Source: a virus
IMG/VR virus record: IMGVR_UViG_2974641675_000001
Coordinates: 66,260 to 130,259 of that record
Length of the DNA stretch: 64,000 bases
Reading direction: 5' to 3' (one strand)
The position numbers and the translations under genes were made by a program. Numbering within the stretch: the first letter of the stretch is position 1; the number at the start of each line of letters is the position of its first letter. The notes under the pieces were generated by a model. It was not told the origin of the DNA. It made no database searches and saw only the letters and a list, made by a program, of their open reading frames with translations. Positions 1 through 64,000 of the stretch are shown here, in pieces.

Positions 1-1324
1 CAGGAGCCCACCAGCCGCGAGTTTCCAGCAGCACCTTCCAGTCGTACCCCATAGCGATCAGATCGTCGTAGAGTTCCTTAGGAGTGCACAGATACTCGGG
101 AGAGATGTCATGCCACAGATAGGTGATCTGCAACATCTCGGCGGCGAGGTTCAAGCCGCGCTGCAGTTCGGGGTGTGCGTCGATCTTGCGACGTACCGCG
201 GTACGCGAAAGAGCGATGTCCGGACAGAACTCCAGATAGTAGTTCTGTACGTTGCCACCCAGTCCCCAGCGCTTTTCTTCTTTGATGAAGTGGAACTCGC
301 TCAGCGATGGCAGCACACCTTCTTGCTGCGATACGATCAGGCGCACTGCCATGCCAGACGGACCAGACTTACTGCGCAGCTGACGCACCGTTACTTCGTT
401 CAGGTCGGTGTCGCCAGTGAGGTCGTCGTCCTTGTCGCGCGGGTATTCCGGCGCCTTGGTGGTCTGGTTGCGCAGCGGCGCAGCGTTGTAGCAGTGCCAG
501 CAGTTGTTCATCACGAACGTGAACTTCTCGGGTACACCCTTGAGCTTCACGCCACCCTGCAAGTGCTGCAGCTTCTTCGGTGGTGGATTGCGCGGGTCCA
601 TCGAGAATTCGTTACCGATGTGCGCGGTCATCATCACGTAAGTGTAGGAACCGCCCGACAAAGCCGGCACTTCCATCAGGAAGCGGTTCTTTTGCAGCCC
701 CTGACGCATGGAAACGGTGTTCGCACCGGATTCACCGAGAGAGTTCTCGTCCTGCATCTTGATCACGTCTTGCGTGACGAATTCCGACATCGAGTCGACT
801 TCGATCAGAGTCGGCTGGATGATCTTCAGTGGATTACCATTGCGATCAAGGAACGGAGACTGGATGGAATATTTGCTCTTGTCCTTGATCTTCATGTTCA
901 TGAAGTCTTTAACGGTGTCGTACCACTGGTCGCCGTGATACACCGTTTTATCAGTGATCTGCCAGCGACCGGATTCGATCACGTCCTCACCCTTGAACAG
1001 CGGGTTGGACGTAGCCATCCGTTGCAAGTGCCACTCGTGGATGTTGATCTCGGTGTCATACGTCGACATCCCCGACATCGGACCCATGCGCGCCATGGTC
1101 GTCAGACCAAAGTAGTGCATCACAGTGGACTTGAAGTTGTTGCCGATGCCCACAACGCCAGTCAGGAAGCCCAGACCGCCGTTGAGAATCATCTCCCCGT
1201 GCTTGCCCTTCAGGTATTTACCCGTCGGAATGTCCATGAGGGCGCCAATGTTGATCATGACTTTCACATTTGGCGCTTGTGTGAGGCCCGGCATCAGTGG
1301 GGCCGAAGTTTGAGGTGTTGTCAT
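1..1324 (-). CDS. uvsX: UvsX/RecA-like recombinase (phiKZ gp152-like), 3'-truncated by the window edge; not in the ORF track
   Basis: Manual translation from ATG at 1324 gives MTTPQTSAPLMPGLTQAPNVKVMINIGALMDIPTG...LTGVVGIGNNFKSTVMHY (variant P-loop) ...STYDTE...IEVDSMSEF (Walker B-like), open to the window edge. Confidence 0.8.
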   Translation of the reverse strand, partial: MTTPQTSAPLMPGLTQAPNVKVMINIGALMDIPTGKYLKGKHGEMILNGGLGFLTGVVGIGNNFKSTVMHYFGLTTMARMGPMSGMSTYDTEINIHEWHLQRMATSNPLFKGEDVIESGRWQITDKTVYHGDQWYDTVKDFMNMKIKDKSKYSIQSPFLDRNGNPLKIIQPTLIEVDSMSEFVTQDVIKMQDENSLGESGANTVSMRQGLQKNRFLMEVPALSGGSYTYVMMTAHIGNEFSMDPRNPPPKKLQHLQGGVKLKGVPEKFTFVMNNCWHCYNAAPLRNQTTKAPEYPRDKDDDLTGDTDLNEVTVRQLRSKSGPSGMAVRLIVSQQEGVLPSLSEFHFIKEEKRWGLGGNVQNYYLEFCPDIALSRTAVRRKIDAHPELQRGLNLAAEMLQITYLWHDISPEYLCTPKELYDDLIAMGYDWKVLLETRGWWAP

Positions 1325-1512
1325 TTTGATGATGGGAAACCGTTGGTGAATTCGGATGGGAGAAATTGGGGAAATTTCCCCGGTCATTAGATTTAGACGA
1401 CAGTATTTTGTGACAAAATCACGCCCCCTGGGCAATATGATTTGACACCAAACGTGTGCTTCACGCTTCCTTTGTAGCGAGAGCACCTCTTTCTCTTATT
1501 AACAGGAAAATC

Positions 1513-2361
1513 ATGAAAGCACTCCACTTGGAAGAACCCACAGGAATGGCGGCGCTGGAAGCGCTGGATTCCACTGCGGCTCTTGAAGCCTTCTCGCTGC
1601 GTGCGGTAGCCAACCGTGCAGCTGACATCATCCCCAACCTCTCCCATGCCTTCAACGAAGTGCTTTCCTCGTACAAGGGCGACAAGTACGACTTGCGCCC
1701 GCTGTCGGTGAACAAAGTCGTGCTGGATAAGGCACTGGACGGTGCCAACTATCTGGAAGTCGGCAAGCTCAATGTGTTCGTGCCGCAAGGCTTCATCGGC
1801 AACTTCAAACAGTACCTGGGTGTGCTCGATCAAGCGCTGAACTTCACCAACAGCATCCAAGCCCGGATGGTTGAGTTCAATCAGCTGGTTTCGGCTATGA
1901 TCACCGACAAGAACACCCGTCAATCGACGAAGGATCTGTCGACCGCGACTTCCAGCATGGAGCGTCAGCGCGAGGCAGTACGCGAGCAACTCGATGGCTT
2001 CCAACTCGGCGGTAGCCGTTCGGATCGCGCCCTGTTGCAAAACACCTTCAGCTCGCTCAACGAGATCAAGGAATGCGTGTTCTTGGCTGCCGACCTGCTG
2101 AGCCGCGCTAACCAAGTCACGCTGAACGAAGTCGAAGTGATGACCCGTGATGCCGCTGAACTGCTCAAGGCCCTGGGTGAACAAGCGATGGAAGGCAAGG
2201 TCGAAGGCATGTCACCGGAAGCCTACAAGAACCTGTCGTCTGCTACGCTGACCATGGCTCGTGACGTGGAATTGCACGCGCTGCTGATGTACGCCGTGTA
2301 CCAAGTCAAGAAGTCGGTGGAACACACTTCCGACGCGCTGATCCAAGCCCTGCGTTACTGA
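1513..2361 (+). CDS. Probable internal head protein with an N-terminal propeptide
   Basis: AGGA RBS before ATG 1513; N-terminal AALEALDSTAALEAFS repeats the A-x-E head-protease motif. Confidence 0.6.
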   Translation: MKALHLEEPTGMAALEALDSTAALEAFSLRAVANRAADIIPNLSHAFNEVLSSYKGDKYDLRPLSVNKVVLDKALDGANYLEVGKLNVFVPQGFIGNFKQYLGVLDQALNFTNSIQARMVEFNQLVSAMITDKNTRQSTKDLSTATSSMERQREAVREQLDGFQLGGSRSDRALLQNTFSSLNEIKECVFLAADLLSRANQVTLNEVEVMTRDAAELLKALGEQAMEGKVEGMSPEAYKNLSSATLTMARDVELHALLMYAVYQVKKSVEHTSDALIQALRY

Positions 2362-2373
2362 TCGATAAAACGA

Positions 2374-2423
2374 CAGCATAAGACCCCGTACTGGCCTTGT
2401 GAGCCAGTACGGGGTTTATGACG
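2374..2423. terminator. GCATAA/TTATG-flanked bidirectional hairpin
   Basis: CAGCATAAGACCCCGTACTGGC...GCCAGTACGGGGTTTATGACG between convergent genes. Confidence 0.65.
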
Positions 2424-2442
2424 GTGCAGAAGAGGTATCTCC

Positions 2443-2847
2443 TTACGCCGCCGCCGGATGGTGGATGGCCAGCAGCGTTTTGAAGTCTTTGAGCATGAAG
2501 GCATCGGATGCATAGCGCAACCAAGACGGGATGTTGCGCACGAATTCGGCAGCGGCTTCGTCTTCCTTCTGCTCACCACGGATCGCCGTTTTCGCCACTG
2601 CTGTGCACTCATCAAGATCGTTCGAGATGAATTTGCCAAGCTTAGCTGGGAGATCCAGAGCGCTGTTATCCTTGCACAGTGCAAAAGCACCATTCAAACG
2701 ATCGCATTGCTCCTTGGTGAATTGCTGCGCTCCGCACATCTTGCCGTACAAGGTACTCCAGAGTACCAGACGTTTGGTGTGGGCGGGCAGCACGGTGGAA
2801 ATTGCCTTCAGCGATTTGGTTACGCTTTGGACAAAAATGGGTGCCAT
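2443..2847 (-). CDS. Hypothetical protein (134 aa)
   Basis: Fills the gap between a hairpin and RNase H; no recognisable motif. Confidence 0.6.
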   Translation of the reverse strand: MAPIFVQSVTKSLKAISTVLPAHTKRLVLWSTLYGKMCGAQQFTKEQCDRLNGAFALCKDNSALDLPAKLGKFISNDLDECTAVAKTAIRGEQKEDEAAAEFVRNIPSWLRYASDAFMLKDFKTLLAIHHPAAA

Positions 2848-2932
2848 GTTTAGTTCACTCCGTTAGGGGCGGCTCATTAGACCGCCCTCTTCTCGGTTTC
2901 AAGAATGGAGATAACACAGGCTCTGGTAGGGA

Positions 2933-4534
2933 TTACTTCGCCTTCGCTTTAGCGGATGGTTTCGCCGTAACGCGAATACTGGAATTCACCCCAGACCAAA
3001 TCCCGACATCATCTCCGGCCTCAATCACGACCGCGTACATGAAAGAACCACCGCCCAAGTTGTTGGTCAGCAACCACATCTTGGGATGTTTGTCTTCCAA
3101 ACGCCGCAACGCATTACGGTCAGGCAGGTCAATGCCGAGTCGCAGCGTGATATCACACGATTTAACTTCGCCATTGGATTCTTTCCACTGCGCTTGCGTT
3201 TTGTGCTTGGCGTAGCCGACGATGATTTCCGGCTTGAGTGAACACACCGTTTTGGTACGCGGCTCCTCACCTTTCTTGACCTTTTCCGCGACTTCCTCGT
3301 AATTGAAGAACTCGCTAGTGATCTCGGTGGTTTGCAGCGTGGCCTGATCCGGCTTCTTGTAGTTATCCAAGAAGTCAGAAAGGATGTCCATGTTATCGAA
3401 TACACGGTCAACCAAGAACGGTGGCATGCATTCGGTGGTAACGAGCACCTTGCCGAATGTCTGGAGGTGGCGTTTGTGATCCACCACGCGATGCAGGAAG
3501 TCAGTCCCGTACAGGTCAAGGTAACGACCGGCAGCACCATAGATGTTGTCGAGGTCGAACTTGAACTTGTAGTCGACTTCACGCGGCAAAGACACCTGCT
3601 TGGCAATGACGTTTTCGAGGTAACGCTGTGGTTCAATGCGAACCACGGAGAAACCATCGTCAGCCGTGCGTTTGCCGTCCAGATCCGAATCCTTACCTTG
3701 TGTGCTCATGTAGTATTCGGTCCGCTCGCCTTCGGCAGCATCGATACCGAGATAGCCATAGCGCTGGCACATCATCGGATGACGCAGATCCGAGCGCGAC
3801 GCCCAATAGTCCGTCGCTTCAGAGATACGGAAGCTGGTATCCAGTTTGGCTACATCTTTCGGATACTTCGACGTGATGCGTGCTGCTGTGGCCAGATCGT
3901 CAGCTGAGTTGTTACCGATGCAGGTGCCGTGGCCTTCCACCCATTCGAAGTGAACTCGGATACCGCGTTCACGAATAGCCTTACCGATACGATCAGCACG
4001 TTCCCACAGTTCCTTGTTCTTGACGGTGGTGCCGTCGCGACGAACGAAGTTGTTGTTGAGCCAGTTGGCCAGATAGGTGTTGTGGCCGTCAACCACGTAC
4101 CGGCTGTCCTGACGGATCACGATGATCGCGGTCTGATCAAAGTCCGGCTCGGTGATGATACGTTCCAGGCAATGGATGGCGCCCAGCAGTTCAGCGGTGT
4201 TGTTGGTGCCGCCGTATTCCAGCGGGATATAGCTATCGTAGTACCGTTCGATCGGTACGCGATGTTCGAAGTTGGGGGCATTGCCCGTGGTGCCGTCCAA
4301 CCATTCCAGAAACGCTTCACGCGTCATTTCGTTGACTTCGTTCTTGAAGTCTTTGCTGGCGAACTCGAACGAATCGCCTTTGGAGATGTACCCGCGGAAT
4401 GTGGCGGAGTGTGTATTGTGGCCGATGCCCTTAGCCGTCAGACCGAGATTCCAGCGATAACCGTGCAAGCCAGCACCGCTGTATTCGTTCTGCGGATGAC
4501 ACCCGCCGTCGGGGTAAAAGACGTAACCGAACAT
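2933..4534 (-). CDS. rnhA: Ribonuclease HI-family protein with a long C-terminal extension
   Basis: Motifs YPDGG, TNNTAELLGAI, QDSRYVVDG, FEWVEGH and GNNSADDLA match the RNase HI D-E-D-H-D residues; start trimmed to MFGYVF. Confidence 0.85.
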   Translation of the reverse strand: MFGYVFYPDGGCHPQNEYSGAGLHGYRWNLGLTAKGIGHNTHSATFRGYISKGDSFEFASKDFKNEVNEMTREAFLEWLDGTTGNAPNFEHRVPIERYYDSYIPLEYGGTNNTAELLGAIHCLERIITEPDFDQTAIIVIRQDSRYVVDGHNTYLANWLNNNFVRRDGTTVKNKELWERADRIGKAIRERGIRVHFEWVEGHGTCIGNNSADDLATAARITSKYPKDVAKLDTSFRISEATDYWASRSDLRHPMMCQRYGYLGIDAAEGERTEYYMSTQGKDSDLDGKRTADDGFSVVRIEPQRYLENVIAKQVSLPREVDYKFKFDLDNIYGAAGRYLDLYGTDFLHRVVDHKRHLQTFGKVLVTTECMPPFLVDRVFDNMDILSDFLDNYKKPDQATLQTTEITSEFFNYEEVAEKVKKGEEPRTKTVCSLKPEIIVGYAKHKTQAQWKESNGEVKSCDITLRLGIDLPDRNALRRLEDKHPKMWLLTNNLGGGSFMYAVVIEAGDDVGIWSGVNSSIRVTAKPSAKAKAK

Positions 4535-4622
4535 AATTAGTGTTTTTCTGCGATGTGTGAAAAGTGAGAAGACGATAGGTGGAAAACTCCTACACACTAT
4601 CGCCTTCCGGGTAAATTCCCCA

Positions 4623-5039
4623 TCACTTAATCACACAACGCCTTACGTAGTCCGCATAGTGCTTTTTCTGCATGTCTGCGTACTCCTTAAGTTGTTGATG
4701 TAGCGCTTGGACATTCCGGAGCGCAATCGCATTGATCTCTTGAGCCGTAGGTGCTGCCTCCAACTCTTTCAGGTCAATGCGCTTGGGTTCAGGCACCGGC
4801 AGCGGAACGTACACACGGCATTCGGGACGAATGTGTGCTTTAACTTCCGGTTCCGATGGAGCTGTCGCCAATTTCACTTCTTTCTTTTCCTCGACACCCG
4901 CAACGCCTAAAAAGACGTCACGGGTGATCGTAGTCCTCGTAGCAAACCGCGGTTCGTACGTGGACGAATGGTAAGTGTTGACAGTGCATCCGGAAAGAAG
5001 GATGCCGAACAGGACCTGGCTGAAAGTGGTGCGAATCAT
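4623..5039 (-). CDS. Lipoprotein
   Basis: Signal peptide with lipobox LLSGC; ATGA overlap with the upstream membrane gene. Confidence 0.7.
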   Translation of the reverse strand: MIRTTFSQVLFGILLSGCTVNTYHSSTYEPRFATRTTITRDVFLGVAGVEEKKEVKLATAPSEPEVKAHIRPECRVYVPLPVPEPKRIDLKELEAAPTAQEINAIALRNVQALHQQLKEYADMQKKHYADYVRRCVIK

Positions 5040-5461
5040 TTTCGAGGTTCTCCATAAAGGACGTTGAGTTCCCTCACAGTTTGCTCGTAGAGCACATCGC
5101 GTTCTGACATGCTCTGGCCAGGGCGGGGAATGGTAGGGAGTTCGTGCTTCTCAGTGGCTGCTGGCTGATGCGGCGCCTGATGCTCGTCGTGGCGCGGAGC
5201 CAGAGCCATCAGTTTCCCGATGACTTTGTAGTTGATGAACAACGACAACATGAGGATAACCAGAACCATGAACAAGAAGCGACGAGATTGCTGCATCTTG
5301 TCTACGCACCAGCGTGCGACGTCGCTTACGAACTGCATTTTCTTATCTTGCTGTTTTCCCGAGGCGCCTTCTTTGGTAGCGTCTTGGTCTTTGATTTTAT
5401 CGCCGACAAACATTTCTTTCAGAAAGGGCCACAGACTAACGAGTAGCTGGATGAAGGCCAT
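5036..5461 (-). CDS. Single-pass membrane protein
   Basis: Amphipathic N-terminus and hydrophobic segment FLFMVLVILMLSLFINY. Confidence 0.7.
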   Translation of the reverse strand: MAFIQLLVSLWPFLKEMFVGDKIKDQDATKEGASGKQQDKKMQFVSDVARWCVDKMQQSRRFLFMVLVILMLSLFINYKVIGKLMALAPRHDEHQAPHQPAATEKHELPTIPRPGQSMSERDVLYEQTVRELNVLYGEPRK

Positions 5462-5536
5462 GAAAGCTCCTTAATTCTGTGTGTATGGTCGGCTATACCG
5501 ACCGGAGATACTCCCCTGTTAGTTACGTAATGGAGA

Positions 5537-6844
5537 ATGAGAGATATGTACTCAACAAAAAGCTTTTGCGAAGTATTTGCATTTGCTTCGAATGAGCCGG
5601 GCGTAACTAGCCCGATTGGCGAACTCACTACTTTTGCCGAGACGTTCACCAAAGAACTCGGCATCTATCACCATAGCTCGCTCGATGGCTATGACCTGAT
5701 GAATTTCAGCAGCGTACAGGACGGCGTCAAGAAGTCGATGTCTCCTGTCAACGTCGATCAGGCTGTTGCACTGGTCGACCAAGTCGTCAAAGCTACGCTC
5801 AGCACGTCGGGCGAGCTGTTCTACGACGAAGTGTTGCTGGCACTCAAGACCAAGGCAGATTCGCTGAATGCGACCTCTGTCAACATGGGTGCAATGGTTA
5901 GCGATGGCACTCACTGGGTGCCGGAGTGGATTTCGTGGGTCGATGCCAATACCGGCGCTGGCGACAATCAGCACAAGGTCTGGCTGGCGCTGGATTCGTT
6001 CAAGAACCAGTACACCGACTACGATATCGTCGTCGTGCCGCCTTTTGACAACCTGGATATCTTCTTCAATCCGGGCTCCATCGTGGAGTCCAACGTCCAG
6101 GCTATCACGCCCACTCAAATGATGGAGCGGGCGGACGCCGCAAAAGCCGGGAATCCCGAGACGGTTCTTCGCACCGATCCCTACGAATACCGTGATCCGG
6201 TGAACACTTCGCGTCGTTTCGATGTCTATTGGACTGTGCTGATTTATGGCGCCGCCGGCAACGATCCGGACATCATTCGCGATGCGCTGGTGACCTACAT
6301 CCTGGCTAACAGTACCCATGGACGTGACGAGTGGGCGACGATTTTCCCGGACATCTTCAAGCGGACTGAATTCATCTTCGCTCCGTTCTGGCTGTCCTAT
6401 GCCGCTGAACAGCGAGTCTTCGATTACGGTATCTACAGTCCGATCGTTGACAATGCCAATCCGGTAGCTTGGCTGACCAACGAAGCCTACGGTTACACCG
6501 TTGATCAGATCAAAGCTGTTTCGCAGGTGATGGGTTTCCCCTATCGCTCGATGCAGATGGCTGTGGTTGGCCACATCGAGAACCGCGATGGCAAGATGAA
6601 GATCACGGACTACTATCCGGACTTCATCAACGTCGGCACGGAATCCACCGACTTCGGTCGCATGTCTTTGCCGACTCAGCAATGGGCTTCGGTCATGATG
6701 GATCTGATTAAGACCGCCGAAGCGATGAACGATTCGACCGATATGCCGCGCGGGATGTACCGCGTGGTTCGTGGCAACAAGACCTACGTCGGCAAGAGCT
6801 ACAACCGCCTCCTGCTGCTGGTGCTGGCCAAGTATAGCAGCTAA
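5537..6844 (+). CDS. Probable virion structural protein
   Basis: 435-aa ORF with GGAG RBS, strong codon bias and structural-module context. Confidence 0.65.
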   Translation: MRDMYSTKSFCEVFAFASNEPGVTSPIGELTTFAETFTKELGIYHHSSLDGYDLMNFSSVQDGVKKSMSPVNVDQAVALVDQVVKATLSTSGELFYDEVLLALKTKADSLNATSVNMGAMVSDGTHWVPEWISWVDANTGAGDNQHKVWLALDSFKNQYTDYDIVVVPPFDNLDIFFNPGSIVESNVQAITPTQMMERADAAKAGNPETVLRTDPYEYRDPVNTSRRFDVYWTVLIYGAAGNDPDIIRDALVTYILANSTHGRDEWATIFPDIFKRTEFIFAPFWLSYAAEQRVFDYGIYSPIVDNANPVAWLTNEAYGYTVDQIKAVSQVMGFPYRSMQMAVVGHIENRDGKMKITDYYPDFINVGTESTDFGRMSLPTQQWASVMMDLIKTAEAMNDSTDMPRGMYRVVRGNKTYVGKSYNRLLLLVLAKYSS

Positions 6845-6858
6845 TGGAGGGCTGAGTT

Positions 6859-7491
6859 ATGGCATTGATCCCACCGGTTGGTACATCCGGCATTTATAAG
6901 CTCGATGCTCCGTTCGCGGCGCAGTTGCAGCCCAACATGTCGTATCGTTGCGACGCCATTCGTCGTCTCTCGGACTTATTGGAACTGGGGATCGATCCCT
7001 TCGCTGAGTTCTACGACAAGAATGGGCTGACGAAAGAGAAGTACGACGCAGACGTGGTAAACCAAGTTTGCATGATTTCTCTGGTGTCGTCAAGCGGTCA
7101 CTGGTTGTATGTACCGTCGACCTACGTACTGGCCTACCCCGATCTCAACGGAGTGCCGTACACGGTGATGGTGCTGGGCTTGGAATTGGGTGCTATTCCC
7201 AATTACAAGGACCTGACTGGTCTGAAACAAGCTCTGGCCAATCTGACGCGCGATACGATTGGCGTGATGCCGACTGTAAAGGAGGTGGCCGTTTCGGCTG
7301 TCTCGAAGCTTTCTCAGGCTGATGCGGATGCCTTGGAAGCTGCGCGGCAGCAGTTGATCACCAACTCCCAAACGGACCGTGCTAAGTTACTGGCAGTGCA
7401 GCAAGCATATGCTTCCCTGCAACAACAGTATGCAGCGCTCGAAGCATACGTCCAGCAACACGCACTGACCCAAGCACCAACCTCGCCATAA
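6859..7491 (+). CDS. Hypothetical/virion protein with a C-terminal coiled coil
   Basis: GGAGG RBS; Ala/Gln-rich helical C-terminus. Confidence 0.65.
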   Translation: MALIPPVGTSGIYKLDAPFAAQLQPNMSYRCDAIRRLSDLLELGIDPFAEFYDKNGLTKEKYDADVVNQVCMISLVSSSGHWLYVPSTYVLAYPDLNGVPYTVMVLGLELGAIPNYKDLTGLKQALANLTRDTIGVMPTVKEVAVSAVSKLSQADADALEAARQQLITNSQTDRAKLLAVQQAYASLQQQYAALEAYVQQHALTQAPTSP

Positions 7492-7501
7492 GCAACATAA
7501 A

Positions 7502-7534
7502 GCCAGGAGGGGAAACCCTCCTGGCTCTTATGCC
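7502..7534. repeat. 33-bp exact repeat hairpin (copy 1; copy 2 at 11092-11124)
   Basis: GCCAGGAGGGGAAACCCTCCTGGCTCTTATGCC is identical at both convergent junctions. Confidence 0.85.
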
Positions 7535-7542
7535 CTTGAAGA

Positions 7543-8502
7543 TTAATCGTTGTCGGTTCCATCCAGATGACCGTGGAAGACTGGAGCAGTAACATCACCT
7601 TCGAATACGGCATCGCCCGTGGCACGAATCTTACCGTTAAGTACGATGTCGCCACCGGAACCATCCGCAGCACCGGTCGTCATACCCTGCGCAATCGCCA
7701 AGCTACCGCCAACGATAGCGTTGCTACCGGACTGGAAGATCTCGGTGGTAATCAGCTGCGGCGTCACGAAAGTAGCTTTCGCTGCTTTAGTAGCGTATTC
7801 ACCTTCTACAATCAAGTTGTACTTCCCTTTCACATTGGTGGTAAAGTCACCCTCAACGTTGATTAGGAGATCTTTACCATCCAGATTAATGAAGGTGCCG
7901 TCGGCATTCTTCAAAAGCATCCGTTTAGCGCCGGAGTCCCAGTGGAAGACGTTTTCGATCGTATCGAGGAACTGGAGCAGACCGTCTTTGGTGTTGATCG
8001 AGATGTCGTAGCCGTAGGGTTCGCCATCAGCTTGCGAGGTATGGAACCGTACCTGCTTGGTATGCGTCGAGATTTCCAAGAAGTAGGTATTATCCTCTCC
8101 AGGAGTAGCGTTCTCATCCTGCGTGCCGCTGAAGCCGAAGATCACTGTTTCCAGCTTACGGAATTTCTCTTCGTACTCACATTCACTCCAGTAATACTTG
8201 TCCGCATCTGCAAACTTCCAGATACAGACCTTTTCGCCCCGGCGTACGTCCGGTGCAGTCTTACGATTCGAGCTGAATGGTAACCACCGCGCTGTCAGCG
8301 TAGCGGACTGGTGAACCGTAGTTTCAAATGAGGCACCGTCGGCATCGGTGCCCTTGTTGTTTGTAGAGGTAAGGTTGTCGGTCAGTTCCCCGTTTGTCAT
8401 GGGAAGCTGCTCCATCGGTGTTACCTGAATCTCTTTCGACGACAGCAGCTTGTTCGCCGCAACAATGCCGTACGAATACATGACAAGCTTGCTTGATTCC
8501 AT
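7543..8502 (-). CDS. Baseplate central spike protein (phiKZ gp164-like)
   Basis: N-terminal OB-fold-like region (PDVRRGEKVCIW), beta-helix-like repeats (INVEGDFTTNVKGKYNLIVEG) and C-terminal HxH metal motif FHGHLDG; start MESSK at 8502. Confidence 0.7.
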   Translation of the reverse strand: MESSKLVMYSYGIVAANKLLSSKEIQVTPMEQLPMTNGELTDNLTSTNNKGTDADGASFETTVHQSATLTARWLPFSSNRKTAPDVRRGEKVCIWKFADADKYYWSECEYEEKFRKLETVIFGFSGTQDENATPGEDNTYFLEISTHTKQVRFHTSQADGEPYGYDISINTKDGLLQFLDTIENVFHWDSGAKRMLLKNADGTFINLDGKDLLINVEGDFTTNVKGKYNLIVEGEYATKAAKATFVTPQLITTEIFQSGSNAIVGGSLAIAQGMTTGAADGSGGDIVLNGKIRATGDAVFEGDVTAPVFHGHLDGTDND

Positions 8503-8595
8503 TGCGTATCCAGAAGAAGGCCAGAGAGTAGGATTTAACACTTTCTGGCAATTTATTGTTGGTAGTATGCACCAAAAACTCAAAGAATTGATCCA

Positions 8596-11088
8596 ATGAA
8601 AATCCTCGAACTCGAACTCGATCTCTACAAGAGGTTGACGAAGGTGGCGCACATCCGTCACTTCAAGCTGACATTGAAAGAAATCGTGCAGTTGATCTTG
8701 GGGACAAATGGTTCGGGCAAAAGCTCTATTCTCTACGAACTGTCGCCTCTCCCAGCTAACCACAAGGCTTACCATAAAGGTGGTAAGAAGCGTGTCCTGA
8801 TTGCTCATCAGAACAAGATGTACGAACTCATCTCTGATTTTGCAAACGGGCAAGACCACTACTTTTATGTTGATGGTGAAAACCTGAACACAGGTCGCAC
8901 CGTCACCATTCAAAAGGAACTGGTCAAAGAGCACTTCGGTATCACGTTTGAGACTCATGAGCTGCTGCTGGGTTACGAGCAGTTCTCCAAGATGTCTCCG
9001 GCACGTCGTCGTGAACTCTTTACGATGCTGTGTGTGGTGGATTACACCTATGCCATCAAGCTGTACCAGAAAATCCAAGTTGCGATGCGCGACGATGTCG
9101 GTACGCTGAAGAACCTCAAGAAGCGCCTGGTCACGGAAACAGCGAATGCGCTGAAAGACGAAGAGATCACTGGTCTGCGTGTGCGCCTAGCTGAGCTGAA
9201 TCGCGAATCGCAAGCAATGTACATGCTGCGTAACGCTAATGCTCAGACCACCTTCGATGCGCGCACGGTAGCTGAAGCCGCCAAGAAGACTATCGATGAC
9301 CTGTTGCAGAAGTTTCGCTCGGTGCGCTCGATTCTGCGCGATAAGTGTTGGATCACGCCAGACGAATATCAGGAAGACATCGACAGTCTGCGCGCTGAAC
9401 TGCATGGTATCGAAGGTGTCTATGCTCGTGCGTCGGAAGAGTTCATCAAGGCTTCTTCCGAGGTTGAGCAGGTTTCTGGGCTCGAAGCAGAAGATGTCAC
9501 CAAGCTGCAAGACGAAATCATCGCTTCGAACAAAAAAGCACAGAGCTTGCTGGAGACGCGTAAACGGCCTCTGGAGGGCTTTAAGCCTTTGGCAGCCTCG
9601 CAGTCTATGGAACTGGTCTACGAGTCGTTATACAGCGTTCTAACCGAGCTGCCGGCCGATCCTGAGGGACAAATGTCGTCCCAAGCATTGAGCGAGGTGT
9701 CAGAGCGCTTGCGCTTGGTCGAAATGTCGATCAGTGCCAACCGCGAGAAGCTGTCTGGTCTCGAACATCGGGAAAAACATCTGGTCGATCTGGCGAGTTC
9801 GGAGGACATCAATTGTCCAAAGTGCGAACACTCATTCAAGATGGGTTACTCGGTTGGGGAGCACGAATCGATCAAGACGCGTATCGCGGCAGGGCGCAAT
9901 CACATCGAAGCACTAGGCAAAGAAGCTGCTGCTTTGAAGGAACAGCAAGAGCGGCTTAGCAACTACGCCAGTCTTTATAAGGAATACGTGCGCATCACTC
10001 GTAACTCGCCAGAACTGCAACCGTTGTGGGATCTGATCGTCGAGGAAGACGCTCTGCGTCGTTCGCCTCAGCATGCTCTGACGCTGATCGAACTGGTACG
10101 CAGCGATCTGCGTATCGAGATGCAGGTAAATGCGATCTATGAAAAGATTGCGACCGACGATCACCGACTGAAACTCGCACAGTACGCTCAGTCCGAAGCC
10201 ATCAAGACCAAGAAGCAACGTTTGGAACAGTTGGAACAGGAAATCGGTCGTCTGTCGAAGCAGAAGGTCTGGGTACAGGGTCGTCTAAGCGATCTGGTTC
10301 GCACTCAGCAGCAGATCAAGCACATGTACGAGGTCGGCGACCGGATGGCAAAGGCCAAGGAAGAGTTCACCAAAGCTTCCTACGCAATTATCGATGCTGT
10401 CAAGAATGAGATCATCGATGAAGCGCTAGCTGAGACTCATCGCGAGATTGCTACGCTGTCGACGCGTATCCACTCGATCGACCAACACGAGACACTGATC
10501 AATGATCTGAAACAGCAGATCCAAAATCACGAGAAATCAGAAAAGGCTTACAAGGCCTTGGCTGACGCTCTGTCTCCGACTGATGGTCTGATCGCTGAAG
10601 GGATGCTGGGCTTCATTCGCAACTACGTGGCGCGGATGAACGCACTAATCGCTAAGGTGTGGACGTACAAAATGGAAGTGCATGACTGCTCGACCGAGGA
10701 CGATTCCGCGGAACTGAACTACAAGTTCCCAGTGACAATCGGTAACGATCCAGAACCAGTGCCTGATGTTGCTGATAGCTCATCTGGTCAAGAGGAAATG
10801 CTGAACCTAGCATTCCGCGTCGTGGCCGCGCAGTGTCTCGGTCTGGATAAAGGTCCGCTGCCATTGGATGAGTTTGGTAAGACCTTCGATGAAAGCCATC
10901 GCGAAGCTGCGACCAACGTCGTGCGTCAGCTGATTGAACAACTGAGCTTCTCGCAGTTGTTTATGATCTCGCACTACGAATCGAGCTACGGAGCATTCTA
11001 CAATGCTCAGATGTCAGTCATCGATAAGCGCAATATCACTGTACCAGTTAACCGCCGGTATAACGAGTTCACTGAACTAGCAGCATAA
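8596..11088 (+). CDS. sbcC: SbcC/Rad50-like SMC ATPase
   Basis: Walker A GTNGSGKS, coiled coil, zinc hook CPKC, signature SSGQ and Walker B LDEFG. Confidence 0.9.
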   Translation: MKILELELDLYKRLTKVAHIRHFKLTLKEIVQLILGTNGSGKSSILYELSPLPANHKAYHKGGKKRVLIAHQNKMYELISDFANGQDHYFYVDGENLNTGRTVTIQKELVKEHFGITFETHELLLGYEQFSKMSPARRRELFTMLCVVDYTYAIKLYQKIQVAMRDDVGTLKNLKKRLVTETANALKDEEITGLRVRLAELNRESQAMYMLRNANAQTTFDARTVAEAAKKTIDDLLQKFRSVRSILRDKCWITPDEYQEDIDSLRAELHGIEGVYARASEEFIKASSEVEQVSGLEAEDVTKLQDEIIASNKKAQSLLETRKRPLEGFKPLAASQSMELVYESLYSVLTELPADPEGQMSSQALSEVSERLRLVEMSISANREKLSGLEHREKHLVDLASSEDINCPKCEHSFKMGYSVGEHESIKTRIAAGRNHIEALGKEAAALKEQQERLSNYASLYKEYVRITRNSPELQPLWDLIVEEDALRRSPQHALTLIELVRSDLRIEMQVNAIYEKIATDDHRLKLAQYAQSEAIKTKKQRLEQLEQEIGRLSKQKVWVQGRLSDLVRTQQQIKHMYEVGDRMAKAKEEFTKASYAIIDAVKNEIIDEALAETHREIATLSTRIHSIDQHETLINDLKQQIQNHEKSEKAYKALADALSPTDGLIAEGMLGFIRNYVARMNALIAKVWTYKMEVHDCSTEDDSAELNYKFPVTIGNDPEPVPDVADSSSGQEEMLNLAFRVVAAQCLGLDKGPLPLDEFGKTFDESHREAATNVVRQLIEQLSFSQLFMISHYESSYGAFYNAQMSVIDKRNITVPVNRRYNEFTELAA

Positions 11089-11091
11089 AAG

Positions 11092-11124
11092 GCCAGGAGG
11101 GGAAACCCTCCTGGCTCTTATGCC
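11092..11124. repeat. 33-bp exact repeat hairpin (copy 2)
   Basis: Identical to 7502-7534. Confidence 0.85.
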
Positions 11125-11129
11125 GTTAT

Positions 11130-11684
11130 TTAGACAGCAGGTGCTGCGTACTCATTGAAACCATTGATGTCAGGATTGCCAATCAATGGCCCGCCTTCCA
11201 ACCATTCGGTGTTTGGCTTGAAGGTTGTTCCGTTGATCCAGAGCAGGGACTCCGGATGGGCTTGCAGCCTGAGACCCTTGTAGACATCGTCCAGCGTCAG
11301 GTACTCGTAGTCGATTATGTCATCTGCCGCAATCGGATATGGCAAGATTCTATTAATCTGCTCCAGAACGTCCGAGATCTTGAACGGCAGGTGCGTTGGC
11401 GAGACGTGGTGCAGATCACTGTTGCTGACGTGGTTGAGAATGCATCGACGGCGATACAGGAAGCCTGAGCCTTTTACCCAGTAACGATCGTCATATTGCT
11501 GATCAACCTGACAAGGGATAAACGTATTGGGGTCGGTATCAAGATCCTTTCGTGGGTCGACCTCTTGCGGTTTTCCGAACTTGACCTTCTCCAGCGGGAT
11601 AACTTGCCCTGTCGCCTCAAAGATCAAATACAGTAAAACTTGTTCACGACTCTTACCGACGTCGTGAGCGTCGATAACTACCAT
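11130..11684 (-). CDS. Hypothetical (probable virion) protein
   Basis: AGGAG RBS; 184-aa ORF in the structural block. Confidence 0.65.
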   Translation of the reverse strand: MVVIDAHDVGKSREQVLLYLIFEATGQVIPLEKVKFGKPQEVDPRKDLDTDPNTFIPCQVDQQYDDRYWVKGSGFLYRRRCILNHVSNSDLHHVSPTHLPFKISDVLEQINRILPYPIAADDIIDYEYLTLDDVYKGLRLQAHPESLLWINGTTFKPNTEWLEGGPLIGNPDINGFNEYAAPAV

Positions 11685-11704
11685 TTATTTCTCCTGAGCG
11701 GGCG

Positions 11705-12961
11705 TTAGGTGTTGGGAGTGATCACAACCTTTTCGGACTGCACATCCAGGAAGTGGGCGTAGCTGTACGATTCTCGGTTATACGGGATGCGGTTGTCGGC
11801 AGGCATCGTAGCCTGACTTGCCGGTGTAGTGTGGAATAGCCGGTGATGGTAGATGTTGTCACCTACAGTCACCGAAAAGACGCCATCGTCTTCCTGTACC
11901 CAGTACGGCCACAGCAGACCGAAACCACCGACGAGCGGTAGAGACGGTTCGTCAAAAGCCAGATACTGTTTGGCAATTTGGGTAGGCGCCAGTTGTTGAC
12001 GCTCAACGACCACTTTGGGGCTATCGATGAGAACCAAGAAACTTTGAGACATTGTCAACCAGTTGGTCAACACGGCATCACTGTAGAGCTGATCGCGAGA
12101 GATCTGAGCATCGTGAGCACCGTTGTACTCCAATCCCAGATTCGACATGTCGATCAGTGCGCGGGATTCGTAGAAACGATCCAACAGTGGCACGGACTGA
12201 GTGTCCAGACAGAAAATGTCATCCGCAGTGCGGAAGAAGCTCAAGCCATCCAGCAAGAACAGATAACCACCCATCACCAACGCCACAGTCTTACCCTGAG
12301 CCTCAACTGGACTCTTGATAAAGATCTGATTAGCGAACGGCTGATCGGAATGAGCGCGGAACAGCATATCGGCAGTAATCGTCACACAGGTCAACTCGCC
12401 AATGTCTTGGAAGTTGATGATGCCGACTTCATTACGACGGCTGAGATAATTGCTCTTACCAGCATCGATTACGTAGATGTACTGGCTGTCAGCATCGACA
12501 CGGTGGATCAGACCGTTGATCGAGACCAAGCAATTCTTATGGAAAACCCGGGCATCAACACCGGGCTTCGACATGATGAGACAATCTGCCTCATCAGGCT
12601 GGGGAATCGTAGTCGGACTTTGCAGATAACGACCGCGCTCCAGCTGATAACCTGCCCAGTAGGCGTCAGCATACTTGATGCTGCCTTTAGCGATCGAGGC
12701 AATGCCGTTAGTCGACGGCAGCGTGTTATTGCCTTGTGCGGCAAAGAACTGTGCCAGTGTCTGGTCGCGCTGTACGTAGCCGCTGGTGATCTCACCAAAG
12801 CGCATCGTACGATCGCTAGTCCAGAATGGATTGCTGACGCGCAGGTAAACATCCGAATACGCGCTGTCGATTTGAGACAGCGTCAAAGTGCTCAGATCCA
12901 CCTCAGCCCAAGCTGTCCCGGCGGCCATGAGTTGTGCAATTGCAGAGACCAGTTGATACAT
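11705..12961 (-). CDS. Probable virion/baseplate structural protein
   Basis: 418-aa ORF from MYQLVSAIA; structural context. Confidence 0.65.
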   Translation of the reverse strand: MYQLVSAIAQLMAAGTAWAEVDLSTLTLSQIDSAYSDVYLRVSNPFWTSDRTMRFGEITSGYVQRDQTLAQFFAAQGNNTLPSTNGIASIAKGSIKYADAYWAGYQLERGRYLQSPTTIPQPDEADCLIMSKPGVDARVFHKNCLVSINGLIHRVDADSQYIYVIDAGKSNYLSRRNEVGIINFQDIGELTCVTITADMLFRAHSDQPFANQIFIKSPVEAQGKTVALVMGGYLFLLDGLSFFRTADDIFCLDTQSVPLLDRFYESRALIDMSNLGLEYNGAHDAQISRDQLYSDAVLTNWLTMSQSFLVLIDSPKVVVERQQLAPTQIAKQYLAFDEPSLPLVGGFGLLWPYWVQEDDGVFSVTVGDNIYHHRLFHTTPASQATMPADNRIPYNRESYSYAHFLDVQSEKVVITPNT

Positions 12962-13157
12962 GAGAAAACTCCGTAAGAGTGCGTTTTTCCGCTTTTTATG
13001 CGGTTTAAAATGGCTCAAATAATGTGATCTACTATTAGGCTAAGTAGTATTTTTATACGACCAATGCCCTCCGTTCCCACGGCGGAAGGAGGCGGTGGTC
13101 CGCGTGGACGTCTTGGCCGACAAGTATTCCGAGACATCATCAAAGGACGATTGTTCA

Positions 13158-14762
13158 ATGGCTACCGCTTACCAGTATCCGTTCGATCCCAGCGGCACTT
13201 CGTCTGCCAACCGGATCTTGAACGAGCAGCATGTCATCACCGCTGCAAACTTTCGGGATTACCACTACGTAATCCCGAACTTTGCCCCTTTCTTTGAGGG
13301 CGACTTCGACATCAAAATGCAGTTTCCTGATGGCTCGATTCGTCCTCTGACGCAAGGCGTCGACTTCTACTTCTCGAACCAGTTCTTGGACGCTTCGCGT
13401 GCCTGTGCGAAGCCTGTCTATGGTTCGATCTCGTTCCTTGACACCGATACCGCCGGTATCCTGTCGATCAACTACAACACTGTTGGTGGCGAGTGGAACA
13501 TCTCGCCGACAGAAATCTCGCGTATCTTGGCCGAAGAGCTGCGCAACCCCCGTATTACGACCTGGGAACAAATCACGTATTTACCGGAACGTTTCCCGGT
13601 AGTCGATCACGCGTGGGATCTGATCGACATGGTGGGTATGTCTCCGGTTGTGGCTGCCATCGAAGCACTGCGCGACGCGGTTGTGACGAAGAACGGTGGT
13701 AACTTCACCGATCACATCAACAACTACTCGAACCCGCACAACACCACGGCGGCGCAAGTAGGGTTGGGCAATCTGTTCAACTATCCGATTGCTACGACGG
13801 CTGATGCCCAGGCTGGCACGAGTAACTCGTTCTACATGACACCCGCGCGTGTCAAGGACGAAATCATGGCATTCGCTACGCCGCTGTCGCACTTGACGGA
13901 TTACACCAATCCGCACCAAGTGACAAAGACCCAGGTGGGGCTGAGCAATGTGGCGAACTTCGCAGTTTCGACCACGGCAGAAGCTCAAGCAGGTGCTGTT
14001 GATACGTCTTACATGACGCCGCTGAAGACAGCACAAGCCATCACGCAGCAGGCCGGTTCAGCGCTCGCAGCTCATGTTGCGAACCAGCAGAACCCGCACA
14101 ACGTGACGAAAGATCAGGTTGGCTTGTTCAACGTCCAGAACTATCCGATCGCTACGCAACAGCAAGCGATGGCTGGTACGGACAACGCCTCGTACATGAC
14201 GCCGCTGCGCACAGCACAGCTGGTAGCTCAGATCTCTTCAGTGGCGCTACAGAACCACTTGAATGACTTTACCAACCCTCACCAAGTGACGGCCGGTCAG
14301 GTGGGTCTTGGTAATGTGCAGAACTACGGTATCGCTACTCAGGCTGATGCACAAGCCGGCGTGAGCAATACGCTGTACATGACGCCGGGTCGTGTCGCTG
14401 ATGCCATCAATGCACTGGCTACGCCGCATGCTCACTTGCTGGATATGAACAATCCGCACCAAGTGACCGCGGCTCAAGTCGGCGCATACACGACTACTCA
14501 GACGGATACGCTGTTGGGTGGTTACGTGCGGCTGACCGATCAGTGGGTAGCGGGTGAAACCAAAGCTGCCTTCATTGCAGAAGTGCTGCAGGGTACGGCG
14601 AACAATGCTTCGATGGTTTACGGTTTCACGGAAGCCCAACTGGCCGCCGATCTCGAAACCAATTACTTCGATAACGCTTACGCCACCATTGCTGCATTCA
14701 ATGCATTGGCCCAGCGCGTGACCGACATCGAAACGGCCCTCAACAGCATCACCGTTGTGTAA
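13158..14762 (+). CDS. Tail fibre protein with NPH/QVGL repeats
   Basis: Four full and one partial ~55-60 aa repeats H-x5-NPHxVTxxQVGLxNVxNYxIAT...AG...YMTP; N-terminus paralogous to the next gene. Confidence 0.75.
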   Translation: MATAYQYPFDPSGTSSANRILNEQHVITAANFRDYHYVIPNFAPFFEGDFDIKMQFPDGSIRPLTQGVDFYFSNQFLDASRACAKPVYGSISFLDTDTAGILSINYNTVGGEWNISPTEISRILAEELRNPRITTWEQITYLPERFPVVDHAWDLIDMVGMSPVVAAIEALRDAVVTKNGGNFTDHINNYSNPHNTTAAQVGLGNLFNYPIATTADAQAGTSNSFYMTPARVKDEIMAFATPLSHLTDYTNPHQVTKTQVGLSNVANFAVSTTAEAQAGAVDTSYMTPLKTAQAITQQAGSALAAHVANQQNPHNVTKDQVGLFNVQNYPIATQQQAMAGTDNASYMTPLRTAQLVAQISSVALQNHLNDFTNPHQVTAGQVGLGNVQNYGIATQADAQAGVSNTLYMTPGRVADAINALATPHAHLLDMNNPHQVTAAQVGAYTTTQTDTLLGGYVRLTDQWVAGETKAAFIAEVLQGTANNASMVYGFTEAQLAADLETNYFDNAYATIAAFNALAQRVTDIETALNSITVV

Positions 14763-14778
14763 CCAACCCATTTAAGGG

Positions 14779-14798
14779 CGAGGCGGGAGACCGCCTCG
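14779..14798 (+). terminator. GNRA-capped hairpin between the fibre genes
   Basis: CGAGGCGG-GAGA-CCGCCTCG followed by TTT. Confidence 0.45.
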
Positions 14799-14814
14799 TT
14801 TGAGCGAACAAGTC

Positions 14815-16092
14815 ATGACTATTCCGATCTATCGCTATCCCTTGGATGGCACCGGCACCAGCCCGGATAACCTGGTGGTTGGAGAAGAACACCAGCTCTC
14901 CAACCGAGCAATTCGTTGCGTAGCGCCGACCTACGGTGGCTTCTACGCTGAATCCGCAGTGGTGACGGACTTCAACACTGGCGTACCGCTGGTGCGCGGT
15001 GTTGACTACTACTTTGGTGAGCTGTTCGAGTTCCCCACTGGTCGTTACGGTAAGGAAATCTTCGGCCTGATCGTTATCACCAAGCCGAACGTTGCTGCCG
15101 TTTCGATCAATTACCAAGCACTGGGTGGTGATTACTCCTATTCCATGGACGCAATCATCGCCATGATCGACAACCTGAATCTGGACACGCGTCCGGTGGA
15201 ATGGGGTGCGATCATTGGTCGTCCGGCGCTGTTCGATCCGGCAACGCACTGGCACGATGCTGGTGACATCTACGGCTTCGAATACGTAGTGAGCGCGCTG
15301 ATCGATCTGCGCAACGCCATCCTGACGGGTGACGTGGCCAGCCACGATGAGATCTATCGCTACATCGATCGCTGGGCAGCTCAGCAGAGCGCGGCCATCC
15401 AAGCAGTTTCCGATGCACTGCACACGCACATCGTCGACTACACCAATCCGCACCAAACCACGAAGGCACAGGTAGGGTTGGGACTGGTGTCGAACTTTGC
15501 GACAGCGCTGCAAGCTGACATGAATACTGGTACGGCGAACAACCTGTTCGTGACGCCAGATATCGTTGCCGCGTACGTGACTCAGCAGGCAGTGAATCCG
15601 CTGCTTGCTCACATTGCCGACAAGGGTAACCCGCACCAGACTACCGCAGCACAAGTGGGACTGGGTAATGTCCAGAACTATGGTGTTGCTTCCCAGCCGG
15701 ACATGAATGCCGGTACGCGTGACGACGTCTATCTGACGCCGCTGAAGGTCGCGACCTATGTGACAAACGTCGCGGTTAACCCGATGAATGCGCACATTGC
15801 CAATACCAACAATCCGCATGCCGTGACACAGGCACAAGTTGGGTTGGGTAGTGTTGCGAACTATCCGGTCGCTACTCAGGCTGAAGCGCAAGCTGGAACG
15901 GCTAACAACCGCTACATGACTCCCTGGCTCGTAAACCAAGAAGTCATGCAGATGCTCAACAACGGTGCATTCGACGGTCGCTATATGCGGTATGGCACCG
16001 CCACTGATGGTTCGACCTGGGTTAGCGCTGGTATCGCCTACGTGTTCGTATCGGGAGCATGGCGACAGTTCTGGCCGCCTGTGTGGCAGTAA
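14815..16092 (+). CDS. Second tail fibre protein with NPH/QVGL repeats
   Basis: Three repeats of the same unit; N-terminus YRYPLDGTGTSPDNLV resembles YQYPFDPSGTSSANRI of the previous gene; aromatic C-terminus YVFVSGAWRQFWPPVWQ. Confidence 0.75.
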   Translation: MTIPIYRYPLDGTGTSPDNLVVGEEHQLSNRAIRCVAPTYGGFYAESAVVTDFNTGVPLVRGVDYYFGELFEFPTGRYGKEIFGLIVITKPNVAAVSINYQALGGDYSYSMDAIIAMIDNLNLDTRPVEWGAIIGRPALFDPATHWHDAGDIYGFEYVVSALIDLRNAILTGDVASHDEIYRYIDRWAAQQSAAIQAVSDALHTHIVDYTNPHQTTKAQVGLGLVSNFATALQADMNTGTANNLFVTPDIVAAYVTQQAVNPLLAHIADKGNPHQTTAAQVGLGNVQNYGVASQPDMNAGTRDDVYLTPLKVATYVTNVAVNPMNAHIANTNNPHAVTQAQVGLGSVANYPVATQAEAQAGTANNRYMTPWLVNQEVMQMLNNGAFDGRYMRYGTATDGSTWVSAGIAYVFVSGAWRQFWPPVWQ

Positions 16093-16100
16093 GAGATGTG

Positions 16101-16139
16101 AAAACCACTCCGCCCAAAAGGTGGAGTGGTTTTTATGTC
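16101..16139 (+). terminator. Hairpin/terminator after the second fibre gene
   Basis: AAAACCACTCC...GGAGTGGTTTT followed by TATGTC. Confidence 0.6.
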
Positions 16140-16167
16140 TGGTGTTATTTGCTAAAAGGAATTTATC

Positions 16168-16545
16168 GTGGCCACCACCTCCTCTACAACCACTGATGTG
16201 CAAGGGTATGACATCAATACTCTCCGCAACACAATTAACAGTGTGCGGGCTCGTATTGCTGCTGGTCAACCCATCAGTGCCAACCAAATCGCTGACCTTG
16301 CTTGGGTGTACAACACTTGGATTCAGCATACCCACAACTACTACGACTATTACTGGATCGCTTACGGTAATACGTCTCCCTATGGCACCACTGCTGTATG
16401 GAAAACTTCTGGCAACGTTGGTGTAGGGTATTTCTCACCACCTGGGGCTGGACAAACTGTTCAAGCTGCTCATGTGAATGGCTTAGCGGGTCTGGTCAAT
16501 GCGATCCGATCCCATACCCACTATTCGCCGGACGGCAGTTACTAA
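16168..16545 (+). CDS. Small fibre-tip-like protein with two HTH (HxH) modules
   Basis: GTG start with AAGGA RBS; modules GQPISANQIADLAWVYNTWIQHTH and GQTVQAAHVNGLAGLVNAIRSHTH. Confidence 0.7.
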   Translation: MATTSSTTTDVQGYDINTLRNTINSVRARIAAGQPISANQIADLAWVYNTWIQHTHNYYDYYWIAYGNTSPYGTTAVWKTSGNVGVGYFSPPGAGQTVQAAHVNGLAGLVNAIRSHTHYSPDGSY

Positions 16546-16628
16546 ACATTCCGTTAGGTAAAAAAGCAAGTGCGTTTTTACCTATCATTCGATTTTTATA
16601 GTAATCCATTTCGAGGACGAATCCACCA

Positions 16629-16826
16629 ATGTCCAATTATCTCTCCACTGTAACAACGGCTGCGGCGCCAGCTAACACTGTGGGGCAAGGCCAAGCGGTA
16701 CAACCAGCCACGATGAACCAAATGGCTGCTGTACTGGATTCATTGCTGAGCCACACGCACGTCTTTTATGACAACTACGGCAGCAACTGCAATTGTAACT
16801 GCGCCTGCACCCGAGGATCTCTGTAA
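16629..16826 (+). CDS. Cys-rich putative RiPP precursor/modification target (65 aa; HTH module plus NCNCNCAC tail)
   Basis: GAGGA RBS; ends ...SHTHVFYDNYGSNCNCNCACTRGSL; TAATG coupling to the next gene; lies upstream of four radical-SAM genes. Confidence 0.75.
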   Translation: MSNYLSTVTTAAAPANTVGQGQAVQPATMNQMAAVLDSLLSHTHVFYDNYGSNCNCNCACTRGSL

Positions 16827-17713
16827 TGAAAACTGTCTTTATCAAAAGCGGCGGCTACTACGAAACGCCAGGTGTCGCTGTCTCCGGCGCTATCAACGAC
16901 GCCTTCGACTTCAACGTGAGTCAGCATTGCCGTTCGAATGCGCTGTTCATGCTCGACTATGTCAGTCGCGAATACCGCCTCAGCCTTACCGTTGCCTCTG
17001 GTGACATGAAAGATGCGTTCGCGCGTCTCGACATGGATCTGATCACCAAGGCCGCGGAAGAGCATGGCTTCTCTTATGTCGGCCTGGTGGCTGACGAAAA
17101 GGCGATGATGGCTCGCCCGGATGAATTCCTGCGCGACTTGTCCGTCGTGACCGTCTGCAAGGAAACCGGCAAGTTCCTCGATGCCAAGTCCGGCACCGCT
17201 CTGACCGGCAACAACATCACACCGGTGATCTACTGCGTGAAGATGGCTGACAGCACGTACGCCATGATCCTGAGCCAGATGGCCAACGTGATGCCGAGCA
17301 TGGTCGACAATCCGAAGGTGGGTCGTGACGACATGAACGTCATCGTGGTCAATGACGGCGATGCCATGCGTAGTCAGTTCGTGGACGTCAGCTTCCACGG
17401 CGCTACCAAGCATTTCCGCAACAACGACCTCGTTACTGGTTTCGCAGTGTTTGCTTGGCCGAATGCTCTGATTGAAGTTAATATCTTCAAGGACACGCCG
17501 CTCGCCGCTGAGTTCAAGAAGAACTTCGAACTGGAAGTCGACAGCAGCTTTGATGCCAAGATCGTCGACGGCAAGGTCGTTATCCAGATGCCGCCTTCGT
17601 GTCGCACTGGCTATCTGTCGATCAAGCTGAAGACCACACCGCTGTACGAAGACGTCTCGTCGCGCGAGATCAAGGAAATGCTTTCGTTCGACTTCATCGT
17701 GACGGTTGTTTAA
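16826..17713 (+). CDS. Orphan 295-aa protein translationally coupled to the Cys-rich peptide
   Basis: TAATG overlap and strong C-ending codon bias; no motif recognised. Confidence 0.75.
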   Translation: MKTVFIKSGGYYETPGVAVSGAINDAFDFNVSQHCRSNALFMLDYVSREYRLSLTVASGDMKDAFARLDMDLITKAAEEHGFSYVGLVADEKAMMARPDEFLRDLSVVTVCKETGKFLDAKSGTALTGNNITPVIYCVKMADSTYAMILSQMANVMPSMVDNPKVGRDDMNVIVVNDGDAMRSQFVDVSFHGATKHFRNNDLVTGFAVFAWPNALIEVNIFKDTPLAAEFKKNFELEVDSSFDAKIVDGKVVIQMPPSCRTGYLSIKLKTTPLYEDVSSREIKEMLSFDFIVTVV

Positions 17714-17726
17714 CCACTCCTATTCG

Positions 17727-17765
17727 AAGCCGACAGATGACTTGTTCATCTGTCGGTTTTATGCT
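17727..17765 (+). terminator. Hairpin/terminator between the peptide operon and the rSAM genes
   Basis: AAGCCGACAGATGA-CTTGT-TCATCTGTCGGTTT then TATG. Confidence 0.6.
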
Positions 17766-17782
17766 CCCATCAGGACACCATC

Positions 17783-19396
17783 ATGCAAGAACAAGTTATC
17801 AAAATCCATCGCAAGAAAGAACCCATCGACTTCAAGAAACCCGGGGAGCGTATCAAAACCATCGCCGAGGTCAAGGACATTCTGTTCGCTGAACTGAAAG
17901 TCCTGAACGTGATCCTGACCAACGCCTGCAATCTCTCGTGTAGCTACTGCTTCGAACAGCACAAACAGGACTACGGCAAGTTCACCCAAGAACAACTGAA
18001 GCAAGTGTATGACTTCCTGCTGAACGCCAACACTCAGCCGCATCGCCACTTCCAGTTCTTTGGTGGTGAGCCGTTGGCGCAGAAGAAGAAGATCCTCGAC
18101 TTCTGTCGCGACCACAAGGACGAACTCTCGGCCAACAAGGAGCAGGTGCGTGTGTCGATCGTGACCAACGCGCTGCTCCTGACACCGGAATTCATCGAGG
18201 AATACTGCAGCTACGATTTTACGTCGCTGGTCATTTCTTTGGACACGGATGATGCCGAGTCGAACCGTCGCGAACTGACGCAAGAGAACATCGACTACAT
18301 CTTCGAGATGATCAAGCTGTTGCCTGACTCGATGATGCGCGATGCTCACCACGTCTCGATTCGTTGCACCATCAACGAAGAGAGCGTACCGCACCTCGAT
18401 CGCTTCATGGAGCGTCTGTATGCGTCCGGCGTGCGCAATTTCGTGATCCATCCGCTGATCCTCGCTAAGGATCAAGGCGCCATTGAATGGCAGCCGGGTA
18501 TGTGGGAGCGGATGTACCATTCACTGCATCAAGCCATGCATCGCTGGGACGACTTCAAGATCACCTGGGCCGAAGGCGTGGGTGTGAAAGGCGAGTCCAA
18601 CTGCATGGTCGGTTCGGACATGATTGCGATGGACGCCTCGGGTGACTTCAGCGGTTGCTACTTCCTGACCAACCTGAAAGAAACCTACGGCAACACGATG
18701 CTCGGCAATCTGTTCCGCGACGAGATCTACATCGATCGTTACGTCGAGTTCCAGCAAGCCTATGCCAAGTCGCTGGAACACGAACAGTGCCAGTCGTGCC
18801 ACCTCAAGAACTTCTGCTACCAGTGCCCGGCTGGTAATGCAGCTACTGGTGGTTCGCTGTTCCGTCCGGACTCGATGTGCAAGCGCATTGTGGAACTGTT
18901 CCTCACTCTGCGTCAGGACTTCAACCGTAAGGCTTTGCTCCAACAGTTCAAGGAGCTGGAAGAAGCTGTTGTCCAGCAAGGTCCGATTGCTCAGTCTCGT
19001 GCAGTGCTGCATTGCATCTACCGCGAGTTCACTGGTGAGATTCAGGACAACGCCATCATTGACGCTTATGAAGAACTGCCGGCACCGCACACGCTGCTCT
19101 TCATGTTCAAGCAAATGCTGGAAGGCGGTTTGACTAGCATTCCGCCGCTCGACGTGTGGGTGTCTGGACTACTGCGCCGCAACCCTCGTCCGGAGGAAAG
19201 CATCGATCCGTACGAGTTCTACCTGTTCTTGTGCAAGCTACGTGGTATCCCGATCGATTTCAAATACACTCCGAATGGTTCTGTTCAAGAGCAGAACTAC
19301 TTTATCACCCTGACTCACTTGCTGATTTTCGATGAAAGTCGTTATCTCAGCAAATACGATCCGGAACACAGCCGGTCTCGTATTCTCGACCTGTAA
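17783..19396 (+). CDS. Radical SAM/SPASM-domain enzyme with a C-terminal extension
   Basis: CNLSCSYC (CxxxCxxC), FFGGEP, SPASM cysteines NCMVG..SGCYF..CQSCHLKNFCYQC..MC. Confidence 0.9.
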   Translation: MQEQVIKIHRKKEPIDFKKPGERIKTIAEVKDILFAELKVLNVILTNACNLSCSYCFEQHKQDYGKFTQEQLKQVYDFLLNANTQPHRHFQFFGGEPLAQKKKILDFCRDHKDELSANKEQVRVSIVTNALLLTPEFIEEYCSYDFTSLVISLDTDDAESNRRELTQENIDYIFEMIKLLPDSMMRDAHHVSIRCTINEESVPHLDRFMERLYASGVRNFVIHPLILAKDQGAIEWQPGMWERMYHSLHQAMHRWDDFKITWAEGVGVKGESNCMVGSDMIAMDASGDFSGCYFLTNLKETYGNTMLGNLFRDEIYIDRYVEFQQAYAKSLEHEQCQSCHLKNFCYQCPAGNAATGGSLFRPDSMCKRIVELFLTLRQDFNRKALLQQFKELEEAVVQQGPIAQSRAVLHCIYREFTGEIQDNAIIDAYEELPAPHTLLFMFKQMLEGGLTSIPPLDVWVSGLLRRNPRPEESIDPYEFYLFLCKLRGIPIDFKYTPNGSVQEQNYFITLTHLLIFDESRYLSKYDPEHSRSRILDL

Positions 19397-19409
19397 GGTA
19401 ACTTAACCC

Positions 19410-20492
19410 ATGAACTACGATAACATCCAGGACGTCTCGATCTATGTGGGTCCTGCGTGCAACTTCAACTGCACGTATTGTGATCGCGCCTACGTAAACA
19501 ACGTAGGTGTGGATTCTGCTGAATGCGATCCGGCCTTGGTCGACTTCGTAGTTGATGTGGTGCTGCACTCCGAGCGTCCGATGGTTTCCTTCCACGGTGG
19601 GGAACCATTTGTTTACATCAAGACCATGGAGAAGATCATCGAGGCCGTGCTCGAACGCGTACCAGATTTCAAGGAACGCGGCGCGATCTTCTTCATCCAG
19701 ACCAATGGCTCGCTGATTACCCGTCAGCGAGCTTTCTTCGAGAAATACAAAGAGGTGCTCTACGTGAGCATCTCTTACGACTTCAAGTACCAGGGCGATA
19801 ACCGCACTGCGTACGACATTGACTCAACCCTGCAACTCTTGAATGATCTGGGGATTGGGACGAACCTGCAATACGTGATTCCGACCTACGACAAGAACGC
19901 TTGCGATCACGCAGCGTACTCGGAAGTCATGCGGTTGTTCTCCAAGTTTAAGCTGGGGCAACTGAACCTGATCCTGTTGCGTCACATTCGGCAGGAAGAT
20001 AAATTCGAAACAGTGATCGCGGATGAGAGCATCGACCTAAAGGGATTCTTCCTCGGCTTCATGCGCTTCGTCCAGTTGCTGTACGTCTCAGGTATCAATG
20101 TCCACATCGACGGTCATGCCAACAAGATCGATAAGAACTATTACAACAACCATAAGCAAATGGTGCTCGCTCCAAATGGCCTGATCGTACCGGAGTACCA
20201 GTTCATCGAGTATGATGATTACGATTTCGCTATCGGTCGCTGGAAGCCTTACGTGGAGATCTCTCGTGATCAGATGCCGGAGAAGGCCGCCAAGAAGATT
20301 CGCAAAGAGTGCCAGACTTGTCCGATGGCGGACATCTGTGGTTTGCGTTATCACTACGCAATGTTCGATATGGACCCGCCAACTCCGCAACGGTGCAAGG
20401 AGTTCTACTCTCTGAACCTGATCGCGATCAAGCACCTGTACAAACTGAAAGAGCAACCCACCCTTCTCCACCATCTGGGAGTTCAGCAATGA
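19410..20492 (+). CDS. Radical SAM enzyme with a partial SPASM-type Cys cluster
   Basis: CNFNCTYC, FHGGEP, QTNG and C-terminal CQTCPMADIC...RC. Confidence 0.88.
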   Translation: MNYDNIQDVSIYVGPACNFNCTYCDRAYVNNVGVDSAECDPALVDFVVDVVLHSERPMVSFHGGEPFVYIKTMEKIIEAVLERVPDFKERGAIFFIQTNGSLITRQRAFFEKYKEVLYVSISYDFKYQGDNRTAYDIDSTLQLLNDLGIGTNLQYVIPTYDKNACDHAAYSEVMRLFSKFKLGQLNLILLRHIRQEDKFETVIADESIDLKGFFLGFMRFVQLLYVSGINVHIDGHANKIDKNYYNNHKQMVLAPNGLIVPEYQFIEYDDYDFAIGRWKPYVEISRDQMPEKAAKKIRKECQTCPMADICGLRYHYAMFDMDPPTPQRCKEFYSLNLIAIKHLYKLKEQPTLLHHLGVQQ

Positions 20493-21637
20493 GTCGCGCT
20501 ATCACGATCGAGAATCCGAAAGAGCACTTCATCCGTTACGACGGACTGCTCAACGTCCAGTATGACGTGACGTTTTCGATCTTCAAGAAGTACACCTGTC
20601 AAGCCGGGTGCAAGATCTGTTATATCAAGGATGACTTCCTGCCTAACGAGCAGTTCAAGAAGTATGTCCCGATAGCATCACACGTCAACACGCAGAGCTA
20701 CGGCGACCGCCTGCTAGAATTCCTGTCATACTTTCAGATGGCAGCAATCATCGACGACCTGTACTTTGTGCGGGAAGAACATCCGGAGCTGTACAAGTTC
20801 TATCAGGAGTATAGCGAGGCCTTCTGGCTGAGTTCCATGACGGACAACGCAGTGTTCCGTCACCTGCCGATTATTGAGGATGACCTTCGTGTCGTCGGTC
20901 TACGGGAGATCTCGCTCTCCGAGGAATTCTTGTATAAAGTCAACCAAACGAAGTTCTTTAACGCACTGGATAAAATTCAGAGGCGCGCTAAGATATTGAA
21001 AATAAAGGTAATACTGTCGGGTCTCCCTGGCATCGCGATTCGTGGCAACGATTTGATGCTCTGGTGTCAGAACAATCAAGTGCTCCTAGAGAAGCAATAC
21101 GAGCACGGTGTTGAGCCGAATGGCCGCAGCTTCCTGTCTCAGTTGCCGAACACGCGTTACAGCGATCGCAGCCAGGAAACGCACTTCACTGAAGAGATCA
21201 CCTACAGTGAGAATTCTGGTGAGATGCTGTACCCAATTCACTCTGAGTCGATCTTCTTGCAGTACGATGACTTCTACTCGGAGCTGAAGTCTGCCACGCG
21301 TGAAGACCGCAGTGCGCCGTTTGCCAAGCTGGATGATTTTGTCCAGAGTCCGCAAGGCTTCTTGGCTAAGGTGCTGGAAGGTAAGCTGACGGATTACCGC
21401 AAGTATGCTTCGTGGATGCAGAACAAAGATCACGACTACTTCCGTTACTTTGACTATGTGGCGAATAACGTGGTAGTCAATCATGACTTCAACTTCATCC
21501 CGCGTATCGCTCTGCGGCCAGATAGCGTGTACTATCACAAGCTGATGGAACACACGAAGCTGGTGGATACCCAATACGGGCTCGTGGATTCTGCCGCGAG
21601 CAAGGTCGTTCCAATTTACTCTTTCAGAGAACAATGA
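20489..21637 (+). CDS. Degenerate radical-SAM-like protein
   Basis: CQAGCKIC near the N-terminus but no GGEP and no SPASM cysteines; ATGA overlaps at both ends. Confidence 0.65.
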   Translation: MSRAITIENPKEHFIRYDGLLNVQYDVTFSIFKKYTCQAGCKICYIKDDFLPNEQFKKYVPIASHVNTQSYGDRLLEFLSYFQMAAIIDDLYFVREEHPELYKFYQEYSEAFWLSSMTDNAVFRHLPIIEDDLRVVGLREISLSEEFLYKVNQTKFFNALDKIQRRAKILKIKVILSGLPGIAIRGNDLMLWCQNNQVLLEKQYEHGVEPNGRSFLSQLPNTRYSDRSQETHFTEEITYSENSGEMLYPIHSESIFLQYDDFYSELKSATREDRSAPFAKLDDFVQSPQGFLAKVLEGKLTDYRKYASWMQNKDHDYFRYFDYVANNVVVNHDFNFIPRIALRPDSVYYHKLMEHTKLVDTQYGLVDSAASKVVPIYSFREQ

Positions 21638-22893
21638 GCATAAGCACATTCCGAATCGAGAAGTCGGGTGAAGTGTTTGGTTACGACAACACACTGAACT
21701 CGATCCTCGATGCAAACAACCAGCCTGTGGGTCGAGCTTCGTCTCTCCTGGCTCAGGCTCCGTCGTTCGAGAAATCGAATACTCCTACCACCATCAAGGT
21801 ACTGCTCGGGCACGCCTGTAACTACAGCTGCAGCTACTGCGTACAGAAGGACATCGGTAATCCGGCTGAACGTCCGAAGAACATCATGACCAAGGAGTTG
21901 ATCAAGAAGATGCGCGCGCATCTCGATCTCTCCAACGTCACGCGGATTGAACTGTGGGGCGGCGAGACGCTGCTCTACTGGCCGGATATCGTTGAGATCA
22001 TCTCAGCACTGGATCGGGAAGGCATTACGTGGTACATCCCGACCAACGGTACGATCCTGCGGATGAAGCACGCTGAGTTCTTCCGCCAGATGAAAGGCGA
22101 GATGACCATCGGCATCAGTCACGACGGTCCGGGTCACGTATCGCTGCGTGGTCCGGAGTTCCTGCATCGCAAGATCGATGAGTTGGGTGCGCTGCAAGAC
22201 GCCAAGGTACGGTTCAGCTTCAACGCTGTGATCAGTACCACGAACTACGATCTGTTTGCCATCGATGACTACTTCCGCTTCTTCCTGCTCAAGGCAGACC
22301 TCGATCACGTAGGGCTGGGCTTCGAGCTGGGGCGGACGTATGAGACGGGTGCTTGCGCTACCGAGTCGCACGTGATCACACTGGAGCAGATCCCGCACTA
22401 TCGGTCGATTCTGAAAGCGTATCTCAAGCACCATCTCGATGCGTTCAAGAAAGGTCAAGCGCCGGAAGACATCGATGCCGATACTCGACTGTTCAACAGC
22501 CTGTTCCATTTCAGCAATGGTGTGATTCCGTACGCGAAGTCGCTAGTTCAGCAAAGCCCCATTCGCTATTACAGCAACTGCGGCACTGATGATCCGAACC
22601 TGATCACGCTGGACATGAATGGCGCTATCCGCGTTTGTCAGAACACGGACGAGAGCTACATCTACGGCAACGTTGCTAATATCGGCGCTGCTAAGATGCA
22701 GAAGGTCGATTACAGCAAGAACGACTTCTGCAAGGACTGCTCGGTTTTGCGGCTGTGCAATCGTAGCTGCCCGATCGAACTGCCATACGAAACCTTTTTG
22801 ACCAACCACCATATCGAGAACGCTCACTACAGCGAGATACAACTCTCGGCGTTTGAGTTGTTGTTCGATAGCCCTATCACCAAAGTGAACTGA
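21634..22893 (+). CDS. Radical SAM/SPASM-domain enzyme
   Basis: CNYSCSYC, WGGET, PTNG, SHDG and SPASM NCG..VC..CKDCSVLRLCNRSC. Confidence 0.9.
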   Translation: MSISTFRIEKSGEVFGYDNTLNSILDANNQPVGRASSLLAQAPSFEKSNTPTTIKVLLGHACNYSCSYCVQKDIGNPAERPKNIMTKELIKKMRAHLDLSNVTRIELWGGETLLYWPDIVEIISALDREGITWYIPTNGTILRMKHAEFFRQMKGEMTIGISHDGPGHVSLRGPEFLHRKIDELGALQDAKVRFSFNAVISTTNYDLFAIDDYFRFFLLKADLDHVGLGFELGRTYETGACATESHVITLEQIPHYRSILKAYLKHHLDAFKKGQAPEDIDADTRLFNSLFHFSNGVIPYAKSLVQQSPIRYYSNCGTDDPNLITLDMNGAIRVCQNTDESYIYGNVANIGAAKMQKVDYSKNDFCKDCSVLRLCNRSCPIELPYETFLTNHHIENAHYSEIQLSAFELLFDSPITKVN

Positions 22894-22901
22894 GAAAACT
22901 C

Positions 22902-23738
22902 ATGTCCGACATTCTTGACCGTTTTGTCCTGCCCGAAACTGCAGCCCAAGTTACCGAGCTGCGCGCCCAGCTGGACGCGATGAAGAACCATCGTGTCTTC
23001 GGTATGGTGAAAACCATCGACGACCTGCAAACCTTCATGTCGCTCCACGTCTACGCCGTGTGGGACTTCATGACGCTGGCCAAGCGCCTGCAGTGCGAGT
23101 ACACCGGCATCAAGTTCCCGTGGGTGCCGCCGCGCCTCCCCAAGGTCGCCCGTCTGATCAACGAGATCATCCTGGCCGAAGAGTCCGACGACAACGGTGA
23201 GGGCGGTACTTGCAGCCACTTCGAACTGTACGCCATGGCCATGCAAGAAATCGGTGACATCGACATGGAGTCGCTCGAAGCATTCGTAACGAACCTTCGT
23301 TACGGTATCCCGCCGGTGGAATCTGCTAACCGTGCACTGATCAAGGCCGATCCGGAGTTCCGTGCGACTGTCACCAACTACATCGGCGATACTACTGCCG
23401 TGGCTCGCACTGGCCTGCCGGAAGAAGTGCTGGCCTACTTCGTCTTTGGTCGTGAAGATTCGATCCCGGCGATGTTCAGCAACCTGCTTGAGCAGATGGG
23501 TGATCTGGCTGCCAAAGCGACGACCTTCACGTACTACTTGAAGCGCCATATCCAACTCGACGGTGAAGACCACAGTGTCAAAGCTGCTGAGATGCTGTCG
23601 CTCGAACTGGAAGGCAATCCGATTCGCACGCGCACCGCACTGATCGCTGGTATCAATGCCGCCAAGTCCCGCATTGCTTTGTGGGATGCGATTGCTGCGA
23701 AGCTGGAAGCAACTCAAGCAGCGACGGCAACTGCCTAA
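22902..23738 (+). CDS. DUF3050 / heme-oxygenase-like di-iron enzyme
   Basis: Motifs HVYAVWDFM, WVPP, RLINEIILAEESD, SHFELY, GREDSIPAMF and YYLKRHIQLDGEDH recognised as the DUF3050 pattern. Confidence 0.8.
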   Translation: MSDILDRFVLPETAAQVTELRAQLDAMKNHRVFGMVKTIDDLQTFMSLHVYAVWDFMTLAKRLQCEYTGIKFPWVPPRLPKVARLINEIILAEESDDNGEGGTCSHFELYAMAMQEIGDIDMESLEAFVTNLRYGIPPVESANRALIKADPEFRATVTNYIGDTTAVARTGLPEEVLAYFVFGREDSIPAMFSNLLEQMGDLAAKATTFTYYLKRHIQLDGEDHSVKAAEMLSLELEGNPIRTRTALIAGINAAKSRIALWDAIAAKLEATQAATATA

Positions 23739-23749
23739 TCGACTCACGA

Positions 23750-23796
23750 CGGCATAAAGGAGAGTAGAGGCCAGACGGCCTCTACTCTTTATGTCG
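23750..23796. terminator. Bidirectional GCATAA/TTATG-flanked hairpin closing the rSAM operon
   Basis: CGGCATAAAG-G-AGAGTAGAGGCC-AGAC-GGCCTCTACTCT-TTATGTCG between convergent genes. Confidence 0.7.
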
Positions 23797-24436
23797 CTAT
23801 TTTGTCATACTCCGCTAGGTCGATACGGAAGCCATCTTCCAATGCGCCATAAGCAACGCGCATGAACAATTGGAAAGTGATGTGATCGAGCACTTCCACT
23901 TTGAACAACGGCTCGACTATCTTCTTGATGCGTTCCGGTAAGCGATAATCCATAACGTCTTCGAAAGCTGAGTTCAGAATGCGCCGGCGCACCGGATCAG
24001 CAAACTTCCGATAGCCATCAATCACCTTACAATAGCGGATGAAGGGCTGTACTACAGAAGGAGCCACCCGTCGGAAGAGATGTGTATTGTAGATCTCTTC
24101 AAAGTAGGAAAGTTCATTCTCCGTAAATAGCTGCCGGGGGAAGGTGATACGGCGCCAATACAGTAGGCACTTGTTGTGTCCCATGACATGGAAGTAGTGC
24201 GGCAGAATATCGTACGGGTCCCGGATGATCTGCTCAAAAGCTTCTTGCGGGATAATCGTGCAGAGTTCTGGAACGTCGTAGCTCTCCAACTCTGCTTCCG
24301 GTACAGCGATCAGCTTGTATCCATCCAAGCCAGAGAGAAAGAAGTCATGGTCATCAATCAAGACTGCTTCCACGAGTTCAGGGAGCTGCTTGAGATACTC
24401 CACAGCGATGGCGTTCAATTCTTCGATAGTTTTCAT
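23789..24436 (-). CDS. Hypothetical protein
   Basis: ORF from MKTIEE; no motif. Confidence 0.6.
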   Translation of the reverse strand: MKTIEELNAIAVEYLKQLPELVEAVLIDDHDFFLSGLDGYKLIAVPEAELESYDVPELCTIIPQEAFEQIIRDPYDILPHYFHVMGHNKCLLYWRRITFPRQLFTENELSYFEEIYNTHLFRRVAPSVVQPFIRYCKVIDGYRKFADPVRRRILNSAFEDVMDYRLPERIKKIVEPLFKVEVLDHITFQLFMRVAYGALEDGFRIDLAEYDKIAT

Positions 24437-24600
24437 CTCAGTTCCCAATAATTCGACACAACAATCCATACAGTGGTGAAAAATAACCGTATAACCCCCA
24501 TAGGAGCCCTTTAGAGGCCCTACAGCAGCATAACACGAGTAAAGACAGGACTTTGCCTGTCTTTACTCGCTTATGTCGTCTAAGAGCGTTTATGGCCGTT

Positions 24601-25215
24601 CTAGAACTTGTTGCAGAAAACAGTCGCGTACAGCTCATCGAGCTTGGCGCGCTGTTCCGGCGTGTAGACATCGTTGCCACCGAAGATGGTGTCGGCCAGA
24701 GTGATCGGCAGGGGAGGCCACTCGGTGATCGTTTCCGGTACTTCCAGATCGATCTTGACCCAGTCCTTCGGATTGCCTTGGGCATCGATGAAGACATCCA
24801 CTTCCCACTTCAGGTCAGTGCCTTCGATCGGGAAGGTGTAACGGATCTTATCCATCGACTCGCCAGTGATCAGGCGGAAGACTTCGTGCAGATCCTTGGA
24901 GACGGGCACGGATACTTCATCGCACTCCCCGCGACCAGTGTAGGCCTTGCCAGTCAGGGTGTAACGTACCTGGCCCATGCCGTTAGTTTCACGGACACGG
25001 ATCGTACCGCCCTTGCCTTTGAGCGAGGATTGCTTCTGGGTTTCTTGGGAGACCGCTTTCTGCAGCTCTTCCGGATTGGTCAGACGACCGTACCAGACGT
25101 ACTCTTTTTCTTTGGCTTTCTCGCCGTTTTCGAGATCTTCCAGCGCAACGTTCAGCAGACCGAAAGACAGAGATGCCAGTCCGAGCGGGGACTGAGTCAG
25201 GATGTTGGTTTTCAT
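24601..25215 (-). CDS. CYTH/triphosphate tunnel metalloenzyme-like protein
   Basis: EKEY, IRVRE, KAY, MDKIRY, WEVDVF and WVKIDLEV match CYTH strand motifs; N-terminal VALEDLE. Confidence 0.7.
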   Translation of the reverse strand: MKTNILTQSPLGLASLSFGLLNVALEDLENGEKAKEKEYVWYGRLTNPEELQKAVSQETQKQSSLKGKGGTIRVRETNGMGQVRYTLTGKAYTGRGECDEVSVPVSKDLHEVFRLITGESMDKIRYTFPIEGTDLKWEVDVFIDAQGNPKDWVKIDLEVPETITEWPPLPITLADTIFGGNDVYTPEQRAKLDELYATVFCNKF

Positions 25216-25317
25216 AGTGAGGAATAGGTGCATGGAGTAAGACATAAAAATAGGCACCGGCATAAAAAGCCTACTAAGGCACCCGAAAGCACCCTAGTAG
25301 GCGTTCACGTCTACCCA

Positions 25318-25599
25318 TTACGAACTCAGCACAAACCGCATGAAGTCGAAGGTGGCTTTGAGCATTTCACCGACGAAGGTGGTGTTCAAATCCTTTTCCT
25401 TGACAACGGCAGCGTAAATCAGTGCCATGACGCTCGATCCGAAGACGAAGATGAAGGTCAAGGTAAATGCCTTAACCAGCCAAGTCTTCAGACTACGAGC
25501 TTCACGGCGTTCTTCGAGTGCTTCTTCAACAGCGGCTTCCGCAGCCGTAGTGGCGTGGGTTACCGGCAGGACGTCGGGCTTGTTTTCTTCAGCAGACAT
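25318..25599 (-). CDS. Small membrane protein (holin candidate)
   Basis: Hydrophobic segment WLVKAFTLTFIFVFGSSVMALIYAAVV; directly downstream of the spanin-like pair. Confidence 0.55.
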   Translation of the reverse strand: MSAEENKPDVLPVTHATTAAEAAVEEALEERREARSLKTWLVKAFTLTFIFVFGSSVMALIYAAVVKEKDLNTTFVGEMLKATFDFMRFVLSS

Positions 25600-25649
25600 A
25601 CGCTTTCCCTCTCAGAAATCCTACACAAAATAGAGCGTAGGGCTAAGAG

Positions 25650-25988
25650 TTAGTTCGTGGGGGCTGTTGCTGCCGGCGCCGAGGCAGCCGGATCGTAGAT
25701 CTTGGCTTGCTTGCCGGACCAATCACGAATCCCGAGCAGGCGGGTATTGGCCACGCCCAGTTCGGAAGTCCGTGCCTGGATCACGTCCATCAGAGCAGTT
25801 TCCTTCTGATCGCAGGTGTATTTGCTGTACGTGTCAGGATCAGGCGGTGCAGACAGACTTACGCGTTCAGTCAGTTCCATCGGAACAGGAATGAACTTGT
25901 AGAGGATCACCGGTTGTTGGTCTTGCGGGGTGGTAGCGCAGCCCGCCAGACCGAGGGCCAGCGCGAGCGCGATGATTATTGTTTTCAT
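25650..25988 (-). CDS. Outer-membrane lipoprotein, o-spanin (Rz1-like) candidate
   Basis: Lipobox LAGC; Pro-rich segment. Confidence 0.65.
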   Translation of the reverse strand: MKTIIIALALALGLAGCATTPQDQQPVILYKFIPVPMELTERVSLSAPPDPDTYSKYTCDQKETALMDVIQARTSELGVANTRLLGIRDWSGKQAKIYDPAASAPAATAPTN

Positions 25989-26003
25989 GATGGTCCACCT
26001 TCG

Positions 26004-26468
26004 TTATTTGGCGCAAGCCGTGACCTGCGGCTCCTGCAGGCAGTAGGTCAACCACAAACCTTTCGCACGTTCGAGAGAAATCTCGGTTGCCTTGCGTTGG
26101 TCATTGGCCGTAGTGTGTGGCAACGCATCGTACTTTTTGTTGATGGCGCCGAGTTTGCCTTCGACATACTGCTGCGCCTTGGTCTTGGCTTCGACAGGTT
26201 TGGCTTCAGCAGCCTTGGTAACGGTCTTCACCGACTCGGTAACGCCGTCGCTCTTGACCTTGTCGACAGCGTCTTTCTTCAGCTGCTTGATCTGGCCGTC
26301 TTTGTCCTTGATCTGGTCATCCTTTTGTTGGATGGTGGCGATCTGTTCATCGATGCGCTTGTTCTTGGCGTCGATGATCTTGAAGTTGGCGTAGACCGCA
26401 CCTACGCAGGCAAGCGCGAGCAAACCGCGAAGCAGCCAGCGAGTGGCGAATTCGGAGAGTCCGAACAT
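26004..26468 (-). CDS. Inner-membrane i-spanin (Rz-like) candidate
   Basis: N-terminal TM (WLLRGLLALACVGAVY) followed by a coiled coil and a C-terminal Cys pair; precedes a lipoprotein. Confidence 0.65.
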   Translation of the reverse strand: MFGLSEFATRWLLRGLLALACVGAVYANFKIIDAKNKRIDEQIATIQQKDDQIKDKDGQIKQLKKDAVDKVKSDGVTESVKTVTKAAEAKPVEAKTKAQQYVEGKLGAINKKYDALPHTTANDQRKATEISLERAKGLWLTYCLQEPQVTACAK

Positions 26469-26542
26469 GATGGAATTCCTTGCAAAAAAAAAATAAAGAA
26501 GGGATGGGATGGAGCCCAGTCTAGCTGGGCCCCATAGATTAC

Positions 26543-27136
26543 TTACTCTTCGCAGAGCTTCTTCCACTTGTAATAAGCGATAGCGCCACTGTCAGTCGAG
26601 TGTTCATCGAGTTCTGCGAATTCTGCTGCAGAATGAGCTGCATCGAACTTGGGTAGGATGAGTTTCTTGAGACACTCATGGACTTTCGTCTTACTCTTCA
26701 TGTCCTCCTTACCCACAATACCTACAGCCTTCTTAGCCGTAGGCGGATCGACAAGGTCGAGTTGCATGGTGGGATCGTACTTACGTACAGCCATGCGAAT
26801 GCCGAATACCACCTCCGTGAGCACCGCAAACGCCTGCGGAAACCTCCGCTTGAGAAAGGGCGACTCGGAGATGATGAAGTTCGGACGAACGTTCAGGAAC
26901 ACGTTGTACAGTGCCTCCGACAGTTCAATGATGCGTGCGTAACGCTCACTGTGGTTAAGCACGGTCAAATCATCCAACCGCATCTTATCGGCATTGAACG
27001 TATACGCACACAGACGCAGGATTTCCATCGTACGCACGTCGTATTCGAGCAACGTGCAACCCAGGGTCGTAGACCCCGGGTCGATCCCAACAATGCGACC
27101 GATATGGTCATCGGGTTCGCAGTTATTGGTGAACAT
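26543..27136 (-). CDS. ruvC: RuvC-like Holliday junction resolvase
   Basis: IVGIDPGSTTLG, FIISES and DEHSTDSGAIA give the RuvC acidic tetrad. Confidence 0.8.
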   Translation of the reverse strand: MFTNNCEPDDHIGRIVGIDPGSTTLGCTLLEYDVRTMEILRLCAYTFNADKMRLDDLTVLNHSERYARIIELSEALYNVFLNVRPNFIISESPFLKRRFPQAFAVLTEVVFGIRMAVRKYDPTMQLDLVDPPTAKKAVGIVGKEDMKSKTKVHECLKKLILPKFDAAHSAAEFAELDEHSTDSGAIAYYKWKKLCEE

Positions 27137-27144
27137 ACGAATCC

Positions 27145-28029
27145 TTACGGCGTGGTCAGGCCATTGGTGATGCTGCCATCAACCGCCGACAGAGCGTACA
27201 GCGGTTCATTGACACCAACGTCCATCTCGATCGATACACCGGTGTTGGTTTGCAGCAGCGGGTTGTAGACGGCCACGTGAGCAGCAATCTGGCAACCAAT
27301 CACTTCTGCGAACTGGAACGAACCACCACCATAAGCCGGTGCGTTGATCATCTTGTCAACGCCAGTGCACAGACCCAGTTCCGATACGATCGCATAGCGC
27401 TCGTCGTCGTAGATCACCTTGGCCACGTTCAGCATTTCAGCCACGTCCTGTTCGGTCATGGCGATCTGCATACGAGCACGGGCCGACACGTAGTCAGCAT
27501 TGATCACGTTGGTCGCAGTGTTGGAAAGTTGCTGCGGCGTCGGCGTCAGGTTAGCCTGCGTCGGCACGAAGTTGGTGACGGTAGCGATACCGTCTTGCAC
27601 CTGGGTGTAGTACATGCCCACCGACAGGTTGCTCTTGTCCAGACGACGACCGTAGTAAGCGTAGTACACCACGCCATTGCGGGTTTCTTGACGACGCAGA
27701 ACATACTTGGCGCGATCAATGGCGGTCAGGTCTTGGTTGACTTCGCGCAGCACGAAAGGCAGCTGACCAAACAGGCCGGCGTCGGTAGCGCGGTGTTGTA
27801 CCACTTCGTTGAGCGCGATACCGTCGGTGCCTACGATCATCGAGTGACCACGGTTACCCCAGACGTAGTAGCCCAGACTCGGGCGATCGTCCACAGCCGG
27901 CAGAGTGTCCTTCTGAACACTCAGGTATTCGTTCAGTGTCGTGTACTGCGGATAGGTCTGCGGCAGGCCCAGCAGCAGGCTGGTCATGACATCGGCGCCG
28001 TAAACGGTACGGGTTACGTTATTGTCCAC
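27145..28029 (-). CDS. Virion structural protein (baseplate/tail candidate)
   Basis: 294-aa ORF with GAGG RBS; structural context. Confidence 0.65.
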   Translation of the reverse strand: MDNNVTRTVYGADVMTSLLLGLPQTYPQYTTLNEYLSVQKDTLPAVDDRPSLGYYVWGNRGHSMIVGTDGIALNEVVQHRATDAGLFGQLPFVLREVNQDLTAIDRAKYVLRRQETRNGVVYYAYYGRRLDKSNLSVGMYYTQVQDGIATVTNFVPTQANLTPTPQQLSNTATNVINADYVSARARMQIAMTEQDVAEMLNVAKVIYDDERYAIVSELGLCTGVDKMINAPAYGGGSFQFAEVIGCQIAAHVAVYNPLLQTNTGVSIEMDVGVNEPLYALSAVDGSITNGLTTP

Positions 28030-28107
28030 TTGAAATCCTCAAATCTTAAATAGGAAGGAGGTTGGCCGGCGCTATGTCCGGCCACTACACAATAAAAGGG
28101 CGTGTAA

Positions 28108-30354
28108 TTACTGACTTGACACTGCCCAAGTATCGACGTAACTGGCCAGTTGGGTATCCAGCGGCAGTGCTAGGAACTTCTCCATACCAGGAACAATGGT
28201 GAGGTTACGCGGGTTGCTCACACCAGTCATGTCAACCAAACAGTCGTAGGTGTTTTCGACTTCTAAGCGACGACCGATACGCATAAACGGAATAGGATTC
28301 CCGTTGTCATCTTTTCTAGCACGACCAAACTCCGCGTTCGGTAGATTAACCGGCATGCTCCGTGAAGTATCGCGACGATTGACATACATCACCGGAAACT
28401 TATTGATGTCCAGCAACCGTTCAGCAAAACCTTGCGTCGAGATATCAGACGGCTCGACAAACGGAGTGTCCATGTAAATCCGCTGACTCGTATTGAGATC
28501 GAGATCATCCAGACGAACCTGGGTAAAGCCCGCATTCAGCACCGGTCCCGTGTTGATGTTCAGGCCGATTTGGATACTGTAGCTCGACAGATCAGTCAGA
28601 ATACCAGCCATAGCGCGCTGGATATCCTTGAGCGTAATCGTTGCGTTCAGATTCGCACCGGTGGCTTCCGCTAGGATGATGTTGGCGACCTCCAACAGCT
28701 GAGTGTTGTTCAGATCCTTGATCACAATGTTGCGGGAAGCGAACCACTCCGCGTAATTCTGATTCGGATGATCACCAATCGTGAACTTCTCATCACCCCA
28801 GAGCCGTGCTACCGCAGCTTCTTTCTGACCGCGAGCCGTCATGCCCTCTTCCAGTGCTGTCAGGCCGTACTGCTCGTTTGCAGCGTTGAAGAGATTCACG
28901 CAGTGGCGACGGAAAGACTCCACCGAGATCATCGGCGTAACTGGCGGCATCGTAGCACGAGCCGCAGCCAGCCAACCATCCGGTACAAACTTCGGCTGAC
29001 ACACTTGACGCATGGAGTCCAGCGAAGCCAGCGGGATTCGCATCACACGGTTCGCATATACCGTCGGCAGGTTATCGATCTCGAAACCCAGACCCTTCAT
29101 GAACGCATAAGCGTAGAAAGCAAAAGCATCGATTGGCGACAATGACAGCCGGACACCAGTCGACGGAATCGTGAAGTTGATGTAGGCTTGGTAGTAACCT
29201 TTATAAGCCAGCCACAACCAGTGTTGTAGAACGATATCGGCCATCCGATACTTCTCGGAGTCCGTGTAGTCCACCACGGTCGATTGCAACAGCTTGGTCG
29301 GGACATGCGGCAGCAATGTGTAAGTCGCGGTCTCTTCAATCTTCGGCTGTTCGTCGTCACGGTAATCGTGGTTGATCGGATTGATCAGGTCCTCGATATC
29401 CAGCACCTCGTTCAGACTGTAATGGTCTTTGTTGTCGATGTTGGCCGAAGTATTGAGCGGCTTCTTCTCGAATACCACCAGCGGCAACAGACTTTCAGTC
29501 GGCATCAGTTCAGACGAATGCAGCAACGAGAAATGCCCCATCGGCAAACGACGCTCCGTGAACGTGCGCTGTAGCAGCTCATCGAAGATTTCCTGACGAC
29601 CGTTGTTGTTCTCGATAAAGGCCAGATTGTGATAGAAGAACATCGCCTGGCTGCGAGACATATATGGCAGGTACTTATCGAGCTTGGAGTGGCTGGCCAG
29701 ATACTGCTGCACGTGGTAGCTGTGCACCTCATGCGTAAACGTCATGCTGGCTCGGATGTTCTCGATGGCACCGGGTAACGATGCATACAGCACCGCCAAC
29801 ATCCCGGTCAGGTACAGGTTGTCGGTGTTCTGGTATTGGATGTTGTTCCAACGACGATAGAAGCCATTGATCCAATCTTGCAGCGCCGGAATCAGACTCG
29901 GTTCGTTGTCTTCTACCAGACTAGCCGGGTAAGCGAGGATCTGGCCGTCGTATGCAGCAATAGCCGTCGCCATATCAGCTGGATACAGAATCCCTCGAAT
30001 CAGGTTTTCCTGATCGGGGTACTTCTCGACCAATTCTTTGTAGTATGTTGTGCCAAAGGCATAAGCCTTCTTTGTGGCGCGGTGAAATTCCAGATTTTCC
30101 TTGGAAAAGATGATCTCCTCCAAGCTATCGAGCGAGGTAATGGACATTACTTCGTCGCTTGCAAAATACTGACCAGTAATGTTCAGGTAGTATTTCCAAG
30201 TGCTGGGGTCGAGTTCGTCATAACTCGCATTCGTGTACGTCAACACCCATTGGTTAATCGACTTCGCCGCGTCCTCGCATTTCAACACGATGCTGGAAGC
30301 CAAATCGAAAATGTCATTGACGTAGATTTGGTAGTATTTGTTTTCCACTTCCAT
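28108..30354 (-). CDS. Large virion structural protein (baseplate candidate)
   Basis: 748-aa ORF divergent from the portal candidate. Confidence 0.65.
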   Translation of the reverse strand: MEVENKYYQIYVNDIFDLASSIVLKCEDAAKSINQWVLTYTNASYDELDPSTWKYYLNITGQYFASDEVMSITSLDSLEEIIFSKENLEFHRATKKAYAFGTTYYKELVEKYPDQENLIRGILYPADMATAIAAYDGQILAYPASLVEDNEPSLIPALQDWINGFYRRWNNIQYQNTDNLYLTGMLAVLYASLPGAIENIRASMTFTHEVHSYHVQQYLASHSKLDKYLPYMSRSQAMFFYHNLAFIENNNGRQEIFDELLQRTFTERRLPMGHFSLLHSSELMPTESLLPLVVFEKKPLNTSANIDNKDHYSLNEVLDIEDLINPINHDYRDDEQPKIEETATYTLLPHVPTKLLQSTVVDYTDSEKYRMADIVLQHWLWLAYKGYYQAYINFTIPSTGVRLSLSPIDAFAFYAYAFMKGLGFEIDNLPTVYANRVMRIPLASLDSMRQVCQPKFVPDGWLAAARATMPPVTPMISVESFRRHCVNLFNAANEQYGLTALEEGMTARGQKEAAVARLWGDEKFTIGDHPNQNYAEWFASRNIVIKDLNNTQLLEVANIILAEATGANLNATITLKDIQRAMAGILTDLSSYSIQIGLNINTGPVLNAGFTQVRLDDLDLNTSQRIYMDTPFVEPSDISTQGFAERLLDINKFPVMYVNRRDTSRSMPVNLPNAEFGRARKDDNGNPIPFMRIGRRLEVENTYDCLVDMTGVSNPRNLTIVPGMEKFLALPLDTQLASYVDTWAVSSQ

Positions 30355-30382
30355 CCACCTATTCAGTTCGCAGGATTCTTAA

Positions 30383-33247
30383 ATGTCTAAAGGTAACGAA
30401 AATTTCGCCCATGTCGTGAGTCTTCACGAAAGCAGGAAACGAGTGCCTGTCTTGCAGCTGGTACGAGACAAACCGCTGTCGGCACTGCTGTCGAAAGCTG
30501 TTGACCCCACGATCCCGGTCCAGCATACGGCCAACGGAACTCGTAAAGTCGAAGCACCCAGCTTGGGTGCGTTGCACAACATTGCGTCCCGTACGGCTAA
30601 TAACATCTCGCACGCCGACACCGTGATGCAGATGCTGCCGGACATGCAGCTCGGCGCACAAATTCTGGTCAGCTCGGTGATGGCACCGAAGGACATGATG
30701 ACGTTGGAGCTGTCGTACTCGACGACTCCCGGCATACTGCCTCCGACGGTCCTGGCTACGGTCACCCAGGCCGTGCGCGATCATTTCGATAGCGTCTATA
30801 AAATTAAGAACAAGATTCCTCGTGTTCTGCACGAGATTCTGTTCGAGAAGGGTTCGCACGTTGTCGCTGTGATTCCTGAGAACTCCATCGACGAGATGAT
30901 CAACCGCAGCAACGCGATCTCGATGGAAGCCTTCCAAGAAGCCCTCGGTGTTCCGCGCGGCACACCGCTGTCGGCTAAAGATGCACTCGGCGCAGGCCTG
31001 GGCTTCCTCGGCGCTGGTTCCGGTGGCTATAAGGAAGGCACCAAGACCAAGACTCGTCCTGGTTTGGAATCCATGACCTTCGGCGTTGGCATCGAGAGTC
31101 TGGAAAGCACATACCAGTCGTACTCGGTCAACCAGCACGAATTCTCGCAGGCAGTGCATTACGAGTCTTCTGACGGTAAGTTCTCGGCTCTGGAAGGTCT
31201 GTACGTGACGGATAACCCGAACGTGCTGCGTATTCCGAAGATCGAGGAGAAGCTGCGTCGTGACACGATCAATGCCAAGATGCGCTTCAACAACACCTCG
31301 CTGGCATTGGAAGCGTTGGGTGCTAGTCAGATCAAGCTCGATGACCGCAGCCTGAAGAACTTGATCTACAAGCCACGTAAGCGTGGTGTAGAGCCACTGC
31401 AAGCTTTCAAGACCGAAAATCAGCTGAACCGTCGTTCGGTGGGTCATCCGCTGGTGATGGAGTTGCCTCCGGAGTCTGTGATTCCGGTATGTACACCAGG
31501 TCAGGAAGATCGCCACGTTGGCTACTTCGTGTTGCTGGATCAAACTGGTAACCCGGTCAAGGCCATGAACGAGAAAGACTCGTTCGGTGAGATGTCGGCT
31601 AAGCTGATGAAGGCGTCGAATCAGACGACCAACATTGTCAACCGGTTGCGTCAACTGACGGAAGGCCTGCAGTGTTCGGAACAGGAATACACGGACGTGA
31701 TGGTGCGTGTGTATGCTGATATGGTGGAGCAAGACCTGCTCGCCCGGCTGCGTAACGGCGTCTATGCGAACTCGGTGTCGCTGGCCAAGAACACAGACTA
31801 CTACCGCGTGATGTTGTCGCGTGTATTGGCTCAACAGAGCACCACGATCCTGTTCATGCCGGCAGATATGGTGACTTACTTCGCCCGTAAGTACAACCAA
31901 TACGGCATCGGTGTCTCCATTCTCGATGAGATGAAGATCCTGAGCAACATGCGTGCAATCGCGATGATGGGTAACACCATCCTCGGCATCAAGAACTCGA
32001 TTCCGCGTACTCAGGTAAGTCTGCAGATCGACGAGACCGATCCTGATCCGTACAAGACGTCGGAAGTGGTGCTGAACGAAATCGCTCGCATCAACCAGAC
32101 TGCTGTGCCGTTCGGTGCTTCGGCTCCGGTGGACATTGCCGACTACTTCCAGCGCGCACAGTACCAAGTGCGCGTAACCGGTCACCCTGCCATTCCGGAA
32201 ACGAACATCGAGTACGAGGAGAAAAGCTCCAACTACCAGAAGGTCGATACGGATCTGGAAAAGAGCCTGCAGGAGCGTGCGCTGATGGCGATGGGCCTGA
32301 ATGCCGACCACATCAACAACGGCTTCAATCAGGAGACCGCAACTTCGGTTGTGGCCAACAACCTGATGCTCTCGCGCCGCGTGATGACCATTCAGGATCA
32401 GGTCAATCCGCACATCACGGACTACCATCGCAAGATCATCCGTGCAGATGAAATCCTTCAGGAAGAACTGCGTGAGATTCTGTTCAACGCTTACGACGAA
32501 CTCGAAGTTGATGAGGAAGAAATCGCTAAGGCGCTGGGTGAAGAGCATAAAGCAAACATCAAGCAACTCGTGATTCACCACATCATCAACGATTTCGTGG
32601 AAGGTCTGGAAGTGACCCTGCCGCGCCCGAATACGGCGACGGTTGACAACCAGATGACTGCGCTGAATAACTACACCGATCTGCTCGACAAAGCAATCGA
32701 AGCCTACCTGTCGGAAGACTTCTTCACTGATGAACTCGGCGGCGAACTCAGCCGTAACGTCGATAGCATCAAGAAGATGATCCGCGCACACTTCATCCGT
32801 CAGTTCATGGCGGAGAATGCAATCCTGCCTGAATTGGCAGCGATGGTGACTCTGAACGAGCAGGACGAGCCGGAAATCAACCTGTGGGAAACTCAGGCTG
32901 AGCTGATGAAGAAACTGATGTTGACCTTGTCTGGTTTCATGAAGAAGATTCAGAAGACTAAGCAAGACACCAACGAAGTGATGGATCGTCTGAATCAGAC
33001 GTCTGGCGATCCTGATGGTGGTAGTGGCGGTGGAAGCGATTGGGGCGGTGGAGGCAGTAGCGAAACCGAGCCCGATGGTGGCGCGGCAGGTTCCGATCCG
33101 CTCGGCGGTGATGGTATGGACTTCCCGGGTCTGGACGATCCTACCTTGACTGATGGTGCCGATGCTGGCGCTGGTGCTGGTGCTGGTGGTGAACCGGAAG
33201 CTCCTAAAGGTCCGGAAGCTCCTGAGTCTGAGGAACCGACGCTATGA
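30383..33247 (+). CDS. Probable portal protein (phiKZ gp129-like)
   Basis: 954 aa; position relative to MCP/RNAP matches phiKZ-like order; internal GLES/GIESLES/ALE protease motifs; acidic Gly/Pro-rich tail. Confidence 0.6.
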   Translation: MSKGNENFAHVVSLHESRKRVPVLQLVRDKPLSALLSKAVDPTIPVQHTANGTRKVEAPSLGALHNIASRTANNISHADTVMQMLPDMQLGAQILVSSVMAPKDMMTLELSYSTTPGILPPTVLATVTQAVRDHFDSVYKIKNKIPRVLHEILFEKGSHVVAVIPENSIDEMINRSNAISMEAFQEALGVPRGTPLSAKDALGAGLGFLGAGSGGYKEGTKTKTRPGLESMTFGVGIESLESTYQSYSVNQHEFSQAVHYESSDGKFSALEGLYVTDNPNVLRIPKIEEKLRRDTINAKMRFNNTSLALEALGASQIKLDDRSLKNLIYKPRKRGVEPLQAFKTENQLNRRSVGHPLVMELPPESVIPVCTPGQEDRHVGYFVLLDQTGNPVKAMNEKDSFGEMSAKLMKASNQTTNIVNRLRQLTEGLQCSEQEYTDVMVRVYADMVEQDLLARLRNGVYANSVSLAKNTDYYRVMLSRVLAQQSTTILFMPADMVTYFARKYNQYGIGVSILDEMKILSNMRAIAMMGNTILGIKNSIPRTQVSLQIDETDPDPYKTSEVVLNEIARINQTAVPFGASAPVDIADYFQRAQYQVRVTGHPAIPETNIEYEEKSSNYQKVDTDLEKSLQERALMAMGLNADHINNGFNQETATSVVANNLMLSRRVMTIQDQVNPHITDYHRKIIRADEILQEELREILFNAYDELEVDEEEIAKALGEEHKANIKQLVIHHIINDFVEGLEVTLPRPNTATVDNQMTALNNYTDLLDKAIEAYLSEDFFTDELGGELSRNVDSIKKMIRAHFIRQFMAENAILPELAAMVTLNEQDEPEINLWETQAELMKKLMLTLSGFMKKIQKTKQDTNEVMDRLNQTSGDPDGGSGGGSDWGGGGSSETEPDGGAAGSDPLGGDGMDFPGLDDPTLTDGADAGAGAGAGGEPEAPKGPEAPESEEPTL

Positions 33248-33468
33248 GTGCGGTCGCCCTTCTTCTAGGATCGATCTTCCTGTTCCTAGGTATCCGTATT
33301 TCCATGGATGCGAAGGTACTCCACATGTTGGGGTTCCGGCGTGAAGGGAAATGGATGGCCCATGCAGCTTTGGCAATGGCTGTGTTGGGATTCGTGTTTT
33401 GGAATGCTGGATCGCCCAAACCGAGTATCGTCACTGCTTCTGCGTCTGAAACCTATTTGCTTAGGTGA
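33244..33468 (+). CDS. Small two-TM membrane protein
   Basis: ATGA overlap with the portal stop; two hydrophobic helices. Confidence 0.55.
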   Translation: MSAVALLLGSIFLFLGIRISMDAKVLHMLGFRREGKWMAHAALAMAVLGFVFWNAGSPKPSIVTASASETYLLR

Positions 33469-33486
33469 AGGCAAAAAAAAAGATGA

Positions 33487-33535
33487 CGACATAAGAGCGA
33501 GAGGACCCATCAGGGTCCTCTCGCTTTTTATGCCG
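33487..33535. terminator. GCATAA/TTATG-flanked bidirectional hairpin
   Basis: CGACATAAGAGCGAGAGGACCC-ATCA-GGGTCCTCTCGCTTTTTATGCCG. Confidence 0.65.
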
Positions 33536-33686
33536 CCACTCAAAGATTGGCTTTTCCCCTAAAGGGATTGGGTGGAAGAGTACAACTGGATGGTGGTGGA
33601 ACTCCTAATGGGTTAGGGCTAGCGTAAATCCATCCGGAACTAAGGCAGGCTCCTACACCCGTCATCCTACCTTAGTTCTCTTTTAT

Positions 33687-35807
33687 TTACGCAGCTTTCG
33701 CTTCCTTGGACAGGAGGAAGCAGTCTTTGTTCAGCATGCCTTGGTGCAGGCGATAGCGAACGTTGTCCTTGGTGATGAGGAATTGCTCCGAGTTGGGTTG
33801 ATTGCCGATGGCTTTCTCGAACGTGCTGCGAGCGATCTGATGCAGAGCACCCAGCGAGTCAGCCTGGATCACGGCAGCGCCTTTGGTCGGTACGCCGATG
33901 GCTAGTTCATTGTCCGTGTAGTTCACCCACACGGCGCAGATGTTGCGCTGCAAGAACAGCACGCGAGCGAGCACTGCATCGCTCAGTTCTTCGTTGCCCT
34001 CTGAGATCAGCACGGCTTGTGCATGATGCACGGCAGTCGGGTCGGTAGCCGGCACGACATGCACGTTGTTTTGCAGGATTGCAGTTTGCGTTGCACGCAG
34101 CTTTTCGGCAAACAGGGCGCCGTAGTGCTGTTCGACCGCAGCCACGATTGCCGGACCGTCTTCGGAGAAGTCCGAGATACGGATGCCGACACCCATTTCG
34201 CAGTCAGTTGCACGGTTGACGGCCTGGGTGAGCAGGTCATTCACCAGCTTGCGTGCCAGCGGATCGCGGATCTTGCCGATGTAGCTGGCTGCTTCCGCGA
34301 AGTCCTTGCTGCTGGAGATTGCCTTGATCACGATAGCATCTTCGGCAGCATCGTCAGCCGATGCGTAGACCACTGCCGAATTCACTTGCGAGCGACGAGC
34401 GTAGGCATCCGGCACCGATTCGCTCATCTCGGCCGTGAGGCGAGTCGTGCGGATCGAGCTGTCCACGTCTTCTTCAGCGCAGAACTTGTCTGCGATGATG
34501 ACGTTGACGGTCACTTTGTCTGCCGGCGCATACAGCACCTTGGCCTTTTCACTTACCGGGCGTTGCGGTACAGCCGGGTCCGGTTGGCCCTTGGTCGGGT
34601 CGATCGCGTGTGCTTCATAATTCATGGCAATTTCCTTTTGCTCCTGGGTCAGTTCTTGCAGAACAGCAATGATCAGACTGTCCTGCTTGGTTTCAAAATA
34701 ACGCACGGTGTGGGTACGTTTGCACCATGCCGGATGGAAGCGCTGCAGGCGACTCGGCTTCCATGCTTCCGCACCGTCTTTGCGCTCACGGATAACATCC
34801 ACCACTTCATCGCCCATCTGGACGCTGAACAACGGCTTCTGCTCGACCGGAGCCGGCGCTTCAGTAACGGTGGTTTCCAGCGGCTTGCTGAAATCCGTTA
34901 CGTCGCTGTCGAACTTCGCTGCGGCGCTACGTGCAGCTTCGTCCACCGGCGGCTGGCTAGCCGTCGGGTTCGGACGGCGCATACGTGCTTGGTAACTCGA
35001 CATCGCATGAGTCGGTTCACCCTCCGTATTCACCAGACCGCTTTCTTTCAATGCATCTTGCATTGCTCCTTCCACCTTGCCGAAAATCTTCTCGGCTCGG
35101 CGACCGTAACGACCATGGCGCTGGCCAGCGTCGTTGTTGTAACGACTCTGAGTCACGCCGTATTCGCTACCAGTGCTTTCCACAAACGCACCAGCACCCT
35201 GACCGCGCAGCGCGCGAGCATCGCGCAGAGCTTCCTGCGTCGAGCCACTCACCGTACCGAAACCACCGCCGCCACTGCCAGTACCCATCTGGCTGAACGG
35301 CACGTACGCGACTTGGTTCTGAGCCAGCGCGATCAGGTAGTTCCAGATCTCAGCGTTCTCACGAACAGCCGCTTGTTCTTGCGGCGGCAGCGAAGCCATG
35401 AACTGCGGATCTTCAGCGGCCATGGCCGAACCGCAGCACTTCACAGCACGAGCGATCGTGGTGTTGGCTGCAATGTCCAGGTTGCGCCATTCACCGGCTT
35501 GGACACCATAACCCATACGCATGATGATGGTGTAGACCAGGTCTTCGAAGCTCTTGTTGTTGAACGCGTTGTCCGAGATCACCTCGAACATGCCGACGCG
35601 CAGCGGGTGACCGCGCAGCGCTTGCTGCTGGATCTCGTTGATGGTCATCAGTGCGATCTGCGGCGTAGCCTGGTCGTACGGTTGCCCGATCTGGAAGTTC
35701 CAGTTCTGGAACTGGACGCCGATCTGGTTGACGTCGTAGATTTCAACTTGGGGAGCCTGTTGCTGTTGACCGCGGGTGAACATCCCGGTTTGGTGCGAAT
35801 GTTGCAT
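33687..35807 (-). CDS. Hypothetical phiKZ-like core protein (706 aa)
   Basis: AAGGA RBS; strong codon bias; lies downstream of the RNAP subunit. Confidence 0.7.
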   Translation of the reverse strand: MQHSHQTGMFTRGQQQQAPQVEIYDVNQIGVQFQNWNFQIGQPYDQATPQIALMTINEIQQQALRGHPLRVGMFEVISDNAFNNKSFEDLVYTIIMRMGYGVQAGEWRNLDIAANTTIARAVKCCGSAMAAEDPQFMASLPPQEQAAVRENAEIWNYLIALAQNQVAYVPFSQMGTGSGGGGFGTVSGSTQEALRDARALRGQGAGAFVESTGSEYGVTQSRYNNDAGQRHGRYGRRAEKIFGKVEGAMQDALKESGLVNTEGEPTHAMSSYQARMRRPNPTASQPPVDEAARSAAAKFDSDVTDFSKPLETTVTEAPAPVEQKPLFSVQMGDEVVDVIRERKDGAEAWKPSRLQRFHPAWCKRTHTVRYFETKQDSLIIAVLQELTQEQKEIAMNYEAHAIDPTKGQPDPAVPQRPVSEKAKVLYAPADKVTVNVIIADKFCAEEDVDSSIRTTRLTAEMSESVPDAYARRSQVNSAVVYASADDAAEDAIVIKAISSSKDFAEAASYIGKIRDPLARKLVNDLLTQAVNRATDCEMGVGIRISDFSEDGPAIVAAVEQHYGALFAEKLRATQTAILQNNVHVVPATDPTAVHHAQAVLISEGNEELSDAVLARVLFLQRNICAVWVNYTDNELAIGVPTKGAAVIQADSLGALHQIARSTFEKAIGNQPNSEQFLITKDNVRYRLHQGMLNKDCFLLSKEAKAA

Positions 35808-35885
35808 GATGTTTTCCTTTAAAGTGTTTATTCAGTAACTGTGGTGAATGTTTCGGCACAAGGCGCGGGTTTCCCCGCGCCTGCT

Positions 35886-37562
35886 TTACTGTTGCAGCAC
35901 GGCGCGTGTGGTCAACTCGAACTGAGCGATCATATCCAGCAGATTCTCGAACTTCGGATTCCGCATGATACCAGTGCGCGTGTCATCGAGCAGCATGTAG
36001 TGGTTGATCTTGCTGCGGCCGTCCGGATCGGACTTCGGCATGCAGCTGATCGCCGCCACTTCTGCAATCGATGGGTGAAGACGACGCGACGGATCATTAG
36101 CAGTACCACGATCACCTGCCTTCTTGACCATTTTGGATGTTGCGGTCTGAGGAGTCAGGGTCGAGGTGGCTTTGAACGCCATGTTATCGCCGGAGTAGCT
36201 GATCGATGCCACTTCGCCATGCGACTTGCCAAGCTGGTAACACATACCCGGCTTCAGGTTTTCCTTCATGTGCTTTTCGATGTCACGTTCGGTCAACTCC
36301 TTGCGGGAATTGGCCTTCAGTGCAAAGAACAGATTGAAGATCGCCTTCGTAACGTCAAACAACACGAAGTACAGCACGCTCAACTCTTTGTTGTACATGC
36401 TGTTGACCTTGTCCTGATTGTTCGACACCCAGAGGGAGAACTTATCCGCGATGATCGCGAAGAAGTCGTAGATGTCGTTGATCTGGAGCCCAATCTCTGC
36501 CATGTTGTCGATCACCATCGAGTCAGCGTAGTCATCCAGAGACGACAAGTGCTTGCGCACTGCTTCTTCGATTTTGCCTCGGTTATTGTTTTCCGAGAAC
36601 AACATGTAGCCCATGGGGGCAATCCAACCGTCTGGCGAATTCACCAGGTTCGGCGTGATTTGCCGCGGGAAGTAGTCGGCCACGTAGAACAGTGCAGCGA
36701 TGTACGGCAGAACAGCCGGACTATCGTCGCTCTTCTTAATAGCCACCTGAATCTCTGGCGCGCGCCAGTCGATGTACTTCTTACGCCGCGTCATCCCCTT
36801 CGGCGGAATGCCTTGGGTGGTGTAGATGTCCCATTCATTCGGGTCCAGCTCTTGGTCGAGGTGGTTGCCTACCATAGGCGTGATGCCCAGGTATTTCTCC
36901 AGCGTACCAGCAAAGCCGTACTTGCAGAACAGGTAATGCGGCATCGACGTGAAGGCGTTGTTCGTCGCTTGCTTGTCTTTGTCCTTCCGTTGGTGATAGA
37001 TCCGGCTATGCACCAGATCCGTACGAGTCACCTGGCCATTCTTCTTAAACCAAGCACCCAAACGAGAGAACGTCAGGCGGTCGCGCAACAGACGTACGAA
37101 GATTTGCTCAGTACCCACCGAGATCACGCGATCAGCCAGCACTGGCGAGATAAACCACTTCGTGCCGCTGATATAAATCGAACCACCTTGCCCAACGAAG
37201 GGCAGATAGATCGGGCGCTTCTGAAGCGGCTTTCCTTGGAAGGAGAAGCTCAGCTCCATGAGGAAGAAGTCGGTACGCGAGGTGTCGTACGTTTTGCTGC
37301 CGGTGTTTTTCTGTCCCGGCGGTGTTTTCACCTTTCGCTTTTTGTTTCGAGGCTTGAGCGAGGCCCGGTATTCCTCGAACGGATCGCAGATACGATAGGT
37401 ATCGTAGGTCAATCCATCAGGGAAACCGTGGGCGGCAGAACGAAGCACTTCGTCGACGTAAGCGCAGACGTGCTTCATGTGCACCCGTGCCAAACCACCC
37501 GCCAAGTCCATGTTGATCTTGGGAGATCGATCTTCAATGAACTTAACAAGATCAGGATGCAT
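35886..37562 (-). CDS. Split RNA polymerase beta-type subunit, N-terminal part (phiKZ gp123-like, non-virion RNAP)
   Basis: RPIYLPFVGQGGSIYISGTKWFISPVL resembles the RpoB N-terminal G.F.ING.ERV block; C-terminal RRLHPS..EV..I..PKSDP; synteny two genes from MCP. Confidence 0.75.
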   Translation of the reverse strand: MHPDLVKFIEDRSPKINMDLAGGLARVHMKHVCAYVDEVLRSAAHGFPDGLTYDTYRICDPFEEYRASLKPRNKKRKVKTPPGQKNTGSKTYDTSRTDFFLMELSFSFQGKPLQKRPIYLPFVGQGGSIYISGTKWFISPVLADRVISVGTEQIFVRLLRDRLTFSRLGAWFKKNGQVTRTDLVHSRIYHQRKDKDKQATNNAFTSMPHYLFCKYGFAGTLEKYLGITPMVGNHLDQELDPNEWDIYTTQGIPPKGMTRRKKYIDWRAPEIQVAIKKSDDSPAVLPYIAALFYVADYFPRQITPNLVNSPDGWIAPMGYMLFSENNNRGKIEEAVRKHLSSLDDYADSMVIDNMAEIGLQINDIYDFFAIIADKFSLWVSNNQDKVNSMYNKELSVLYFVLFDVTKAIFNLFFALKANSRKELTERDIEKHMKENLKPGMCYQLGKSHGEVASISYSGDNMAFKATSTLTPQTATSKMVKKAGDRGTANDPSRRLHPSIAEVAAISCMPKSDPDGRSKINHYMLLDDTRTGIMRNPKFENLLDMIAQFELTTRAVLQQ

Positions 37563-37614
37563 AGTGACGCTCCAATGAGAGATGGGTTAGTAATCGATGC
37601 GTGTTGAGTGTTGG

Positions 37615-38769
37615 TTATTTCTTCTTGAACAGGGCGATGGTTGCCGCCACTGCTGATAACACTACAGGCACACACTTAATGAGTTCCATTGTATTTTTTC
37701 TACTGACACTGAGCAGCTCCCCAACTTGCTTCTGCATGTACAGATCGTGTTCCTGAATCAACTTAGCGCGCTCGCGCTGTAGTTTCTCCAAGTCCTGACC
37801 ATGCCGCACCTCGCGCAATTGAGCGTCACGCTCCATGTTATCGCGCTCTTGCCTAGCTTTGAGTAAGCCGTTCTCTGCAGCCGTAGCCTTGGATTCCAAT
37901 TCCTGAATGCGGACATTGGCCTCCTCGATCTGAACGCTGCGACGATTCAGCAAAGCCTCTTGCTGACTCCCATACAACTTGTACGGAAGTTTTTTGTCGC
38001 TCTCATGCAGATCGAAACGATCAGTCATCAGCTTTTGCGGACCTGTGCCGTTGAGTAAGTTTTTGCTGTACGTGATGTAGATGCCATCCGTTACACGTTC
38101 GTCCTTACAAGCCACAATGCAGAATGGCTCATCCTCAACTAAGATCCAGCGCGACCCATACGCATCATTGTTATCCACGATGCGGATGTTGATCGTAAAG
38201 TCTCCCTTACGTAAGAACTCATTGTCTTCGCTGATATGCTGGAAAGAGTTGTACGTGTAACCTGCTTTTGAATATGGATGATGAATCCGCTCCATATCCT
38301 GTTGGCTCAATCCGTACATAACCACGATATCGTGCTCCTCAAGGTACACAACACCGTCGTTCTCCATCAGTTGCATTAGACTTAACCCACTCATTACCTC
38401 TACCGAGTACCGCTCGACTGTGGGTGGCTCGCCCGACCAGTTACTCAGTATCGCTCGATGTTGCGCGTGTCGCATCGAGTTCGGAGTGCTTCTGGCTTGG
38501 CGGATGTATTCCGATTTGGTTTCTGGTGTGCATTGTACTTGCTCGCAGATGAATAAGAAGTCCGGATCAAATACTCGCGATTCATTGCGTGGATTGATCG
38601 GAGTGAGAAAGCCTGATCGATCCCGAATGTAAACCACATCCGGGAACCGATTGACGAAGAATTTGGTCCGTTCGCAGTCCACTTTTCTTCGCCGCTCATT
38701 CAGCTGATCATAAGTCAGCTGTTTGACGTGGTCGAGGTAAAGTCTCTTCATTTGTTCGCCGGGGTTCAT
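37615..38769 (-). CDS. Hypothetical protein with a C-terminal coiled coil and hydrophobic tail (phiKZ gp122-like position)
   Basis: 384-aa ORF preceded by a TATTAC promoter motif. Confidence 0.7.
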   Translation of the reverse strand: MNPGEQMKRLYLDHVKQLTYDQLNERRRKVDCERTKFFVNRFPDVVYIRDRSGFLTPINPRNESRVFDPDFLFICEQVQCTPETKSEYIRQARSTPNSMRHAQHRAILSNWSGEPPTVERYSVEVMSGLSLMQLMENDGVVYLEEHDIVVMYGLSQQDMERIHHPYSKAGYTYNSFQHISEDNEFLRKGDFTINIRIVDNNDAYGSRWILVEDEPFCIVACKDERVTDGIYITYSKNLLNGTGPQKLMTDRFDLHESDKKLPYKLYGSQQEALLNRRSVQIEEANVRIQELESKATAAENGLLKARQERDNMERDAQLREVRHGQDLEKLQRERAKLIQEHDLYMQKQVGELLSVSRKNTMELIKCVPVVLSAVAATIALFKKK

Positions 38770-38872
38770 GATCTATGGTTTCCTATCTGTAGCACGTCAT
38801 CTTCAGATACGAGAAGACCATAGACCTTCTCGTTGGTCTATTTGGCAGCCTTTGATAGCTGTCACTCACATT

Positions 38873-38882
38873 GGTAATATGT
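38873..38882 (-). promoter_or_regulatory. phiKZ-type early promoter motif (ACATATTACC)
   Basis: Identical 10-mer at 38873, 46129, 57313 and 62282, always intergenic upstream of minus-strand genes. Confidence 0.6.
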
Positions 38883-39051
38883 GTCCATTATAGATTTCAT
38901 TCTAACGAGAAATTTCACGACGGCATAAATAGCAAAATAAAAAGAGAGGAGGCCGAAGCCTCCTCTCTTTGTGCTGTGCCTCTCGGCCGGAACCCCTTAA
39001 CCATTAGGCTCCGAACTCATTGAAGCCATCAGGGCTAGTGTTCCCGATCCT

Positions 39052-41211
39052 TCACGGAGTCGTGGTGGTGTTCAGCGAACCAGTAACCACAACCGGCACG
39101 CGGCTGTCGACGGTCGACGGAATACCAGTCACGGTGATCTCCAGCAGGATCGGCAGGTTGGTGATGTGGCGGAACGCCGGCTGAACGGTCAGTTCCTTGC
39201 TGTTCGCACCGTTACGGTGGATCGGCAGTACCACGGTCACTTCCGGCTTCCATGCCATGTTACCGAAGTGCAGCGGGTGCGGAATGCCGTCGGCAGCGCC
39301 CTTCACACCGAAGGTGATGAAGATCTTGCCGTGCATGCGCTCGTTCTGCGTGTCCACGATCATGACGTCTTCGAAGCCGCCACCGATGGTACGCAGATCG
39401 CCAGCAACCTGCAGGTAACGAGCCAGGGTCTGGTCGGTGCCGATGATCACGACCGGCTTGGCGCTTTCGCCACCAGCCAGCATGTCAGCCGCAGCCTTGT
39501 AGCCCGAGAGCTGGTAGGCACGGAAGACCATGTCACGGATCACGTTGATCAGGGTAGCCTGGATGTTGGCAGCCAGTTCAGCGCTGTTGCGGGTCTGCAC
39601 GGTCGAGTCGACCTTGATTTCCTGCTCTTCGTAGAAGGCAGTGATCAGGTGGCGAGCGATACCCAGCACCATCAGGTTGTCGCCCAGCGGACGACGGCCT
39701 TCTTGCACCAGAGCCTTCAGGGTGTCGGCAGCATCGAACAGCTCGTCCACGGCCTTGCCCGATGCCATCGCACGGGTCAGGGTCACCAGGGAAGCCAGAT
39801 CGCTGGCATCGGTCGTGTCGTTCAGGCCTTGCGGGCGCTTCACGGTGAACGGCGACAGCAGCGGCACGGCGTAAGCCTGCACGTCCTGACGAGTTTCCAG
39901 CATCTGGCCGATCGAGCGACGGTTCAGGTTGGTACGACGAGCGTCCAGGCGATAGCCGATCACTTGCGCGTCGTTGAACAGAGCCACGATGGCGGCGTAA
40001 GCCGGCGAGGACGGCAGAGCAACGTCGCCGTTCTGGTCGATGATCTTGTCGATGCGCACAGCGGAAGCGTTCAGCTCGGTGTCACCCTTGTCGCGAACGA
40101 CGGAGCCGGTAACGGTGGTCTTGATGTACACGACCAGGTTGCCGTCAACCACGGGCTTCAGGGTATCCAGAGCAGCGCCAGCCACGTTCAGAGTGGTCGG
40201 ACCCACGCTCAGAGCAGCGGTTTCCAGACGCACGTCCATGCGCTGCTGGTCACCCTGAACCGGGTAGTGGAACTGAGCACCCGGCAGGTGGGTCGTCGGG
40301 AATTCCAGCACGTCGTTGCCGACCTTGATCACGACGGACTTCAACAGGATGTCCGTGTCGATCGAATCGGTTTCGTCCATGTGACCCTGGTCCAGCTGCA
40401 GATCGGTCTGCGACAGGTCGATCAGGTCGAACACCTTGCCGATGGCCAGCGGTGCGGTCTGCACTTGTTCGCCGTTCACGTCGGTCGTGATCGGAGCGAC
40501 CAGAGCGGTGTCAACGAAGAACTGCTTGTAGCCGTCGCGGTACACCGGAGCGATCTTGGTCGAGGTGCTGTTGATCAGGCCCGGATTACGGATCACGTTG
40601 ACGATGTTGTGGCGGTTCCAGTTGTCCAGTTCGCCGGTGGCCTTACGGCGCACGCCGTTGATCAGGTTCACCAGGTTCAGGTGGATGTGGTAGCCTTGCT
40701 GGTCGGGAGCCACGACCACGGTCGGGTAGAAGGCTTCGCCGAACGCGTCTTGGCGAGCAGCTTGCAGGTTGTACGCCACGGTGTACACGGCAGCGGCGCG
40801 GTTTTCCTTCTCGTCGTACGATTCCAGCGCCGGAGCGATACGATCGATACCACCGGTAGCGGCCATCGCACCCGGGACGTTGGACATGTTGCTGTTGCGC
40901 AGGAACGCACCGATATCGCCGGTGATGGCGCCAGCCATCACAGCAGCTTCGCGTTGAGCCGAGGTCAGGTCGGCTTCGAGGCCGGCGACGACGTTGGTCA
41001 GGCTGTCGATGGACATTTGCAGATCGGAAGCGGCGACGGCATCGTCAGCGAACGATTCCAGGCCCAGAGCCAGGCCAGCGCCCTTGGCGGAAACCAGGGA
41101 GTCACGGCCGGACAGACGCATGTTGGAGGCAACGGCCTCGATGGTAGCTTCCAGTTGGGTCGATGCACCGCTGCCATTCTTGGCAGCAAACAGCTTTTTG
41201 AGTTGAGACAT
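39052..41211 (-). CDS. Major capsid protein (phiKZ gp120-like)
   Basis: 719 aa; extreme codon bias; N-terminal propeptide with ALGLESF motif; adjacent to DnaB as in phiKZ. Confidence 0.85.
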   Translation of the reverse strand: MSQLKKLFAAKNGSGASTQLEATIEAVASNMRLSGRDSLVSAKGAGLALGLESFADDAVAASDLQMSIDSLTNVVAGLEADLTSAQREAAVMAGAITGDIGAFLRNSNMSNVPGAMAATGGIDRIAPALESYDEKENRAAAVYTVAYNLQAARQDAFGEAFYPTVVVAPDQQGYHIHLNLVNLINGVRRKATGELDNWNRHNIVNVIRNPGLINSTSTKIAPVYRDGYKQFFVDTALVAPITTDVNGEQVQTAPLAIGKVFDLIDLSQTDLQLDQGHMDETDSIDTDILLKSVVIKVGNDVLEFPTTHLPGAQFHYPVQGDQQRMDVRLETAALSVGPTTLNVAGAALDTLKPVVDGNLVVYIKTTVTGSVVRDKGDTELNASAVRIDKIIDQNGDVALPSSPAYAAIVALFNDAQVIGYRLDARRTNLNRRSIGQMLETRQDVQAYAVPLLSPFTVKRPQGLNDTTDASDLASLVTLTRAMASGKAVDELFDAADTLKALVQEGRRPLGDNLMVLGIARHLITAFYEEQEIKVDSTVQTRNSAELAANIQATLINVIRDMVFRAYQLSGYKAAADMLAGGESAKPVVIIGTDQTLARYLQVAGDLRTIGGGFEDVMIVDTQNERMHGKIFITFGVKGAADGIPHPLHFGNMAWKPEVTVVLPIHRNGANSKELTVQPAFRHITNLPILLEITVTGIPSTVDSRVPVVVTGSLNTTTTP

Positions 41212-41260
41212 TTCTCGGTTTTCCTAGGAAAAAAGGGTGATGTAATTACAGGATCGATCG

Positions 41261-41824
41261 TTAATGCATTAACGACTCAATGTAGGCCTGGCCCACGGGA
41301 CGAGACACCAACTCGTGGTAATCTTCATACACATAGAGCTGTTTAGCCATACACCGAAGCAAGTTGATCGAATTCTTCACGTGCTCTGCCAGAGTAAACC
41401 CCTGCTTCAGCACGACAGCGATCGCGAGATCACCCATCAGAGATACTTCAAAAGTCTCTGCAGGCGGCACGTAACCGGCCGATACCGAAACAGCTGAAGA
41501 CGGTTCAACCACCAAACGACGCAAGGTCTCTTCTTGCGTGAGTTCAGAAGCAGCGAGGGCAGCGATGTCCGTAATGGCTTGTTGAACACGCGCATCGCTT
41601 GCCGAAGCAAGCCAACGAGCGGTCCACGAGATCGTATCAGATCCTACGCCATTGCCGGCAAAAAGTTGGGCTTGGTAGCCCAGTGCTGCAAGACTCGTGA
41701 GGTCTTCAGTGGAAAAGAACGGGCGAATCCTTTCAAATGATAGGAGATCTTCCGTCTTGAGGCTGTTGCGCTTCAAAACAGGGATGATCCACCACGGAAT
41801 GAAAGCGAATTGTTTCTCTTGCAT
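41261..41824 (-). CDS. Hypothetical virion-associated protein (phiKZ gp119-like position)
   Basis: 187-aa ORF between MCP and DnaB. Confidence 0.65.
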   Translation of the reverse strand: MQEKQFAFIPWWIIPVLKRNSLKTEDLLSFERIRPFFSTEDLTSLAALGYQAQLFAGNGVGSDTISWTARWLASASDARVQQAITDIAALAASELTQEETLRRLVVEPSSAVSVSAGYVPPAETFEVSLMGDLAIAVVLKQGFTLAEHVKNSINLLRCMAKQLYVYEDYHELVSRPVGQAYIESLMH

Positions 41825-41925
41825 ATTAATGGTGTCTTTTTTACCGGATTAAATCCGCAAAATAAAAGGGAGTCGTCACAGCGAACGTACCGCGACGACT
41901 CGACGGTAGTGTTTTAGGCTGCTCA

Positions 41926-41934
41926 AATAATTAC
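41926..41934 (+). promoter_or_regulatory. Possible middle-type promoter (AATAATTAC) upstream of dnaB
   Basis: Resembles the phiKZ middle consensus AAanntTAC in a divergent intergenic region. Confidence 0.3.
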
Positions 41935-42048
41935 CGCACTTACGTACGCTAGTTAGAAAAAACTCCTCTTGCCTTTTTGTATGTAGGCAGAGCTAAGAGT
42001 CTGCCAGCCGTTTACCATCATTCACCATAAGAACAGTCGTCAGCCATC

Positions 42049-43584
42049 ATGAAAGATATTCTGCTCCTCATTCGTGCGATCACCTTGTTGTTCCGCGAAA
42101 GTCAGCTGGACATCGGTGCGACCAGCTCGCCCGAGATTGTTAAAGAAGTAGCGGAGACCGTCAAGCCGCCTGAGATGGCTGTCGGGTCTAGCGATAATGA
42201 TCGTGACATGGTCATGGGACTCCGTTCCATTGCCGTTGGCATGGCCACCAACCCGGAAGGCACAAAATACGTTGCAGACGACCTCCTGCAACGCGTACGT
42301 CTGCTGACTCGCCATGACGAGTCGCTGTACGACTCGCTGAAGGAAGGCATCGTCGGCGAGATGTCGGAAGAGTCGCTGAAACTCATCACTGGCAATATCC
42401 GTCAAGAACTCAATGTGTATCTGCGCGAGGTACAGGCTCTCAACATCATTAAAGAGAACTCGCGCAAAGCTTCGTTCGATCGCGACAGCATTGGTAACCT
42501 GCCAGAATTCATCGCAAACTTCCGTGCAGCGCTGGAACAGTACGAAACGAACGTCAAAGAGAAAGATCCTGCCATCGTTGGTGAAGTCAAGGTCAGTGAC
42601 GGTGACCGTGTTGAAGCCGTGTTCCAGCAAGCCAAAGAGCTGAACAACGAAGACGGCATTATGAAAACCGGTTGGCAAGCGCTCAACCGTATGTTGCAAG
42701 GTGGTTTCCGGCGTGGCGAAGAGTGTGTGATCGGTGCACTCCAGCACAACTTCAAGACAGGCTTCACGCTGTCTCTCTTCAAACAGATCGCTCTGTACAA
42801 CGTACCGTACATGATCGATAAGAAGAAGAAGCCATTGCTGTTGCGCATTACCTTCGAAGATCCGCTGAGCCTGAACTTCCCGTTCCTCTTCCGCAACATT
42901 AAAGAGAACGAGACTGGTGAACACGCCAATGTGGTAAATACACCAGTGGAAGAGATGGCAGCTTTCGTACAAGAGAAGCTGACCGTCAACGGCTACGAGA
43001 TCATGATGGTGCACGTGAACCCGTCGATGTGGGGTTACCGTGATATCCAGAACTATGTTCTGTCCCTAGAAGCCGAAGGTTACGAGATTCACATGCTGAT
43101 GCTGGACTACCTGAACATGGTAGACAAGCGTGGTCTCGATAATACTGGTCCGACTGGTTCGAACATCCGTGATCTCTTCCGTCGTATGCGGAACTTCTGT
43201 GCGCCGCGCAAGATCACTCTGATCACGCCGCACCAGCTGTCGACCGAAGCGAAGATGTTGATTCGCCAAGGCAACGAAGAGTCGTTCGTGAAGGACATTG
43301 CGAACAAGGGCTACTACGACAGTTGCCGCACACTGGATCAAGAGGTAGATCTTGAGATCTATATTCACATTGTGAAAGCGGACGGCAAATCGTGGCTCAC
43401 GATACAACGCGGAAAACACAGGCTAATTCAACAGACTAAAGAGGAATACAAGTTCTGTGTCTTGCCTTTCGAGGACATCGGGGATATCAGAGACGACGTG
43501 AATGGTAAGGACACGTCGAGGAAGAAACCCGCTGGCCCAATGGATGGTGAAAAGCCTGGCTTCTGGGACTTTGATCCGCTGTAA
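42049..43584 (+). CDS. dnaB: DnaB-like replicative helicase (phiKZ gp118-like)
   Basis: TGWQALNRMLQGGFRRGE, variant Walker A GALQHNFKT, MLDYLNM and TPHQLS. Confidence 0.85.
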   Translation: MKDILLLIRAITLLFRESQLDIGATSSPEIVKEVAETVKPPEMAVGSSDNDRDMVMGLRSIAVGMATNPEGTKYVADDLLQRVRLLTRHDESLYDSLKEGIVGEMSEESLKLITGNIRQELNVYLREVQALNIIKENSRKASFDRDSIGNLPEFIANFRAALEQYETNVKEKDPAIVGEVKVSDGDRVEAVFQQAKELNNEDGIMKTGWQALNRMLQGGFRRGEECVIGALQHNFKTGFTLSLFKQIALYNVPYMIDKKKKPLLLRITFEDPLSLNFPFLFRNIKENETGEHANVVNTPVEEMAAFVQEKLTVNGYEIMMVHVNPSMWGYRDIQNYVLSLEAEGYEIHMLMLDYLNMVDKRGLDNTGPTGSNIRDLFRRMRNFCAPRKITLITPHQLSTEAKMLIRQGNEESFVKDIANKGYYDSCRTLDQEVDLEIYIHIVKADGKSWLTIQRGKHRLIQQTKEEYKFCVLPFEDIGDIRDDVNGKDTSRKKPAGPMDGEKPGFWDFDPL

Positions 43585-43602
43585 GAGGCAAAAAAAAATA
43601 GT

Positions 43603-43642
43603 GGCATAAAGAGCGAGGGCCGTAAGGCCCTCGCTTATGCTG
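43603..43642. terminator. GCATAA/TTATG-flanked bidirectional hairpin
   Basis: GGCATAAAGAGCGAGGGCC-GTAA-GGCCCTCGCTTATGCTG between dnaB and the HNH gene. Confidence 0.65.
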
Positions 43643-43643
43643 C

Positions 43644-44435
43644 TTATTTAGCAGCGATATCTTTGAAAGACTCGCCTCGAAAGACTCTCAGATAAGTTCT
43701 ACCTTTATCTAAGCCGAGCAAGCCGCACCACCACTCCAACGGATGAGTCTGCTCGTCTTCCTTCAATCCAGACGTAGAGAAAGTTATTTCTCTTTCAGCC
43801 ATAGCTTTAGAAACAACCTTCTCGAAAGACCAACCGAGCTTATGAATACGTTGCCAGATAGTGCTATGCGATAAGCCAAGCGCCCGACACCAATCGGGTA
43901 GTGTCATTTTCCAGCCATGAAATTCGTAGTAGATGCTGCTACGTCTATTATTGGCTTGTTCGGTGCGAGTTGCCCACTTGCAATTGGATTTACGGTACGG
44001 GCCATTATTGTCTTCTCGCTCGATGGAATACTCGGACGAAGGGCGCGGACCCATATCGTGCAAGAAAGTTTCGAAGCTTTCCTTCCATTCATCCGACATC
44101 GTGATTCCGCGAGCCCCGTAGTCTTTATAAGACGGCGACTTTGGATCGTAGCAGCGAAGCTTGATAGTGTTCCATACCTTGTATTCTGGATACGCACAGT
44201 AGCCGTGTTTGGTGTTGGTATCTTTCGTTACTTCAATTGCGAGACAACCACAGCTATTTGTGTAACCAGCGTTCAAATGAGAAGTTTGCGGTTTGATGGT
44301 ATTTCCGCATCCTCCTAGTTCTGGATCACACAGGCATTCCCAGAGGATCTTTCCATGCTCATTCCTTTCAGGAAGTTTACGGAGGACTCTGAGCCTCCCA
44401 AAGGTTTTGTTGCTGAGATCGATGGCTGCTGGCAT
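43644..44435 (-). CDS. Free-standing HNH-family (homing-type) endonuclease
   Basis: N-terminal FGRLRV..WECLCD..CG..SCGC; core YGARGI..EW...SIEREDNNGPY..SNCKWAT..EQANNRR; visibly AT-richer than its flanks. Confidence 0.8.
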   Translation of the reverse strand: MPAAIDLSNKTFGRLRVLRKLPERNEHGKILWECLCDPELGGCGNTIKPQTSHLNAGYTNSCGCLAIEVTKDTNTKHGYCAYPEYKVWNTIKLRCYDPKSPSYKDYGARGITMSDEWKESFETFLHDMGPRPSSEYSIEREDNNGPYRKSNCKWATRTEQANNRRSSIYYEFHGWKMTLPDWCRALGLSHSTIWQRIHKLGWSFEKVVSKAMAEREITFSTSGLKEDEQTHPLEWWCGLLGLDKGRTYLRVFRGESFKDIAAK

Positions 44436-44524
44436 GATAAGTTCGCATAAGCTGGCGGAGGTAACTCCGAAACGATAGATTAAGCATGAGAGTAAATACT
44501 CTCTAGAAAAAATAAGTGCAGTAG

Positions 44525-44570
44525 CAGCATAAGCGAGAGAGGCCACCCGGCCTCTCTCGCTTTTATGTCG
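44525..44570 (-). terminator. GCATAA/TTATG-flanked hairpin
   Basis: CAGCATAAGCGAGAGAGGCC-ACCC-GGCCTCTCTCGCTTTTATGTCG. Confidence 0.6.
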
Positions 44571-44574
44571 CTGA

Positions 44575-45150
44575 TTACTTCTTCAACGATGCATTGAGTT
44601 CGTCAACGACCTTACGGACTTTGTCTTCATCCATGTAGTCGTAACCGCTCAGCTTGTCGACGTGGATGCTGATGCTGTAACCGAACTCACCATGGCCGAA
44701 CGTCTTGCGTTCGAGTGAGAAGCTCGTGATCTTCGCCGGAGCTTCCTCGATAGAACGTGTGTCGTTCAAAGCGTCAGCGTATGCCTTTAACCCAGCCACT
44801 GGCATATCTCCGACTACGCTCTTAGGTGGAAGGTAATCCGCATCTTCGAGCACGATGTACGGCGTTGCATCGTTGGACGTACTCGGGGACTCGTTGGTCA
44901 GGCGATCAGCGGCTTCGAGGATCTCTGGGCATGCCGACCTGTCGCCGTTCATAGCTGCATTGAACATTGCCGCCGACTCAAGTAGCGATACCGAACCCGG
45001 CAGAATATCCAGCATTTCCGGAGCGGTCTCCAGCCAGAGCATGACGGGTTCGCCGGCAGCGTCAGTGTCAGGCCAGCTCTTAATCAGTTCCTTGAGGTCT
45101 TTTACCGAGATGCCTTCAGGGAATACTTGCGGGAATTGTTCGACGGTCAT
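44575..45150 (-). CDS. Hypothetical protein
   Basis: GGAGAG RBS; 191 aa. Confidence 0.65.
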   Translation of the reverse strand: MTVEQFPQVFPEGISVKDLKELIKSWPDTDAAGEPVMLWLETAPEMLDILPGSVSLLESAAMFNAAMNGDRSACPEILEAADRLTNESPSTSNDATPYIVLEDADYLPPKSVVGDMPVAGLKAYADALNDTRSIEEAPAKITSFSLERKTFGHGEFGYSISIHVDKLSGYDYMDEDKVRKVVDELNASLKK

Positions 45151-45240
45151 GACTCTCTCCTAACTATGGTTTATGTTTACTGCTCTGATAATGAAGAACG
45201 GCTTAGAGAGGGTAGGCCCTCTCTACGCAATTCTCACGCA

Positions 45241-45588
45241 TTACATCGGGGTGAGGTTGTACTTGACCATGTAGCGTTCGATCTCCATGTTGCGGTCGCT
45301 GAGGTTGTCGTAGAAGCAAACGCTGTCATTGCCGCATTGTTTCTCGACCTCCTTGAGCCACTTTTTGTGGAACTTAGGGATGACGTCCTTCTCGTTCTGC
45401 GGGACGTTGCTGGACGACATGATGCGGCTGTAGTTGCCCTTCATGCGAGTCATGCCACCGTTGATGGCCAGGTTGTAGCAGTTGTCATACTCGCGCTGGT
45501 CTTGCTTGGCTTCGCACATCGAGTTGCGCATGGCGAAGGACTGGGTGCTGATTGCTGCAAGGATGAGGACTGCGAAAAGCTTTTTCAT
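45241..45588 (-). CDS. Secreted 4-Cys protein, LprI/DUF1311-like
   Basis: Signal peptide MKKLFAVLILAAISTQSFA; C-x11-C ... Y ... KWLKEVEKQC-x5-C. Confidence 0.6.
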   Translation of the reverse strand: MKKLFAVLILAAISTQSFAMRNSMCEAKQDQREYDNCYNLAINGGMTRMKGNYSRIMSSSNVPQNEKDVIPKFHKKWLKEVEKQCGNDSVCFYDNLSDRNMEIERYMVKYNLTPM

Positions 45589-45666
45589 GATGAATCTCCT
45601 AGATGACAAAAAAGAAAGCAGAGAGGACATCCTCTCTGCTCTATGCTGCGATTGCGATGGTGCGGG

Positions 45667-46092
45667 TTAAGCGGCGAGACGCTCGCGCAGCTTAGCCATG
45701 TCTTGTTGATCGAGAGCAAGCTTCTCGACGTGTTCCGGCGGCCGCTGGATGTTTTCCTTTTGGATCAGGATCTCAGCCGCCGAGTAGCAGCAGACACCAT
45801 TTACCACGACGTACTTCTTGTCGGGACTGATGCCACGATGCAGGGCGTAATCACCATAGGCGATGTATTCGCCCATAATCGTGGTGCGAACTTCAGCGCC
45901 TTCATAGCGGCAGAGCTTGCGCTTGATCTGATCGTAGAGTTCTTCCGAGATGTCCAGATCCAGGTCTTCGGTTTCTTTGCGCAGACCGATCATCAGCAGA
46001 GCACCACCGGCTGACAGGACCAGTTCCTTGATGGTCAGGCGATGTTGTTTGCGAAAACGCTCGTAAGCTACGATGAGTTCGGATTTGTTCAT
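45667..46092 (-). CDS. Small nucleotidyltransferase-fold protein
   Basis: SAGGALLMIGLRKETEDLDLD matches hG[GS]x9-13DhD. Confidence 0.6.
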   Translation of the reverse strand: MNKSELIVAYERFRKQHRLTIKELVLSAGGALLMIGLRKETEDLDLDISEELYDQIKRKLCRYEGAEVRTTIMGEYIAYGDYALHRGISPDKKYVVVNGVCCYSAAEILIQKENIQRPPEHVEKLALDQQDMAKLRERLAA

Positions 46093-46128
46093 GAGTGTCT
46101 TTCAGATCCTAGTGGTTTAACACAAGTT

Positions 46129-46138
46129 GGTAATATGT
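46129..46138 (-). promoter_or_regulatory. phiKZ-type early promoter motif (ACATATTACC)
   Basis: Repeat copy upstream of the NTase gene at 46092. Confidence 0.6.
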
Positions 46139-46150
46139 AGCTGACTTTGT

Positions 46151-46351
46151 TTAGGATTTATGGCTCTTAACCGGAACCACGGAATTGCCAGTCCGGATAC
46201 CGGTAACGGTGATACCTTTGCGCTTTGCCATCTTGACTTCATTAGCAATGATGGTCTGACGCTCGGACGCGGGAACATTCTTCCAGCCTTCCGGAGTAAC
46301 AAGTTCGCCAAGCGCATTGAGGATGAGTTTCTTGTCTTTGGGAGACGCCAT
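46151..46351 (-). CDS. Small basic hypothetical protein
   Basis: GAGG RBS; 66 aa. Confidence 0.55.
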   Translation of the reverse strand: MASPKDKKLILNALGELVTPEGWKNVPASERQTIIANEVKMAKRKGITVTGIRTGNSVVPVKSHKS

Positions 46352-46460
46352 GTTCCTTACTCCTCAGATGCAGGCCGGGAAGTCCCAGCTCTCGATTTCC
46401 AGCAGGAGATCAGTCATGCTGATCCAGACGACGTTCGAATTCATTGCGAGACCTTTCTGA

Positions 46461-46838
46461 TCAGTTGAGGCGTTGGTCAGGAACTCCAAACTTATATGTT
46501 TCCTGGTAAGTAAAGTCCTTGAACTTCTGGATCTGCTCGATGTAGCAGGCGTCGTCTGGATAGCCCAGCTCACCTTTCTTGCAGACGCGGTTGGCTTCAG
46601 CCGAGATAGCTTGGCGCTTGGCTTCGACTTTTTGCTTCACAACTGCAGGAACCTCCTTTGACTCCTGCACTGCGAAGTTGTACTCGTCAGCCTCTTGCAG
46701 GTAGCTGCCGACTAGATTCGACCAGCAATTGGTGCGTTCTGCCTTAGTCGGCAGGGTATCGCAGGTATTGACAGCGAAGGCGCTGGAGGCCGTCAGAGCG
46801 ATTACAATCGCTAGGATATAGTTGCGCATGTTGTTCAC
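46461..46838 (-). CDS. Secreted 4-Cys protein, LprI/DUF1311-like (paralogue of 45241-45588)
   Basis: Signal peptide ending AFA; C-x11-C ... C-x11-C. Confidence 0.55.
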   Translation of the reverse strand: MNNMRNYILAIVIALTASSAFAVNTCDTLPTKAERTNCWSNLVGSYLQEADEYNFAVQESKEVPAVVKQKVEAKRQAISAEANRVCKKGELGYPDDACYIEQIQKFKDFTYQETYKFGVPDQRLN

Positions 46839-46900
46839 CTTTTAATCGGCATAGAGAGCAGCCTAGGCTGCTCCTACGGGGTTTTGGAGTGGATTTATGT

Positions 46901-47698
46901 CTAGGCTGCGGTTTCGAACTTCAAACCGACAGCGCTGACAGACGACAGCAACTCGATATGGTCCGGCATGAGCAGGAGATGGAAGTCGGAGTCGCGAGGA
47001 TCAGCGCTTACTCCTACGCGGATCAAATCACTGGTGTCGCGATTTACATCGACCTGCTGCGGGAACAATACGTACGGATGATGCTGATTGAGCCGAGATA
47101 CGTAGTCCATCAGCGAGATATCGGCGACGAGATCCTTCGACGAATCGAGAACGATACTGGCCATCACAGCTTTCAGGCCCGGAACTCTCTGTTCTTGGAA
47201 GAACGGATCAGCATCACGATTTGCCGTCATGCGGTGGTAAGCGGTTTGTGTTAGCAGCGCTTCGCGCAAAGCACGCACCAGCAATACGGCCTTCTCGATT
47301 GCTTCGTTGGTTTCGGTGATCTCGTCATCATTCCACGAAGCATAGAGCTGGCTGATATAGCCGGAGAAGAAGCGCTCAGTAGCGATGATGAACAACTTGT
47401 GTTCCGGGGACTCGGTCATCATAGTCGGGACCACACCCGCTGCCGCTGGCATGAAGCCGAAGCCAGCGTGAGCACCTGCAATGACGCGCCGCCGCGCTCC
47501 AAAGCGACCGGCGACTGGAGCGTCGCCATGATGTTGGATTGCTTGTTCTTCCGAACCCAAATGCGTTCGGCCGTTGAGGTCTTCCTTGGGAGTATCTGCG
47601 CCACCGGCGATTTCAACCACAGGCGGCAAGCCGGATTCAGCTTGGCCGTCTTTCTTGGTTTCGAAGGTGGTGCCGGTTGCGGTATCGGTAATAGCCAT
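46901..47698 (-). CDS. Hypothetical protein
   Basis: AAGGA RBS before MAITDT. Confidence 0.6.
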   Translation of the reverse strand: MAITDTATGTTFETKKDGQAESGLPPVVEIAGGADTPKEDLNGRTHLGSEEQAIQHHGDAPVAGRFGARRRVIAGAHAGFGFMPAAAGVVPTMMTESPEHKLFIIATERFFSGYISQLYASWNDDEITETNEAIEKAVLLVRALREALLTQTAYHRMTANRDADPFFQEQRVPGLKAVMASIVLDSSKDLVADISLMDYVSRLNQHHPYVLFPQQVDVNRDTSDLIRVGVSADPRDSDFHLLLMPDHIELLSSVSAVGLKFETAA

Positions 47699-47759
47699 GG
47701 TCTTTCCTTTAAGAACAGAGTGGTGAAGTTGGGCCAGTGGTGATGGCCCGGGTAGTGGA

Positions 47760-48758
47760 TCAAGAATTCTTGCGATCGATTTCCTCAATGATCAGAGTTT
47801 CATGGAGGATGAGGCCAAGAGTAACGTGCGCAAGTGTTTGTTGCTGGCGCCGTAGCTCTATGGTTCCGCTCTGATTAATCAGACTCTTGATTTCCTCGAA
47901 ATACGCGTAGACCGCCTGAACATGTGGGAGCTTCAGAGTCGTCTTGCGAGGGCGATATAAGCGATGAGCGTGAAGTTCTTTCGAGTTGGTAAACGTCGTG
48001 ATATGCATCAGGACGGATTGATCTCGTGCAATATGCGCCATAAAGCGTAGCGTAATGCGGCGCTCTGCATAACCTTCAAAGCCAAAATACAGGCACAACG
48101 AAATTAGTTCATCGTCATCGCGAGAGTATTCATCAGCGTAGACCATCTTCTCAATCTTCGACAGATTGATAAGATCGACGACATAATCCATTCTCCGTTG
48201 TTTCTGGTAACTGGGTTGCGTCTTGAGGTCGATCGCGATCGCCATCTGGCCGCTGCAGTAATCCAGATCAGCGATATTCGGAATATCATATTCGGAGATA
48301 TTAGCCGCATCAATTGCAGTCTCGATTGCAGCTTTAGTGGCTGTGTAATTCCCTGCAATGCGATCAATGCGAGCTTGATGGGTCTCACCAGGCCGCGCTG
48401 CATAAATCGCAGCTACGTCCATTACTGGCGCAGGAATCAGGTAATCTTCAATCAACGCAATATGCGTTAGGCCTAATTCTTTCCCGTGTTCAAATACTTC
48501 GCCAACGACATAGCAGCACAGGTTAAACACTGTGCTTGCTTTTTCCCCTACGCGTAGCATGCGCTGAATGTAGGGATGGTCGGCCCTATCAGTTTTTCCA
48601 GCGAGGACGATATACGCGAGTTCGAGGCAGGTAGAACGAAGATTCAGCAGATACTGTTCGGTATCTTGGTGCTCGTGCCGATACTGATGCACTTTTTCTT
48701 TCAGTGCTAGTAACTGTTGCCTTTTCTTATCAATAGACGCGCAGACTAGGTTATGCAT
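47760..48758 (-). CDS. Hypothetical protein
   Basis: GAAGGAG RBS before MHNLV; AT-richer. Confidence 0.6.
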   Translation of the reverse strand: MHNLVCASIDKKRQQLLALKEKVHQYRHEHQDTEQYLLNLRSTCLELAYIVLAGKTDRADHPYIQRMLRVGEKASTVFNLCCYVVGEVFEHGKELGLTHIALIEDYLIPAPVMDVAAIYAARPGETHQARIDRIAGNYTATKAAIETAIDAANISEYDIPNIADLDYCSGQMAIAIDLKTQPSYQKQRRMDYVVDLINLSKIEKMVYADEYSRDDDELISLCLYFGFEGYAERRITLRFMAHIARDQSVLMHITTFTNSKELHAHRLYRPRKTTLKLPHVQAVYAYFEEIKSLINQSGTIELRRQQQTLAHVTLGLILHETLIIEEIDRKNS

Positions 48759-48949
48759 TGTTACTTTCTCCTTCAGGTAGTGCAAATGAGGTTAGGTGTT
48801 ACACTTGACTAGCTACCGTGGCTGAGATTTCACCATTCTTCTTAATTACAGGTTTATCCTCAGACCATACATCAGGGGTCGTAGTAAAAATGTCAGAAAC
48901 TGCATAAAACCCGAGAGCGCTTGCCCTCGGGGTTTCGCGTTTTATGCCG

Positions 48950-49876
48950 TTATTGCTCGGCCGCCGCCAGCGCCTTATTCAGCGCAAGGTAGGCGTTGAT
49001 TTCTGCACGAGCGACCTCTACTGCGGCAGAGAGGATCTGCCGCTGGATCTGGGACATCGATTCCCACGGAATAACAAACCGCAGTTGCTGGTGTTGGCTT
49101 GCCGCTGCATTGTAGGCCTCACGATTTGCCTGCACGGAGTCGTAATACATCCGGTAGACTTGCTCGGCAGAGATGTCGGGCTGATGAACCACGAGATGCA
49201 TCGCCGCACGCGAGATGTCGTTATACGGAAGTGGCTTGAAGATTTCACCGTTAGAGCCAAAGTTGCTCAGGAAAGTCGACAACGACTTAACTACCAATTC
49301 GGTTTGGTCAACTGTGATCAGTCTCGCCACACCTTCCACCACCTTCGGGATACAGAACTCGACATAAGCACTGTCATTCTGGTCGTACAGCGCCACACGA
49401 ATCACCACGTCCCAGTTCGGCTGATCAGGCACACGACGCAGCGTAAAAGAGCTAAGCACCTCCAGCTGCGGTGCCTGTGGATTGAGTTCTGCATAATAAC
49501 CAACGAAACGCCGCACCGATTCGGAGAAGGCGCGGACATTGACTGCATGCGGTGCCAGCTTGTCCTGCATGATGAGGCCGTGCTTGGCCAGTTCGCGTTT
49601 GATGAAACTCTCAACACGAGTCAGCGGGTCCGTAAGCACGTTATAAAGAACGGTGCTAGGTTCTTCCAGAAGGTGGAGTTTTGCCCACTGGTTGCGATCA
49701 ACCGTGTTGAGGGTGGCACGCAGCATGCCGCGCAATTTGGAATAGTGGCCGATCTTCTTAGCACCATCGAAGATCGATGCCAGAGTTTCGACCTCAACCG
49801 GCTTACCGAGTTGCAGGTCGCGTTCCAGGAAATCGCGCAGAGTGACAGCGCATACGGCAGGGGTATCCATTTGCAT
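48950..49876 (-). CDS. Hypothetical protein
   Basis: AAGGA RBS; 308 aa. Confidence 0.65.
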   Translation of the reverse strand: MQMDTPAVCAVTLRDFLERDLQLGKPVEVETLASIFDGAKKIGHYSKLRGMLRATLNTVDRNQWAKLHLLEEPSTVLYNVLTDPLTRVESFIKRELAKHGLIMQDKLAPHAVNVRAFSESVRRFVGYYAELNPQAPQLEVLSSFTLRRVPDQPNWDVVIRVALYDQNDSAYVEFCIPKVVEGVARLITVDQTELVVKSLSTFLSNFGSNGEIFKPLPYNDISRAAMHLVVHQPDISAEQVYRMYYDSVQANREAYNAAASQHQQLRFVIPWESMSQIQRQILSAAVEVARAEINAYLALNKALAAAEQ

Positions 49877-50030
49877 CCTTTGGTTGTTATTCAGGCGGTG
49901 ATTACTTTCCTATCAACACTATCTAGGTGTGGATACAAAAATAATCAGCGGCATAAGAGGCACATTGCCCCAGCTCAAGCCATCTGGCCGCACCCCTACG
50001 CTCAGTAAGGGATTTAGGTTGATGGTCGTG

Positions 50031-50532
50031 GCTGGGGCGTATGCTTTTCATTGAGTGGCGCCAATCGTTCAACAAAGTGATAGCTAAGGGAAGTCTTGGA
50101 GAGCATCAGTCTACCAAGAGCGACACGAAACTAGCATCGGTGTCTATTACGTTATTGCCGAGTCCCACACAGGAACTATTACTCGAAGGGGAGTGTATCT
50201 GGAGCGAGAATCTCACTCAGTTAGGGCATGGTCATTTACCCTCAGATATACGCGAGCGCATCGCTGACGTACGCAAGTATGTCTGCAATCAACGAGGCGC
50301 CGCTGGGACCGTGAGCGACTGCATGTAAGTCTGAGTGAGATATGCTAGCGTACCTACTTCTCACTGTGCCGAACAGCCCTCTCGCTGGCGCAGTCACCTG
50401 CCAGCGTCGATATCGCACGCGGCTGCTCAGGCCGCGGTTGAAGAGGGCTTTGCATCCAGGACACAGGGTACGAGCCAGCCCGAAATACGGAGCTGGCCAA
50501 TGAGAAGTAGGAGTTACGCCAGAAGCCCCAGC
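50031..50532. ncRNA. Candidate ~500-nt structured non-coding RNA
   Basis: Termini pair; nested perfect 11-bp helices 50210-50220/50331-50341 and 50353-50363/50501-50511; several further hairpins; no credible ORF. Confidence 0.5.
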
Positions 50533-50628
50533 TCAGATAGCTGAAGAATCCGAAGATGTTTGTTCTCCTTGTTCTTTGTTGAGTGTTGTGCACTCGTGGT
50601 CAAATAATTAGCCACCCCATGTAATTTC

Positions 50629-50880
50629 TTACAGGGATGCTGTTTTACAGAGATATTCATCAAGCGCTTGTGCAGTGCGATCGATTCTCCATTGATTCAG
50701 TAACACGTTTGCCGAGGCAATTGCAACGGCGGGAGGATCTGGTTCTTCAGTGATCACTCCTGCCGCTAGCTCAGCATCATGTTTAGCCTTAGCACGATGA
50801 TACGCGAGATGCTTATCAAACGTAGCGCGAGCTGTCAACTTCGACGGTGTAGCTGATGCTACGCGCCAGTTGGTCGGCAT
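50629..50880 (-). CDS. Hypothetical protein (start uncertain; overlaps the upstream gene)
   Basis: Fills the gap; 65-nt overlap with 50816-51244. Confidence 0.35.
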   Translation of the reverse strand: MPTNWRVASATPSKLTARATFDKHLAYHRAKAKHDAELAAGVITEEPDPPAVAIASANVLLNQWRIDRTAQALDEYLCKTASL

Positions 50881-51244
50881 GGTCGAAAATCTCCAGCGTG
50901 TAGCGCCAGTTCTTATCGCTCTTCGAGCGGGTCAGCTTGGCGGTTTCCAGACCTTGCTTGAACGCTTGTTTGAAAGCGACAGCATAGTCGATGTAGTAAG
51001 CCAGGTCGCGCTCTTGCTTCCACGACAGACCGATGCTGCTGCGCAGGAAGCCCTGCACGCGGCGCAGTTCCTTGTCCAGAGCAGCGATGTGGACGGTCAG
51101 GTTCGTATAATACTCAACGCTCTTGACTTCGAAGATTTCTTCCTTCACCGGTGCAACCACTTTCGGTGCCGGAGCTTCTTCAGCCATGTTGAAGAAAGCC
51201 AGGATAGCGTGGGAGATACGGTCGATTTTGTTCAGTGCATTCAT
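50816..51244 (-). CDS. Hypothetical protein
   Basis: GGAG RBS; 142 aa. Confidence 0.65.
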   Translation of the reverse strand: MNALNKIDRISHAILAFFNMAEEAPAPKVVAPVKEEIFEVKSVEYYTNLTVHIAALDKELRRVQGFLRSSIGLSWKQERDLAYYIDYAVAFKQAFKQGLETAKLTRSKSDKNWRYTLEIFDHADQLARSISYTVEVDSSRYV

Positions 51245-51284
51245 GATAGACTCCAGTACAGTTGTTAGGTTTTGATCGAAATGA

Positions 51285-51620
51285 TCAGATTGCGCTCAAG
51301 CAGGTATAAGCAGCCTTGTCCCAGCCAGACCACGTTTGGATAGAAACTTCCACACGGGTGCAGCCAGTGCTGCCAACGGGTGTGCGCGTAATCTTCAACT
51401 GACTGAAGTCGCGCTCAGAAAAGCTGGTTACTGCATTGTGAAACGCCATGATGTCTGCCATAGCTTCGGCTTGCAAACCGAAACGACGGGCATAAAAGAG
51501 AGCCTGGAGGCCCTCTATGTGCGCAGCCACACGGCCTTCTTTTACATTAGAGAAAATCTCTTCGCGCGGCAGCTGTTCGATAGCTTCGCGTTCTTCACGA
51601 TAGAGTACAGACACATCCAT
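51285..51620 (-). CDS. Hypothetical protein
   Basis: AGGAG RBS; 111 aa. Confidence 0.6.
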   Translation of the reverse strand: MDVSVLYREEREAIEQLPREEIFSNVKEGRVAAHIEGLQALFYARRFGLQAEAMADIMAFHNAVTSFSERDFSQLKITRTPVGSTGCTRVEVSIQTWSGWDKAAYTCLSAI

Positions 51621-51774
51621 CTCCTAGGAGCATAAGGTGATTAAGCACCGCCACCCAAGAGATGGGCGCGGTGCTACGTTTGTTGCTGCTGCATGTATTG
51701 CCTTCCTACGAACTATCCTTGTTCAGAAGCTGGGCGCTAATTAGGCGCCATAGCAAAGCAACTGCATAAAAGAC

Positions 51775-52125
51775 TTACCAACCGTTCCCTTGGAAACGGA
51801 AGGCTTCACGTTCTGTGTAGGTCATCATCGCTTCCGAGCGACGTTGTGCGTGTTGTGTAGCATCGGCCTTCAGGTTAGCAACCTTGTGACGGATGCTGTA
51901 CTCGCTACGGCCCTTGCCGAGCCAGTAAGTAGCAGCGTCGTCGACAACCTTGAAGACATCCTGCTTACGCTTCTCCCAGCGCGCTGCTTCAGCAGCTTCT
52001 GCAGAGTGAGCACGGTCTTGCTTGGCCATGTCGCAGGCTGCGTTAAGAGCGATACCCAGCAGTCCGCCAATTGCGCGACCAATCAGTTCGCTACCCGAAG
52101 CGGATTTTTTGGTGATGGAGTTCAT
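51775..52125 (-). CDS. Hypothetical protein
   Basis: AAGGA RBS before MNSITKK; Gly-zipper-like IGRAIGGLLG. Confidence 0.6.
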   Translation of the reverse strand: MNSITKKSASGSELIGRAIGGLLGIALNAACDMAKQDRAHSAEAAEAARWEKRKQDVFKVVDDAATYWLGKGRSEYSIRHKVANLKADATQHAQRRSEAMMTYTEREAFRFQGNGW

Positions 52126-52187
52126 GGTGTTTTCCTTTAATCTAGAGTTATGGTGATGTAAATACGTCGTAGGTCGCACCCTACGGT

Positions 52188-52448
52188 TTAAAGGCCTGTC
52201 GCAACAAAGTTGTCGATCAGGAATTCAGCAAAACACAAATCCGTGAGACAGCGCTTCTTACCAGCTGCTTCAACCATGCTGCGAAGATTATTCTCGCGAC
52301 AGTTCTTCTTCCACTGCTCGGTGAAGTCGCTGTGGTCGAGATTCATCGCCGTTTTCAGTTTACTGAGCGCACGTTTGTACAAACGGTCAAACTTGAAGAC
52401 GTCCGTGTGTCCGAACTGTTCCGGATTAATTGGCATGGCCATGTACAT
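52188..52448 (-). CDS. Hypothetical protein
   Basis: AAGGAG RBS; 86 aa. Confidence 0.6.
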   Translation of the reverse strand: MYMAMPINPEQFGHTDVFKFDRLYKRALSKLKTAMNLDHSDFTEQWKKNCRENNLRSMVEAAGKKRCLTDLCFAEFLIDNFVATGL

Positions 52449-52541
52449 TACAACTACTCCTTTTCCTTAATCTATTATTTTGTTTTGATGCAGCTGCATC
52501 GCGGAGGACTACCCGAAGGCAGTCCTTGACGATGAATCCGC

Positions 52542-52868
52542 TTACCACCACCGCGCTACGCAGAATGCCACGAAGCATTCGAGCGAGTCGAACAACTCCG
52601 GATCAGCTTCTCTCGTCGGACCGTAGAACAGCTCGCCCCAGATCGGGAAGGCATGCAACGCACACGGTCGCAGTTCAATCACGATCTTGCAACCGTACAC
52701 GTCAGCCATCAGCGTGTCTTCGGTGCGGTACTCCCACTTCAAGGTCTTCATGAACTTCTCGATGATTCGCTCACCATCGGTGTTGTTCTCGGGACGCTGG
52801 TGCAGGTAGATCACTGCAGCCTGATGATCGCGGGAAAAGTCATCAGCGCATTTGAATACTTGGGACAT
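52542..52868 (-). CDS. Hypothetical protein
   Basis: GAGG RBS; 108 aa. Confidence 0.6.
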   Translation of the reverse strand: MSQVFKCADDFSRDHQAAVIYLHQRPENNTDGERIIEKFMKTLKWEYRTEDTLMADVYGCKIVIELRPCALHAFPIWGELFYGPTREADPELFDSLECFVAFCVARWW

Positions 52869-52883
52869 GGGGTCGTTCCTCTT

Positions 52884-53024
52884 TTAGTAGAGAGATTTGC
52901 CACAATTGCACGGGCCAGAGTAACCATGACGCTCAGCGCCACTGCCGCGACTGAGCAAGCAGTTAGTCTGACTACCATTGATGGTGAAGTACACCCAGCC
53001 CTTAGGAGCGCGAGTAGTTTTCAT
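52884..53024 (-). CDS. Small protein (46 aa) missed by the ORF track
   Basis: AAGGA RBS; MKTTRAPKGWVYFTINGSQTNCLLSRGSGAERHGYSGPCNCGKSLY; tiles the gap exactly. Confidence 0.55.
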   Translation of the reverse strand: MKTTRAPKGWVYFTINGSQTNCLLSRGSGAERHGYSGPCNCGKSLY

Positions 53025-53040
53025 TTCTCTTTCCTTCTAA

Positions 53041-53373
53041 TTAAAGACCAGTCCAGATAAAGTGATCGATCAGGGTGTGCATGTAAATTGCAGCTTGTAG
53101 AAACACTTGATCGATCGGATGACCGTCATCCTTATCGAAGAGTTGTTTGGCATGTTCACTCAACTCTTCTGCGCGACGATCGATATCGAGATGCTGGAAG
53201 CGTTGTCGGTTGTTATTCAGAGCTGCTGCGATTTTACTGAGAGCAGCGTAGCGCAGCTTTTCTTTTAACTCTTTCGGATCAAAGCCGCTAACATCCAAGC
53301 GACGAACATTCTCAAGTTCGTCGCTATGGATCATCGCTGCGTAGGCGCCACCGCCATCAAGATTGAGAAACAT
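53041..53373 (-). CDS. Hypothetical protein
   Basis: AAGGAG RBS; 110 aa. Confidence 0.6.
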   Translation of the reverse strand: MFLNLDGGGAYAAMIHSDELENVRRLDVSGFDPKELKEKLRYAALSKIAAALNNNRQRFQHLDIDRRAEELSEHAKQLFDKDDGHPIDQVFLQAAIYMHTLIDHFIWTGL

Positions 53374-53383
53374 GCTTTTCTCC

Positions 53384-53761
53384 TTAATCGTTCTTCAGGC
53401 CTGCGAAACGGAAGTGGAGCTGACGATTACCATTCTTCTCAGCGAAGTAGAAGACGAAGATATTGGACTTCTCGGGATGATCACGATACCAGACCTTGCA
53501 TTCCCACTGTTCGCTGAATGTCGGAAAGTCGTTGTAGGCCAGTTCGATCGCATCTGCCATAGCGTAGCGCATGATCGCTGATTCCATTGCGACTTCGCTA
53601 GTGTTAGTAGCGTCGATACGTTTCTGCAGCTCGGTGAGGATAGAGTGCAAGACTTCCTTACCGTGACTTGCACCGTCGAGATAGACGCATTTGTTGGTCA
53701 GGTACTTGGCAACTTGTTGCTTAGCAGCTTCTGCGGCGAGACTGATAACATTGCTGATCAT
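53384..53761 (-). CDS. Hypothetical protein
   Basis: GGAG RBS before MISNV. Confidence 0.6.
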   Translation of the reverse strand: MISNVISLAAEAAKQQVAKYLTNKCVYLDGASHGKEVLHSILTELQKRIDATNTSEVAMESAIMRYAMADAIELAYNDFPTFSEQWECKVWYRDHPEKSNIFVFYFAEKNGNRQLHFRFAGLKND

Positions 53762-53836
53762 GATAGACTCCAAAGTTTTTAGTGTTTGTGAAATGCTTAA
53801 TAGAAGGGCCACTCAAGTAAGAAGTGACCAATCTAT

Positions 53837-54268
53837 TTAGCACTCGGAACGAATTACGTATGCTGCTTTTGTTACCTTTGTACCTTTGCTGCAATACTGC
53901 AGCTCGAAATGATCCGTCGATTGGACGTCATTGTCGAAGAACAACCACGCATCGAAATCATCATCGCCAGCAGTGGCGATTGCATGATTTAGGATGCTCA
54001 GGAAGCGCGCGTCTTCCCGTACTACTCGTTGTACTGCTTCCTCGGCTGTGCCGAGTTGTTGGAGTTTGTTGATGCGCAGGTTGCACCAGAACAGCAACAC
54101 CTTGGTCAAACCGTCATGCTCTTTGGTGAGCTTGACGCACTGCATGTTGCGGACTTTGGGAGCAACTGGGCGAACGCTGTGGCCCGACGCCAATACTAAG
54201 CCGCGGAGCATGTGAAACCCCACGAACTTAGCGGTACTACCGGACAACACGTTAGACAGGATACCCAT
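53837..54268 (-). CDS. Hypothetical protein
   Basis: AAGGAG RBS; 143 aa. Confidence 0.6.
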   Translation of the reverse strand: MGILSNVLSGSTAKFVGFHMLRGLVLASGHSVRPVAPKVRNMQCVKLTKEHDGLTKVLLFWCNLRINKLQQLGTAEEAVQRVVREDARFLSILNHAIATAGDDDFDAWLFFDNDVQSTDHFELQYCSKGTKVTKAAYVIRSEC

Positions 54269-54448
54269 GGTAACTCCTTTGCGAAAAAGAAAACAACGAA
54301 AAAGGCAGGGGGAAGAGCTTACGCCCCTCCCCCTTTTTAAGTGCTGGGTTCCGAATGGAACCAGCTAAAGGAAAAGGAACCACTAGCACATTGCTAGTAT
54401 TGTTCAAGGTTAGAATATGTGGTTGAAAATTATTTCATTTGATCTTAA

Positions 54449-54490
54449 CGGCATAAAAGCGAGAGGGGCAAGCGCCCCTCTCGCTATGCC
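54449..54490 (-). terminator. GCATAA/TATG-flanked hairpin
   Basis: CGGCATAAAAGCGAGAGGGGC-AAGC-GCCCCTCTCGCTATGCC. Confidence 0.6.
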
Positions 54491-55287
54491 TGCGGCGTAG
54501 TGGTGTGAGTTGTGCGATGGAAGAAAACCGCGTGATTAGAGCCGACTGGAATACGGTCCTTTATCGCCGTTGCAAGCCTGACCATGATCTGTGGCAGAGC
54601 ATTCAGATTCTTACCGGCGTTAACGGTAGCATCTGCCTGCAGTGTTACAGATACATGGACGGTGCCTGTCGTATTACGCTTCTTACAGTTATCAATCACA
54701 AAGCGCTCACCATTGCCAGTGCTAGTCACCGCATAGGTTTTGAGCTGTTCTGCTGCATCAACAATACAAGCCCAGCCGTCTTGCGCCATCGCCTCGATCA
54801 TTTCATCAACTAGAATCGGGATGGAGTCTACCCCAATTTCCAAATCACGCAGTTTGTGCCAGCGGTCCTTGTGATAAGCACTAATCGAGCTAGTTACGTG
54901 GTCACTAATCTTTCCAGTGGCATCGTACTTACCGATAACGCTAACCGTTAGTCGCACCGGGCGTTGTTTCTGCTTAGAAATGACGTTGAGCTGATTACAG
55001 ATATCGATGCAGGCACTCTTCTGATCACTGGGTTCAGATAGAGCCGCTGCATAAGACGCTAAGTCCGTGAACGGAACGAGCTTGTCATCTGTCTTGTTTT
55101 TCGGAGCAGGGGGCTCTTCCGGCAATGCAACTTCCGGCTCGCCGGAAGAGTCCCTTGGTGCTTCCTGTTCACTATCTTCCCGCATCTCTTTGGTTATCTC
55201 TTTGGGAAGAATGACGGCACCGATAGCAACCAAAGCATACCCCACCACGGCGCGGATGCTCAGCAGAAGGCGTGTGAGTAGTTTCAT
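54484..55287 (-). CDS. Membrane-anchored hypothetical protein
   Basis: GGAGG RBS; N-terminal TM AVVGYALVAIGAVILP. Confidence 0.6.
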   Translation of the reverse strand: MKLLTRLLLSIRAVVGYALVAIGAVILPKEITKEMREDSEQEAPRDSSGEPEVALPEEPPAPKNKTDDKLVPFTDLASYAAALSEPSDQKSACIDICNQLNVISKQKQRPVRLTVSVIGKYDATGKISDHVTSSISAYHKDRWHKLRDLEIGVDSIPILVDEMIEAMAQDGWACIVDAAEQLKTYAVTSTGNGERFVIDNCKKRNTTGTVHVSVTLQADATVNAGKNLNALPQIMVRLATAIKDRIPVGSNHAVFFHRTTHTTTPQA

Positions 55288-56297
55288 TTTCCTCCTTTGA
55301 GGAGCATAGCAACGAAGGTCTCGTTGATCTTGTTGATGAGTGCGTACTTGATCGTTTCACCCCGGTCGACCAAATAAGTCGGCGGGTTTACGATCTCGCG
55401 CTCTTTGATCACCGGGATCAGGCGATCAATCACAGCAGCGATTACGCCAGCATACTGATTGAATACCGCCGACCAATCACCCGAAGCGATCAGTGGAATG
55501 ATCTTCCGCAGTTGGCGAACTTCAGGGTCTTCGCCCATCACTTCCAGATAATGATCAAACAGCTCGCCCAAAGTGAGCGTGCGGTTAAGACCAAGCCACG
55601 GAATCATCCGGCTAGTGGTAGCTGCCCAACCCATCAGCAGTCGATACAGGCCATCCGTAACTTCTGAACGCCGTACTTCTTCCCAGCACTTGATGATCTC
55701 CACAGCTTTGGCGGCACGACCGTAACCAGTGTGCTTGTACTTGTTCGGATCGTACGAAACCATTGCGAAGTGATGCAACTGGGTTACCACTTCCAGAGCA
55801 TTCCAGGACAGCTGAATATTGTCCAAAGCGATGCGGAAATCCAGATTACAGCGGCTGATCTCCTGCACGAAGAAGTCGAAGCTCACGAAGTTCAGCTGGA
55901 TACGAGTCTCTCTGACATCGCACCGACCCATCGGCGCCATTCCGCCTGGTGTTATGCTAATGGCTTCGATACTGAGATTGTGGAGCTGCTTAAGCGTGAA
56001 CGAGATCTGCGGCGGCAGGATGTCTTCTTCCTTGAACTGCCGGGTGTCAAAGTTGATGGCCTTGACATACTGGATCAGCGGACCGTGATACACGACGTAG
56101 AAGTCGTAATCCGAGTCCGGGCCAGCGTAACCTTTTGCCTGCGAGCCAAACAGGCCAGCAAACAAGAGCGTGATGTTGTATTGCTTGGCGATTTCTTCCA
56201 AGCGTTCTTTGACATGCGGCAGATACCATTGCTTAGCTGCTTTGTGTGCTGCACGCTGTTGTTCGAGTGCTACCGTTGTCATCCTTATTCCCGCCAT
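55284..56297 (-). CDS. Pol-beta-superfamily nucleotidyltransferase (RlaP/PF10127-like)
   Basis: LFAGLFGSQAKGYAGPDSDYDFYVVY. Confidence 0.75.
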   Translation of the reverse strand: MAGIRMTTVALEQQRAAHKAAKQWYLPHVKERLEEIAKQYNITLLFAGLFGSQAKGYAGPDSDYDFYVVYHGPLIQYVKAINFDTRQFKEEDILPPQISFTLKQLHNLSIEAISITPGGMAPMGRCDVRETRIQLNFVSFDFFVQEISRCNLDFRIALDNIQLSWNALEVVTQLHHFAMVSYDPNKYKHTGYGRAAKAVEIIKCWEEVRRSEVTDGLYRLLMGWAATTSRMIPWLGLNRTLTLGELFDHYLEVMGEDPEVRQLRKIIPLIASGDWSAVFNQYAGVIAAVIDRLIPVIKEREIVNPPTYLVDRGETIKYALINKINETFVAMLLKGGK

Positions 56298-56360
56298 TCA
56301 GTAGTTCATTAGTGACTAGGCCGTGCTTAGTTTCAAACACGGCCTAGCCCTGAAGATGGA

Positions 56361-57266
56361 TCACACGGTGATCTCTTCACTTTCTTGATCTTCACCATTG
56401 AGAAGTTCTTGATACAGGTCAATCATCTCGCGTGTTTCCTCAGCTCGGGTCGGGACGCGACGCGGATGCTTGCGAACGTAGTCGGTAGCCTCTTGCAGAA
56501 CCTTGTCGGTAAAGATCTGCAACAACCCCATGGCTTCCTCGCTCACACCTTGCGGGGCTACGAAAGGGCTGCGCTCAACGCGAGCACGAATCACACCAAG
56601 CACCGGCCGCTGGAAGCCTTCCGAGAATGCCCCGCCCCACTGATCGATGTTGAGCGTGATCAGTTCATCGACGGTACGGCAATGCTGCTTATCGCCGCCA
56701 ATGTAGGCCAGTACACGATGCGCCGACCAGAGGATGCCCAAGTAGGTGCGTTCCTGTTTGAACTCCAGCCCGCTACCCTGAATCTGCGAGAGCGTGTGCA
56801 TCGACTTGGTGATGTGTTCTGCGCAACGGAACACAAGGTTCTCAACGCAAAAGTAGTCTTCCGCCACCGGGTCGAACAGAAACTTGATCCGTTCGTTCTC
56901 CTTAGCGAAACTTTCGTACGCCATCAGCGAGAACGTGCTGCAGTTCATGATGCCGCGCAACAGCGAGCGCATGTCCAGTATCGAGACCATAATCGGCCAA
57001 CCCAGCTCGTGTGTCAGCTTGGTCGACAGATCTGCCAGTCGCTTGCGACGCTCTTCAAGCGTGCCCTCGAAGAAAGGCACGTTCGTCATGTTGATGTAAT
57101 CCGACACCGGACGATTGAGCAAAAAGCACATGTCGATGTCGGAGTTCGGGTCATTGAAGCCGCGCAGCATGGAGCCATGAATGGCCGAAGCTACCACTTC
57201 CAGTCCCAGATGGCGGGATACGAGCACGCTCGCCTCAGCGAGTTTTTCCTTGTTGTTGTCCAGCAT
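56361..57266 (-). CDS. Pol-beta-superfamily nucleotidyltransferase (RlaP/PF10127-like), tandem paralogue
   Basis: VASAIHGSMLRGFNDPNSDIDMCFL. Confidence 0.75.
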   Translation of the reverse strand: MLDNNKEKLAEASVLVSRHLGLEVVASAIHGSMLRGFNDPNSDIDMCFLLNRPVSDYINMTNVPFFEGTLEERRKRLADLSTKLTHELGWPIMVSILDMRSLLRGIMNCSTFSLMAYESFAKENERIKFLFDPVAEDYFCVENLVFRCAEHITKSMHTLSQIQGSGLEFKQERTYLGILWSAHRVLAYIGGDKQHCRTVDELITLNIDQWGGAFSEGFQRPVLGVIRARVERSPFVAPQGVSEEAMGLLQIFTDKVLQEATDYVRKHPRRVPTRAEETREMIDLYQELLNGEDQESEEITV

Positions 57267-57312
57267 GATTAGGTCCTCGTCTATGTTAAGGTACTACTGT
57301 CTTTACTCCAAT

Positions 57313-57322
57313 GGTAATATGT
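57313..57322 (-). promoter_or_regulatory. phiKZ-type early promoter motif (ACATATTACC)
   Basis: Repeat copy upstream of the NTase pair. Confidence 0.6.
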
Positions 57323-57387
57323 GCATGAAAACCACACCATTAGAGTTACCCCTTCGTCATAGAAGGACAACCAGCTGTAAAAAGTGA

Positions 57388-57795
57388 TTAGAAGTAAACC
57401 TGGATACAGTGATGGTCCATCTCGTTCTGGCGGGCATCTTGGTTAAAGATGCGAGCACAGATTACACCGTGACAGCCTTTAGCATTCTCCTTAGCCCACT
57501 GGCTGGTCAGTTTCTCGAAACCGATATAGCTACAGAACCACAGACGATCATCGTTATTACCGACAGTTTTGGTATAGCCTTCTTCGTAGAACTGTGGTGC
57601 AGTAACGACGTCAAAGATATGACTCTTGACACCGCCGAGGTCTGGATTGGATTCATACCAGTCAACTAGCAGGATAGCCAGAATGACGCGCAAGTTAGCG
57701 CGCAGTTCTGCATCAGAGTCAGCACGACCGACGCCATGCAACATCGTTCTGGTGTAAACACGGTTATTGGGATTGACAATGTGGAGATAGGCCAT
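57388..57795 (-). CDS. Hypothetical protein
   Basis: 135-aa ORF. Confidence 0.6.
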   Translation of the reverse strand: MAYLHIVNPNNRVYTRTMLHGVGRADSDAELRANLRVILAILLVDWYESNPDLGGVKSHIFDVVTAPQFYEEGYTKTVGNNDDRLWFCSYIGFEKLTSQWAKENAKGCHGVICARIFNQDARQNEMDHHCIQVYF

Positions 57796-57860
57796 GGTAG
57801 TCTGGGTTAGTAAGTAGGTAACATGAAATGTGTAACTGGGTAACTTTTACCCACGTAAAC

Positions 57861-57899
57861 AAAAAAATAAAGACCGGGACGAACCCGGTCTTTATGCCG
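57861..57899 (-). terminator. Intrinsic terminator (UUCG loop plus U-tract)
   Basis: Minus strand reads CGGCATAAAGACCGGG-TTCG-TCCCGGTCTTTATTTTTTT. Confidence 0.75.
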
Positions 57900-57911
57900 G
57901 CCTAAAGCCGA

Positions 57912-58574
57912 TTAGTGCAGCGCCCCCAGCAACACGACCAGCATATGGTACTGGTCGTTCGCGGAGCCGTTCAGCAGCTGGTGCTTCGGATCGCTGAGGT
58001 CGAGTTCTTTGGTGAAATCGATCTCGGTAACGTTGGCGCCGGCGACTGCGGCTTTCAGGTGTTCCGAGAACGGAGCGTGGGTGCATTTCAACCACTGGCA
58101 GAGTTCAAACAGCCAGTAGCATTCGCCCAGCGTGTGTTTCGGAGTATCATCGATCGCGGCGATCATGCTTGCCAGATCTTGGATGGATGGGGCGCTGGTG
58201 TGCTGCAGATTCTTATTCACCAGGTTGCGTTCGAACTCTTCAGCGATGTTCTGACGCTCCGGGCTAGCTTCATCGGAGATGATCACGCGCAGAACCGTGT
58301 TGCGTCCGAAGAACTGATGGTTGGCCAGCAGCCACGGCACACACAACAGGTAGGACGGGCTGCGGACATTGCGATCGAAATACTGGAAGCAGTTGTTGAT
58401 CGCTGCTTGGAAGCGATAGCGGATGAGCCCGCGACGTTCTTCCAGACCTGCAGGCGCAGCACGCAGGTGATGCATGGCGCGCGCAGCATTTTCATGTTCT
58501 TTCTCGATGGCTTGGAGGAAAGCCTCCACCGAGACGATGTCCGGATTCGTATTAGCGTCGGGATGCGTATTCAT
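57912..58574 (-). CDS. Hypothetical protein
   Basis: AGGAG RBS before MNTHPD. Confidence 0.65.
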   Translation of the reverse strand: MNTHPDANTNPDIVSVEAFLQAIEKEHENAARAMHHLRAAPAGLEERRGLIRYRFQAAINNCFQYFDRNVRSPSYLLCVPWLLANHQFFGRNTVLRVIISDEASPERQNIAEEFERNLVNKNLQHTSAPSIQDLASMIAAIDDTPKHTLGECYWLFELCQWLKCTHAPFSEHLKAAVAGANVTEIDFTKELDLSDPKHQLLNGSANDQYHMLVVLLGALH

Positions 58575-58676
58575 AGCGAAACTCCTAAAGAGGGTACAGC
58601 AGTTGAGTGGATAAAACTTCGGCATAAGCCCAGAGGCCGTAGCCTCTGGGTCATTATAGAGCAAATGACTTGCGAG

Positions 58677-59033
58677 TTACCAGTACCAATACCCAGCACC
58701 GTCAGGACGAACCTTCGCCATCACCTCGTAATCTGGATTCCGCGTATAGCGATGCAGCTCACGAGCAGTATGATGGCGATGCTCTTTTTCGTACTCGCGG
58801 CGATACCACTTTGGGATACCGGCGCGACGATATTCCTTGGTAAAACAGTCACCGAGCTTCTTACGAAGATCGGCGTAATCTGTCTTGCTGAGTTGGCGCT
58901 TGGCTTCTCGCCAACCACCGGCAGTCAGAGGAATCCAGTACATCTCATCGAAATACCAATCACCGTAGTCATAACGAACATCAATGCGGTAATCAAGAGG
59001 TTGGCTGGGGTTCTGGCGGTAAGTGCGTGACAT
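58677..59033 (-). CDS. Basic, aromatic-rich hypothetical protein
   Basis: GGAG RBS; 118 aa. Confidence 0.6.
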   Translation of the reverse strand: MSRTYRQNPSQPLDYRIDVRYDYGDWYFDEMYWIPLTAGGWREAKRQLSKTDYADLRKKLGDCFTKEYRRAGIPKWYRREYEKEHRHHTARELHRYTRNPDYEVMAKVRPDGAGYWYW

Positions 59034-59107
59034 GTTGAGGTTCTCCGATTAAGTTGCACAATCGGGTACTCGTATGCCATCGCATGGCGATGTAATGTTC
59101 GGTCACG

Positions 59108-59497
59108 TTACACGTAGGCCAGCAGGGTATGGACTGCGTTGTTCGGTTCCACCAGTGTGATCACGACTTCGCGACAGGCCTCGGGATAGTGCTCACTAAC
59201 CCAAGGGCTGGTGATTTCGCGCACGCCGATGCGGCCGAGCTTGACCTTCGGGTCATCGGACAGGAGGGCGATCTGGTCGGGCACTGCCGATTCACCGGCA
59301 GTGTAGCGGTCGCTGATCTCGTCGAGCACGATCCGGACAACAGGTTTGGCATCGCCATTGGAATCGTACACGATGAGCGCGTCAGCCATCTCTTCCGTGT
59401 AGTCCTTCAGGCGATAAGAAGTGGGGTCGCTAGCCTTGGTGTTGGCCGCATTACGGACAACGACGTGTTTGGTCAGATCAACAATTACAACACTCAT
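59108..59497 (-). CDS. Hypothetical protein
   Basis: AGGAGG RBS; 129 aa. Confidence 0.65.
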   Translation of the reverse strand: MSVVIVDLTKHVVVRNAANTKASDPTSYRLKDYTEEMADALIVYDSNGDAKPVVRIVLDEISDRYTAGESAVPDQIALLSDDPKVKLGRIGVREITSPWVSEHYPEACREVVITLVEPNNAVHTLLAYV

Positions 59498-59524
59498 TGA
59501 AGCCTCCTAAGAAGTAAAGATAAG

Positions 59525-60880
59525 TCAAACAGTGGTGGTATCGGCTTTAGCCTTGAAAATCTCATCAGCGGCAGCGGGCGCTGTTACCGCTTTAACGAAG
59601 CCTTGCGGATTGCCCTCATTCGCCATGTAGTACGCACTGGCATCACAACCGCGCAGAGCACGTTCGATCGGGGTATGTTCGGGCCATTGCTCGTCATAGA
59701 GCTGCTCGTAATACTCTTTGATGCTGCGCGGAGACATGCGTCCAACCTCGATCAGCTTCGTCACACGGCCCGGACGGTACATAGCGGGATCTATCTTCTC
59801 CAAATGGTTAGTGGTGAAGATGATCACGCAGTCCGTAATCTCCACGGGAGACTGCAGTGAAGCCAGCATCCGTCCGAGAGCCGGACTATCATCGATATCT
59901 GCCGGAGCCATCGGATCGACATTTTCTTTCTTCTCACGCTTACGCAGACCTTGCATGAAGGTATCGAAGTCATCATGCAACAGTACCGGAACTTCACCCT
60001 CGGCGATATTGTCGCGCGCTGTGATGACAGTATCACTGAGAGTAGGCTGACGATGATCATTGATCGTGACGCCATTCGTCACGAAGAGCGAAGTGCGTAG
60101 CCTGAAAGCAATGTACTCGGCCAACACAGACTTACCGGTGCCAGGCTCACCGTGGAGCATAAAGACCAGCTTGTGCGGGATATCCAGTCGGTTATTACGA
60201 TCGCGGTTCTTCAGGAAGTTATCGATAGCTTCATCGATCTCTTCCTTAACTGCGTGGTCAATCGCCAGCACAGGCAGGGTGGTAAAGTTGCGCATCCGCA
60301 CAGCCGACGGTGGTTCTGATCCCCACGAGGCGGCCTTGATCTGATAGATACCCGGCACGGTATATTCTCGCACGCTCTCGCCGAGAATCGCCAGCATCTT
60401 CTTGCGATGAATTCGCAGCGCAGTCAACGACAACGTAATAACTCGCCGACCCGCCTTGTTACCATCTTTGTTGTCCTGGTTCTCCTGTTTACGCGATACC
60501 CAGATCCACGCGCCGTCGTAGTGGAAGAAGAACCCACCATCTGCCAGAGTCTCGGTCAACTGCTTCTTTCGGGTAGTCAGTCTAGCCATCGCACGACGAC
60601 CAGACACGCGCTTTTGCAGTTCGTGCTCGAACTTCTCCGCAACTACTTGAATCATCGAACGATTGTCGTTGTAGTCGTACTCGATGTAATACGTGAAGAC
60701 GATATGTCGCTTAATGTAGTACCAGAGACGCTTCGGTATGCTGCGCGCCACGTACGCCAGCGACCCGATGATTGAAGCGGTAGCAGCGCCTGCAATTAGG
60801 GTGTTACCGTTAAGAGCACTGGAAATCCAGCCATTGAACGCACCAACAATCTGCTGGGCGTGAGAGATAGCAGTAATCAT
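59525..60880 (-). CDS. BCS1-like membrane-anchored AAA+ ATPase
   Basis: N-terminal TM; Walker A GEPGTGKS; Walker B LLHDDFD; IIFTTNHLEKIDPAMYRPGRV second region of homology. Confidence 0.8.
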   Translation of the reverse strand: MITAISHAQQIVGAFNGWISSALNGNTLIAGAATASIIGSLAYVARSIPKRLWYYIKRHIVFTYYIEYDYNDNRSMIQVVAEKFEHELQKRVSGRRAMARLTTRKKQLTETLADGGFFFHYDGAWIWVSRKQENQDNKDGNKAGRRVITLSLTALRIHRKKMLAILGESVREYTVPGIYQIKAASWGSEPPSAVRMRNFTTLPVLAIDHAVKEEIDEAIDNFLKNRDRNNRLDIPHKLVFMLHGEPGTGKSVLAEYIAFRLRTSLFVTNGVTINDHRQPTLSDTVITARDNIAEGEVPVLLHDDFDTFMQGLRKREKKENVDPMAPADIDDSPALGRMLASLQSPVEITDCVIIFTTNHLEKIDPAMYRPGRVTKLIEVGRMSPRSIKEYYEQLYDEQWPEHTPIERALRGCDASAYYMANEGNPQGFVKAVTAPAAADEIFKAKADTTTV

Positions 60881-60978
60881 TGTATTATTGTTCCTTGTTA
60901 GGTAGTCCTACAAATTTCCCTAACATGTAAAAACTGAGACGGCATAAAGCGCCGGGTTTCCCCCAGCGCTCTAAGCTT

Positions 60979-61587
60979 TTAAGCAGCAACTGCCTGAGTC
61001 GCGTGACTGTACTCGATGGTGATGCTGAGCACTTTCTTGCCACCGAGCACGAAAGCCACTTCCACGCCCACTTGAGTCGGCTTCAGCCTGATATGCTTCG
61101 GCATCAAGGCATCGGTAGGTTTGACGGTTGCCGCCACTGCTTCGAAAGCAGCTATGGCCATACTACTGAAGCGAGGATTGGCCGAGAGTACATCCTTGGC
61201 TTTATCCCAGCTGACGGATTTACCGAGGGAAGAGAGATCGCTCTTGGACGGAGCAACCTTCTCTACAATCACATCAGACAACACTGCCAAGCCATCCTTA
61301 CGCACGAACAGCTTGAGCGTTTCCATTACTTCCGCTTTCTCTTTGGAATGCAGCGTAACGATCAGGATATGGCCGTGATTCGGATCGGCTTGCAGGGCAG
61401 CGGTGAGATATACCTTGCTGCTGCTGTTGCCTTGTGACCAGACGAGATTGTGCTTCTCCCACATTGCGCGAAGAACAAGAGAGTTATCGAACTCGTTGTC
61501 GAAACCTTCCTGAATTGCAGCGTGCATGAAATCCATCACACCGCCATCATAACGCTTACCGTCAAATGCTTTCAGTCGTTGGCTCAT
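60979..61587 (-). CDS. Hypothetical protein
   Basis: ATG start MSQRLKA preferred over the TTG start that overlaps the upstream gene. Confidence 0.6.
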   Translation of the reverse strand: MSQRLKAFDGKRYDGGVMDFMHAAIQEGFDNEFDNSLVLRAMWEKHNLVWSQGNSSSKVYLTAALQADPNHGHILIVTLHSKEKAEVMETLKLFVRKDGLAVLSDVIVEKVAPSKSDLSSLGKSVSWDKAKDVLSANPRFSSMAIAAFEAVAATVKPTDALMPKHIRLKPTQVGVEVAFVLGGKKVLSITIEYSHATQAVAA

Positions 61588-61607
61588 AGCTTTCCCACTA
61601 AACTTCG

Positions 61608-62243
61608 TTAACCCCAAGGATGCCAGCTGTCATCCCGTTTCTTTTTCTCTTCAGAGACAAGCGCTCTGAGTTCTTCGTATTTCCATGGAAGGCCGAAGTC
61701 GACATCCGGCTGGCGCTTCATAGCGTCCCAAGATTTTTCTTCCTCAGCACTGACTGCATGGTGATAAGGGTGTCGCGAATCGGTAACGTAACCGTGATCA
61801 GTATCAAACACGAAGCCTTCGCCTTCGTGGAACGCATCATTCGAGAAGTAGATGACGGCTTCCCTGCTACCATCTTCGAAAATGCTGCGCAGAAGAATGT
61901 CGCCTTCTTCCAGCACAAGATTCTCACGAATGCCGTTGAGCAACATGATAAAGAGCTTCTCACTCGGACGACTGGTGCTGGCGCGGCTTTCATACAGCCA
62001 GAAATCACCTTTGTCTTCTTTGACGCGCCAGCGCCAAGTATCGAAGTAAGATGAGCAGCTCACTAGCATGGAGTGGATTGTACTGACTGCTTTGTTCAGA
62101 TCCTCTTGCGCTTGGTTTCTCGGCGGCGGCGGATCAGTCAGCTCTTCCTTGATCCAGTAGAGATAGTCGAGAAAATCCAGCAAGTGCTGCGGTGCCGTCT
62201 TCTTGACTCGCAACTGGGTAGCGATTCCGGTATAGTCAGCCAT
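61608..62243 (-). CDS. Hypothetical protein
   Basis: AAGGA RBS before MADY; preceded by a TATTAC motif. Confidence 0.65.
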   Translation of the reverse strand: MADYTGIATQLRVKKTAPQHLLDFLDYLYWIKEELTDPPPPRNQAQEDLNKAVSTIHSMLVSCSSYFDTWRWRVKEDKGDFWLYESRASTSRPSEKLFIMLLNGIRENLVLEEGDILLRSIFEDGSREAVIYFSNDAFHEGEGFVFDTDHGYVTDSRHPYHHAVSAEEEKSWDAMKRQPDVDFGLPWKYEELRALVSEEKKKRDDSWHPWG

Positions 62244-62281
62244 GATGTTTCCTTTAAGCAGTTCAGTGGTGTTTACAGCGT

Positions 62282-62291
62282 GGTAATATGT
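62282..62291 (-). promoter_or_regulatory. phiKZ-type early promoter motif (ACATATTACC)
   Basis: Repeat copy. Confidence 0.6.
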
Positions 62292-62355
62292 TCCCAGAGA
62301 AATCTTGAGATGGATTTCAATGGCATAAAGCGGAGAGCAAATGCCCTCCACCTTA

Positions 62356-62706
62356 TTACTGCTTTAGCTTGCGTTTCCAGCCGATACTCAGGACGTAACG
62401 CACGCCTTCTTCGACTTTTGTTACCGAGTGAGTTACCAGATCCGGACGGAAGTAGTTGATGCCTCTCCAACGAAAGAGGGACTTCTCACAAACCAACTCT
62501 CCGCCTTTCTTCGGCGCCTTTAACTCGATGTTCAAACGGAAGTGACCGTAACCCTCGATTACGGGATCGACATGGGGAGGAATGGAACTCCCTACGCCAT
62601 ATCTGATCAGATGGCAGTCCATGTTCAGAAGCTGGCTATTGAGCATCGTAAAGATGCGATAGCCTGTTCCCTGTCTGCCATCTTGCCAATGCCACAGCTT
62701 TCTCAT
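62356..62706 (-). CDS. 2OG-Fe(II) oxygenase-family protein
   Basis: HxD (PPHVDP), GGEL, distal His (VTHSV) and RYVL. Confidence 0.75.
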   Translation of the reverse strand: MRKLWHWQDGRQGTGYRIFTMLNSQLLNMDCHLIRYGVGSSIPPHVDPVIEGYGHFRLNIELKAPKKGGELVCEKSLFRWRGINYFRPDLVTHSVTKVEEGVRYVLSIGWKRKLKQ

Positions 62707-62753
62707 GGTTATTCTCCTGTACTACAGAATCCCCATTAGAAGTAGAAAATGGA

Positions 62754-63389
62754 TCAGCCCTTGGACACCATCGTCAGTGTGATTGCACGACCATCCGGCA
62801 GAAACACGCTTTCACCGAACGTCGGGAACTTGGTTTCCGAGTTCAGGTTGAAGTCTTTGATATCCCGCACCATATACGCCATCACGATCTCGTTCGTGAT
62901 ATGGAACATACGATCACGCACGTCAGCATAAGGCACGCTGACGATAGTATCACCAAAGTCCTTTACCGTACCTTTGTGGAACGAGAACGACATCATGCTG
63001 TTCGGCGTGTAGCTGTAGGTCTCACCTACTTCCAGTGCCTTGATCGCTTCGTCGTGGTTCCGGTCTTTAGGCGAGAACCCGCGATAAAGCGTTTCACGTA
63101 CCGGAGGCGGTTGAATGGCTTCGAACACACGCTTGGCTTCGCGCAGTTTCGGCAACAGCGAGTAGTCAGTGACGGTGATCCAGCGTTCCACAGCTTCGAG
63201 GAGTTCTTTGTGCTGAATCAGTTCTCGGACGATGCGTTCGTCCACGTCTTCCTTCTGGAAAGTGACTTGGGGATGGGACCACACCCGGTCTTCTAATTTG
63301 TCCCACAGTTGTTTGGTCCAGTCGTACACTTCTTCTTGCTCCAGGCCAAGCCCGGGTTGCCCGTCGAGGGACAGAACTTTCAAGCCCAT
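62754..63389 (-). CDS. ADP-ribosyltransferase (R-S-E class, Alt/ModB/VIP2-like)
   Basis: TLYRGF (R), MMSFSF (S) and FGESVF (E); N-terminal LGLE. Confidence 0.65.
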   Translation of the reverse strand: MGLKVLSLDGQPGLGLEQEEVYDWTKQLWDKLEDRVWSHPQVTFQKEDVDERIVRELIQHKELLEAVERWITVTDYSLLPKLREAKRVFEAIQPPPVRETLYRGFSPKDRNHDEAIKALEVGETYSYTPNSMMSFSFHKGTVKDFGDTIVSVPYADVRDRMFHITNEIVMAYMVRDIKDFNLNSETKFPTFGESVFLPDGRAITLTMVSKG

Positions 63390-63479
63390 GATGAATACCT
63401 GTTGGTTAGATGATGGCTATAAAATAGTTCACAGCGGCATAAAAAGCGGGAGAGGGCACTCACGCCCTCTCCCTTAGTC

Positions 63480-64000
63480 CATTGTTTCCCCAAGACGCTC
63501 CACCAAACGTCAAGAGAATTCAACCGCAAACCAAACATCAGCCGAACGAATACCACGCTTCTATAGTGAGTGTGGGGAGAGGATACGGGCCCATCTACCT
63601 ATCTTACCTCTCCCCACTACCTCGCAGGCCACCATCAAGCCTTTTGAGTAAAGTGGTAACAACCCACTCACTACCGACACTGTTACCCGCCTCAGGACGT
63701 AACCTGTGCATTGGGTCAGCTCCCAACTCAATGTCGGAACTACGCTCGTTCTAACGTAGCTTTGCTTTTTACCGCTTACCGAGATAGCGGTGTTTACCTC
63801 GCCTCATTTGCTCGGGTCTTTGAGGTTTCGCAATTCCATATCCTTTTTTGATAGGCTGGAGGTCTGCAAGAGGTAGAGTTTCATGCCCCGGCTTCAGCTG
63901 ATGCACTTTTCCCTACTCGCTCCGCACCCACAGGCTATCCCTCTAAACTAAACACCGACTGTCGCATGGCTGCTACAGCTCCGTATCGCTTGACTTTAAT
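63480..64000. ncRNA. Candidate structured non-coding RNA, truncated by the window end
   Basis: At least 520 nt without a credible ORF; 11-bp helix 63572-63582/63607-63617, 9-bp long-range pair 63788-63796/63949-63957 and several hairpins. Confidence 0.4.

What the first reader, a model, noticed from the sequence alone, without database searches (positions are those of the whole stretch)
16168..23738. Phage-encoded RiPP-like cluster: Cys-rich peptide, four radical-SAM proteins and a heme-oxygenase-like oxidase, fused to the tail-fibre module
Seen: a co-oriented, tightly coupled run (TAATG/ATGA overlaps). It runs from a 65-aa peptide ending NCNCNCACTRGSL (codons 16785-16808) through an orphan, three rSAM enzymes with GGE motifs and C-terminal SPASM-type cysteines and a degenerate rSAM, to a DUF3050 enzyme. 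It sits directly after two tail-fibre genes and is closed by a bidirectional hairpin. Established: rSAM/SPASM enzymes next to Cys-rich short peptides make thioether cross-links in sactipeptides and ranthipeptides (e.g. SCIFF maturases; NxxcB links Cys to Asn C-beta). Inference: this jumbo phage carries a multi-enzyme peptide-maturation pathway acting on a virion-associated peptide rather than a secreted antimicrobial, since no exporter or peptidase is encoded. I do not know of a characterised phage system of this kind.
Basis: partly seen in the sequence, partly recalled or inferred. Interest (0 to 1): 0.92.

Follow-up and report, generated by a model that had tools for sequence, protein, structure and literature searches.

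The report
Radical-SAM cassette maturing phage fibre-tip peptide
Ralstonia jumbo phage RP12 encodes an overlooked 65-residue protein ending in alternating cysteines, followed by four radical-SAM enzymes and an iron oxidase; the same cysteine tail and its enzyme recur beside or on tail fibres in hundreds of phages, which points to an undescribed enzymatic modification of the virus's host-binding apparatus.

Summary
The window is Ralstonia phage phiRP12, a 279,845-bp phiKZ-like phage. After two fibre-like genes it encodes a 125-aa protein and a 65-aa protein ending NCNCNCACTRGSL, which is missing from the published annotation. Then come a 295-aa protein, three radical-SAM enzymes with SPASM-type cysteines, a fourth divergent radical-SAM protein and a DUF3050 di-iron protein.

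New here:
- The whole cassette recurs in at least 56 viral contigs, and 53 of them keep the peptide.
- The last enzyme (ORF79) groups with single radical-SAM genes that sit downstream of C-x-C-x-C tails in unrelated phages and prophages (54/65 viral and 47/69 bacterial loci; odds ratio 14.6, p=1e-53).
- Those tails end real tail-fibre proteins, or lie directly before a self-cleaving Hint domain.
- The "orphan" belongs to a conserved family, and the "degenerate" enzyme keeps its cluster cysteines and the radical-SAM fold.

Best reading: the enzymes cross-link the tail of a fibre-associated protein, probably through thioethers. Neither the chemistry nor presence in the virion has been tested. 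I found no published description. This scan has already noted the same theme on other DNA, including this cassette in two other genomes.

The parts
13095..14762 (+). Fibre-like protein 1 (phiRP12 ORF72, 'YomR'), context only
   Evidence: phrog_2163 and phrog_13857, E 1e-145 and 1e-99. Repeated NPH..T..QVGL fibre repeats.
14800..16092 (+). Fibre-like protein 2 (ORF73, 'YomR'), context only
   Evidence: phrog_2163, E 7e-145. A homologue precedes the cassette in L001.
16095..16139 (+). Terminator-like hairpin between the fibre genes and the cassette
   Evidence: 20-bp stem followed by a T-rich tail.
16168..16545 (+). 125-aa protein (ORF74) with two HxHxxxD modules; a frequent companion of the cassette
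   Evidence: The family alignment A6 has invariant H54, H56, D60, G67, N68, H116, H118 and D122. In four loci the gene lies between the enzyme genes. In L001 it carries a Gly-rich insert and is 386 aa long.
16629..16826 (+). 65-aa Cys-repeat protein ('pep'), the presumed substrate; absent from the published annotation
   Evidence: There are 40 distinct homologous C-termini with invariant HxH, D and C positions, 3-6 Cys, and an xRGx[LIVF] end. Published ORF74 ends at genome position 82804 and ORF75 starts at 83085, with nothing annotated between them.
16785..16808 (+). Codons for NCNCNCAC, the alternating-Cys core
   Evidence: Mixed synonymous codons. Similar repeats lie upstream of the orthologous enzyme in 101 of 134 testable loci.
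16826..17713 (+). 295-aa all-beta protein (ORF75); conserved neighbour of pep, function unknown
   Evidence: hhalign gives 98.4-98.8% probability against the roughly 300-aa family that sits beside pep in other loci. AF2 pLDDT is 82.7 and the model is made of beta-sandwiches. No convincing structural match was found.
17783..19396 (+). Radical SAM/SPASM enzyme rS1 (ORF76, 537 aa) with the full 7-Cys SPASM pattern
   Evidence: PF04055 71.8 bits. Best NCBIfam hit is PapB at 125 bits, below the 340 cut-off. Best solved relative is CteB 5WGG, E 2.5e-18. The cysteines are invariant in A10.
19410..20492 (+). Radical SAM enzyme rS2 (ORF77, 360 aa) with a partial four-Cys auxiliary motif
   Evidence: PF04055 43.1 bits. 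CxxCx5C plus one later Cys. Forms its own clade with 99% SH-aLRT support.
20489..21637 (+). Divergent fourth radical SAM protein (ORF78, 382 aa); no GGE motif and no auxiliary cysteines
   Evidence: C37, C41 and C44 are invariant in 18 homologues. AF2 pLDDT is 82.3. The top 20 VIA matches are all radical SAM enzymes: ChlB Z 9.9, SuiB 9.7, MoaA 9.7, anSME 9.4. The nearest Atlas clusters are also radical SAM.
21634..22893 (+). Radical SAM/SPASM enzyme rS4 (ORF79, 419 aa); orthologue of the single enzyme that travels with C-x-C tails in other phages
   Evidence: In the tree, rS4 and the single-enzyme loci fall on one side of a branch with 99% SH-aLRT support. Six SPASM Cys are invariant and the seventh is His here. 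The family has 238 clusters at E<=1e-30.
22902..23738 (+). DUF3050 / MgoB-like haem-oxygenase-fold di-iron protein (ORF80); a frequent but optional cassette member
   Evidence: PF11251 230.8 bits. E88/E94, H106, E185, H216, D220 and H224 are conserved. This is the CADD-like ligand set described in PMC4520260. The gene is absent or moved in some loci.
23761..23788 (.). Perfect 12-bp hairpin between convergent genes
   Evidence: Read directly from the sequence. The stop codon of the minus-strand gene is at 23789.

Best explanation
The cassette is a dedicated maturation system for a small protein associated with the tail fibre. The 65-aa protein is the substrate. It has a variable N-terminus, a conserved helix, an HxHxxxD motif, an aromatic/acidic FYDDY-type motif, an alternating C-x-C-x-C tail and an xRGxL end.

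ORF79 (rS4) is the enzyme that acts on the C-x-C tail, because its orthologues are the only enzyme kept next to such tails in unrelated phages and prophages. It most likely installs thioether cross-links between Cys sulfur and a carbon of the intervening Asn, Asp, Gln, Glu or Ala residues. This would resemble ranthipeptide and sactipeptide maturases, or QhpD acting on a protein subunit. The result would be a rigid, covalently laddered C-terminal tip.

The three other radical SAM proteins (ORF76, 77, 78) and the di-iron DUF3050 protein are add-ons found only in the jumbo-phage version. They probably modify further Cys residues or the conserved His/Tyr/Asp motif. The mature protein, probably together with the HxH-bearing 125-aa protein and the 295-aa beta-sandwich protein, would be built into or onto the fibre encoded just upstream.

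Shown: gene content, conservation, co-occurrence, orthology and folds. Inferred: the enzyme-substrate pairing, the chemistry and the location in the virion.
For: Identity and anatomy.

Cassette conservation:
- One syntenic contig was read in detail, with a 73-aa peptide carrying a longer CN repeat.
- About 33 loci came from the rS4 scan.
- 56 loci came from the rS1 scan, and 53 of them have the peptide.
- The peptide family has 40 distinct C-termini with invariant H, H, D and C positions.

Link to fibres:
- The Achromobacter phage JWF fibre protein gp028 carries NCNCDCNCNCSC directly before a Hint domain (PF05203, 47.5 bits), and the rS4 homologue lies two genes downstream.
- The Ralstonia phage RSP15 side tail fibre ends in NCQCGN, three genes before the homologue.
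- Prophage loci have central fibre J, a long-tail-fibre distal subunit, a tape measure protein and an integrase around the pair.

Statistics: 54/65 viral and 47/69 bacterial-genome loci have a C-terminal C-x-C ORF on the same strand within 6 kb upstream. At ORF level this is 108/5331 against 39/27636, odds ratio 14.6, Fisher p=1e-53. Residues between the Cys are N 43%, A 16%, D 12%, Q 9%, E 4%.

Orthology of rS4 with the single enzymes.

Enzyme class:
- The nearest curated families are peptide or protein Cys cross-linkers: PapB, SCIFF/CteB, QhpD and CcpM.
- CteB is the best solved relative of rS1.
- ORF78 has the radical SAM fold and the cluster cysteines.
- The DUF3050 metal ligands are intact.

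No protease or exporter lies in the locus. No published description was found.
Against: - There is no biochemical or mass-spectrometric data for any member.
- Every match to a characterised maturase family is far below its curated cut-off (for example PapB 125 against 340, and anSME 49 against 349), so the chemistry cannot be transferred.
- In this phage the repeat sits on a free-standing 65-aa protein, not on a fibre.
- RP31 virion proteomics did not detect ORF68-76. That survey was shallow, and the peptide was not in its database.
- A terminator-like hairpin separates the fibre genes from the cassette.
- About a quarter of the more distant bacterial homologues have no recognisable C-x-C partner.
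- The loci were collected using rS4 as the query, so the tree grouping is partly by construction.
- An earlier scan note records that a similar claim on other DNA partly failed a later check.
Confidence: 0.55

Rival explanations
1. The 65-aa protein is the precursor of a free RiPP-like product, such as an intracellular effector, a counter-defence or signalling peptide, or a bacteriocin released at lysis. It would not be a virion part, and its place near the fibre genes would be a matter of late co-expression only.
For: It is short and stand-alone, with a variable N-terminus, a conserved middle and a Cys-rich C-terminal core, much like a leader plus core. It has a multi-enzyme tailoring set including an oxidase. 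A hairpin separates it from the fibre genes. It was not detected in RP31 virions. Some single-enzyme loci carry a Trp halogenase and a 2OG oxygenase downstream, which looks like natural-product chemistry.
Against: No leader peptidase or exporter lies in any locus inspected. The 'leader' is the most conserved part and carries an HxHxxxD module shared with the neighbouring 125-aa protein. The same repeat and orthologous enzyme sit on 300-525-aa fibre proteins and before Hint domains. The module is embedded in tail modules in myo-, sipho- and Ackermann-type phages and in prophages.
Confidence: 0.2
2. The enzymes do act on the C-x-C tail, but the chemistry is not thioether formation. Alternatives are oxidation of Cys to formylglycine as in anSME, C-C or C-O cross-links of the His/Tyr motif (cyclophane-type), epimerisation or methylation.
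For: anSME is among the better NCBIfam matches of rS4 and of its JWF homologue (49-51 bits). Cyclophane-forming maturases (YhhB, XyeB, AmcB) also appear in the hit lists. ORF78's best structural match is the triceptide enzyme ChlB. The peptide has invariant His, Asp and Tyr residues next to the Cys repeat. rS4's best solved relative by sequence is the cyclopropyl synthase entry 8VPO.
Against: All these matches are weak and mostly restricted to the core. The feature shared by all loci is the Cys repeat with Asn, Asp, Gln or Glu between the Cys, which are the acceptor residues of known non-alpha thioether (ranthipeptide-type) links. The anSME recognition motif C/S-x-P/A-x-R is absent.
Confidence: 0.15
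3. The C-x-C tail and the HxH motifs are metal- or Fe-S-binding elements of a structural protein and are not modified. The radical SAM proteins would serve another purpose, such as modifying a host receptor, a nucleotide or a cofactor, or would act as non-catalytic assembly chaperones.
For: HxH motifs bind iron in trimeric fibre tips such as T4 gp37 (my own knowledge, not tested here). Alternating Cys on one face of a strand could chelate metals. ORF78 lacks the GGE motif.
Against: The catalytic CxxxCxxC triad is invariant in all four proteins. GGE and the auxiliary-cluster cysteines are conserved in three of them. The enzymes belong to the peptide-maturase branch of SPASM enzymes. The strict pairing of a repeat with a dedicated enzyme across unrelated phages is what enzyme-substrate pairs look like.
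Confidence: 0.1

Closest known systems
Ranthipeptide maturation (PapB/freyrasin; NCBIfam NF047865)
   Same: A radical SAM/SPASM enzyme acts on a repeat of Cys spaced with acidic or amide residues. PapB is the best NCBIfam hit of ORF76 and ORF77.
   Different: The scores (125 and 58 bits) are far below the 340-bit cut-off. The repeat is C-x-C, not C-x3-D/E. The substrate is a phage fibre-associated protein. There is no protease or exporter. Four radical SAM proteins and a di-iron oxidase are present instead of one enzyme.
SCIFF/sactipeptide-type maturase CteB (PDB 5WGG; TIGR03974)
   Same: It is the best solved sequence relative of ORF76 (E 2.5e-18 over residues 38-352). It has the full SPASM cysteine set and a Cys-rich substrate.
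   Different: The score is 69.9 bits against a 425-bit cut-off. ORF76 has no N-terminal RRE-length extension. Instead it carries a roughly 160-aa C-terminal extension.
Streptococcal NxxC system (NxxcB: Cys to Asn C-beta thioether)
   Same: NCNC contains overlapping N-x-x-C units, and Asn is the commonest residue between Cys (43%).
   Different: No sequence or model of NxxcB was available to test homology. That system makes a small secreted peptide under quorum-sensing control (from my own knowledge).
QhpD / quinohaemoprotein amine dehydrogenase gamma subunit (TIGR03906)
   Same: A radical SAM/SPASM enzyme puts Cys-Asp/Glu thioethers into a protein that stays part of a larger assembly. This is the closest functional analogy to cross-linking a structural protein. 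It is the third-best NCBIfam hit of ORF76 (73.8 bits).
   Different: The score is below the 453-bit cut-off. The substrate and biology are unrelated.
Anaerobic sulfatase-maturating enzyme (anSME, TIGR03942, PDB 4K36)
   Same: The SPASM architecture is shared. The JWF homologue was annotated as anSME in GenBank. ORF78's model aligns to 4K36 with Z 9.4.
   Different: The scores are 49-51 bits against a cut-off of 349. The C/S-x-P/A-x-R target motif is absent.
CXXX-repeat and other Cys-ladder phage tail modules noted earlier in this scan (TIGR04115-type maturases)
   Same: The theme is the same: Cys-repeat tails on fibre-like proteins, with dedicated radical SAM enzymes inside tail modules.
   Different: The repeat period differs (every second rather than every fourth residue). 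The enzyme family differs (TIGR04115 scores only 26-49 bits here). The HxHxxxD module, ORF78 and DUF3050 are additional.
HxH iron sites of trimeric fibre tips (T4 gp37 needle) and Hint/intein-like self-cleaving C-terminal domains of fibres
   Same: HxH motifs occur in small proteins encoded in a fibre module. In JWF-type fibres a Hint domain starts at the Cys straight after the repeat, so the repeat would become the mature C-terminus.
   Different: Neither trimer formation, metal binding nor cleavage was tested. The Asp at +4 and the preceding helix are specific to this family.

Membership tests
Radical SAM superfamily (PF04055) | CxxxCxxC cluster motif and a Pfam score above the 29.5-bit gathering threshold | tested here: met
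   ORF76, ORF77 and ORF79 score 71.8, 43.1 and 41.9 bits. The triad is invariant in alignments A1, A4 and A10.
Radical SAM superfamily (PF04055), for ORF78 | Cluster motif plus the partial TIM-barrel fold (there is no Pfam hit) | tested here: met
   CxxxCxxC is invariant in 18 homologues. The AF2 model has pLDDT 82.3 and its top 20 VIA matches are all radical SAM enzymes, Z 5.8-9.9. Sequence-profile tests failed, and the GGE motif is absent.
SPASM subfamily (PF13186 / TIGR04085) | Seven-Cys motif C-x9-15-G-x4-C ... C-x2-C-x5-C-x3-C ... C for two auxiliary clusters | tested here: inconclusive
   ORF76 has all seven Cys, but PF13186 scores 16.6 bits against a 21.5-bit cut-off. ORF79 has six, with His at the seventh position in this phage and Cys in 15 of 18 relatives. 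ORF77 has four and ORF78 has none. The JWF and prophage homologues pass TIGR04085.
PapB-type ranthipeptide maturase (NF047865) | Score of at least 340 bits, and a C-x3-D/E repeat substrate | tested here: not met
   The best score is 125 bits. The substrate repeat is C-x-C.
SCIFF maturase (TIGR03974) | Score of at least 425 bits, and a neighbouring SCIFF precursor | tested here: not met
   69.9 bits. The neighbouring peptide matched no NCBIfam or Pfam model.
anSME (TIGR03942) | Score of at least 349 bits, and a C/S-x-P/A-x-R target | tested here: not met
   49.4 bits. The target motif is absent from the peptide.
Thioether-cross-linked peptide (sacti- or ranthipeptide) as a product class | An S-C link between Cys and another residue's carbon in the mature product | not testable with these tools
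   This needs mass spectrometry or NMR of the co-expressed product.
RiPP pathway in the usual sense | A precursor with a leader that is removed by a protease and a product that is exported | tested here: not met
   No protease or transporter gene lies in the window's cassette or in the related loci inspected. The 'leader' is the most conserved region.
DUF3050 (PF11251), haem-oxygenase-like di-iron clan | A Pfam score above 22.2 bits, and a CADD-like set of Glu, His and Asp ligands | tested here: met
   230.8 bits. E88/E94, H106, E185, H216, D220 and H224 are invariant or nearly so in 14 cassette homologues. The ligand pattern follows PMC4520260.
Phage tail-fibre accessory module | It lies in the tail-fibre gene block, and the target motif occurs on proteins with fibre homology | tested here: met
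   In the window it follows two phrog_2163 fibre-like genes. The fibres of JWF, RSP15 and the prophages carry the repeat.
Virion component (for the 65-aa protein itself) | Detection in purified particles | not testable with these tools
   The only data are the RP31 gel-band LC-MS/MS survey of 32 proteins, which did not include ORF68-76 and had no entry for the unannotated peptide.

The most novel reading that the evidence does not exclude
Many tailed phages finish their host-binding fibres enzymatically. A dedicated radical SAM/SPASM enzyme would turn the alternating Cys tail at the extreme C-terminus of a fibre or fibre-tip protein into a ladder of thioether cross-links, possibly between the three chains of a trimer. 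In the jumbo-phage version, three more radical SAM proteins and a di-iron oxidase would build a more elaborate, metal-binding tip. This would be a new class of post-translational virion maturation, and the first structural use of RiPP-type chemistry in a virus.
Probability: 0.4. Interest if true: 0.9.

Novelty: new variant of a known kind. Interest (0 to 1): 0.78.

Why it matters
Radical SAM/SPASM cross-linking is known from secreted peptides and from one bacterial enzyme subunit. It is not known from virus particles. If phage fibre tips are covalently stapled by their own enzymes, this would explain the 'highly unusual' radical SAM genes reported in structural gene clusters of jumbo phages (PMC12390700, PMC2853527). 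It would also add a step to fibre assembly that matters for engineering receptor-binding proteins, and it would provide a large, untapped set of peptide-modifying enzymes (238 clusters at 50% identity for ORF79's family alone). phiRP12 and phiRP31 are cultured phages with a tractable host, so the idea can be tested directly. The substrate gene is currently missing from their annotation.

Tried and rejected
- blastn of the cassette against 50,697 phage records found nothing. tblastn with DUF3050 and with the 125-aa protein found nothing useful. Close relatives appear to be withheld from that collection.
I report no verdict on binding.
- Sequence-profile links of ORF78 to radical SAM enzymes failed. 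hhalign covered only 16 columns, and a PDB profile search gave no radical SAM hit. The fold search settled the point instead.
- The ORF75 model has no convincing match in the PDB or BFVD beyond generic Ig-like sandwiches, TM about 0.2-0.3. The Atlas search was also uninformative.
- Accessory proteins of the single-enzyme loci (JWF gp029, RSP15 gp047 families) are not homologous to ORF75. There is therefore no universal 'helper' protein.
- No NCBIfam or Pfam model matches any C-x-C tail protein.
- A membership link to the His-Xaa-Ser system (HxsB/HxsC) was considered because of the HxH motifs. Scores are only 29-61 bits against cut-offs of 268-370, and the repeat type differs, so I rejected it.
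- My first naive gene calling by ORF length picked wrong-strand ORFs. I replaced it with tblastn mapping.

Full report
IDENTITY. The window is bases 66260-130259 of a 279,845-bp virus record. The size, gene coordinates and annotations match Ralstonia phage phiRP12 (AP017924), a phiKZ-related jumbo phage described in PMC5468394. In that paper, ORF74 (125 aa), ORF75 (295 aa), ORF76 'radical SAM', ORF77 'Fe-S oxidoreductase', ORF78, ORF79 'MoaA' and ORF80 'MgoB' lie at exactly the positions found here. A structure search returned 'Ralstonia phage RP12' at 100% identity for ORF75. The paper lists these genes under 'other genes' and assigns them no role.

OBSERVATION.
- Two fibre-like genes lie upstream (phrog_2163, E about 1e-145).
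- The 125-aa ORF is at 16168-16545.
- The 65-aa ORF is at 16629-16826 and ends NCNCNCACTRGSL. The repeat uses mixed synonymous codons.
- The peptide's stop codon overlaps the next gene's start in a TAATG.
- Three proteins pass PF04055 and carry GGE motifs.
- A 382-aa protein has no Pfam hit.
- DUF3050 scores 231 bits.
- A perfect 12-bp hairpin lies between the convergent genes.
- The 65-aa ORF is not in the published annotation, which has a gap between ORF74 and ORF75.

Corrections:
- A 20-bp terminator-like hairpin (16095-16139) separates the fibre genes from the cassette.
- Only ORF76 has all seven SPASM cysteines. ORF77 has four. ORF79 has six, with His at the seventh position in this phage and its two closest relatives, and Cys in 15 others.

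THE CASSETTE IS CONSERVED AS A UNIT. An IMG/VR contig (L001) has the same order: fibre, then a 386-aa version of ORF74 with a Gly-rich insert, then a 73-aa peptide with a longer CN repeat. A GIY-YIG-like gene sits on the other strand, followed by the ORF75 homologue, the four enzyme genes and DUF3050. A profile scan with ORF79 relatives gave about 33 such loci. A scan with ORF76 relatives gave 56, many on contigs of 128-379 kb. Of these, 53 encode the peptide, and the other three are truncated or rearranged. The usual order is [ORF74] - peptide - [ORF75-like] - ORF76 - ORF77 - ORF78 - ORF79 - [DUF3050]. DUF3050 is missing from some loci, and in two it sits between ORF76 and ORF77.

The peptide family has 40 distinct C-termini. 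Its pattern is T-[FY]-x-Q-M-L-x-[VI]-L-x-x-L-x-x-H-x-H-x-[FY]-x-D-D-Y-x-[TS]-x-C-(x-C)2-5-x-R-G-x-[LIVF]. The two His, the Asp and the first Cys are invariant, and the N-terminal 25 residues vary. ORF74's family has two invariant HxHxxxD modules, so the same module occurs three times across the two small proteins. This agrees with an earlier first-reader note.

THE 'ORPHAN' AND THE 'DEGENERATE' ENZYME. ORF75 is homologous to a roughly 300-aa family that sits next to the peptide in nearly all cassette loci, sometimes in two or three copies (hhalign 98.4-98.8%, 275-280 columns). Its AF2 model (pLDDT 82.7, pTM 0.81) consists of beta-sandwich domains and has no convincing solved or viral match. 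I read it as a structural or binding protein of unknown role.

ORF78's family keeps an invariant CxxxCxxC but has no GGE motif and no auxiliary cysteines. Sequence profiles do not link it to radical SAM enzymes. Its AF2 model (pLDDT 82.3, pTM 0.83) does: it aligns over about 250 residues to ChlB, SuiB, MoaA, anSME and SkfB with Z 9.0-9.9, and the 20 best matches are all radical SAM enzymes. The ESM Atlas neighbours agree.

THE KEY COMPARATIVE RESULT. ORF79 has homologues in unrelated cultured phages, and there too they follow fibre genes.
- In the Achromobacter siphophage JWF, the 483-aa fibre protein gp028 contains NCNCDCNCNCSC directly followed by CFPAGT. That is the start of a Hint self-cleaving domain (PF05203, 47.5 bits). 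Cleavage there would leave the repeat as the mature C-terminus.
- In the Ralstonia phage RSP15 (Ackermannviridae), the side tail fibre ends in NCQCGN.

Among the 80 best IMG/VR loci and 80 bacterial-genome loci (of 225 and 122 confirmed relatives), the same-strand ORFs upstream of the enzyme end in tails such as NCNCNCxC, CACDCxC or CECQCQC. These tails sit on small proteins of 65-190 aa, sometimes as two or three tandem paralogues. They also sit on 300-400-aa proteins with fibre PHROG hits, and on 480-525-aa fibres before a Hint domain. The bacterial loci I inspected are prophage tail modules with central fibre J, a long-tail-fibre distal subunit, a tape measure protein and an integrase.

Counted on non-identical loci with at least 1.5 kb upstream, 54 of 65 viral and 47 of 69 bacterial-genome loci have such an ORF within 6 kb. 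At ORF level this is 108 of 5331 against 39 of 27636 elsewhere in all six frames (odds ratio 14.6, Fisher p=1e-53). Between the cysteines, Asn makes up 43%, Ala 16%, Asp 12%, Gln 9% and Glu 4%. The median number of Cys is five.

A quick maximum-likelihood tree puts ORF79 and all the single-enzyme loci on one side of a branch with 99% SH-aLRT support. ORF76 and ORF77 form separate clades. One caveat applies: the single-enzyme loci were retrieved with an ORF79-type query, and the branches are long.

ORF79's family has 238 clusters at 50% identity with E<=1e-30 among 1.84 billion representatives. Among 50,697 deposited phage genomes (with this phage's close relatives withheld), only JWF, Achromobacter phage 2-1 and RSP15 carry it.

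MECHANISM. The conserved pairing supports the C-x-C tail as substrate and ORF79 as its enzyme. The chemistry is inferred, not shown.
- The nearest curated families are Cys cross-linking maturases: PapB, SCIFF/CteB, QhpD and CcpM.
- CteB is the best solved relative of ORF76.
- The residues between the cysteines are those used as acceptors in non-alpha thioethers.
- All scores are far below family cut-offs, and ORF79's best solved relative by sequence is a cyclopropyl synthase entry (8VPO). Other outcomes therefore remain open: formylglycine, cyclophanes on the His/Tyr motif, or epimerisation.

ORF76, ORF77, ORF78 and DUF3050 occur only with the version of the peptide that carries the HxH and FYDDY motifs. 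This suggests they act on that part or on additional cysteines. DUF3050 keeps a CADD-like di-iron ligand set. From my own knowledge, CADD-type proteins can oxidise protein tyrosine, which makes the invariant Tyr a candidate target. That is speculation.

Virion location rests on analogy with the fibre-borne repeats and on gene context. The RP31 virion survey found 32 proteins and none of ORF68-76. It was shallow, missed the fibre-like proteins too, and had no entry for the peptide.

COMPARISON WITH WHAT IS KNOWN. No NCBIfam or Pfam model covers the tail proteins. No curated model covers ORF79's family above cut-off, apart from the generic SPASM domain in relatives. Five full-text searches found no description of radical SAM modification of phage fibres. 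The literature only notes 'highly unusual' numbers of radical SAM genes in structural clusters of an Aeromonas jumbo phage (PMC12390700) and in Campylobacter phages (PMC2853527).

Within this scan the theme is not new. Earlier agents reported Cys-repeat fibre tips with radical SAM enzymes in hundreds of phages, C-x3-C ladders in SPN3US-like phages, and, as unfollowed first-reader notes, this same peptide-plus-four-enzymes-plus-DUF3050 cassette in two other genomes. One note records that a related claim on other DNA partly failed a later check. I could not see which part.

VERDICT. This is a new variant of radical SAM peptide or protein maturation, tied to phage tail fibres, and it can be tested in a cultured phage.
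- That the peptide is the substrate of this cassette: about 0.85.
- That it is fibre- or virion-associated: about 0.65.
- That the chemistry is thioether formation: about 0.45.

Noticed in passing
window 16629-16826: The 65-aa Cys-repeat gene is missing from the published phiRP12 and phiRP31 annotations, which show a gap between ORF74 and ORF75. No proteomic search done so far could have detected it.
   Followed up: yes
L001 7890-8951 (minus strand): In the closest relative, a 353-aa gene with a GIY-YIG-like N-terminus and a Lys/Arg-rich repeat tail is inserted between the peptide gene and the ORF75 homologue. It looks like a homing-endonuclease insertion inside the cassette.
   Followed up: no
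L001 6412-7572: The ORF74 homologue here is 386 aa long. A roughly 260-aa glycine-rich domain is inserted between the two HxHxxxD modules, reminiscent of the Gly-rich domains of fibre-tip adhesins.
   Followed up: no
L039 10098-12274 and about 9 similar loci: In one single-enzyme subfamily, the substrate is a 135-160-aa protein very rich in Asn and Cys. A Trp-halogenase-family flavoprotein (PF04820, E 4e-101) and a putative 2OG-Fe(II) oxygenase follow the radical SAM gene.
   Followed up: partly
L005 4685-6136 (JWF gp028); also L046, L047, L053, L057, L059, L062, L064, L067, L086: In these fibre proteins the Cys repeat is immediately followed by a Hint/intein-like domain whose first Cys continues the repeat. 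Self-cleavage would expose the repeat as the C-terminus, or activate it as a thioester.
   Followed up: partly
window 21634-22893, residue 392: The seventh SPASM cysteine of ORF79 is His in phiRP12, L007 and L088, but Cys in 15 other orthologues. This may be a change of ligand on the second auxiliary cluster.
   Followed up: partly
L007 9264-10070 and about 10153-10848: The closest relative has two tandem DUF3050 paralogues after the last radical SAM gene. The window has one.
   Followed up: no
L048 5634-6514; L081-L083 5654-6536; L093 5330-5828; L122 6499-7050: Several loci carry two or three tandem paralogous small proteins (77-99 aa). Each ends in its own C-x-C tail, and one radical SAM gene follows them.
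   Followed up: partly
window 24601-25263 (minus strand): The convergent neighbour two genes downstream (phiRP12 ORF82, equivalent to RP31 ORF78) is one of the proteins detected in RP31 virions. Structural genes therefore flank the cassette on both sides.
   Followed up: no
L088 (contig labelled as a Bdellovibrio sp. MAG, 25.6 kb): This contig carries the full jumbo-phage-type cassette with 50% identity to ORF79. It is probably a phage contig binned into a bacterial MAG.
   Followed up: no

Follow-up and report, generated by a model that had tools for sequence, protein, structure and literature searches.

Three HxH Modules Divided between Two Small Proteins beside the Tail-Fibre and Radical-SAM Genes of Ralstonia Phage RP12: A Putative Fibre-Associated Unit

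A module built around the pattern His-x-His-x3-Asp was found three times in two adjacent small genes of Ralstonia phage RP12 (genome 279,845 bp, published in PMC5468394), twice in a protein of 125 aa and once in a peptide of 65 aa with a Cys-rich C-terminal tail. The window, i.e., the whole stretch of DNA that was analysed, is a part of this genome with a length of 64,000 nucleotides, and all coordinates given below refer to it.

The explanation that we favor, and to which we assign an about even chance of being correct, is that the three modules would make up one fibre-associated unit split over the 125-aa protein and the 65-aa peptide, the tail of the latter serving as a substrate of the radical-SAM enzymes encoded downstream. 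The peptide would then probably be a built-in subunit of a fibre-associated protein and not a throw-away leader.

Gene Organization around the Modules

All features described here lie on the plus strand. The row opens with two tail-fibre genes. The first of them, fibA (13095..14762), is a tail-fibre paralogue with an ORF of 555 aa, for which the ATG near position 13158 is probably the true start. It was assigned to phrog_2163 ('virion structural protein') with an E-value of 2.7e-145, also matched many tail-fibre PHROGs, and carries NPHxVTxxQVGL repeats. The second, fibB (14815..16092), corresponds to the 425-aa tail fibre ORF73 'YomR' of RP12 and matched the same PHROG (E 6.6e-145). Its C-terminal end reads ...GAWRQFWPPVWQ. 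A conserved HWHDAGDIYG is also present in fibB and has the same HxHxxxDxYG form as is seen in the peptide. The fibB gene is followed on its 3' side by a terminator-like hairpin of 20 pairs (16095..16139), and a comparable hairpin was likewise found after fibB in the related locus L001.

The 125-aa two-module protein (16168..16545; phrog_31780) starts with GTG behind AAAGGAA and is listed in the RP12 table as ORF74, 'predicted ORF'. It contains module 1 (GQPIS...HTHNYYD, 16264..16347) and module 2 (GQTVQ...HTHYSPD, 16450..16533), the latter ending three residues from the C-terminus. The ORF of the 65-aa peptide (16629..16826), starting with ATG behind GAGGA, falls in a gap of the published gene table and carries no annotation. 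The peptide consists of a variable linker, module 3 (GQAVQ...HTHVFYD, 16689..16772), and the Cys-rich tail NYGSNCNCNCACTRGSL (16773..16823).

Downstream of the peptide, a gene for a 295-aa protein of unknown function was found (16826..17713), which is conserved with the cassette and lies directly before or after the peptide gene. It is followed by radical SAM/SPASM enzyme 1 (537 aa, 17783..19396; PF04055 at 1e-19), radical SAM enzyme 2 (360 aa, 19410..20492; PF04055 at 6.7e-11), a 382-aa cassette protein with no family match that is conserved among related loci (20489..21637), radical SAM enzyme 3 (419 aa, 21634..22893; PF04055 at 1.6e-10), and a DUF3050/HamA heme-oxygenase-like protein (22902..23738; PF11251 at 2.2e-68).

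Conservation of the Module

The three copies, each of 28 residues, were aligned without gaps, with pairwise identities of 10, 9, and 12 of 28. Translated in all six frames, the window comprises 128,000 residues, among which the pattern G-x20-HxHxxxD occurred exactly three times, always at modules 1–3, compared with 0.29 occurrences expected (mean of residue shuffles, 0.3% of which reached three). The entire 279,845-bp genome held no copies other than these. The presence of three gap-free HxH copies across two small proteins, reported in the earlier note, was thereby borne out. The shorter pattern HxHxxxD by itself was not rare, with 7 occurrences in the window vs 5.0 ± 2.1 expected.

The same trio of modules was found in two syntenic relatives, L001 (54% identical) and L006; in the former, the peptide gene had been left uncalled. 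When the nine copies from the window and these two loci were compared, the only invariant residues were H, H, and D. In larger sets, H54, H56, H116, H118, and D122 were invariant among 74 two-module homologues, with D60 conserved in more than 90% of them, and G21, H42, H44, and D48 were invariant among 21 peptides. The conservation of the alignment in homologues, on which the earlier claim depended, was therefore evident. With regard to the formula GQ-x11-x8-HTH-x3-D proposed from the window alone, relatives do not keep the Q, having SR, GN, SK, GA, or GT in place of 'GQ', and the residue between the two His varies freely (T, Y, N, S, K, R, and others).

When the families of the peptides and of the two-module proteins were compared by hhalign, a probability of 97.3% and an E-value of 1.8e-11 over 39 columns were obtained. 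As judged from this result, the 125-aa protein carries two copies of a module whose third, homologous copy forms the N-terminal part of the neighbouring peptide. The view that the supposed leader of the peptide is in fact a structural module was strengthened both by this homology and by tail-less chains in which the third copy is fused to the other two. Binding of a metal by these residues appears plausible, given that all three modules keep His, His, and Asp without exception and that HxH tolerates various residues at its middle position.

Homologue Family and Module Number per Locus

A profile of the nine copies was searched against 1.84 billion cluster representatives with a threshold of E ≤ 1e-3. 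The search returned 120 protein clusters, essentially all viral, two of which look like false positives. Five classes were distinguished. The largest comprised about 75 two-module proteins of 116–160 aa without Cys, and the second about 20 one-module peptides of 53–97 aa, most of them ending in ...DDYGT-CxCxCxC-C(T/S)RGxL. In the third class, module 2 was fused to the peptide module together with its tail (P0028, P0051, and P0109), and the fourth was made up of single chains with three modules and without the tail (P0017, P0039, P0040, and P0047). Members of the fifth class were enlarged, either by long insertions that separate module 1 from module 2 or by C-terminal extensions. With insertions, total lengths ranged from 125 to 484 aa, and the inserted domains reached about 260 aa. 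The site of insertion between modules 1 and 2 is a hairpin, and the inserts include PF21722 (Gly_rich_2). Whole-domain insertions of this kind are as would be expected of a display scaffold.

The module counts per locus always totaled three, distributed as 2+1 (the usual case), as 1+2, or as 3 in one chain. Among the 39 IMG/VR loci fetched by the peptide pattern, a two-module gene was visible in 37. The 1+2 arrangement was represented by L009, where an 84-aa one-module protein is accompanied by the 120-aa P0028 with two modules and the tail. All three modules were placed on one chain, without the tail, in L051, L052, and L054, and L052 contained two such three-module genes in tandem. The earlier suggestion of a trimerising segment was not upheld by these numbers; sums of 2+1, 1+2, or 3 in one chain point to one heteromeric unit rather than to homotrimers.

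The peptide was conserved in more than 40 loci. When its pattern was searched in 185,579 prokaryotic species genomes, a single match was obtained, located on a 25-kb MAG contig with the full cassette, and the nearest Atlas clusters were 100% viral. By these distributions, the system is phage-only. Among cultured phages beyond the lineage of the window itself, tblastn of phage records revealed none with the system: the 125-aa protein gave no match, the peptide gave matches at chance level (E 4–6), and enzyme 1 matched distant radical-SAM genes only. Neither the 125-aa protein nor the peptide had a match in Pfam or NCBIfam, the sole PHROG being phrog_31780, of unknown function. In the literature on phage radical-SAM peptides, no description of a system combining HxH modules with radical-SAM enzymes was found.

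Association with Tail-Fibre Genes

In about 13 kinds of locus, including the window, the protein encoded just upstream of the two-module gene ended in the C-terminal motif G.W(R/K)Q(I/V/F)(W/Y/F)P(A/P).(Y/W). The upstream proteins with this ending ranged from mini-fibres of 87–90 aa to fibres of 520 aa. Other neighbours included a long-tail-fibre distal subunit, a baseplate wedge together with a 1117-aa fibre, and fibres resembling the T7 tail or the YadA stalk. In L054, the three-module protein lies beside close homologues of both fibA and fibB. Synteny with tail-fibre genes thus recurred across several unrelated phage lineages, in agreement with the earlier proposal that the module is tied to the fibre.

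Additional information was provided by Ralstonia phage FLC1-1B, in which gp74 is 72% identical to fibB over residues 4–342 and then ends in a Peptidase_S74 chaperone domain; this phage carries no HxH unit. From the aligned sequences, the difference between the fibre ends of FLC1-1B and RP12 looks like a swap of a distal fibre module.

Some observations count against the assignment of the modules to a fibre unit. Among them are the strong 20-pair hairpin that separates fibB from the small genes and the arrangement in T4-like loci, where a distance of 2–3 kb, occupied by genes on the opposite strand, lies between the two-module gene and the peptide with its cassette. A further one is that the orthologue of the two-module protein was not detected by virion mass spectrometry of phage RP31, as detailed below.

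A role restricted to assembly was also considered, in which the unit would bind the C-terminus of fibB during folding, would replace Peptidase_S74, and would be absent from the finished virion. We regard this as unlikely. A position directly 3' of a fibre gene is typical of chaperones of the Tfa/gp38/gp57 type, and FLC1-1B has its S74 domain where RP12 has another fibre end and the HxH unit. In addition, virion mass spectrometry of phage RP31 listed 32 proteins, among which the orthologue of the two-module protein (ORF70) was not detected; however, the adjacent YomR-like fibre (ORF69) was missing from the same list as well. Large variable insertions (Gly_rich_2 and others) and an enzymatic modification of the tail would be hard to explain if the unit were only transient.

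Cys-Rich Tail and Radical-SAM Cassette

The tails from 39 loci shared a common layout, with a conserved DDYG, one to six CxC repeats, and a final C(T/S)RGxL. The middle residues of the CxC repeats were N, Q, E, D, A, and T. Radical-SAM enzyme 1 followed the peptide in 38 of the 39 loci, which corresponds to all those with sufficient downstream flank, and enzyme 2, the 382-aa protein, and enzyme 3 came next wherever the flank was long enough. About half of the loci contained the DUF3050 protein; in L009, a 2OG-Fe(II) oxygenase takes its place.

In L052 and L054, both lacking the Cys tail, the cassette was absent from the visible flanks, which in L054 included 10 kb downstream; L051, with only 0.4 kb downstream, was not usable for judging the absence of the cassette. 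L053 contained a 2+1 pair whose peptide is free of cysteines, and enzyme 1 was left there as two fragments. L055, on the other hand, with a single-Cys peptide (..DDCSRGTL), retains enzyme 1. Judging by this gene content, the cassette goes with the Cys tail and not with the module, and the three-module unit works alone. Since the module occurs without the tail or the cassette, it should have a role that is independent of the enzymes and should not be a mere leader.

The best NCBIfam model for enzyme 1 was PapB, with an E-value of 3.7e-36 and 125 bits against a cut-off of 340, and PapB was also the best model for enzyme 2 (1.2e-15). All other models of RiPP maturases scored far under their cut-offs; the His-Xaa-Ser (Hxs) system was rejected as a candidate, HxsB reaching 61 bits vs a cut-off of 370. 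The alignments with maturase models (SCIFF, nif11, QhpD, HxsB, and CefB) started at profile positions 75–100 and at about residue 27–40 of the protein, and the N-terminal leader-binding domain (RRE/PqqD-like) is therefore missing. Searches with Pfam and NCBIfam found no protease and no exporter or transporter family in the cassette.

For the 295-aa protein, phmmer matches were obtained only in the nearer loci (L001–L008, L029, and L050). In more distant loci, its position was occupied by an ORF of 300–340 aa without a sequence match. No match of the 295-aa protein was found in Pfam or NCBIfam, and the Atlas leads to Ig-like and glycan-binding proteins were below noise level.

These data were also compared with the scheme of a classical phage RiPP, in which the leader is recognised, the Cys core is cross-linked and cut off, and the product is released at lysis as an antimicrobial or a signal; the 125-aa protein would then be a leader-like scaffold or chaperone (with a PqqD/RRE-like role) or a second substrate. 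The scheme suits a short peptide whose gene immediately precedes those of radical-SAM/SPASM enzymes, for which RiPP maturases such as PapB, SCIFF, and QhpD are the best models, a core that is Cys-rich and contains acceptor residues, and the co-occurrence of tail and cassette. Nevertheless, we hold it to be rather unlikely. Three-module chains and 2+1 pairs exist without the tail or the cassette, the supposed leader is conserved as strongly as the core, the cassette has neither a protease nor an exporter, and the maturases lack the N-terminal leader-binding domain. Moreover, the two-module protein tolerates domain insertions of about 260 aa, and its synteny with fibre genes is conserved.

A cofactor pathway of the PQQ/mycofactocin type, with the YDDYG/Cys region excised and tailored and the 125-aa protein as a carrier, would account for several radical-SAM enzymes combined with an O2-dependent oxidase (DUF3050 or 2OG oxygenase) and for a near-invariant core, but it is very improbable, as the points raised against a RiPP apply to it equally and a variation of one to six CxC repeats is not expected of a defined cofactor.

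Structure Models

The 125-aa protein was modelled by AlphaFold2 with 74 homologues, resulting in a compact monomer with pLDDT 93.5 and pTM 0.82. The model contains helices at residues 16–29, 38–51, and 100–112 and a hairpin at 57–63/75–80, with each HxH following the helix of its module. In Foldseek searches of PDB and BFVD, the only match of the model was the protein itself, and neither the AFDB clusters nor the Atlas contained a meaningful counterpart. In VIA-align, the best score was Z 4.9, below the meaningful level, with TssK/IglD neck domains on top and no fibre tip. Among PDB sequences, a profile search yielded no match under E 0.67. The 125-aa protein is thus predicted, with confidence, to adopt a new fold without a solved relative. 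The recurrence of TssK/IglD neck domains at Z 4–5 is recorded as a lead only.

A cupin reading was considered as well, prompted by the similarity between cupin motif 1 and the HxH-x3-D-x6-G stretch in module 1; it was rejected because the confident model of the 125-aa protein is helical.

For the complete set of three modules, the single chain P0047 was modelled from an alignment of five sequences. The model is weak overall (pTM 0.60, overall pLDDT 57.9), with four helices at pLDDT 80–89 connected by low-confidence linkers. A mixed alignment for the three-module fold was dropped, as it placed the peptides on module 2. The nearest solved shapes of the P0047 model were four-helix bundles of the up-down type (Z 4–6), and the model fits an arrangement in which the helix of the peptide would complete a bundle. 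If this topology holds, a single site made of six His becomes less likely, since in up-down bundles like those matched the three HxH motifs would not all be placed at the same end.

These models also bear on a literal reading of the earlier note, by which each small protein would form homotrimers, or mixed trimers of chains, as in the needle of T4 gp37, and six His on the threefold axis would hold octahedral Fe. Such an arrangement seems highly improbable. An invariant HxH with a free middle residue is indeed found in the HxH sites of beta-strands, and the HxHxxxDxYG form shared by fibB and the peptide would be in line with it. However, the 125-aa protein was confidently modelled as a compact monomer (pTM 0.82), the copies sum to three per locus and not per chain, and neither sequence nor fold matched the solved fibre tips. 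The suggested kinship with the HxH tips of T4 gp37 or of spikes accordingly found no counterpart in PDB sequences or folds and disagrees with the helical model.

Proposed Explanation

In the favored explanation of one unit split over two chains, each module would combine an amphipathic helix with a subsequent HxH-x3-D. The N-terminal helix, module 1, the beta-hairpin, and module 2 would come from the 125-aa protein, and peptide residues ~21–48 would supply module 3, completing a probable four-helix bundle. The three invariant His-His-Asp sets would most likely coordinate a metal or form a polar network that is buried. The three-module unit may sit on the distal end of fibB (ending AWRQFWPPVWQ), and so be carried in the virion, or may help this end to fold, its mode of action resembling that of an adhesin or chaperone of the gp38/Tfa type.

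The Cys-rich tail (CxCxCxC...CTRGxL) would represent an optional extension and a substrate of the three radical-SAM enzymes. By analogy with the chemistry of PapB, QhpD, and NxxC, it can reasonably be inferred that the tail is cross-linked, probably by thioethers that connect Cys with the alternating Asn/Gln/Asp/Glu residues. PapB-like enzymes use acceptors of the Asn/Gln/Asp/Glu kind.

A more specific version of this explanation is offered as tentative and somewhat doubtful. It postulates that a part of the host-contact fibre is a pseudo-threefold, metal-binding, helical unit split over two genes, the smallest subunit of which would receive a Cys-Asn/Gln/Glu knot made by the three phage-encoded radical-SAM enzymes together with the oxidase. 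In this version, RiPP chemistry would mature a structural protein of the virion, and both the fold and the metal site would be without precedent.

Should the favored explanation be correct, the 'precursor peptide' that accompanies a widespread radical-SAM cassette restricted to phages would be a permanent subunit of a fibre-associated protein. Radical-SAM peptide chemistry would then reach beyond secreted natural products and enzyme cofactors into the architecture of the virion. The 120 clusters would constitute a new protein family with no Pfam or NCBIfam model and with a confidently predicted fold that has no solved relative. Genome mining that calls every small peptide near a radical-SAM enzyme a leader-core RiPP can, in such a case, be wrong. 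The natural splits (2+1, 1+2, and 3) offer a ready system for the study of protein complementation, and the unit could open a way into the study of host recognition by large uncultured phages and by RP12/RP31, which infect the plant pathogen Ralstonia solanacearum.

Comparison with Known Systems

HxH iron sites are known from the T4 gp37 needle, from gp12, and from the apex of P2 gpV and phi92 gp138, in all cases within homotrimeric beta-structures. The modules described here share with gp37-type tips the invariant His-x-His with a free middle residue, the number of three copies, and the location in the tail-fibre region. In contrast, HxH here follows an alpha-helix, an invariant Asp is present at +4, the copies are derived from one or two different chains, and the model of the 125-aa protein consists of three helices and one hairpin and not of a beta-helical needle.

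QhpC, the small subunit of quinohemoprotein amine dehydrogenase, is cross-linked by the radical SAM/SPASM enzyme QhpD and stays in the complex. The 65-aa peptide resembles QhpC as a small Cys-rich polypeptide with Asp/Glu-like acceptors, as a candidate substrate of a SPASM enzyme, and in its proposed role as a permanent structural subunit. Differences were observed in the score with the QhpD model (TIGR03906), which reached 74 bits vs a cut-off of 453, and in the gene context, which is that of a phage fibre with three radical-SAM enzymes and an oxidase and without a dehydrogenase.

The ranthipeptide maturases of the PapB type (NF047865; PMC12373016) provided the best model for enzymes 1 and 2, and the alternation of Cys with Asn/Gln/Asp/Glu in the tail is similar. 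Unlike in PapB systems, the score was 125 bits vs a cut-off of 340, the spacing is CxC and not CX3D, and the 'leader' is a folded homologous module. The CXXX-repeat systems (TIGR04114/TIGR04115) differ in having Cys at every fourth residue instead of the CxC spacing; enzyme 1 scored 48.6 bits vs the TIGR04115 cut-off of 350, and the peptide had no NCBIfam match.

With Peptidase_S74 (PF13884) of fibres and endosialidases, the HxH unit shares an equivalent distal position, as seen in the 72%-identical fibre of FLC1-1B. However, S74 is a self-cleaving C-terminal domain on the fibre's own chain and has no homology to the HxH unit.

T-even gp38 and the Tfa proteins of lambda and Mu are adhesins or chaperones encoded downstream of fibre genes, and gp38 contains glycine-rich motifs. 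The HxH unit differs from them in the split three-module architecture and the accompanying radical-SAM enzymes, and no similarity to them was seen in Pfam or PHROG; it resembles them in the position of its gene directly after a fibre gene and in the glycine-rich inserts (PF21722) of its relatives.

HxH motif within the tail fibre

The sequence HWHDAGDIYG was observed in the tail fibre fibB (window positions 15247-15276), in the HxH-x3-D-x-YG form that is common to the 65-aa Cys-tailed peptide (HTHVFYDNYG). When all six frames of the window were considered, the pattern H.H...D.YG yielded only two matches, one in fibB and one in the peptide. The fibB motif was kept in RP12-like fibB homologues, namely those of the related viral loci L001 (where F replaces Y), L006, L007, and L054 and gp74 of Ralstonia phage FLC1-1B; it was not kept in fibres of other lineages. 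The fibB motif may represent a homotrimeric HxH site of the ordinary type, lying in the shaft of the fibre.

The FLC1-1B gp74 (L056, 7332-9011) exhibited 72% identity to fibB over 340 residues, followed by a Peptidase_S74 chaperone domain. The product of the next gene, gp75 (187 aa), gave no family match.

Peptide gene and its upstream region

The peptide gene (window 16629-16826) is absent from the published RP12 annotation, which leaves a gap between ORF74 and ORF75, and its L001 counterpart was likewise overlooked by gene callers. An AT-rich hairpin (GGTAAAAA...TTTTTACC) was observed at window 16558-16583, between the gene for the 125-aa two-module protein and the peptide gene. It was too weak for the terminator scan; the hairpin may influence the relative expression of the two genes.

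Variation of the radical-SAM cassette

At L006, the peptide gene and the 300-aa gene were separated by an inserted 353-aa ORF (3890-4951, minus strand). A GIY-YIG-like motif was noted by eye at its N-terminus, and the ORF is probably a homing endonuclease. At L053 (3136-4157), all that was left of radical-SAM enzyme 1 was a pair of fragments of 214 and 93 aa, and no cysteine remained in the adjoining peptide; the cassette there seems to be in decay. At L036, a two-module gene (11359-11730) was located within the cassette, flanked by a 382-aa-like gene on one side and radical-SAM enzyme 3 on the other; at this kind of locus, the peptide lies ahead of enzyme 1.

Architectural variants of the module proteins

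At L052 (9306-10666), a tandem pair of three-module genes was observed (231 and 221 aa, 31% identical), directly 3' of a 441-aa fibre with the C-terminus NNWKKVWPATYS. The two-module protein clusters P0049 (488 aa) and P0033 (451 aa) carried C-terminal extensions matching Hint / Hom_end_hint models (2.6e-9 for P0049), and these extensions may constitute an intein or self-processing domain joined to the unit.

Follow-up and report, generated by a model that had tools for sequence, protein, structure and literature searches.

A gene-free stretch shared by RP12 and its relatives

What does the long gap without genes in the jumbo phage RP12 of Ralstonia encode, if it encodes anything at all? The window analyzed here, 64,000 nt of DNA, derives from this phage, and the first-pass annotation had proposed an unannotated large phage ncRNA in the gap. 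The gap itself is real, as no ORF inside it matches Pfam or PHROGs. We found a gene-free stretch of 0.6-0.7 kb at the same position in the only known relatives of RP12, the phages FLC1-1B and FLC4-3B and one IMG/VR genome, IMGVR_UViG_3300049460_000312 (hereafter the UViG), where the element lies at the equivalent site. In FLC1-1B and FLC4-3B, ~720 nt (~920 nt in the FLC4-3B record) are unannotated upstream of the homologue of a 308-aa gene, which lies downstream of the element in both RP12 and FLC and is separated from it by another small conserved hairpin and a ribosome-binding site. In the UViG, an additional gene is inserted between the element and a 305-aa gene, and the element is unchanged there. 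The flanking proteins of the relatives are 33-48% identical to their RP12 counterparts. At the nucleotide level, the element is 55% identical between RP12 and FLC and 82% between FLC and the UViG, compared with 52-54% and 74%, respectively, for the flanking genes.

A blastn search of the gap against 50,697 phage records returned FLC1-1B and FLC4-3B only, exact and gapped patterns of the conserved blocks retrieved the UViG only from IMG/VR, and a genome collection searched for homologues of the element gave none. Protein-guided searches with the flanking 308-aa protein yielded no new relatives, and tblastn with three flanking proteins found the FLC phages only; outside the RP12-FLC clade, neither the element nor any of the three neighbour genes tested has a copy in the 50,697 phage records. 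A look-up with the sequence of the central domain (50,200-50,345) across the other DNA stretches surveyed gave nothing similar. The adjacent genes had no informative match in Pfam and PHROGs, nor did an Atlas look-up of the 308-aa protein give a usable match. A scan of metagenome contigs with 20-mers gave a single match that did not align to the element beyond a 24-nt identity and was taken as chance; read from its letters, this contig resembles a glutathione-transferase gene. No public RNA run is listed as holding the element sequence, and we therefore infer its expression, ends and strand. The sole holder is a soil DNA run with a 245-nt contig that, being identical to RP12 over part of the element, adds no new variant. 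The comparative evidence comprises three lineages: RP12, FLC and the UViG.

Folding energy and covariation

The 502-nt stretch originally delimited (50,031-50,532) folds at -198 kcal/mol on each strand, and none of 100 dinucleotide shuffles matched its fold on either strand. For 29 further 500-nt windows taken from this strand of the genome, z averages -1.47 (sd 1.32, minimum -3.86); the element, with a z of -4.8, is the most extreme. All seven pairings listed in the first-pass annotation are present in the sequence, with the correction that the TACGCC partner of GGCGTA lies at 50,516-50,521 and not at 50,515-50,520. The relatives keep three of these helices with compensatory changes (50,210-20/50,331-41, 50,353-63/50,501-11 and 50,383-89/50,400-06) and retain a fourth only in part (50,375-82/50,442-49). 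However, the two end-to-end pairings, as well as the crossing pair 50,131-37/50,342-48 suggested as a pseudoknot, are found in RP12 only, the relatives lacking all of them; in the conserved model, a local 3' hairpin and helix P2 take the place of the end-to-end helix and of the pseudoknot.

RNAalifold applied to a plain MAFFT alignment predicted 27 helices comprising 173 pairs, 46 of which show compensatory changes. This is far above shuffled controls (15.6 +/- 3.2, with 0 of 500 reaching 46) and slid controls (1-7), and 92.6% of the cells are paired, against 36-39% when the partners are slid. RP12 is misaligned by a few columns in P2-P6 of this alignment, which makes 46 a conservative count. 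Seven helices were registered on conserved flanks or loops; of their 48 pairs, 47 persist in every lineage and 27 show compensatory changes. Altogether, at least 15 helices are maintained by compensatory changes, most of which trace to one or two branches because FLC and the UViG are close, and the three lineages have invariant blocks of up to 25 nt in common. P5/P6 and the arm at 50,066-50,160 give no confident alignment of RP12 with its relatives.

A covariance model of the 5' domain (R1), built from FLC and the UViG only with RP12 held out, finds RP12 50,344-50,526 on the minus strand (E 6.5e-5), and this is its single match over the whole RP12 genome (E 2.3e-4). The element is present in one copy per genome, and a second match in FLC1-1B (E 0.009) is probably noise. 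Synteny, covariation well over controls, weak or negative coding tests and the absence of any family match together support the proposal of a large unannotated phage ncRNA, and we consider it very likely that the gap holds a real conserved structured RNA.

Strand and extent

The first-pass annotation had left the strand open, but the evidence points with moderate confidence to the minus strand, on which the neighbouring genes are also called (greedy ORF call). Read in this direction, the curated helices contain 11 G.U cells and no A.C cells, there are 14 conserved covarying stacks of at least 5 bp against 5 in the opposite direction, and the alifold energy is -139.9 against -127.4. The minus strand also has the better z-score in each lineage, with -5.10 in RP12, -3.45 in FLC and -4.25 in the UViG, against -4.87, -2.85 and -1.50 on the plus strand. 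GNRA and UACG loops are readable as such on the minus strand only. Over the union of all predicted pairs, G.U and A.C counts do not separate the strands (73 vs 70), and because of this symmetry the strand call depends on the curated helices together with the longer stacks, energies and context.

The element is also larger than first delimited, running ~80 nt past the left edge and ~70 nt past the right edge. Its predicted limits and domains are the following:

49,952-50,601, minus strand: predicted RNA of ~650 nt, with 5' end at ~50,601 and 3' end at ~49,952, both placed by conserved flanking signals
50,342-50,551, minus strand: 5' domain, P1 to P8, recovered by model R1
50,210-50,341, minus strand: central domain, closed by the 11-bp helix X:Y (50,331-41 with 50,210-20)
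50,066-50,177, minus strand: 3'-central domain, consisting of hairpin H11 plus a multi-helix arm that varies in detail from RP12 to its relatives
49,960-50,044, minus strand: 3' domain, a long hairpin of ~85 nt with P14 (GCAUA/UGUGC), P15 and P16

Architecture of the predicted RNA

The 5' signals and two features of the 5' domain are:

50,613-50,639, minus strand: P0, a small hairpin with a GAAA loop and a nearly invariant core CUGUAAGAA(A/U)UUAC, overlapping the stop codon of the upstream 83-aa gene
50,598-50,607, minus strand: putative start signal UUAUUUGACC, phiKZ-like TATG, with a degenerate copy in RP12
50,563-50,570, minus strand: invariant Shine-Dalgarno-like AAGGAGAA near the 5' end, with AUC 7-8 nt later and no standard start codon
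50,354-50,557, minus strand: frame without stops over 67 codons (relatives: 69-70), from this AUC to a conserved UAG, with weak coding evidence
50,383-50,406, minus strand: hairpin P8 with a GNRA tetraloop, GUGA in RP12 and GCGA in the relatives

P0 may serve as a recognition hairpin or, alternatively, form a terminator-like end to the gene before it. We rejected it as a phiKZ middle promoter (AAanTTACc), which it resembles but from which it is one base short; moreover, the motif has only 4 matches genome-wide and forms no class in RP12. In phiKZ, transcription starts at the G of TATG (PMC4666361). The putative start signal is a canonical TTTATG followed by AACC in the UViG and TTTATA followed by GAACC in FLC, and RP12 has TATTTG instead of TATG. 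The module upstream of the element is thus canonical in the UViG only and, since the RP12 copy is degenerate, we infer the RP12 start site.

In the 5' domain, P1 is a hairpin carrying the invariant GAGCUGGG. The long-range helices P2 (50,515-22/50,345-52) and P3 (50,501-11/50,353-63) close a multi-branch that holds hairpin P4 (50,473-98), the arm P5/P6, hairpin P7 (50,418-36) with its conserved loop UGAGCA, and P8, in which all nine counted pairs are kept and all nine are compensatory.

The central domain and the segment next to it contain:

50,310-50,329, minus strand: nearly invariant 20-nt block CUUACAUGC(N)GUCGCUCACG
50,266-50,290, minus strand: invariant 25-nt block folding into a hairpin of 5 bp, interrupted by a 3-nt bulge and capped by the loop ACAUAC
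50,199-50,208, minus strand: segment Z, directly 3' of Y, ending in a conserved CCAGA complementary to the conserved UUCUGG at 50,518-23

Seven of the 11 pairs of helix X:Y are compensatory. The 25-nt block is the longest exact match across 9 kb of comparison between RP12 and its relatives, and its hairpin is a candidate binding site. As for antisense targets, a search of the RP12 genome with the invariant blocks returned these blocks alone. In all three lineages, Z has the option of pairing with Y instead of X, X:Y and Y:Z being mutually exclusive; an alternative fold based on Y:Z is therefore possible.

Towards the 3' end, H11 (50,161-77) has a conserved loop UGUGU, and the base of P15 covaries, with GCCCCAGC/GCUGGGGC in RP12, GCCCGCCC/GGGUGGGC in FLC1-1B and GCCCACCC/GGGUGGGC in the UViG. 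The 3' hairpin is followed by a tail:

49,949-49,959, minus strand: tail CUCUUAUGCCG, a near-canonical copy of the RP12 hairpin-TTTATGCCG module

FLC and the UViG have a U-rich tract at this position. In RP12, the hairpin is followed by CUCUUAUGCC, one base off the motif T(T/C)TATG(C/T)(C/T), and we count this arrangement as a copy of the module.

Transcription signals

The hairpin-TTTATGCCG module occurs after GC-rich hairpins across RP12 (110 motif matches) and would end and start transcription units throughout the genome. The early promoter word ends in acaTATTAC, and all consensus early promoters in the window are on the minus strand, the nearest same-strand one being at 57,319, ~6.7 kb upstream of the element; two TATTAC words on the plus strand have no early-promoter context. 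A consensus scan for sigma-70 promoters and simple terminators gave nothing above chance. The acaTATTAC early word and the hairpin-TTTATGCCG module together provide a first map of transcription signals for RP12.

The 3' domain of the element shares with the RP12 intergenic module (PMC4666361) the base GCAUA ... U(G/A)UGC, the tail and the orientation. However, canonical module hairpins in RP12 have 8-14 bp and a tetraloop, whereas the 3' domain encloses ~75 nt of conserved helices (P15 and P16) and, unlike in canonical modules, ~560 nt of conserved structure precede the 3' hairpin.

Comparison with known RNA families

The RNA is undescribed in the databases and literature searched, and no catalogued family fits it. 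Rfam 15 gave no match at the gathering score over the whole window (GOLLD, ROOL, OLE, raiA and HEARO included) and, at E <= 10, only scattered chance matches in the elements of RP12, FLC1-1B and the UViG, none recurring across the three. The first-pass annotation had likewise recognized no tmRNA, RNase P or intron signatures. A tRNA or tmRNA was rejected, since ARAGORN found none in the window and no Rfam tmRNA model matched. The three lineages have no match to Intron_gpI or Intron_gpII at E <= 10, and an intron splitting a gene is contradicted by the upstream gene having its own stop at P0, by the downstream gene having its own ribosome-binding site and ATG, and by the entire extra gene that intervenes in the UViG. 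Models of self-cleaving ribozymes (hammerhead, twister, HDV-like and others) did not match at E <= 10 either, and a CUGAUG word at ~50,110 is not shared by the relatives.

The element has the sequence features of a large 'ornate' ncRNA: it exceeds 400 nt, has many covarying helices and contains no conserved protein-like frame. GOLLD and ROOL are large 'ornate' RNAs often found in phages and prophages and studied by cryo-EM (bioRxiv 10.1101/2024.12.08.627333 / PMC12286853). They resemble the RP12 element in size (0.5-0.8 kb) and in their many covarying helices, and they are likewise phage-borne and non-coding, with no known biochemical function at discovery. However, their models do not match the RP12 element even at E <= 10, and they come from Lactobacillales or lake phages, whereas RP12 is a proteobacterial phiKZ-related jumbo phage. 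Unlike in that comparison set, the RP12 window has no tRNA gene, and the element is single-copy.

In phiKZ and 201phi2-1, small and 5'UTR-derived RNAs have been mapped by ONT-cappable-seq (PMC11512511). These, too, are non-coding, with a phage promoter on one side and a terminator on the other, and some are conserved in position among jumbo phages; however, they were filtered at <250 nt and are mostly products of premature termination, whereas the RP12 element, predicted from sequence, is ~650 nt long and multi-domain.

Alternative explanations

The structured RNA might be a cis-acting part of a polycistronic mRNA, that is, a spacer or 5' leader controlling processing, stability, termination/antitermination or translation of the 308-aa gene. 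The element has co-oriented genes on both sides and its nearest early promoter, at 57,319, ~6.7 kb upstream, the 308-aa gene comes next in RP12 and FLC, the start signal of RP12 itself is degenerate, and the mutually exclusive X:Y and Y:Z pairings of all three lineages are attenuator-like. We nevertheless consider this somewhat unlikely, as 650 nt with at least 15 helices are far above known leader sizes, a phage terminator/promoter module closes the element ahead of the next gene, a small conserved hairpin and a ribosome-binding site separate it from the 308-aa gene, and the element is unaltered in the UViG despite a different gene standing between it and the 305-aa gene. It is quite improbable that the 5' third encodes a protein of 67-70 residues from the non-standard AUC, the element then being a dual-function RNA or partly an mRNA. 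The start position offers no ATG, GTG or TTG, and there is no third-position excess, since differences over the codon positions are nearly flat (18/17/25 for FLC vs UViG, 34/27/35 for RP12 vs FLC). As protein, there is hardly any conservation over the C-terminal two thirds; the frame has no match in Pfam or PHROGs, the same nucleotides form P2, P3, P4, P7 and P8 with many compensatory changes, and stops are nearly absent from a second frame of the region too. Against this stand a frame open in all three lineages (chance per sequence 0.05-0.11 from dinucleotide shuffles), its position 7-8 nt behind the invariant AAGGAG, a shared UAG end, indels in multiples of three and, in the first 24 codons of FLC vs UViG, 7 of 12 differing codons that are synonymous (hand count). 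Past the first 210 nt, the indels of the element have lengths not divisible by three, and the plus strand has no reading frame common to the three lineages.

A functional plus-strand RNA, antisense or divergent, is very improbable: the nearly equal z in RP12 and the symmetric G.U/A.C counts over all predicted pairs would allow it, but z is worse in FLC and the UViG, long conserved stacks are fewer, the 11 G.U cells of the curated helices become A.C mismatches, the two TATTAC words have no early-promoter context and the terminator modules are oriented the opposite way. A large conserved gene-free region in a dense genome could also function as DNA rather than as RNA, for instance as an origin of replication, an RNA-primed origin or a packaging site. 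This is highly improbable, since the covarying helices P2, P3 and X:Y span 110-170 nt and therefore need one long single strand; in addition, a direct-repeat search reported no iterons or tandem repeats, the element is single-copy and, at 116.2-116.9 kb, it is not at the extreme of cumulative GC skew, whose maximum is at 125.7 kb. Finally, some coding windows of the RP12 genome reach z ~-3.9, but chance structure in a non-functional spacer can scarcely be credited and is already disfavoured by synteny, the invariant blocks, covariation far over controls and recovery by the held-out model.

Proposed nature and mode of action

We favour, with a probability of roughly 0.6, a minus-strand gene for a ~650-nt multi-domain structured ncRNA that would be stand-alone and trans-acting, a stand-alone stable RNA being the most likely nature of the product. 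The phage's own RNA polymerases would transcribe it, starting either at the TATG-like signal ~20 nt past the conserved hairpin P0 or at the early promoter at 57,319 and reading through. The transcript would end at its own 3' hairpin, an enlarged version of the standard phage terminator, and this termination is proposed to yield a discrete, exonuclease-resistant RNA. The 5' AAGGAG devoid of a start codon may hold a 30S subunit and thereby, as we propose, protect the 5' end. The RNA would then act in trans, its covarying helices possibly serving as a scaffold on which the invariant hairpin and loops are offered to a partner; this partner may be protein or nucleic acid and may come from the phage or from the host.

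STAB-SD 5' stabilisers are Shine-Dalgarno-like sequences that bind 30S near the 5' end of an RNA and stabilise it without translation, as in Bacillus cryIIIA and phage SP82, the Gram-positive cases being tied to RNase J. The RP12 element resembles them in having, close to its predicted 5' end, an invariant AAGGAG that no standard start codon follows, but differs in that STAB-SD cases are Gram-positive and linked to RNase J and that the RP12 5' end is a predicted one.

It is unlikely, though conceivable, that the RNA is an 'ornate' RNA that is itself active instead of serving as a passive scaffold (a ribozyme, a ROOL/GOLLD-like multimer or an X:Y/Y:Z bistable switch) or an RP12-specific factor for independence from the host RNA polymerase. 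RP12-specific factors of the latter kind have been suggested for this phage, unlike RSL2 and RSF1 (Matsui et al., PMC5468394).

Structured RNAs of more than 500 nt are rare in bacteria and phages and, to our knowledge, nearly all large structured RNAs with a solved function are ribozymes or complex machines. Most large RNAs are known from metagenomes alone, whereas the RP12 RNA is accessible to experiment: RP12, RP31, FLC1-1B and FLC4-3B are in culture and their host is a culturable plant pathogen, so that expression, structure, partners and deletion phenotype are directly testable.

Identification and conservation of the element

The window comes from a complete record of 279,845 bp (bases 66,260-130,259), that of Ralstonia phage RP12, a phiKZ-related jumbo phage (PMC11530567) whose growth does not need the host RNA polymerase (PMC5468394). 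A stretch of about 650 nt (~49,952-50,601, minus strand) separates two genes with full-length matches to PHROG families of unknown function. The ORFs within it have no match in Pfam or PHROGs, in agreement with the coding gap described in the first-pass annotation, which had proposed here a large phage non-coding RNA of ~500 nt (50,031-50,532) with no strand assigned. Synteny in three phage lineages, covariation above controls and the absence of any Rfam match all speak for that proposal, and we consider it very probable (about 0.85) that the element represents a genuine RNA gene, structured and conserved, belonging to a new family. Its predicted anatomy is as follows.

Features of the element and its flanks (window coordinates)
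50,629-50,880, minus strand: 83-aa ORF, upstream flank
50,639-50,613, minus strand: P0 hairpin
~50,601, minus strand: putative transcription start
50,570-63, minus strand: conserved block AAGGAGAA
50,551-50,342, minus strand: 5' domain, helices P1 to P8, a multi-branch closed by P2 and P3
50,341-50,210, minus strand: central domain closed by helix X:Y, with a 20-nt block and a 25-nt hairpin within
50,242-23, minus strand: small hairpin inside the central domain
50,208-199, minus strand: segment Z
50,177-161, minus strand: helix H11
to ~50,066, minus strand: arm 3' of H11, less certain
50,044-49,960, minus strand: 3' hairpin
49,959-49, minus strand: tail after the 3' hairpin
48,950-49,876, minus strand: 308-aa ORF, downstream flank

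By tblastn, the 308-aa protein matches only Ralstonia phages FLC1-1B and FLC4-3B (33% identity), and two further neighbouring proteins match these phages at 46-48% identity. Upstream of the homologous gene lies an unannotated stretch of ~720 nt in FLC1-1B and ~920 nt in FLC4-3B, the latter being longer through a small upstream ORF not annotated in the record. An exact 25-mer common to RP12 and the FLC phages led to one more genome (IMGVR_UViG_3300049460_000312, hereafter UViG; 283 kb, complete), where it occupies the syntenic position. No further real homologue came from the other scans, which covered IMG/VR, metagenome contigs and 185,579 prokaryote genomes. A metagenome contig (Ga0314705_10119723) shares, at its positions 541-564, 24 identical nucleotides with the invariant block, the rest being unrelated; we took this match as chance, expected by a rough estimate about once per hundred scans of such a collection. 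From its letters, we take this contig to resemble a glutathione-transferase gene.

All three lineages (RP12, FLC and UViG) carry the same blocks in the same order: CUGUAAGAA (in P0), AAGGAGAA, UGAGCUGGG, CUUACAUGC(N)GUCGCUCACG, the invariant 25-mer, which is the longest exact match across the 9 kb compared, CCUGUGUGG, GCAUACGCCC, and GGGCAA..UGC. Identity of the element is 55% between RP12 and FLC and 82% between FLC and UViG, matching or exceeding that of the flanking genes (52-54% and 74%, respectively), so the gap is constrained at least as much as the surrounding coding sequence.

Covariation and folding support a conserved structure

RNAalifold on the unedited MAFFT alignment of four sequences predicted 173 pairs in 27 helices, with 92.6% of cells paired versus 36-39% when 3' partners were slid by 1-3 columns. 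Two-sided, compensatory changes affect 46 pairs, versus 15.6 +/- 3.2 in shuffles (0 of 500 reach 46) and 1-7 in the slid versions. Because MAFFT places the 5' domain of RP12 a few columns off, we registered seven helices on their conserved flanks or loops: of their 48 pairs, 47 persist in every lineage and 27 are compensatory, the independent events being few with just three lineages in all, two of which are close. P8 displays three unrelated stem sequences below a GNRA loop, with all nine pairs compensatory, as are 7 of 11 in X:Y, 4 of 7 in P2, and 3 of 8 at the base of the 3' hairpin, where FLC1-1B has a G.U intermediate and FLC4-3B and UViG have A-U. In a held-out test, a covariance model of the 5' domain built from FLC and UViG only aligns at full length to the RP12 minus strand at 50,344-50,526 (E 6.5e-5), its single match in the entire RP12 genome.

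The 502-nt stretch of the first-pass annotation folds at -198 kcal/mol on either strand, with z-scores of -4.87 (plus) and -5.10 (minus) and no shuffle as low. Among 29 other 500-nt windows folded likewise on the same strand (z = -1.47 +/- 1.32, minimum -3.86), the element is the most extreme at -4.8, making it an outlier by thermodynamics alone, if not a dramatic one.

All pairings originally listed exist in the sequence, the sole slip being TACGCC, which is really at 50,516-21, and three of the helices show covariation: 50,210-20/50,331-41 (X:Y), 50,353-63/50,501-11 (P3) and 50,383-89/50,400-06 (P8). For 50,375-82/50,442-49, the 3' strand AGGGCU is conserved and the 5' partner is shifted in position, while the supposed pseudoknot (50,131-37/50,342-48) has no counterpart in the aligned FLC or UViG sequences. 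The end-to-end pairs are not kept either. In the relatives, the segment matching 50,031-38 is GCCC(G/A)CCC and pairs with downstream GGGUGGGC; the equivalent pairing is open to RP12 (GCCCCAGC with GCUGGGGC at 49,967-74), and co-variation falls on that pair. GGCGUA at 50,515-21 belongs to P2, with its partner at 50,345-52. It follows that the RNA exceeds the proposed length and ends, on its 3' side, in a local hairpin of ~85 nt. Each of the three lineages could form an alternative pairing, Y:Z in place of X:Y, and the conserved segments UUCUGG and CCAGA might meet in a long-range contact; we regard both as leads rather than findings.

Strand and coding potential

Counting G.U against A.C over all pairs predicted on either strand (73 versus 70) is indecisive, because each strand's prediction selects its own wobbles. 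Less circular measures agree in favouring the minus strand. Curated covariation-defined helices contain 11 G.U cells and no A.C cell on that strand. Of stacks of at least 5 bp that persist in all three lineages and include one or more compensatory pairs, 14 are on the minus strand and 5 on the plus strand. Alifold energies are -139.9 (minus) versus -127.4 (plus) (covariation term -8.7 versus -3.1), and every lineage gives the better z for the minus strand, UViG most clearly (-4.25 versus -1.50). Only the minus strand has the GNRA loops of P8 and the UACG loop in P4 of UViG, and it is also the strand on which the neighbouring genes (greedy ORF call) lie and along which transcription signals are oriented.

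The frame of the long plus-strand ORFs differs between lineages. The minus strand has one frame that stays open in every lineage; it spans 67-70 codons, from an AUC lying 7-8 nt past an invariant AAGGAG to a common UAG, and it deserves mention since its chance is 0.05-0.11 per sequence. However, it has no standard start codon, its differences are evenly spread over codon positions, a neighbouring frame is nearly open too, and its bases are those of the best-supported helices, so that a small protein encoded here seems very improbable. By analogy with STAB-SD elements, this Shine-Dalgarno-like sequence lacking a start codon might rather bind a ribosomal subunit and make the 5' end more stable.

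Concerning known RNA classes, the element matches no Rfam family in any lineage, either at gathering score or at E <= 10, and contains no tRNA or tmRNA. An intron was rejected because the flanks are separate genes. A covariance-model scan found no paralogue in the genome, no antisense target of the invariant blocks was found in RP12, and GC skew at the element is not origin-like. The searchable literature on RP12, FLC1-1B/FLC4-3B and jumbo-phage transcriptomes does not mention it. We lean towards its being made as a discrete, stable, trans-acting RNA, the most likely form.

Transcription signals and genomic neighbourhood

TATTAC occurs 80 times in RP12, about 20 copies having a long upstream consensus (A-rich block ... 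acaTATTACc) before genes; these are probably early (virion RNA polymerase) promoters. The minus strand carries nearly all consensus copies (38879, 46135, 57319 and 62288 are examples within the window). The closest such promoter upstream of the element on its strand is at 57,319, and two plus-strand TATTAC words within it have no upstream consensus.

The intergenic signal seen most often is a GC-rich hairpin with T(T/C)TATGCCG directly after it (110 motif matches; in the window, for instance, 7501, 11089, 23758/23788, 33527, 43610, 44562, 54457, 57891, 60948, 63443), also used by FLC1-1B and UViG. It is often two-sided (CGGCATAAA-hairpin-TTTATGCCG) and found at most gene boundaries. In phiKZ, the late-promoter motif is TATG, with the start site at its G (PMC4666361), and on its sequence the RP12 signal is a predicted combined terminator and phiKZ-type TATG start module. 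The 3' hairpin of the element has the canonical base of this module (GCAUA ... UGUGC) and the tail CUCUUAUGCCG, and resembles a standard terminator into which ~75 nt of additional conserved helices have been inserted. On the upstream side of the element, P0 is nearly invariant with a GAAA loop, followed after 10-11 nt by TTTATG-AACC in UViG, TTTATA-GAACC in FLC and TTATTTG-ACC in RP12. If these words are start signals, the RNA would begin near 50,601.

In UViG, the RNA and the 305-aa gene are separated by an additional 135-aa ORF (1164-1571, minus strand, of locus extract L003) that RP12 and FLC lack; this insertion is an argument for the element being a separate module. The N-terminus of this ORF looks like a signal peptide.

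Two adjoining Pol-beta-type nucleotidyltransferases with weak matches to RlaP, which is RNA-repair-associated, head the same early operon (55284-57266, minus strand) ~5 kb upstream of the RNA, and no link to it emerged. Outside the window, a crude ORF call gave further ORF-free gaps of 400-630 nt at 15,715-16,343, 17,160-17,576 and 27,546-27,952 of the RP12 genome. These contain no paralogue of the 5' domain (one copy per RP12 genome with the model built without RP12), and they might hold other non-coding elements. Finally, between the RNA terminator and the 308-aa gene lies a small conserved hairpin (49877-49945, minus strand; 3935-4003 of locus extract L002), with conserved flanks and a stem that reads ACAC...GUGU in RP12 and ACUCA...UGAGU in FLC; it may serve that gene as a 5'-UTR element.
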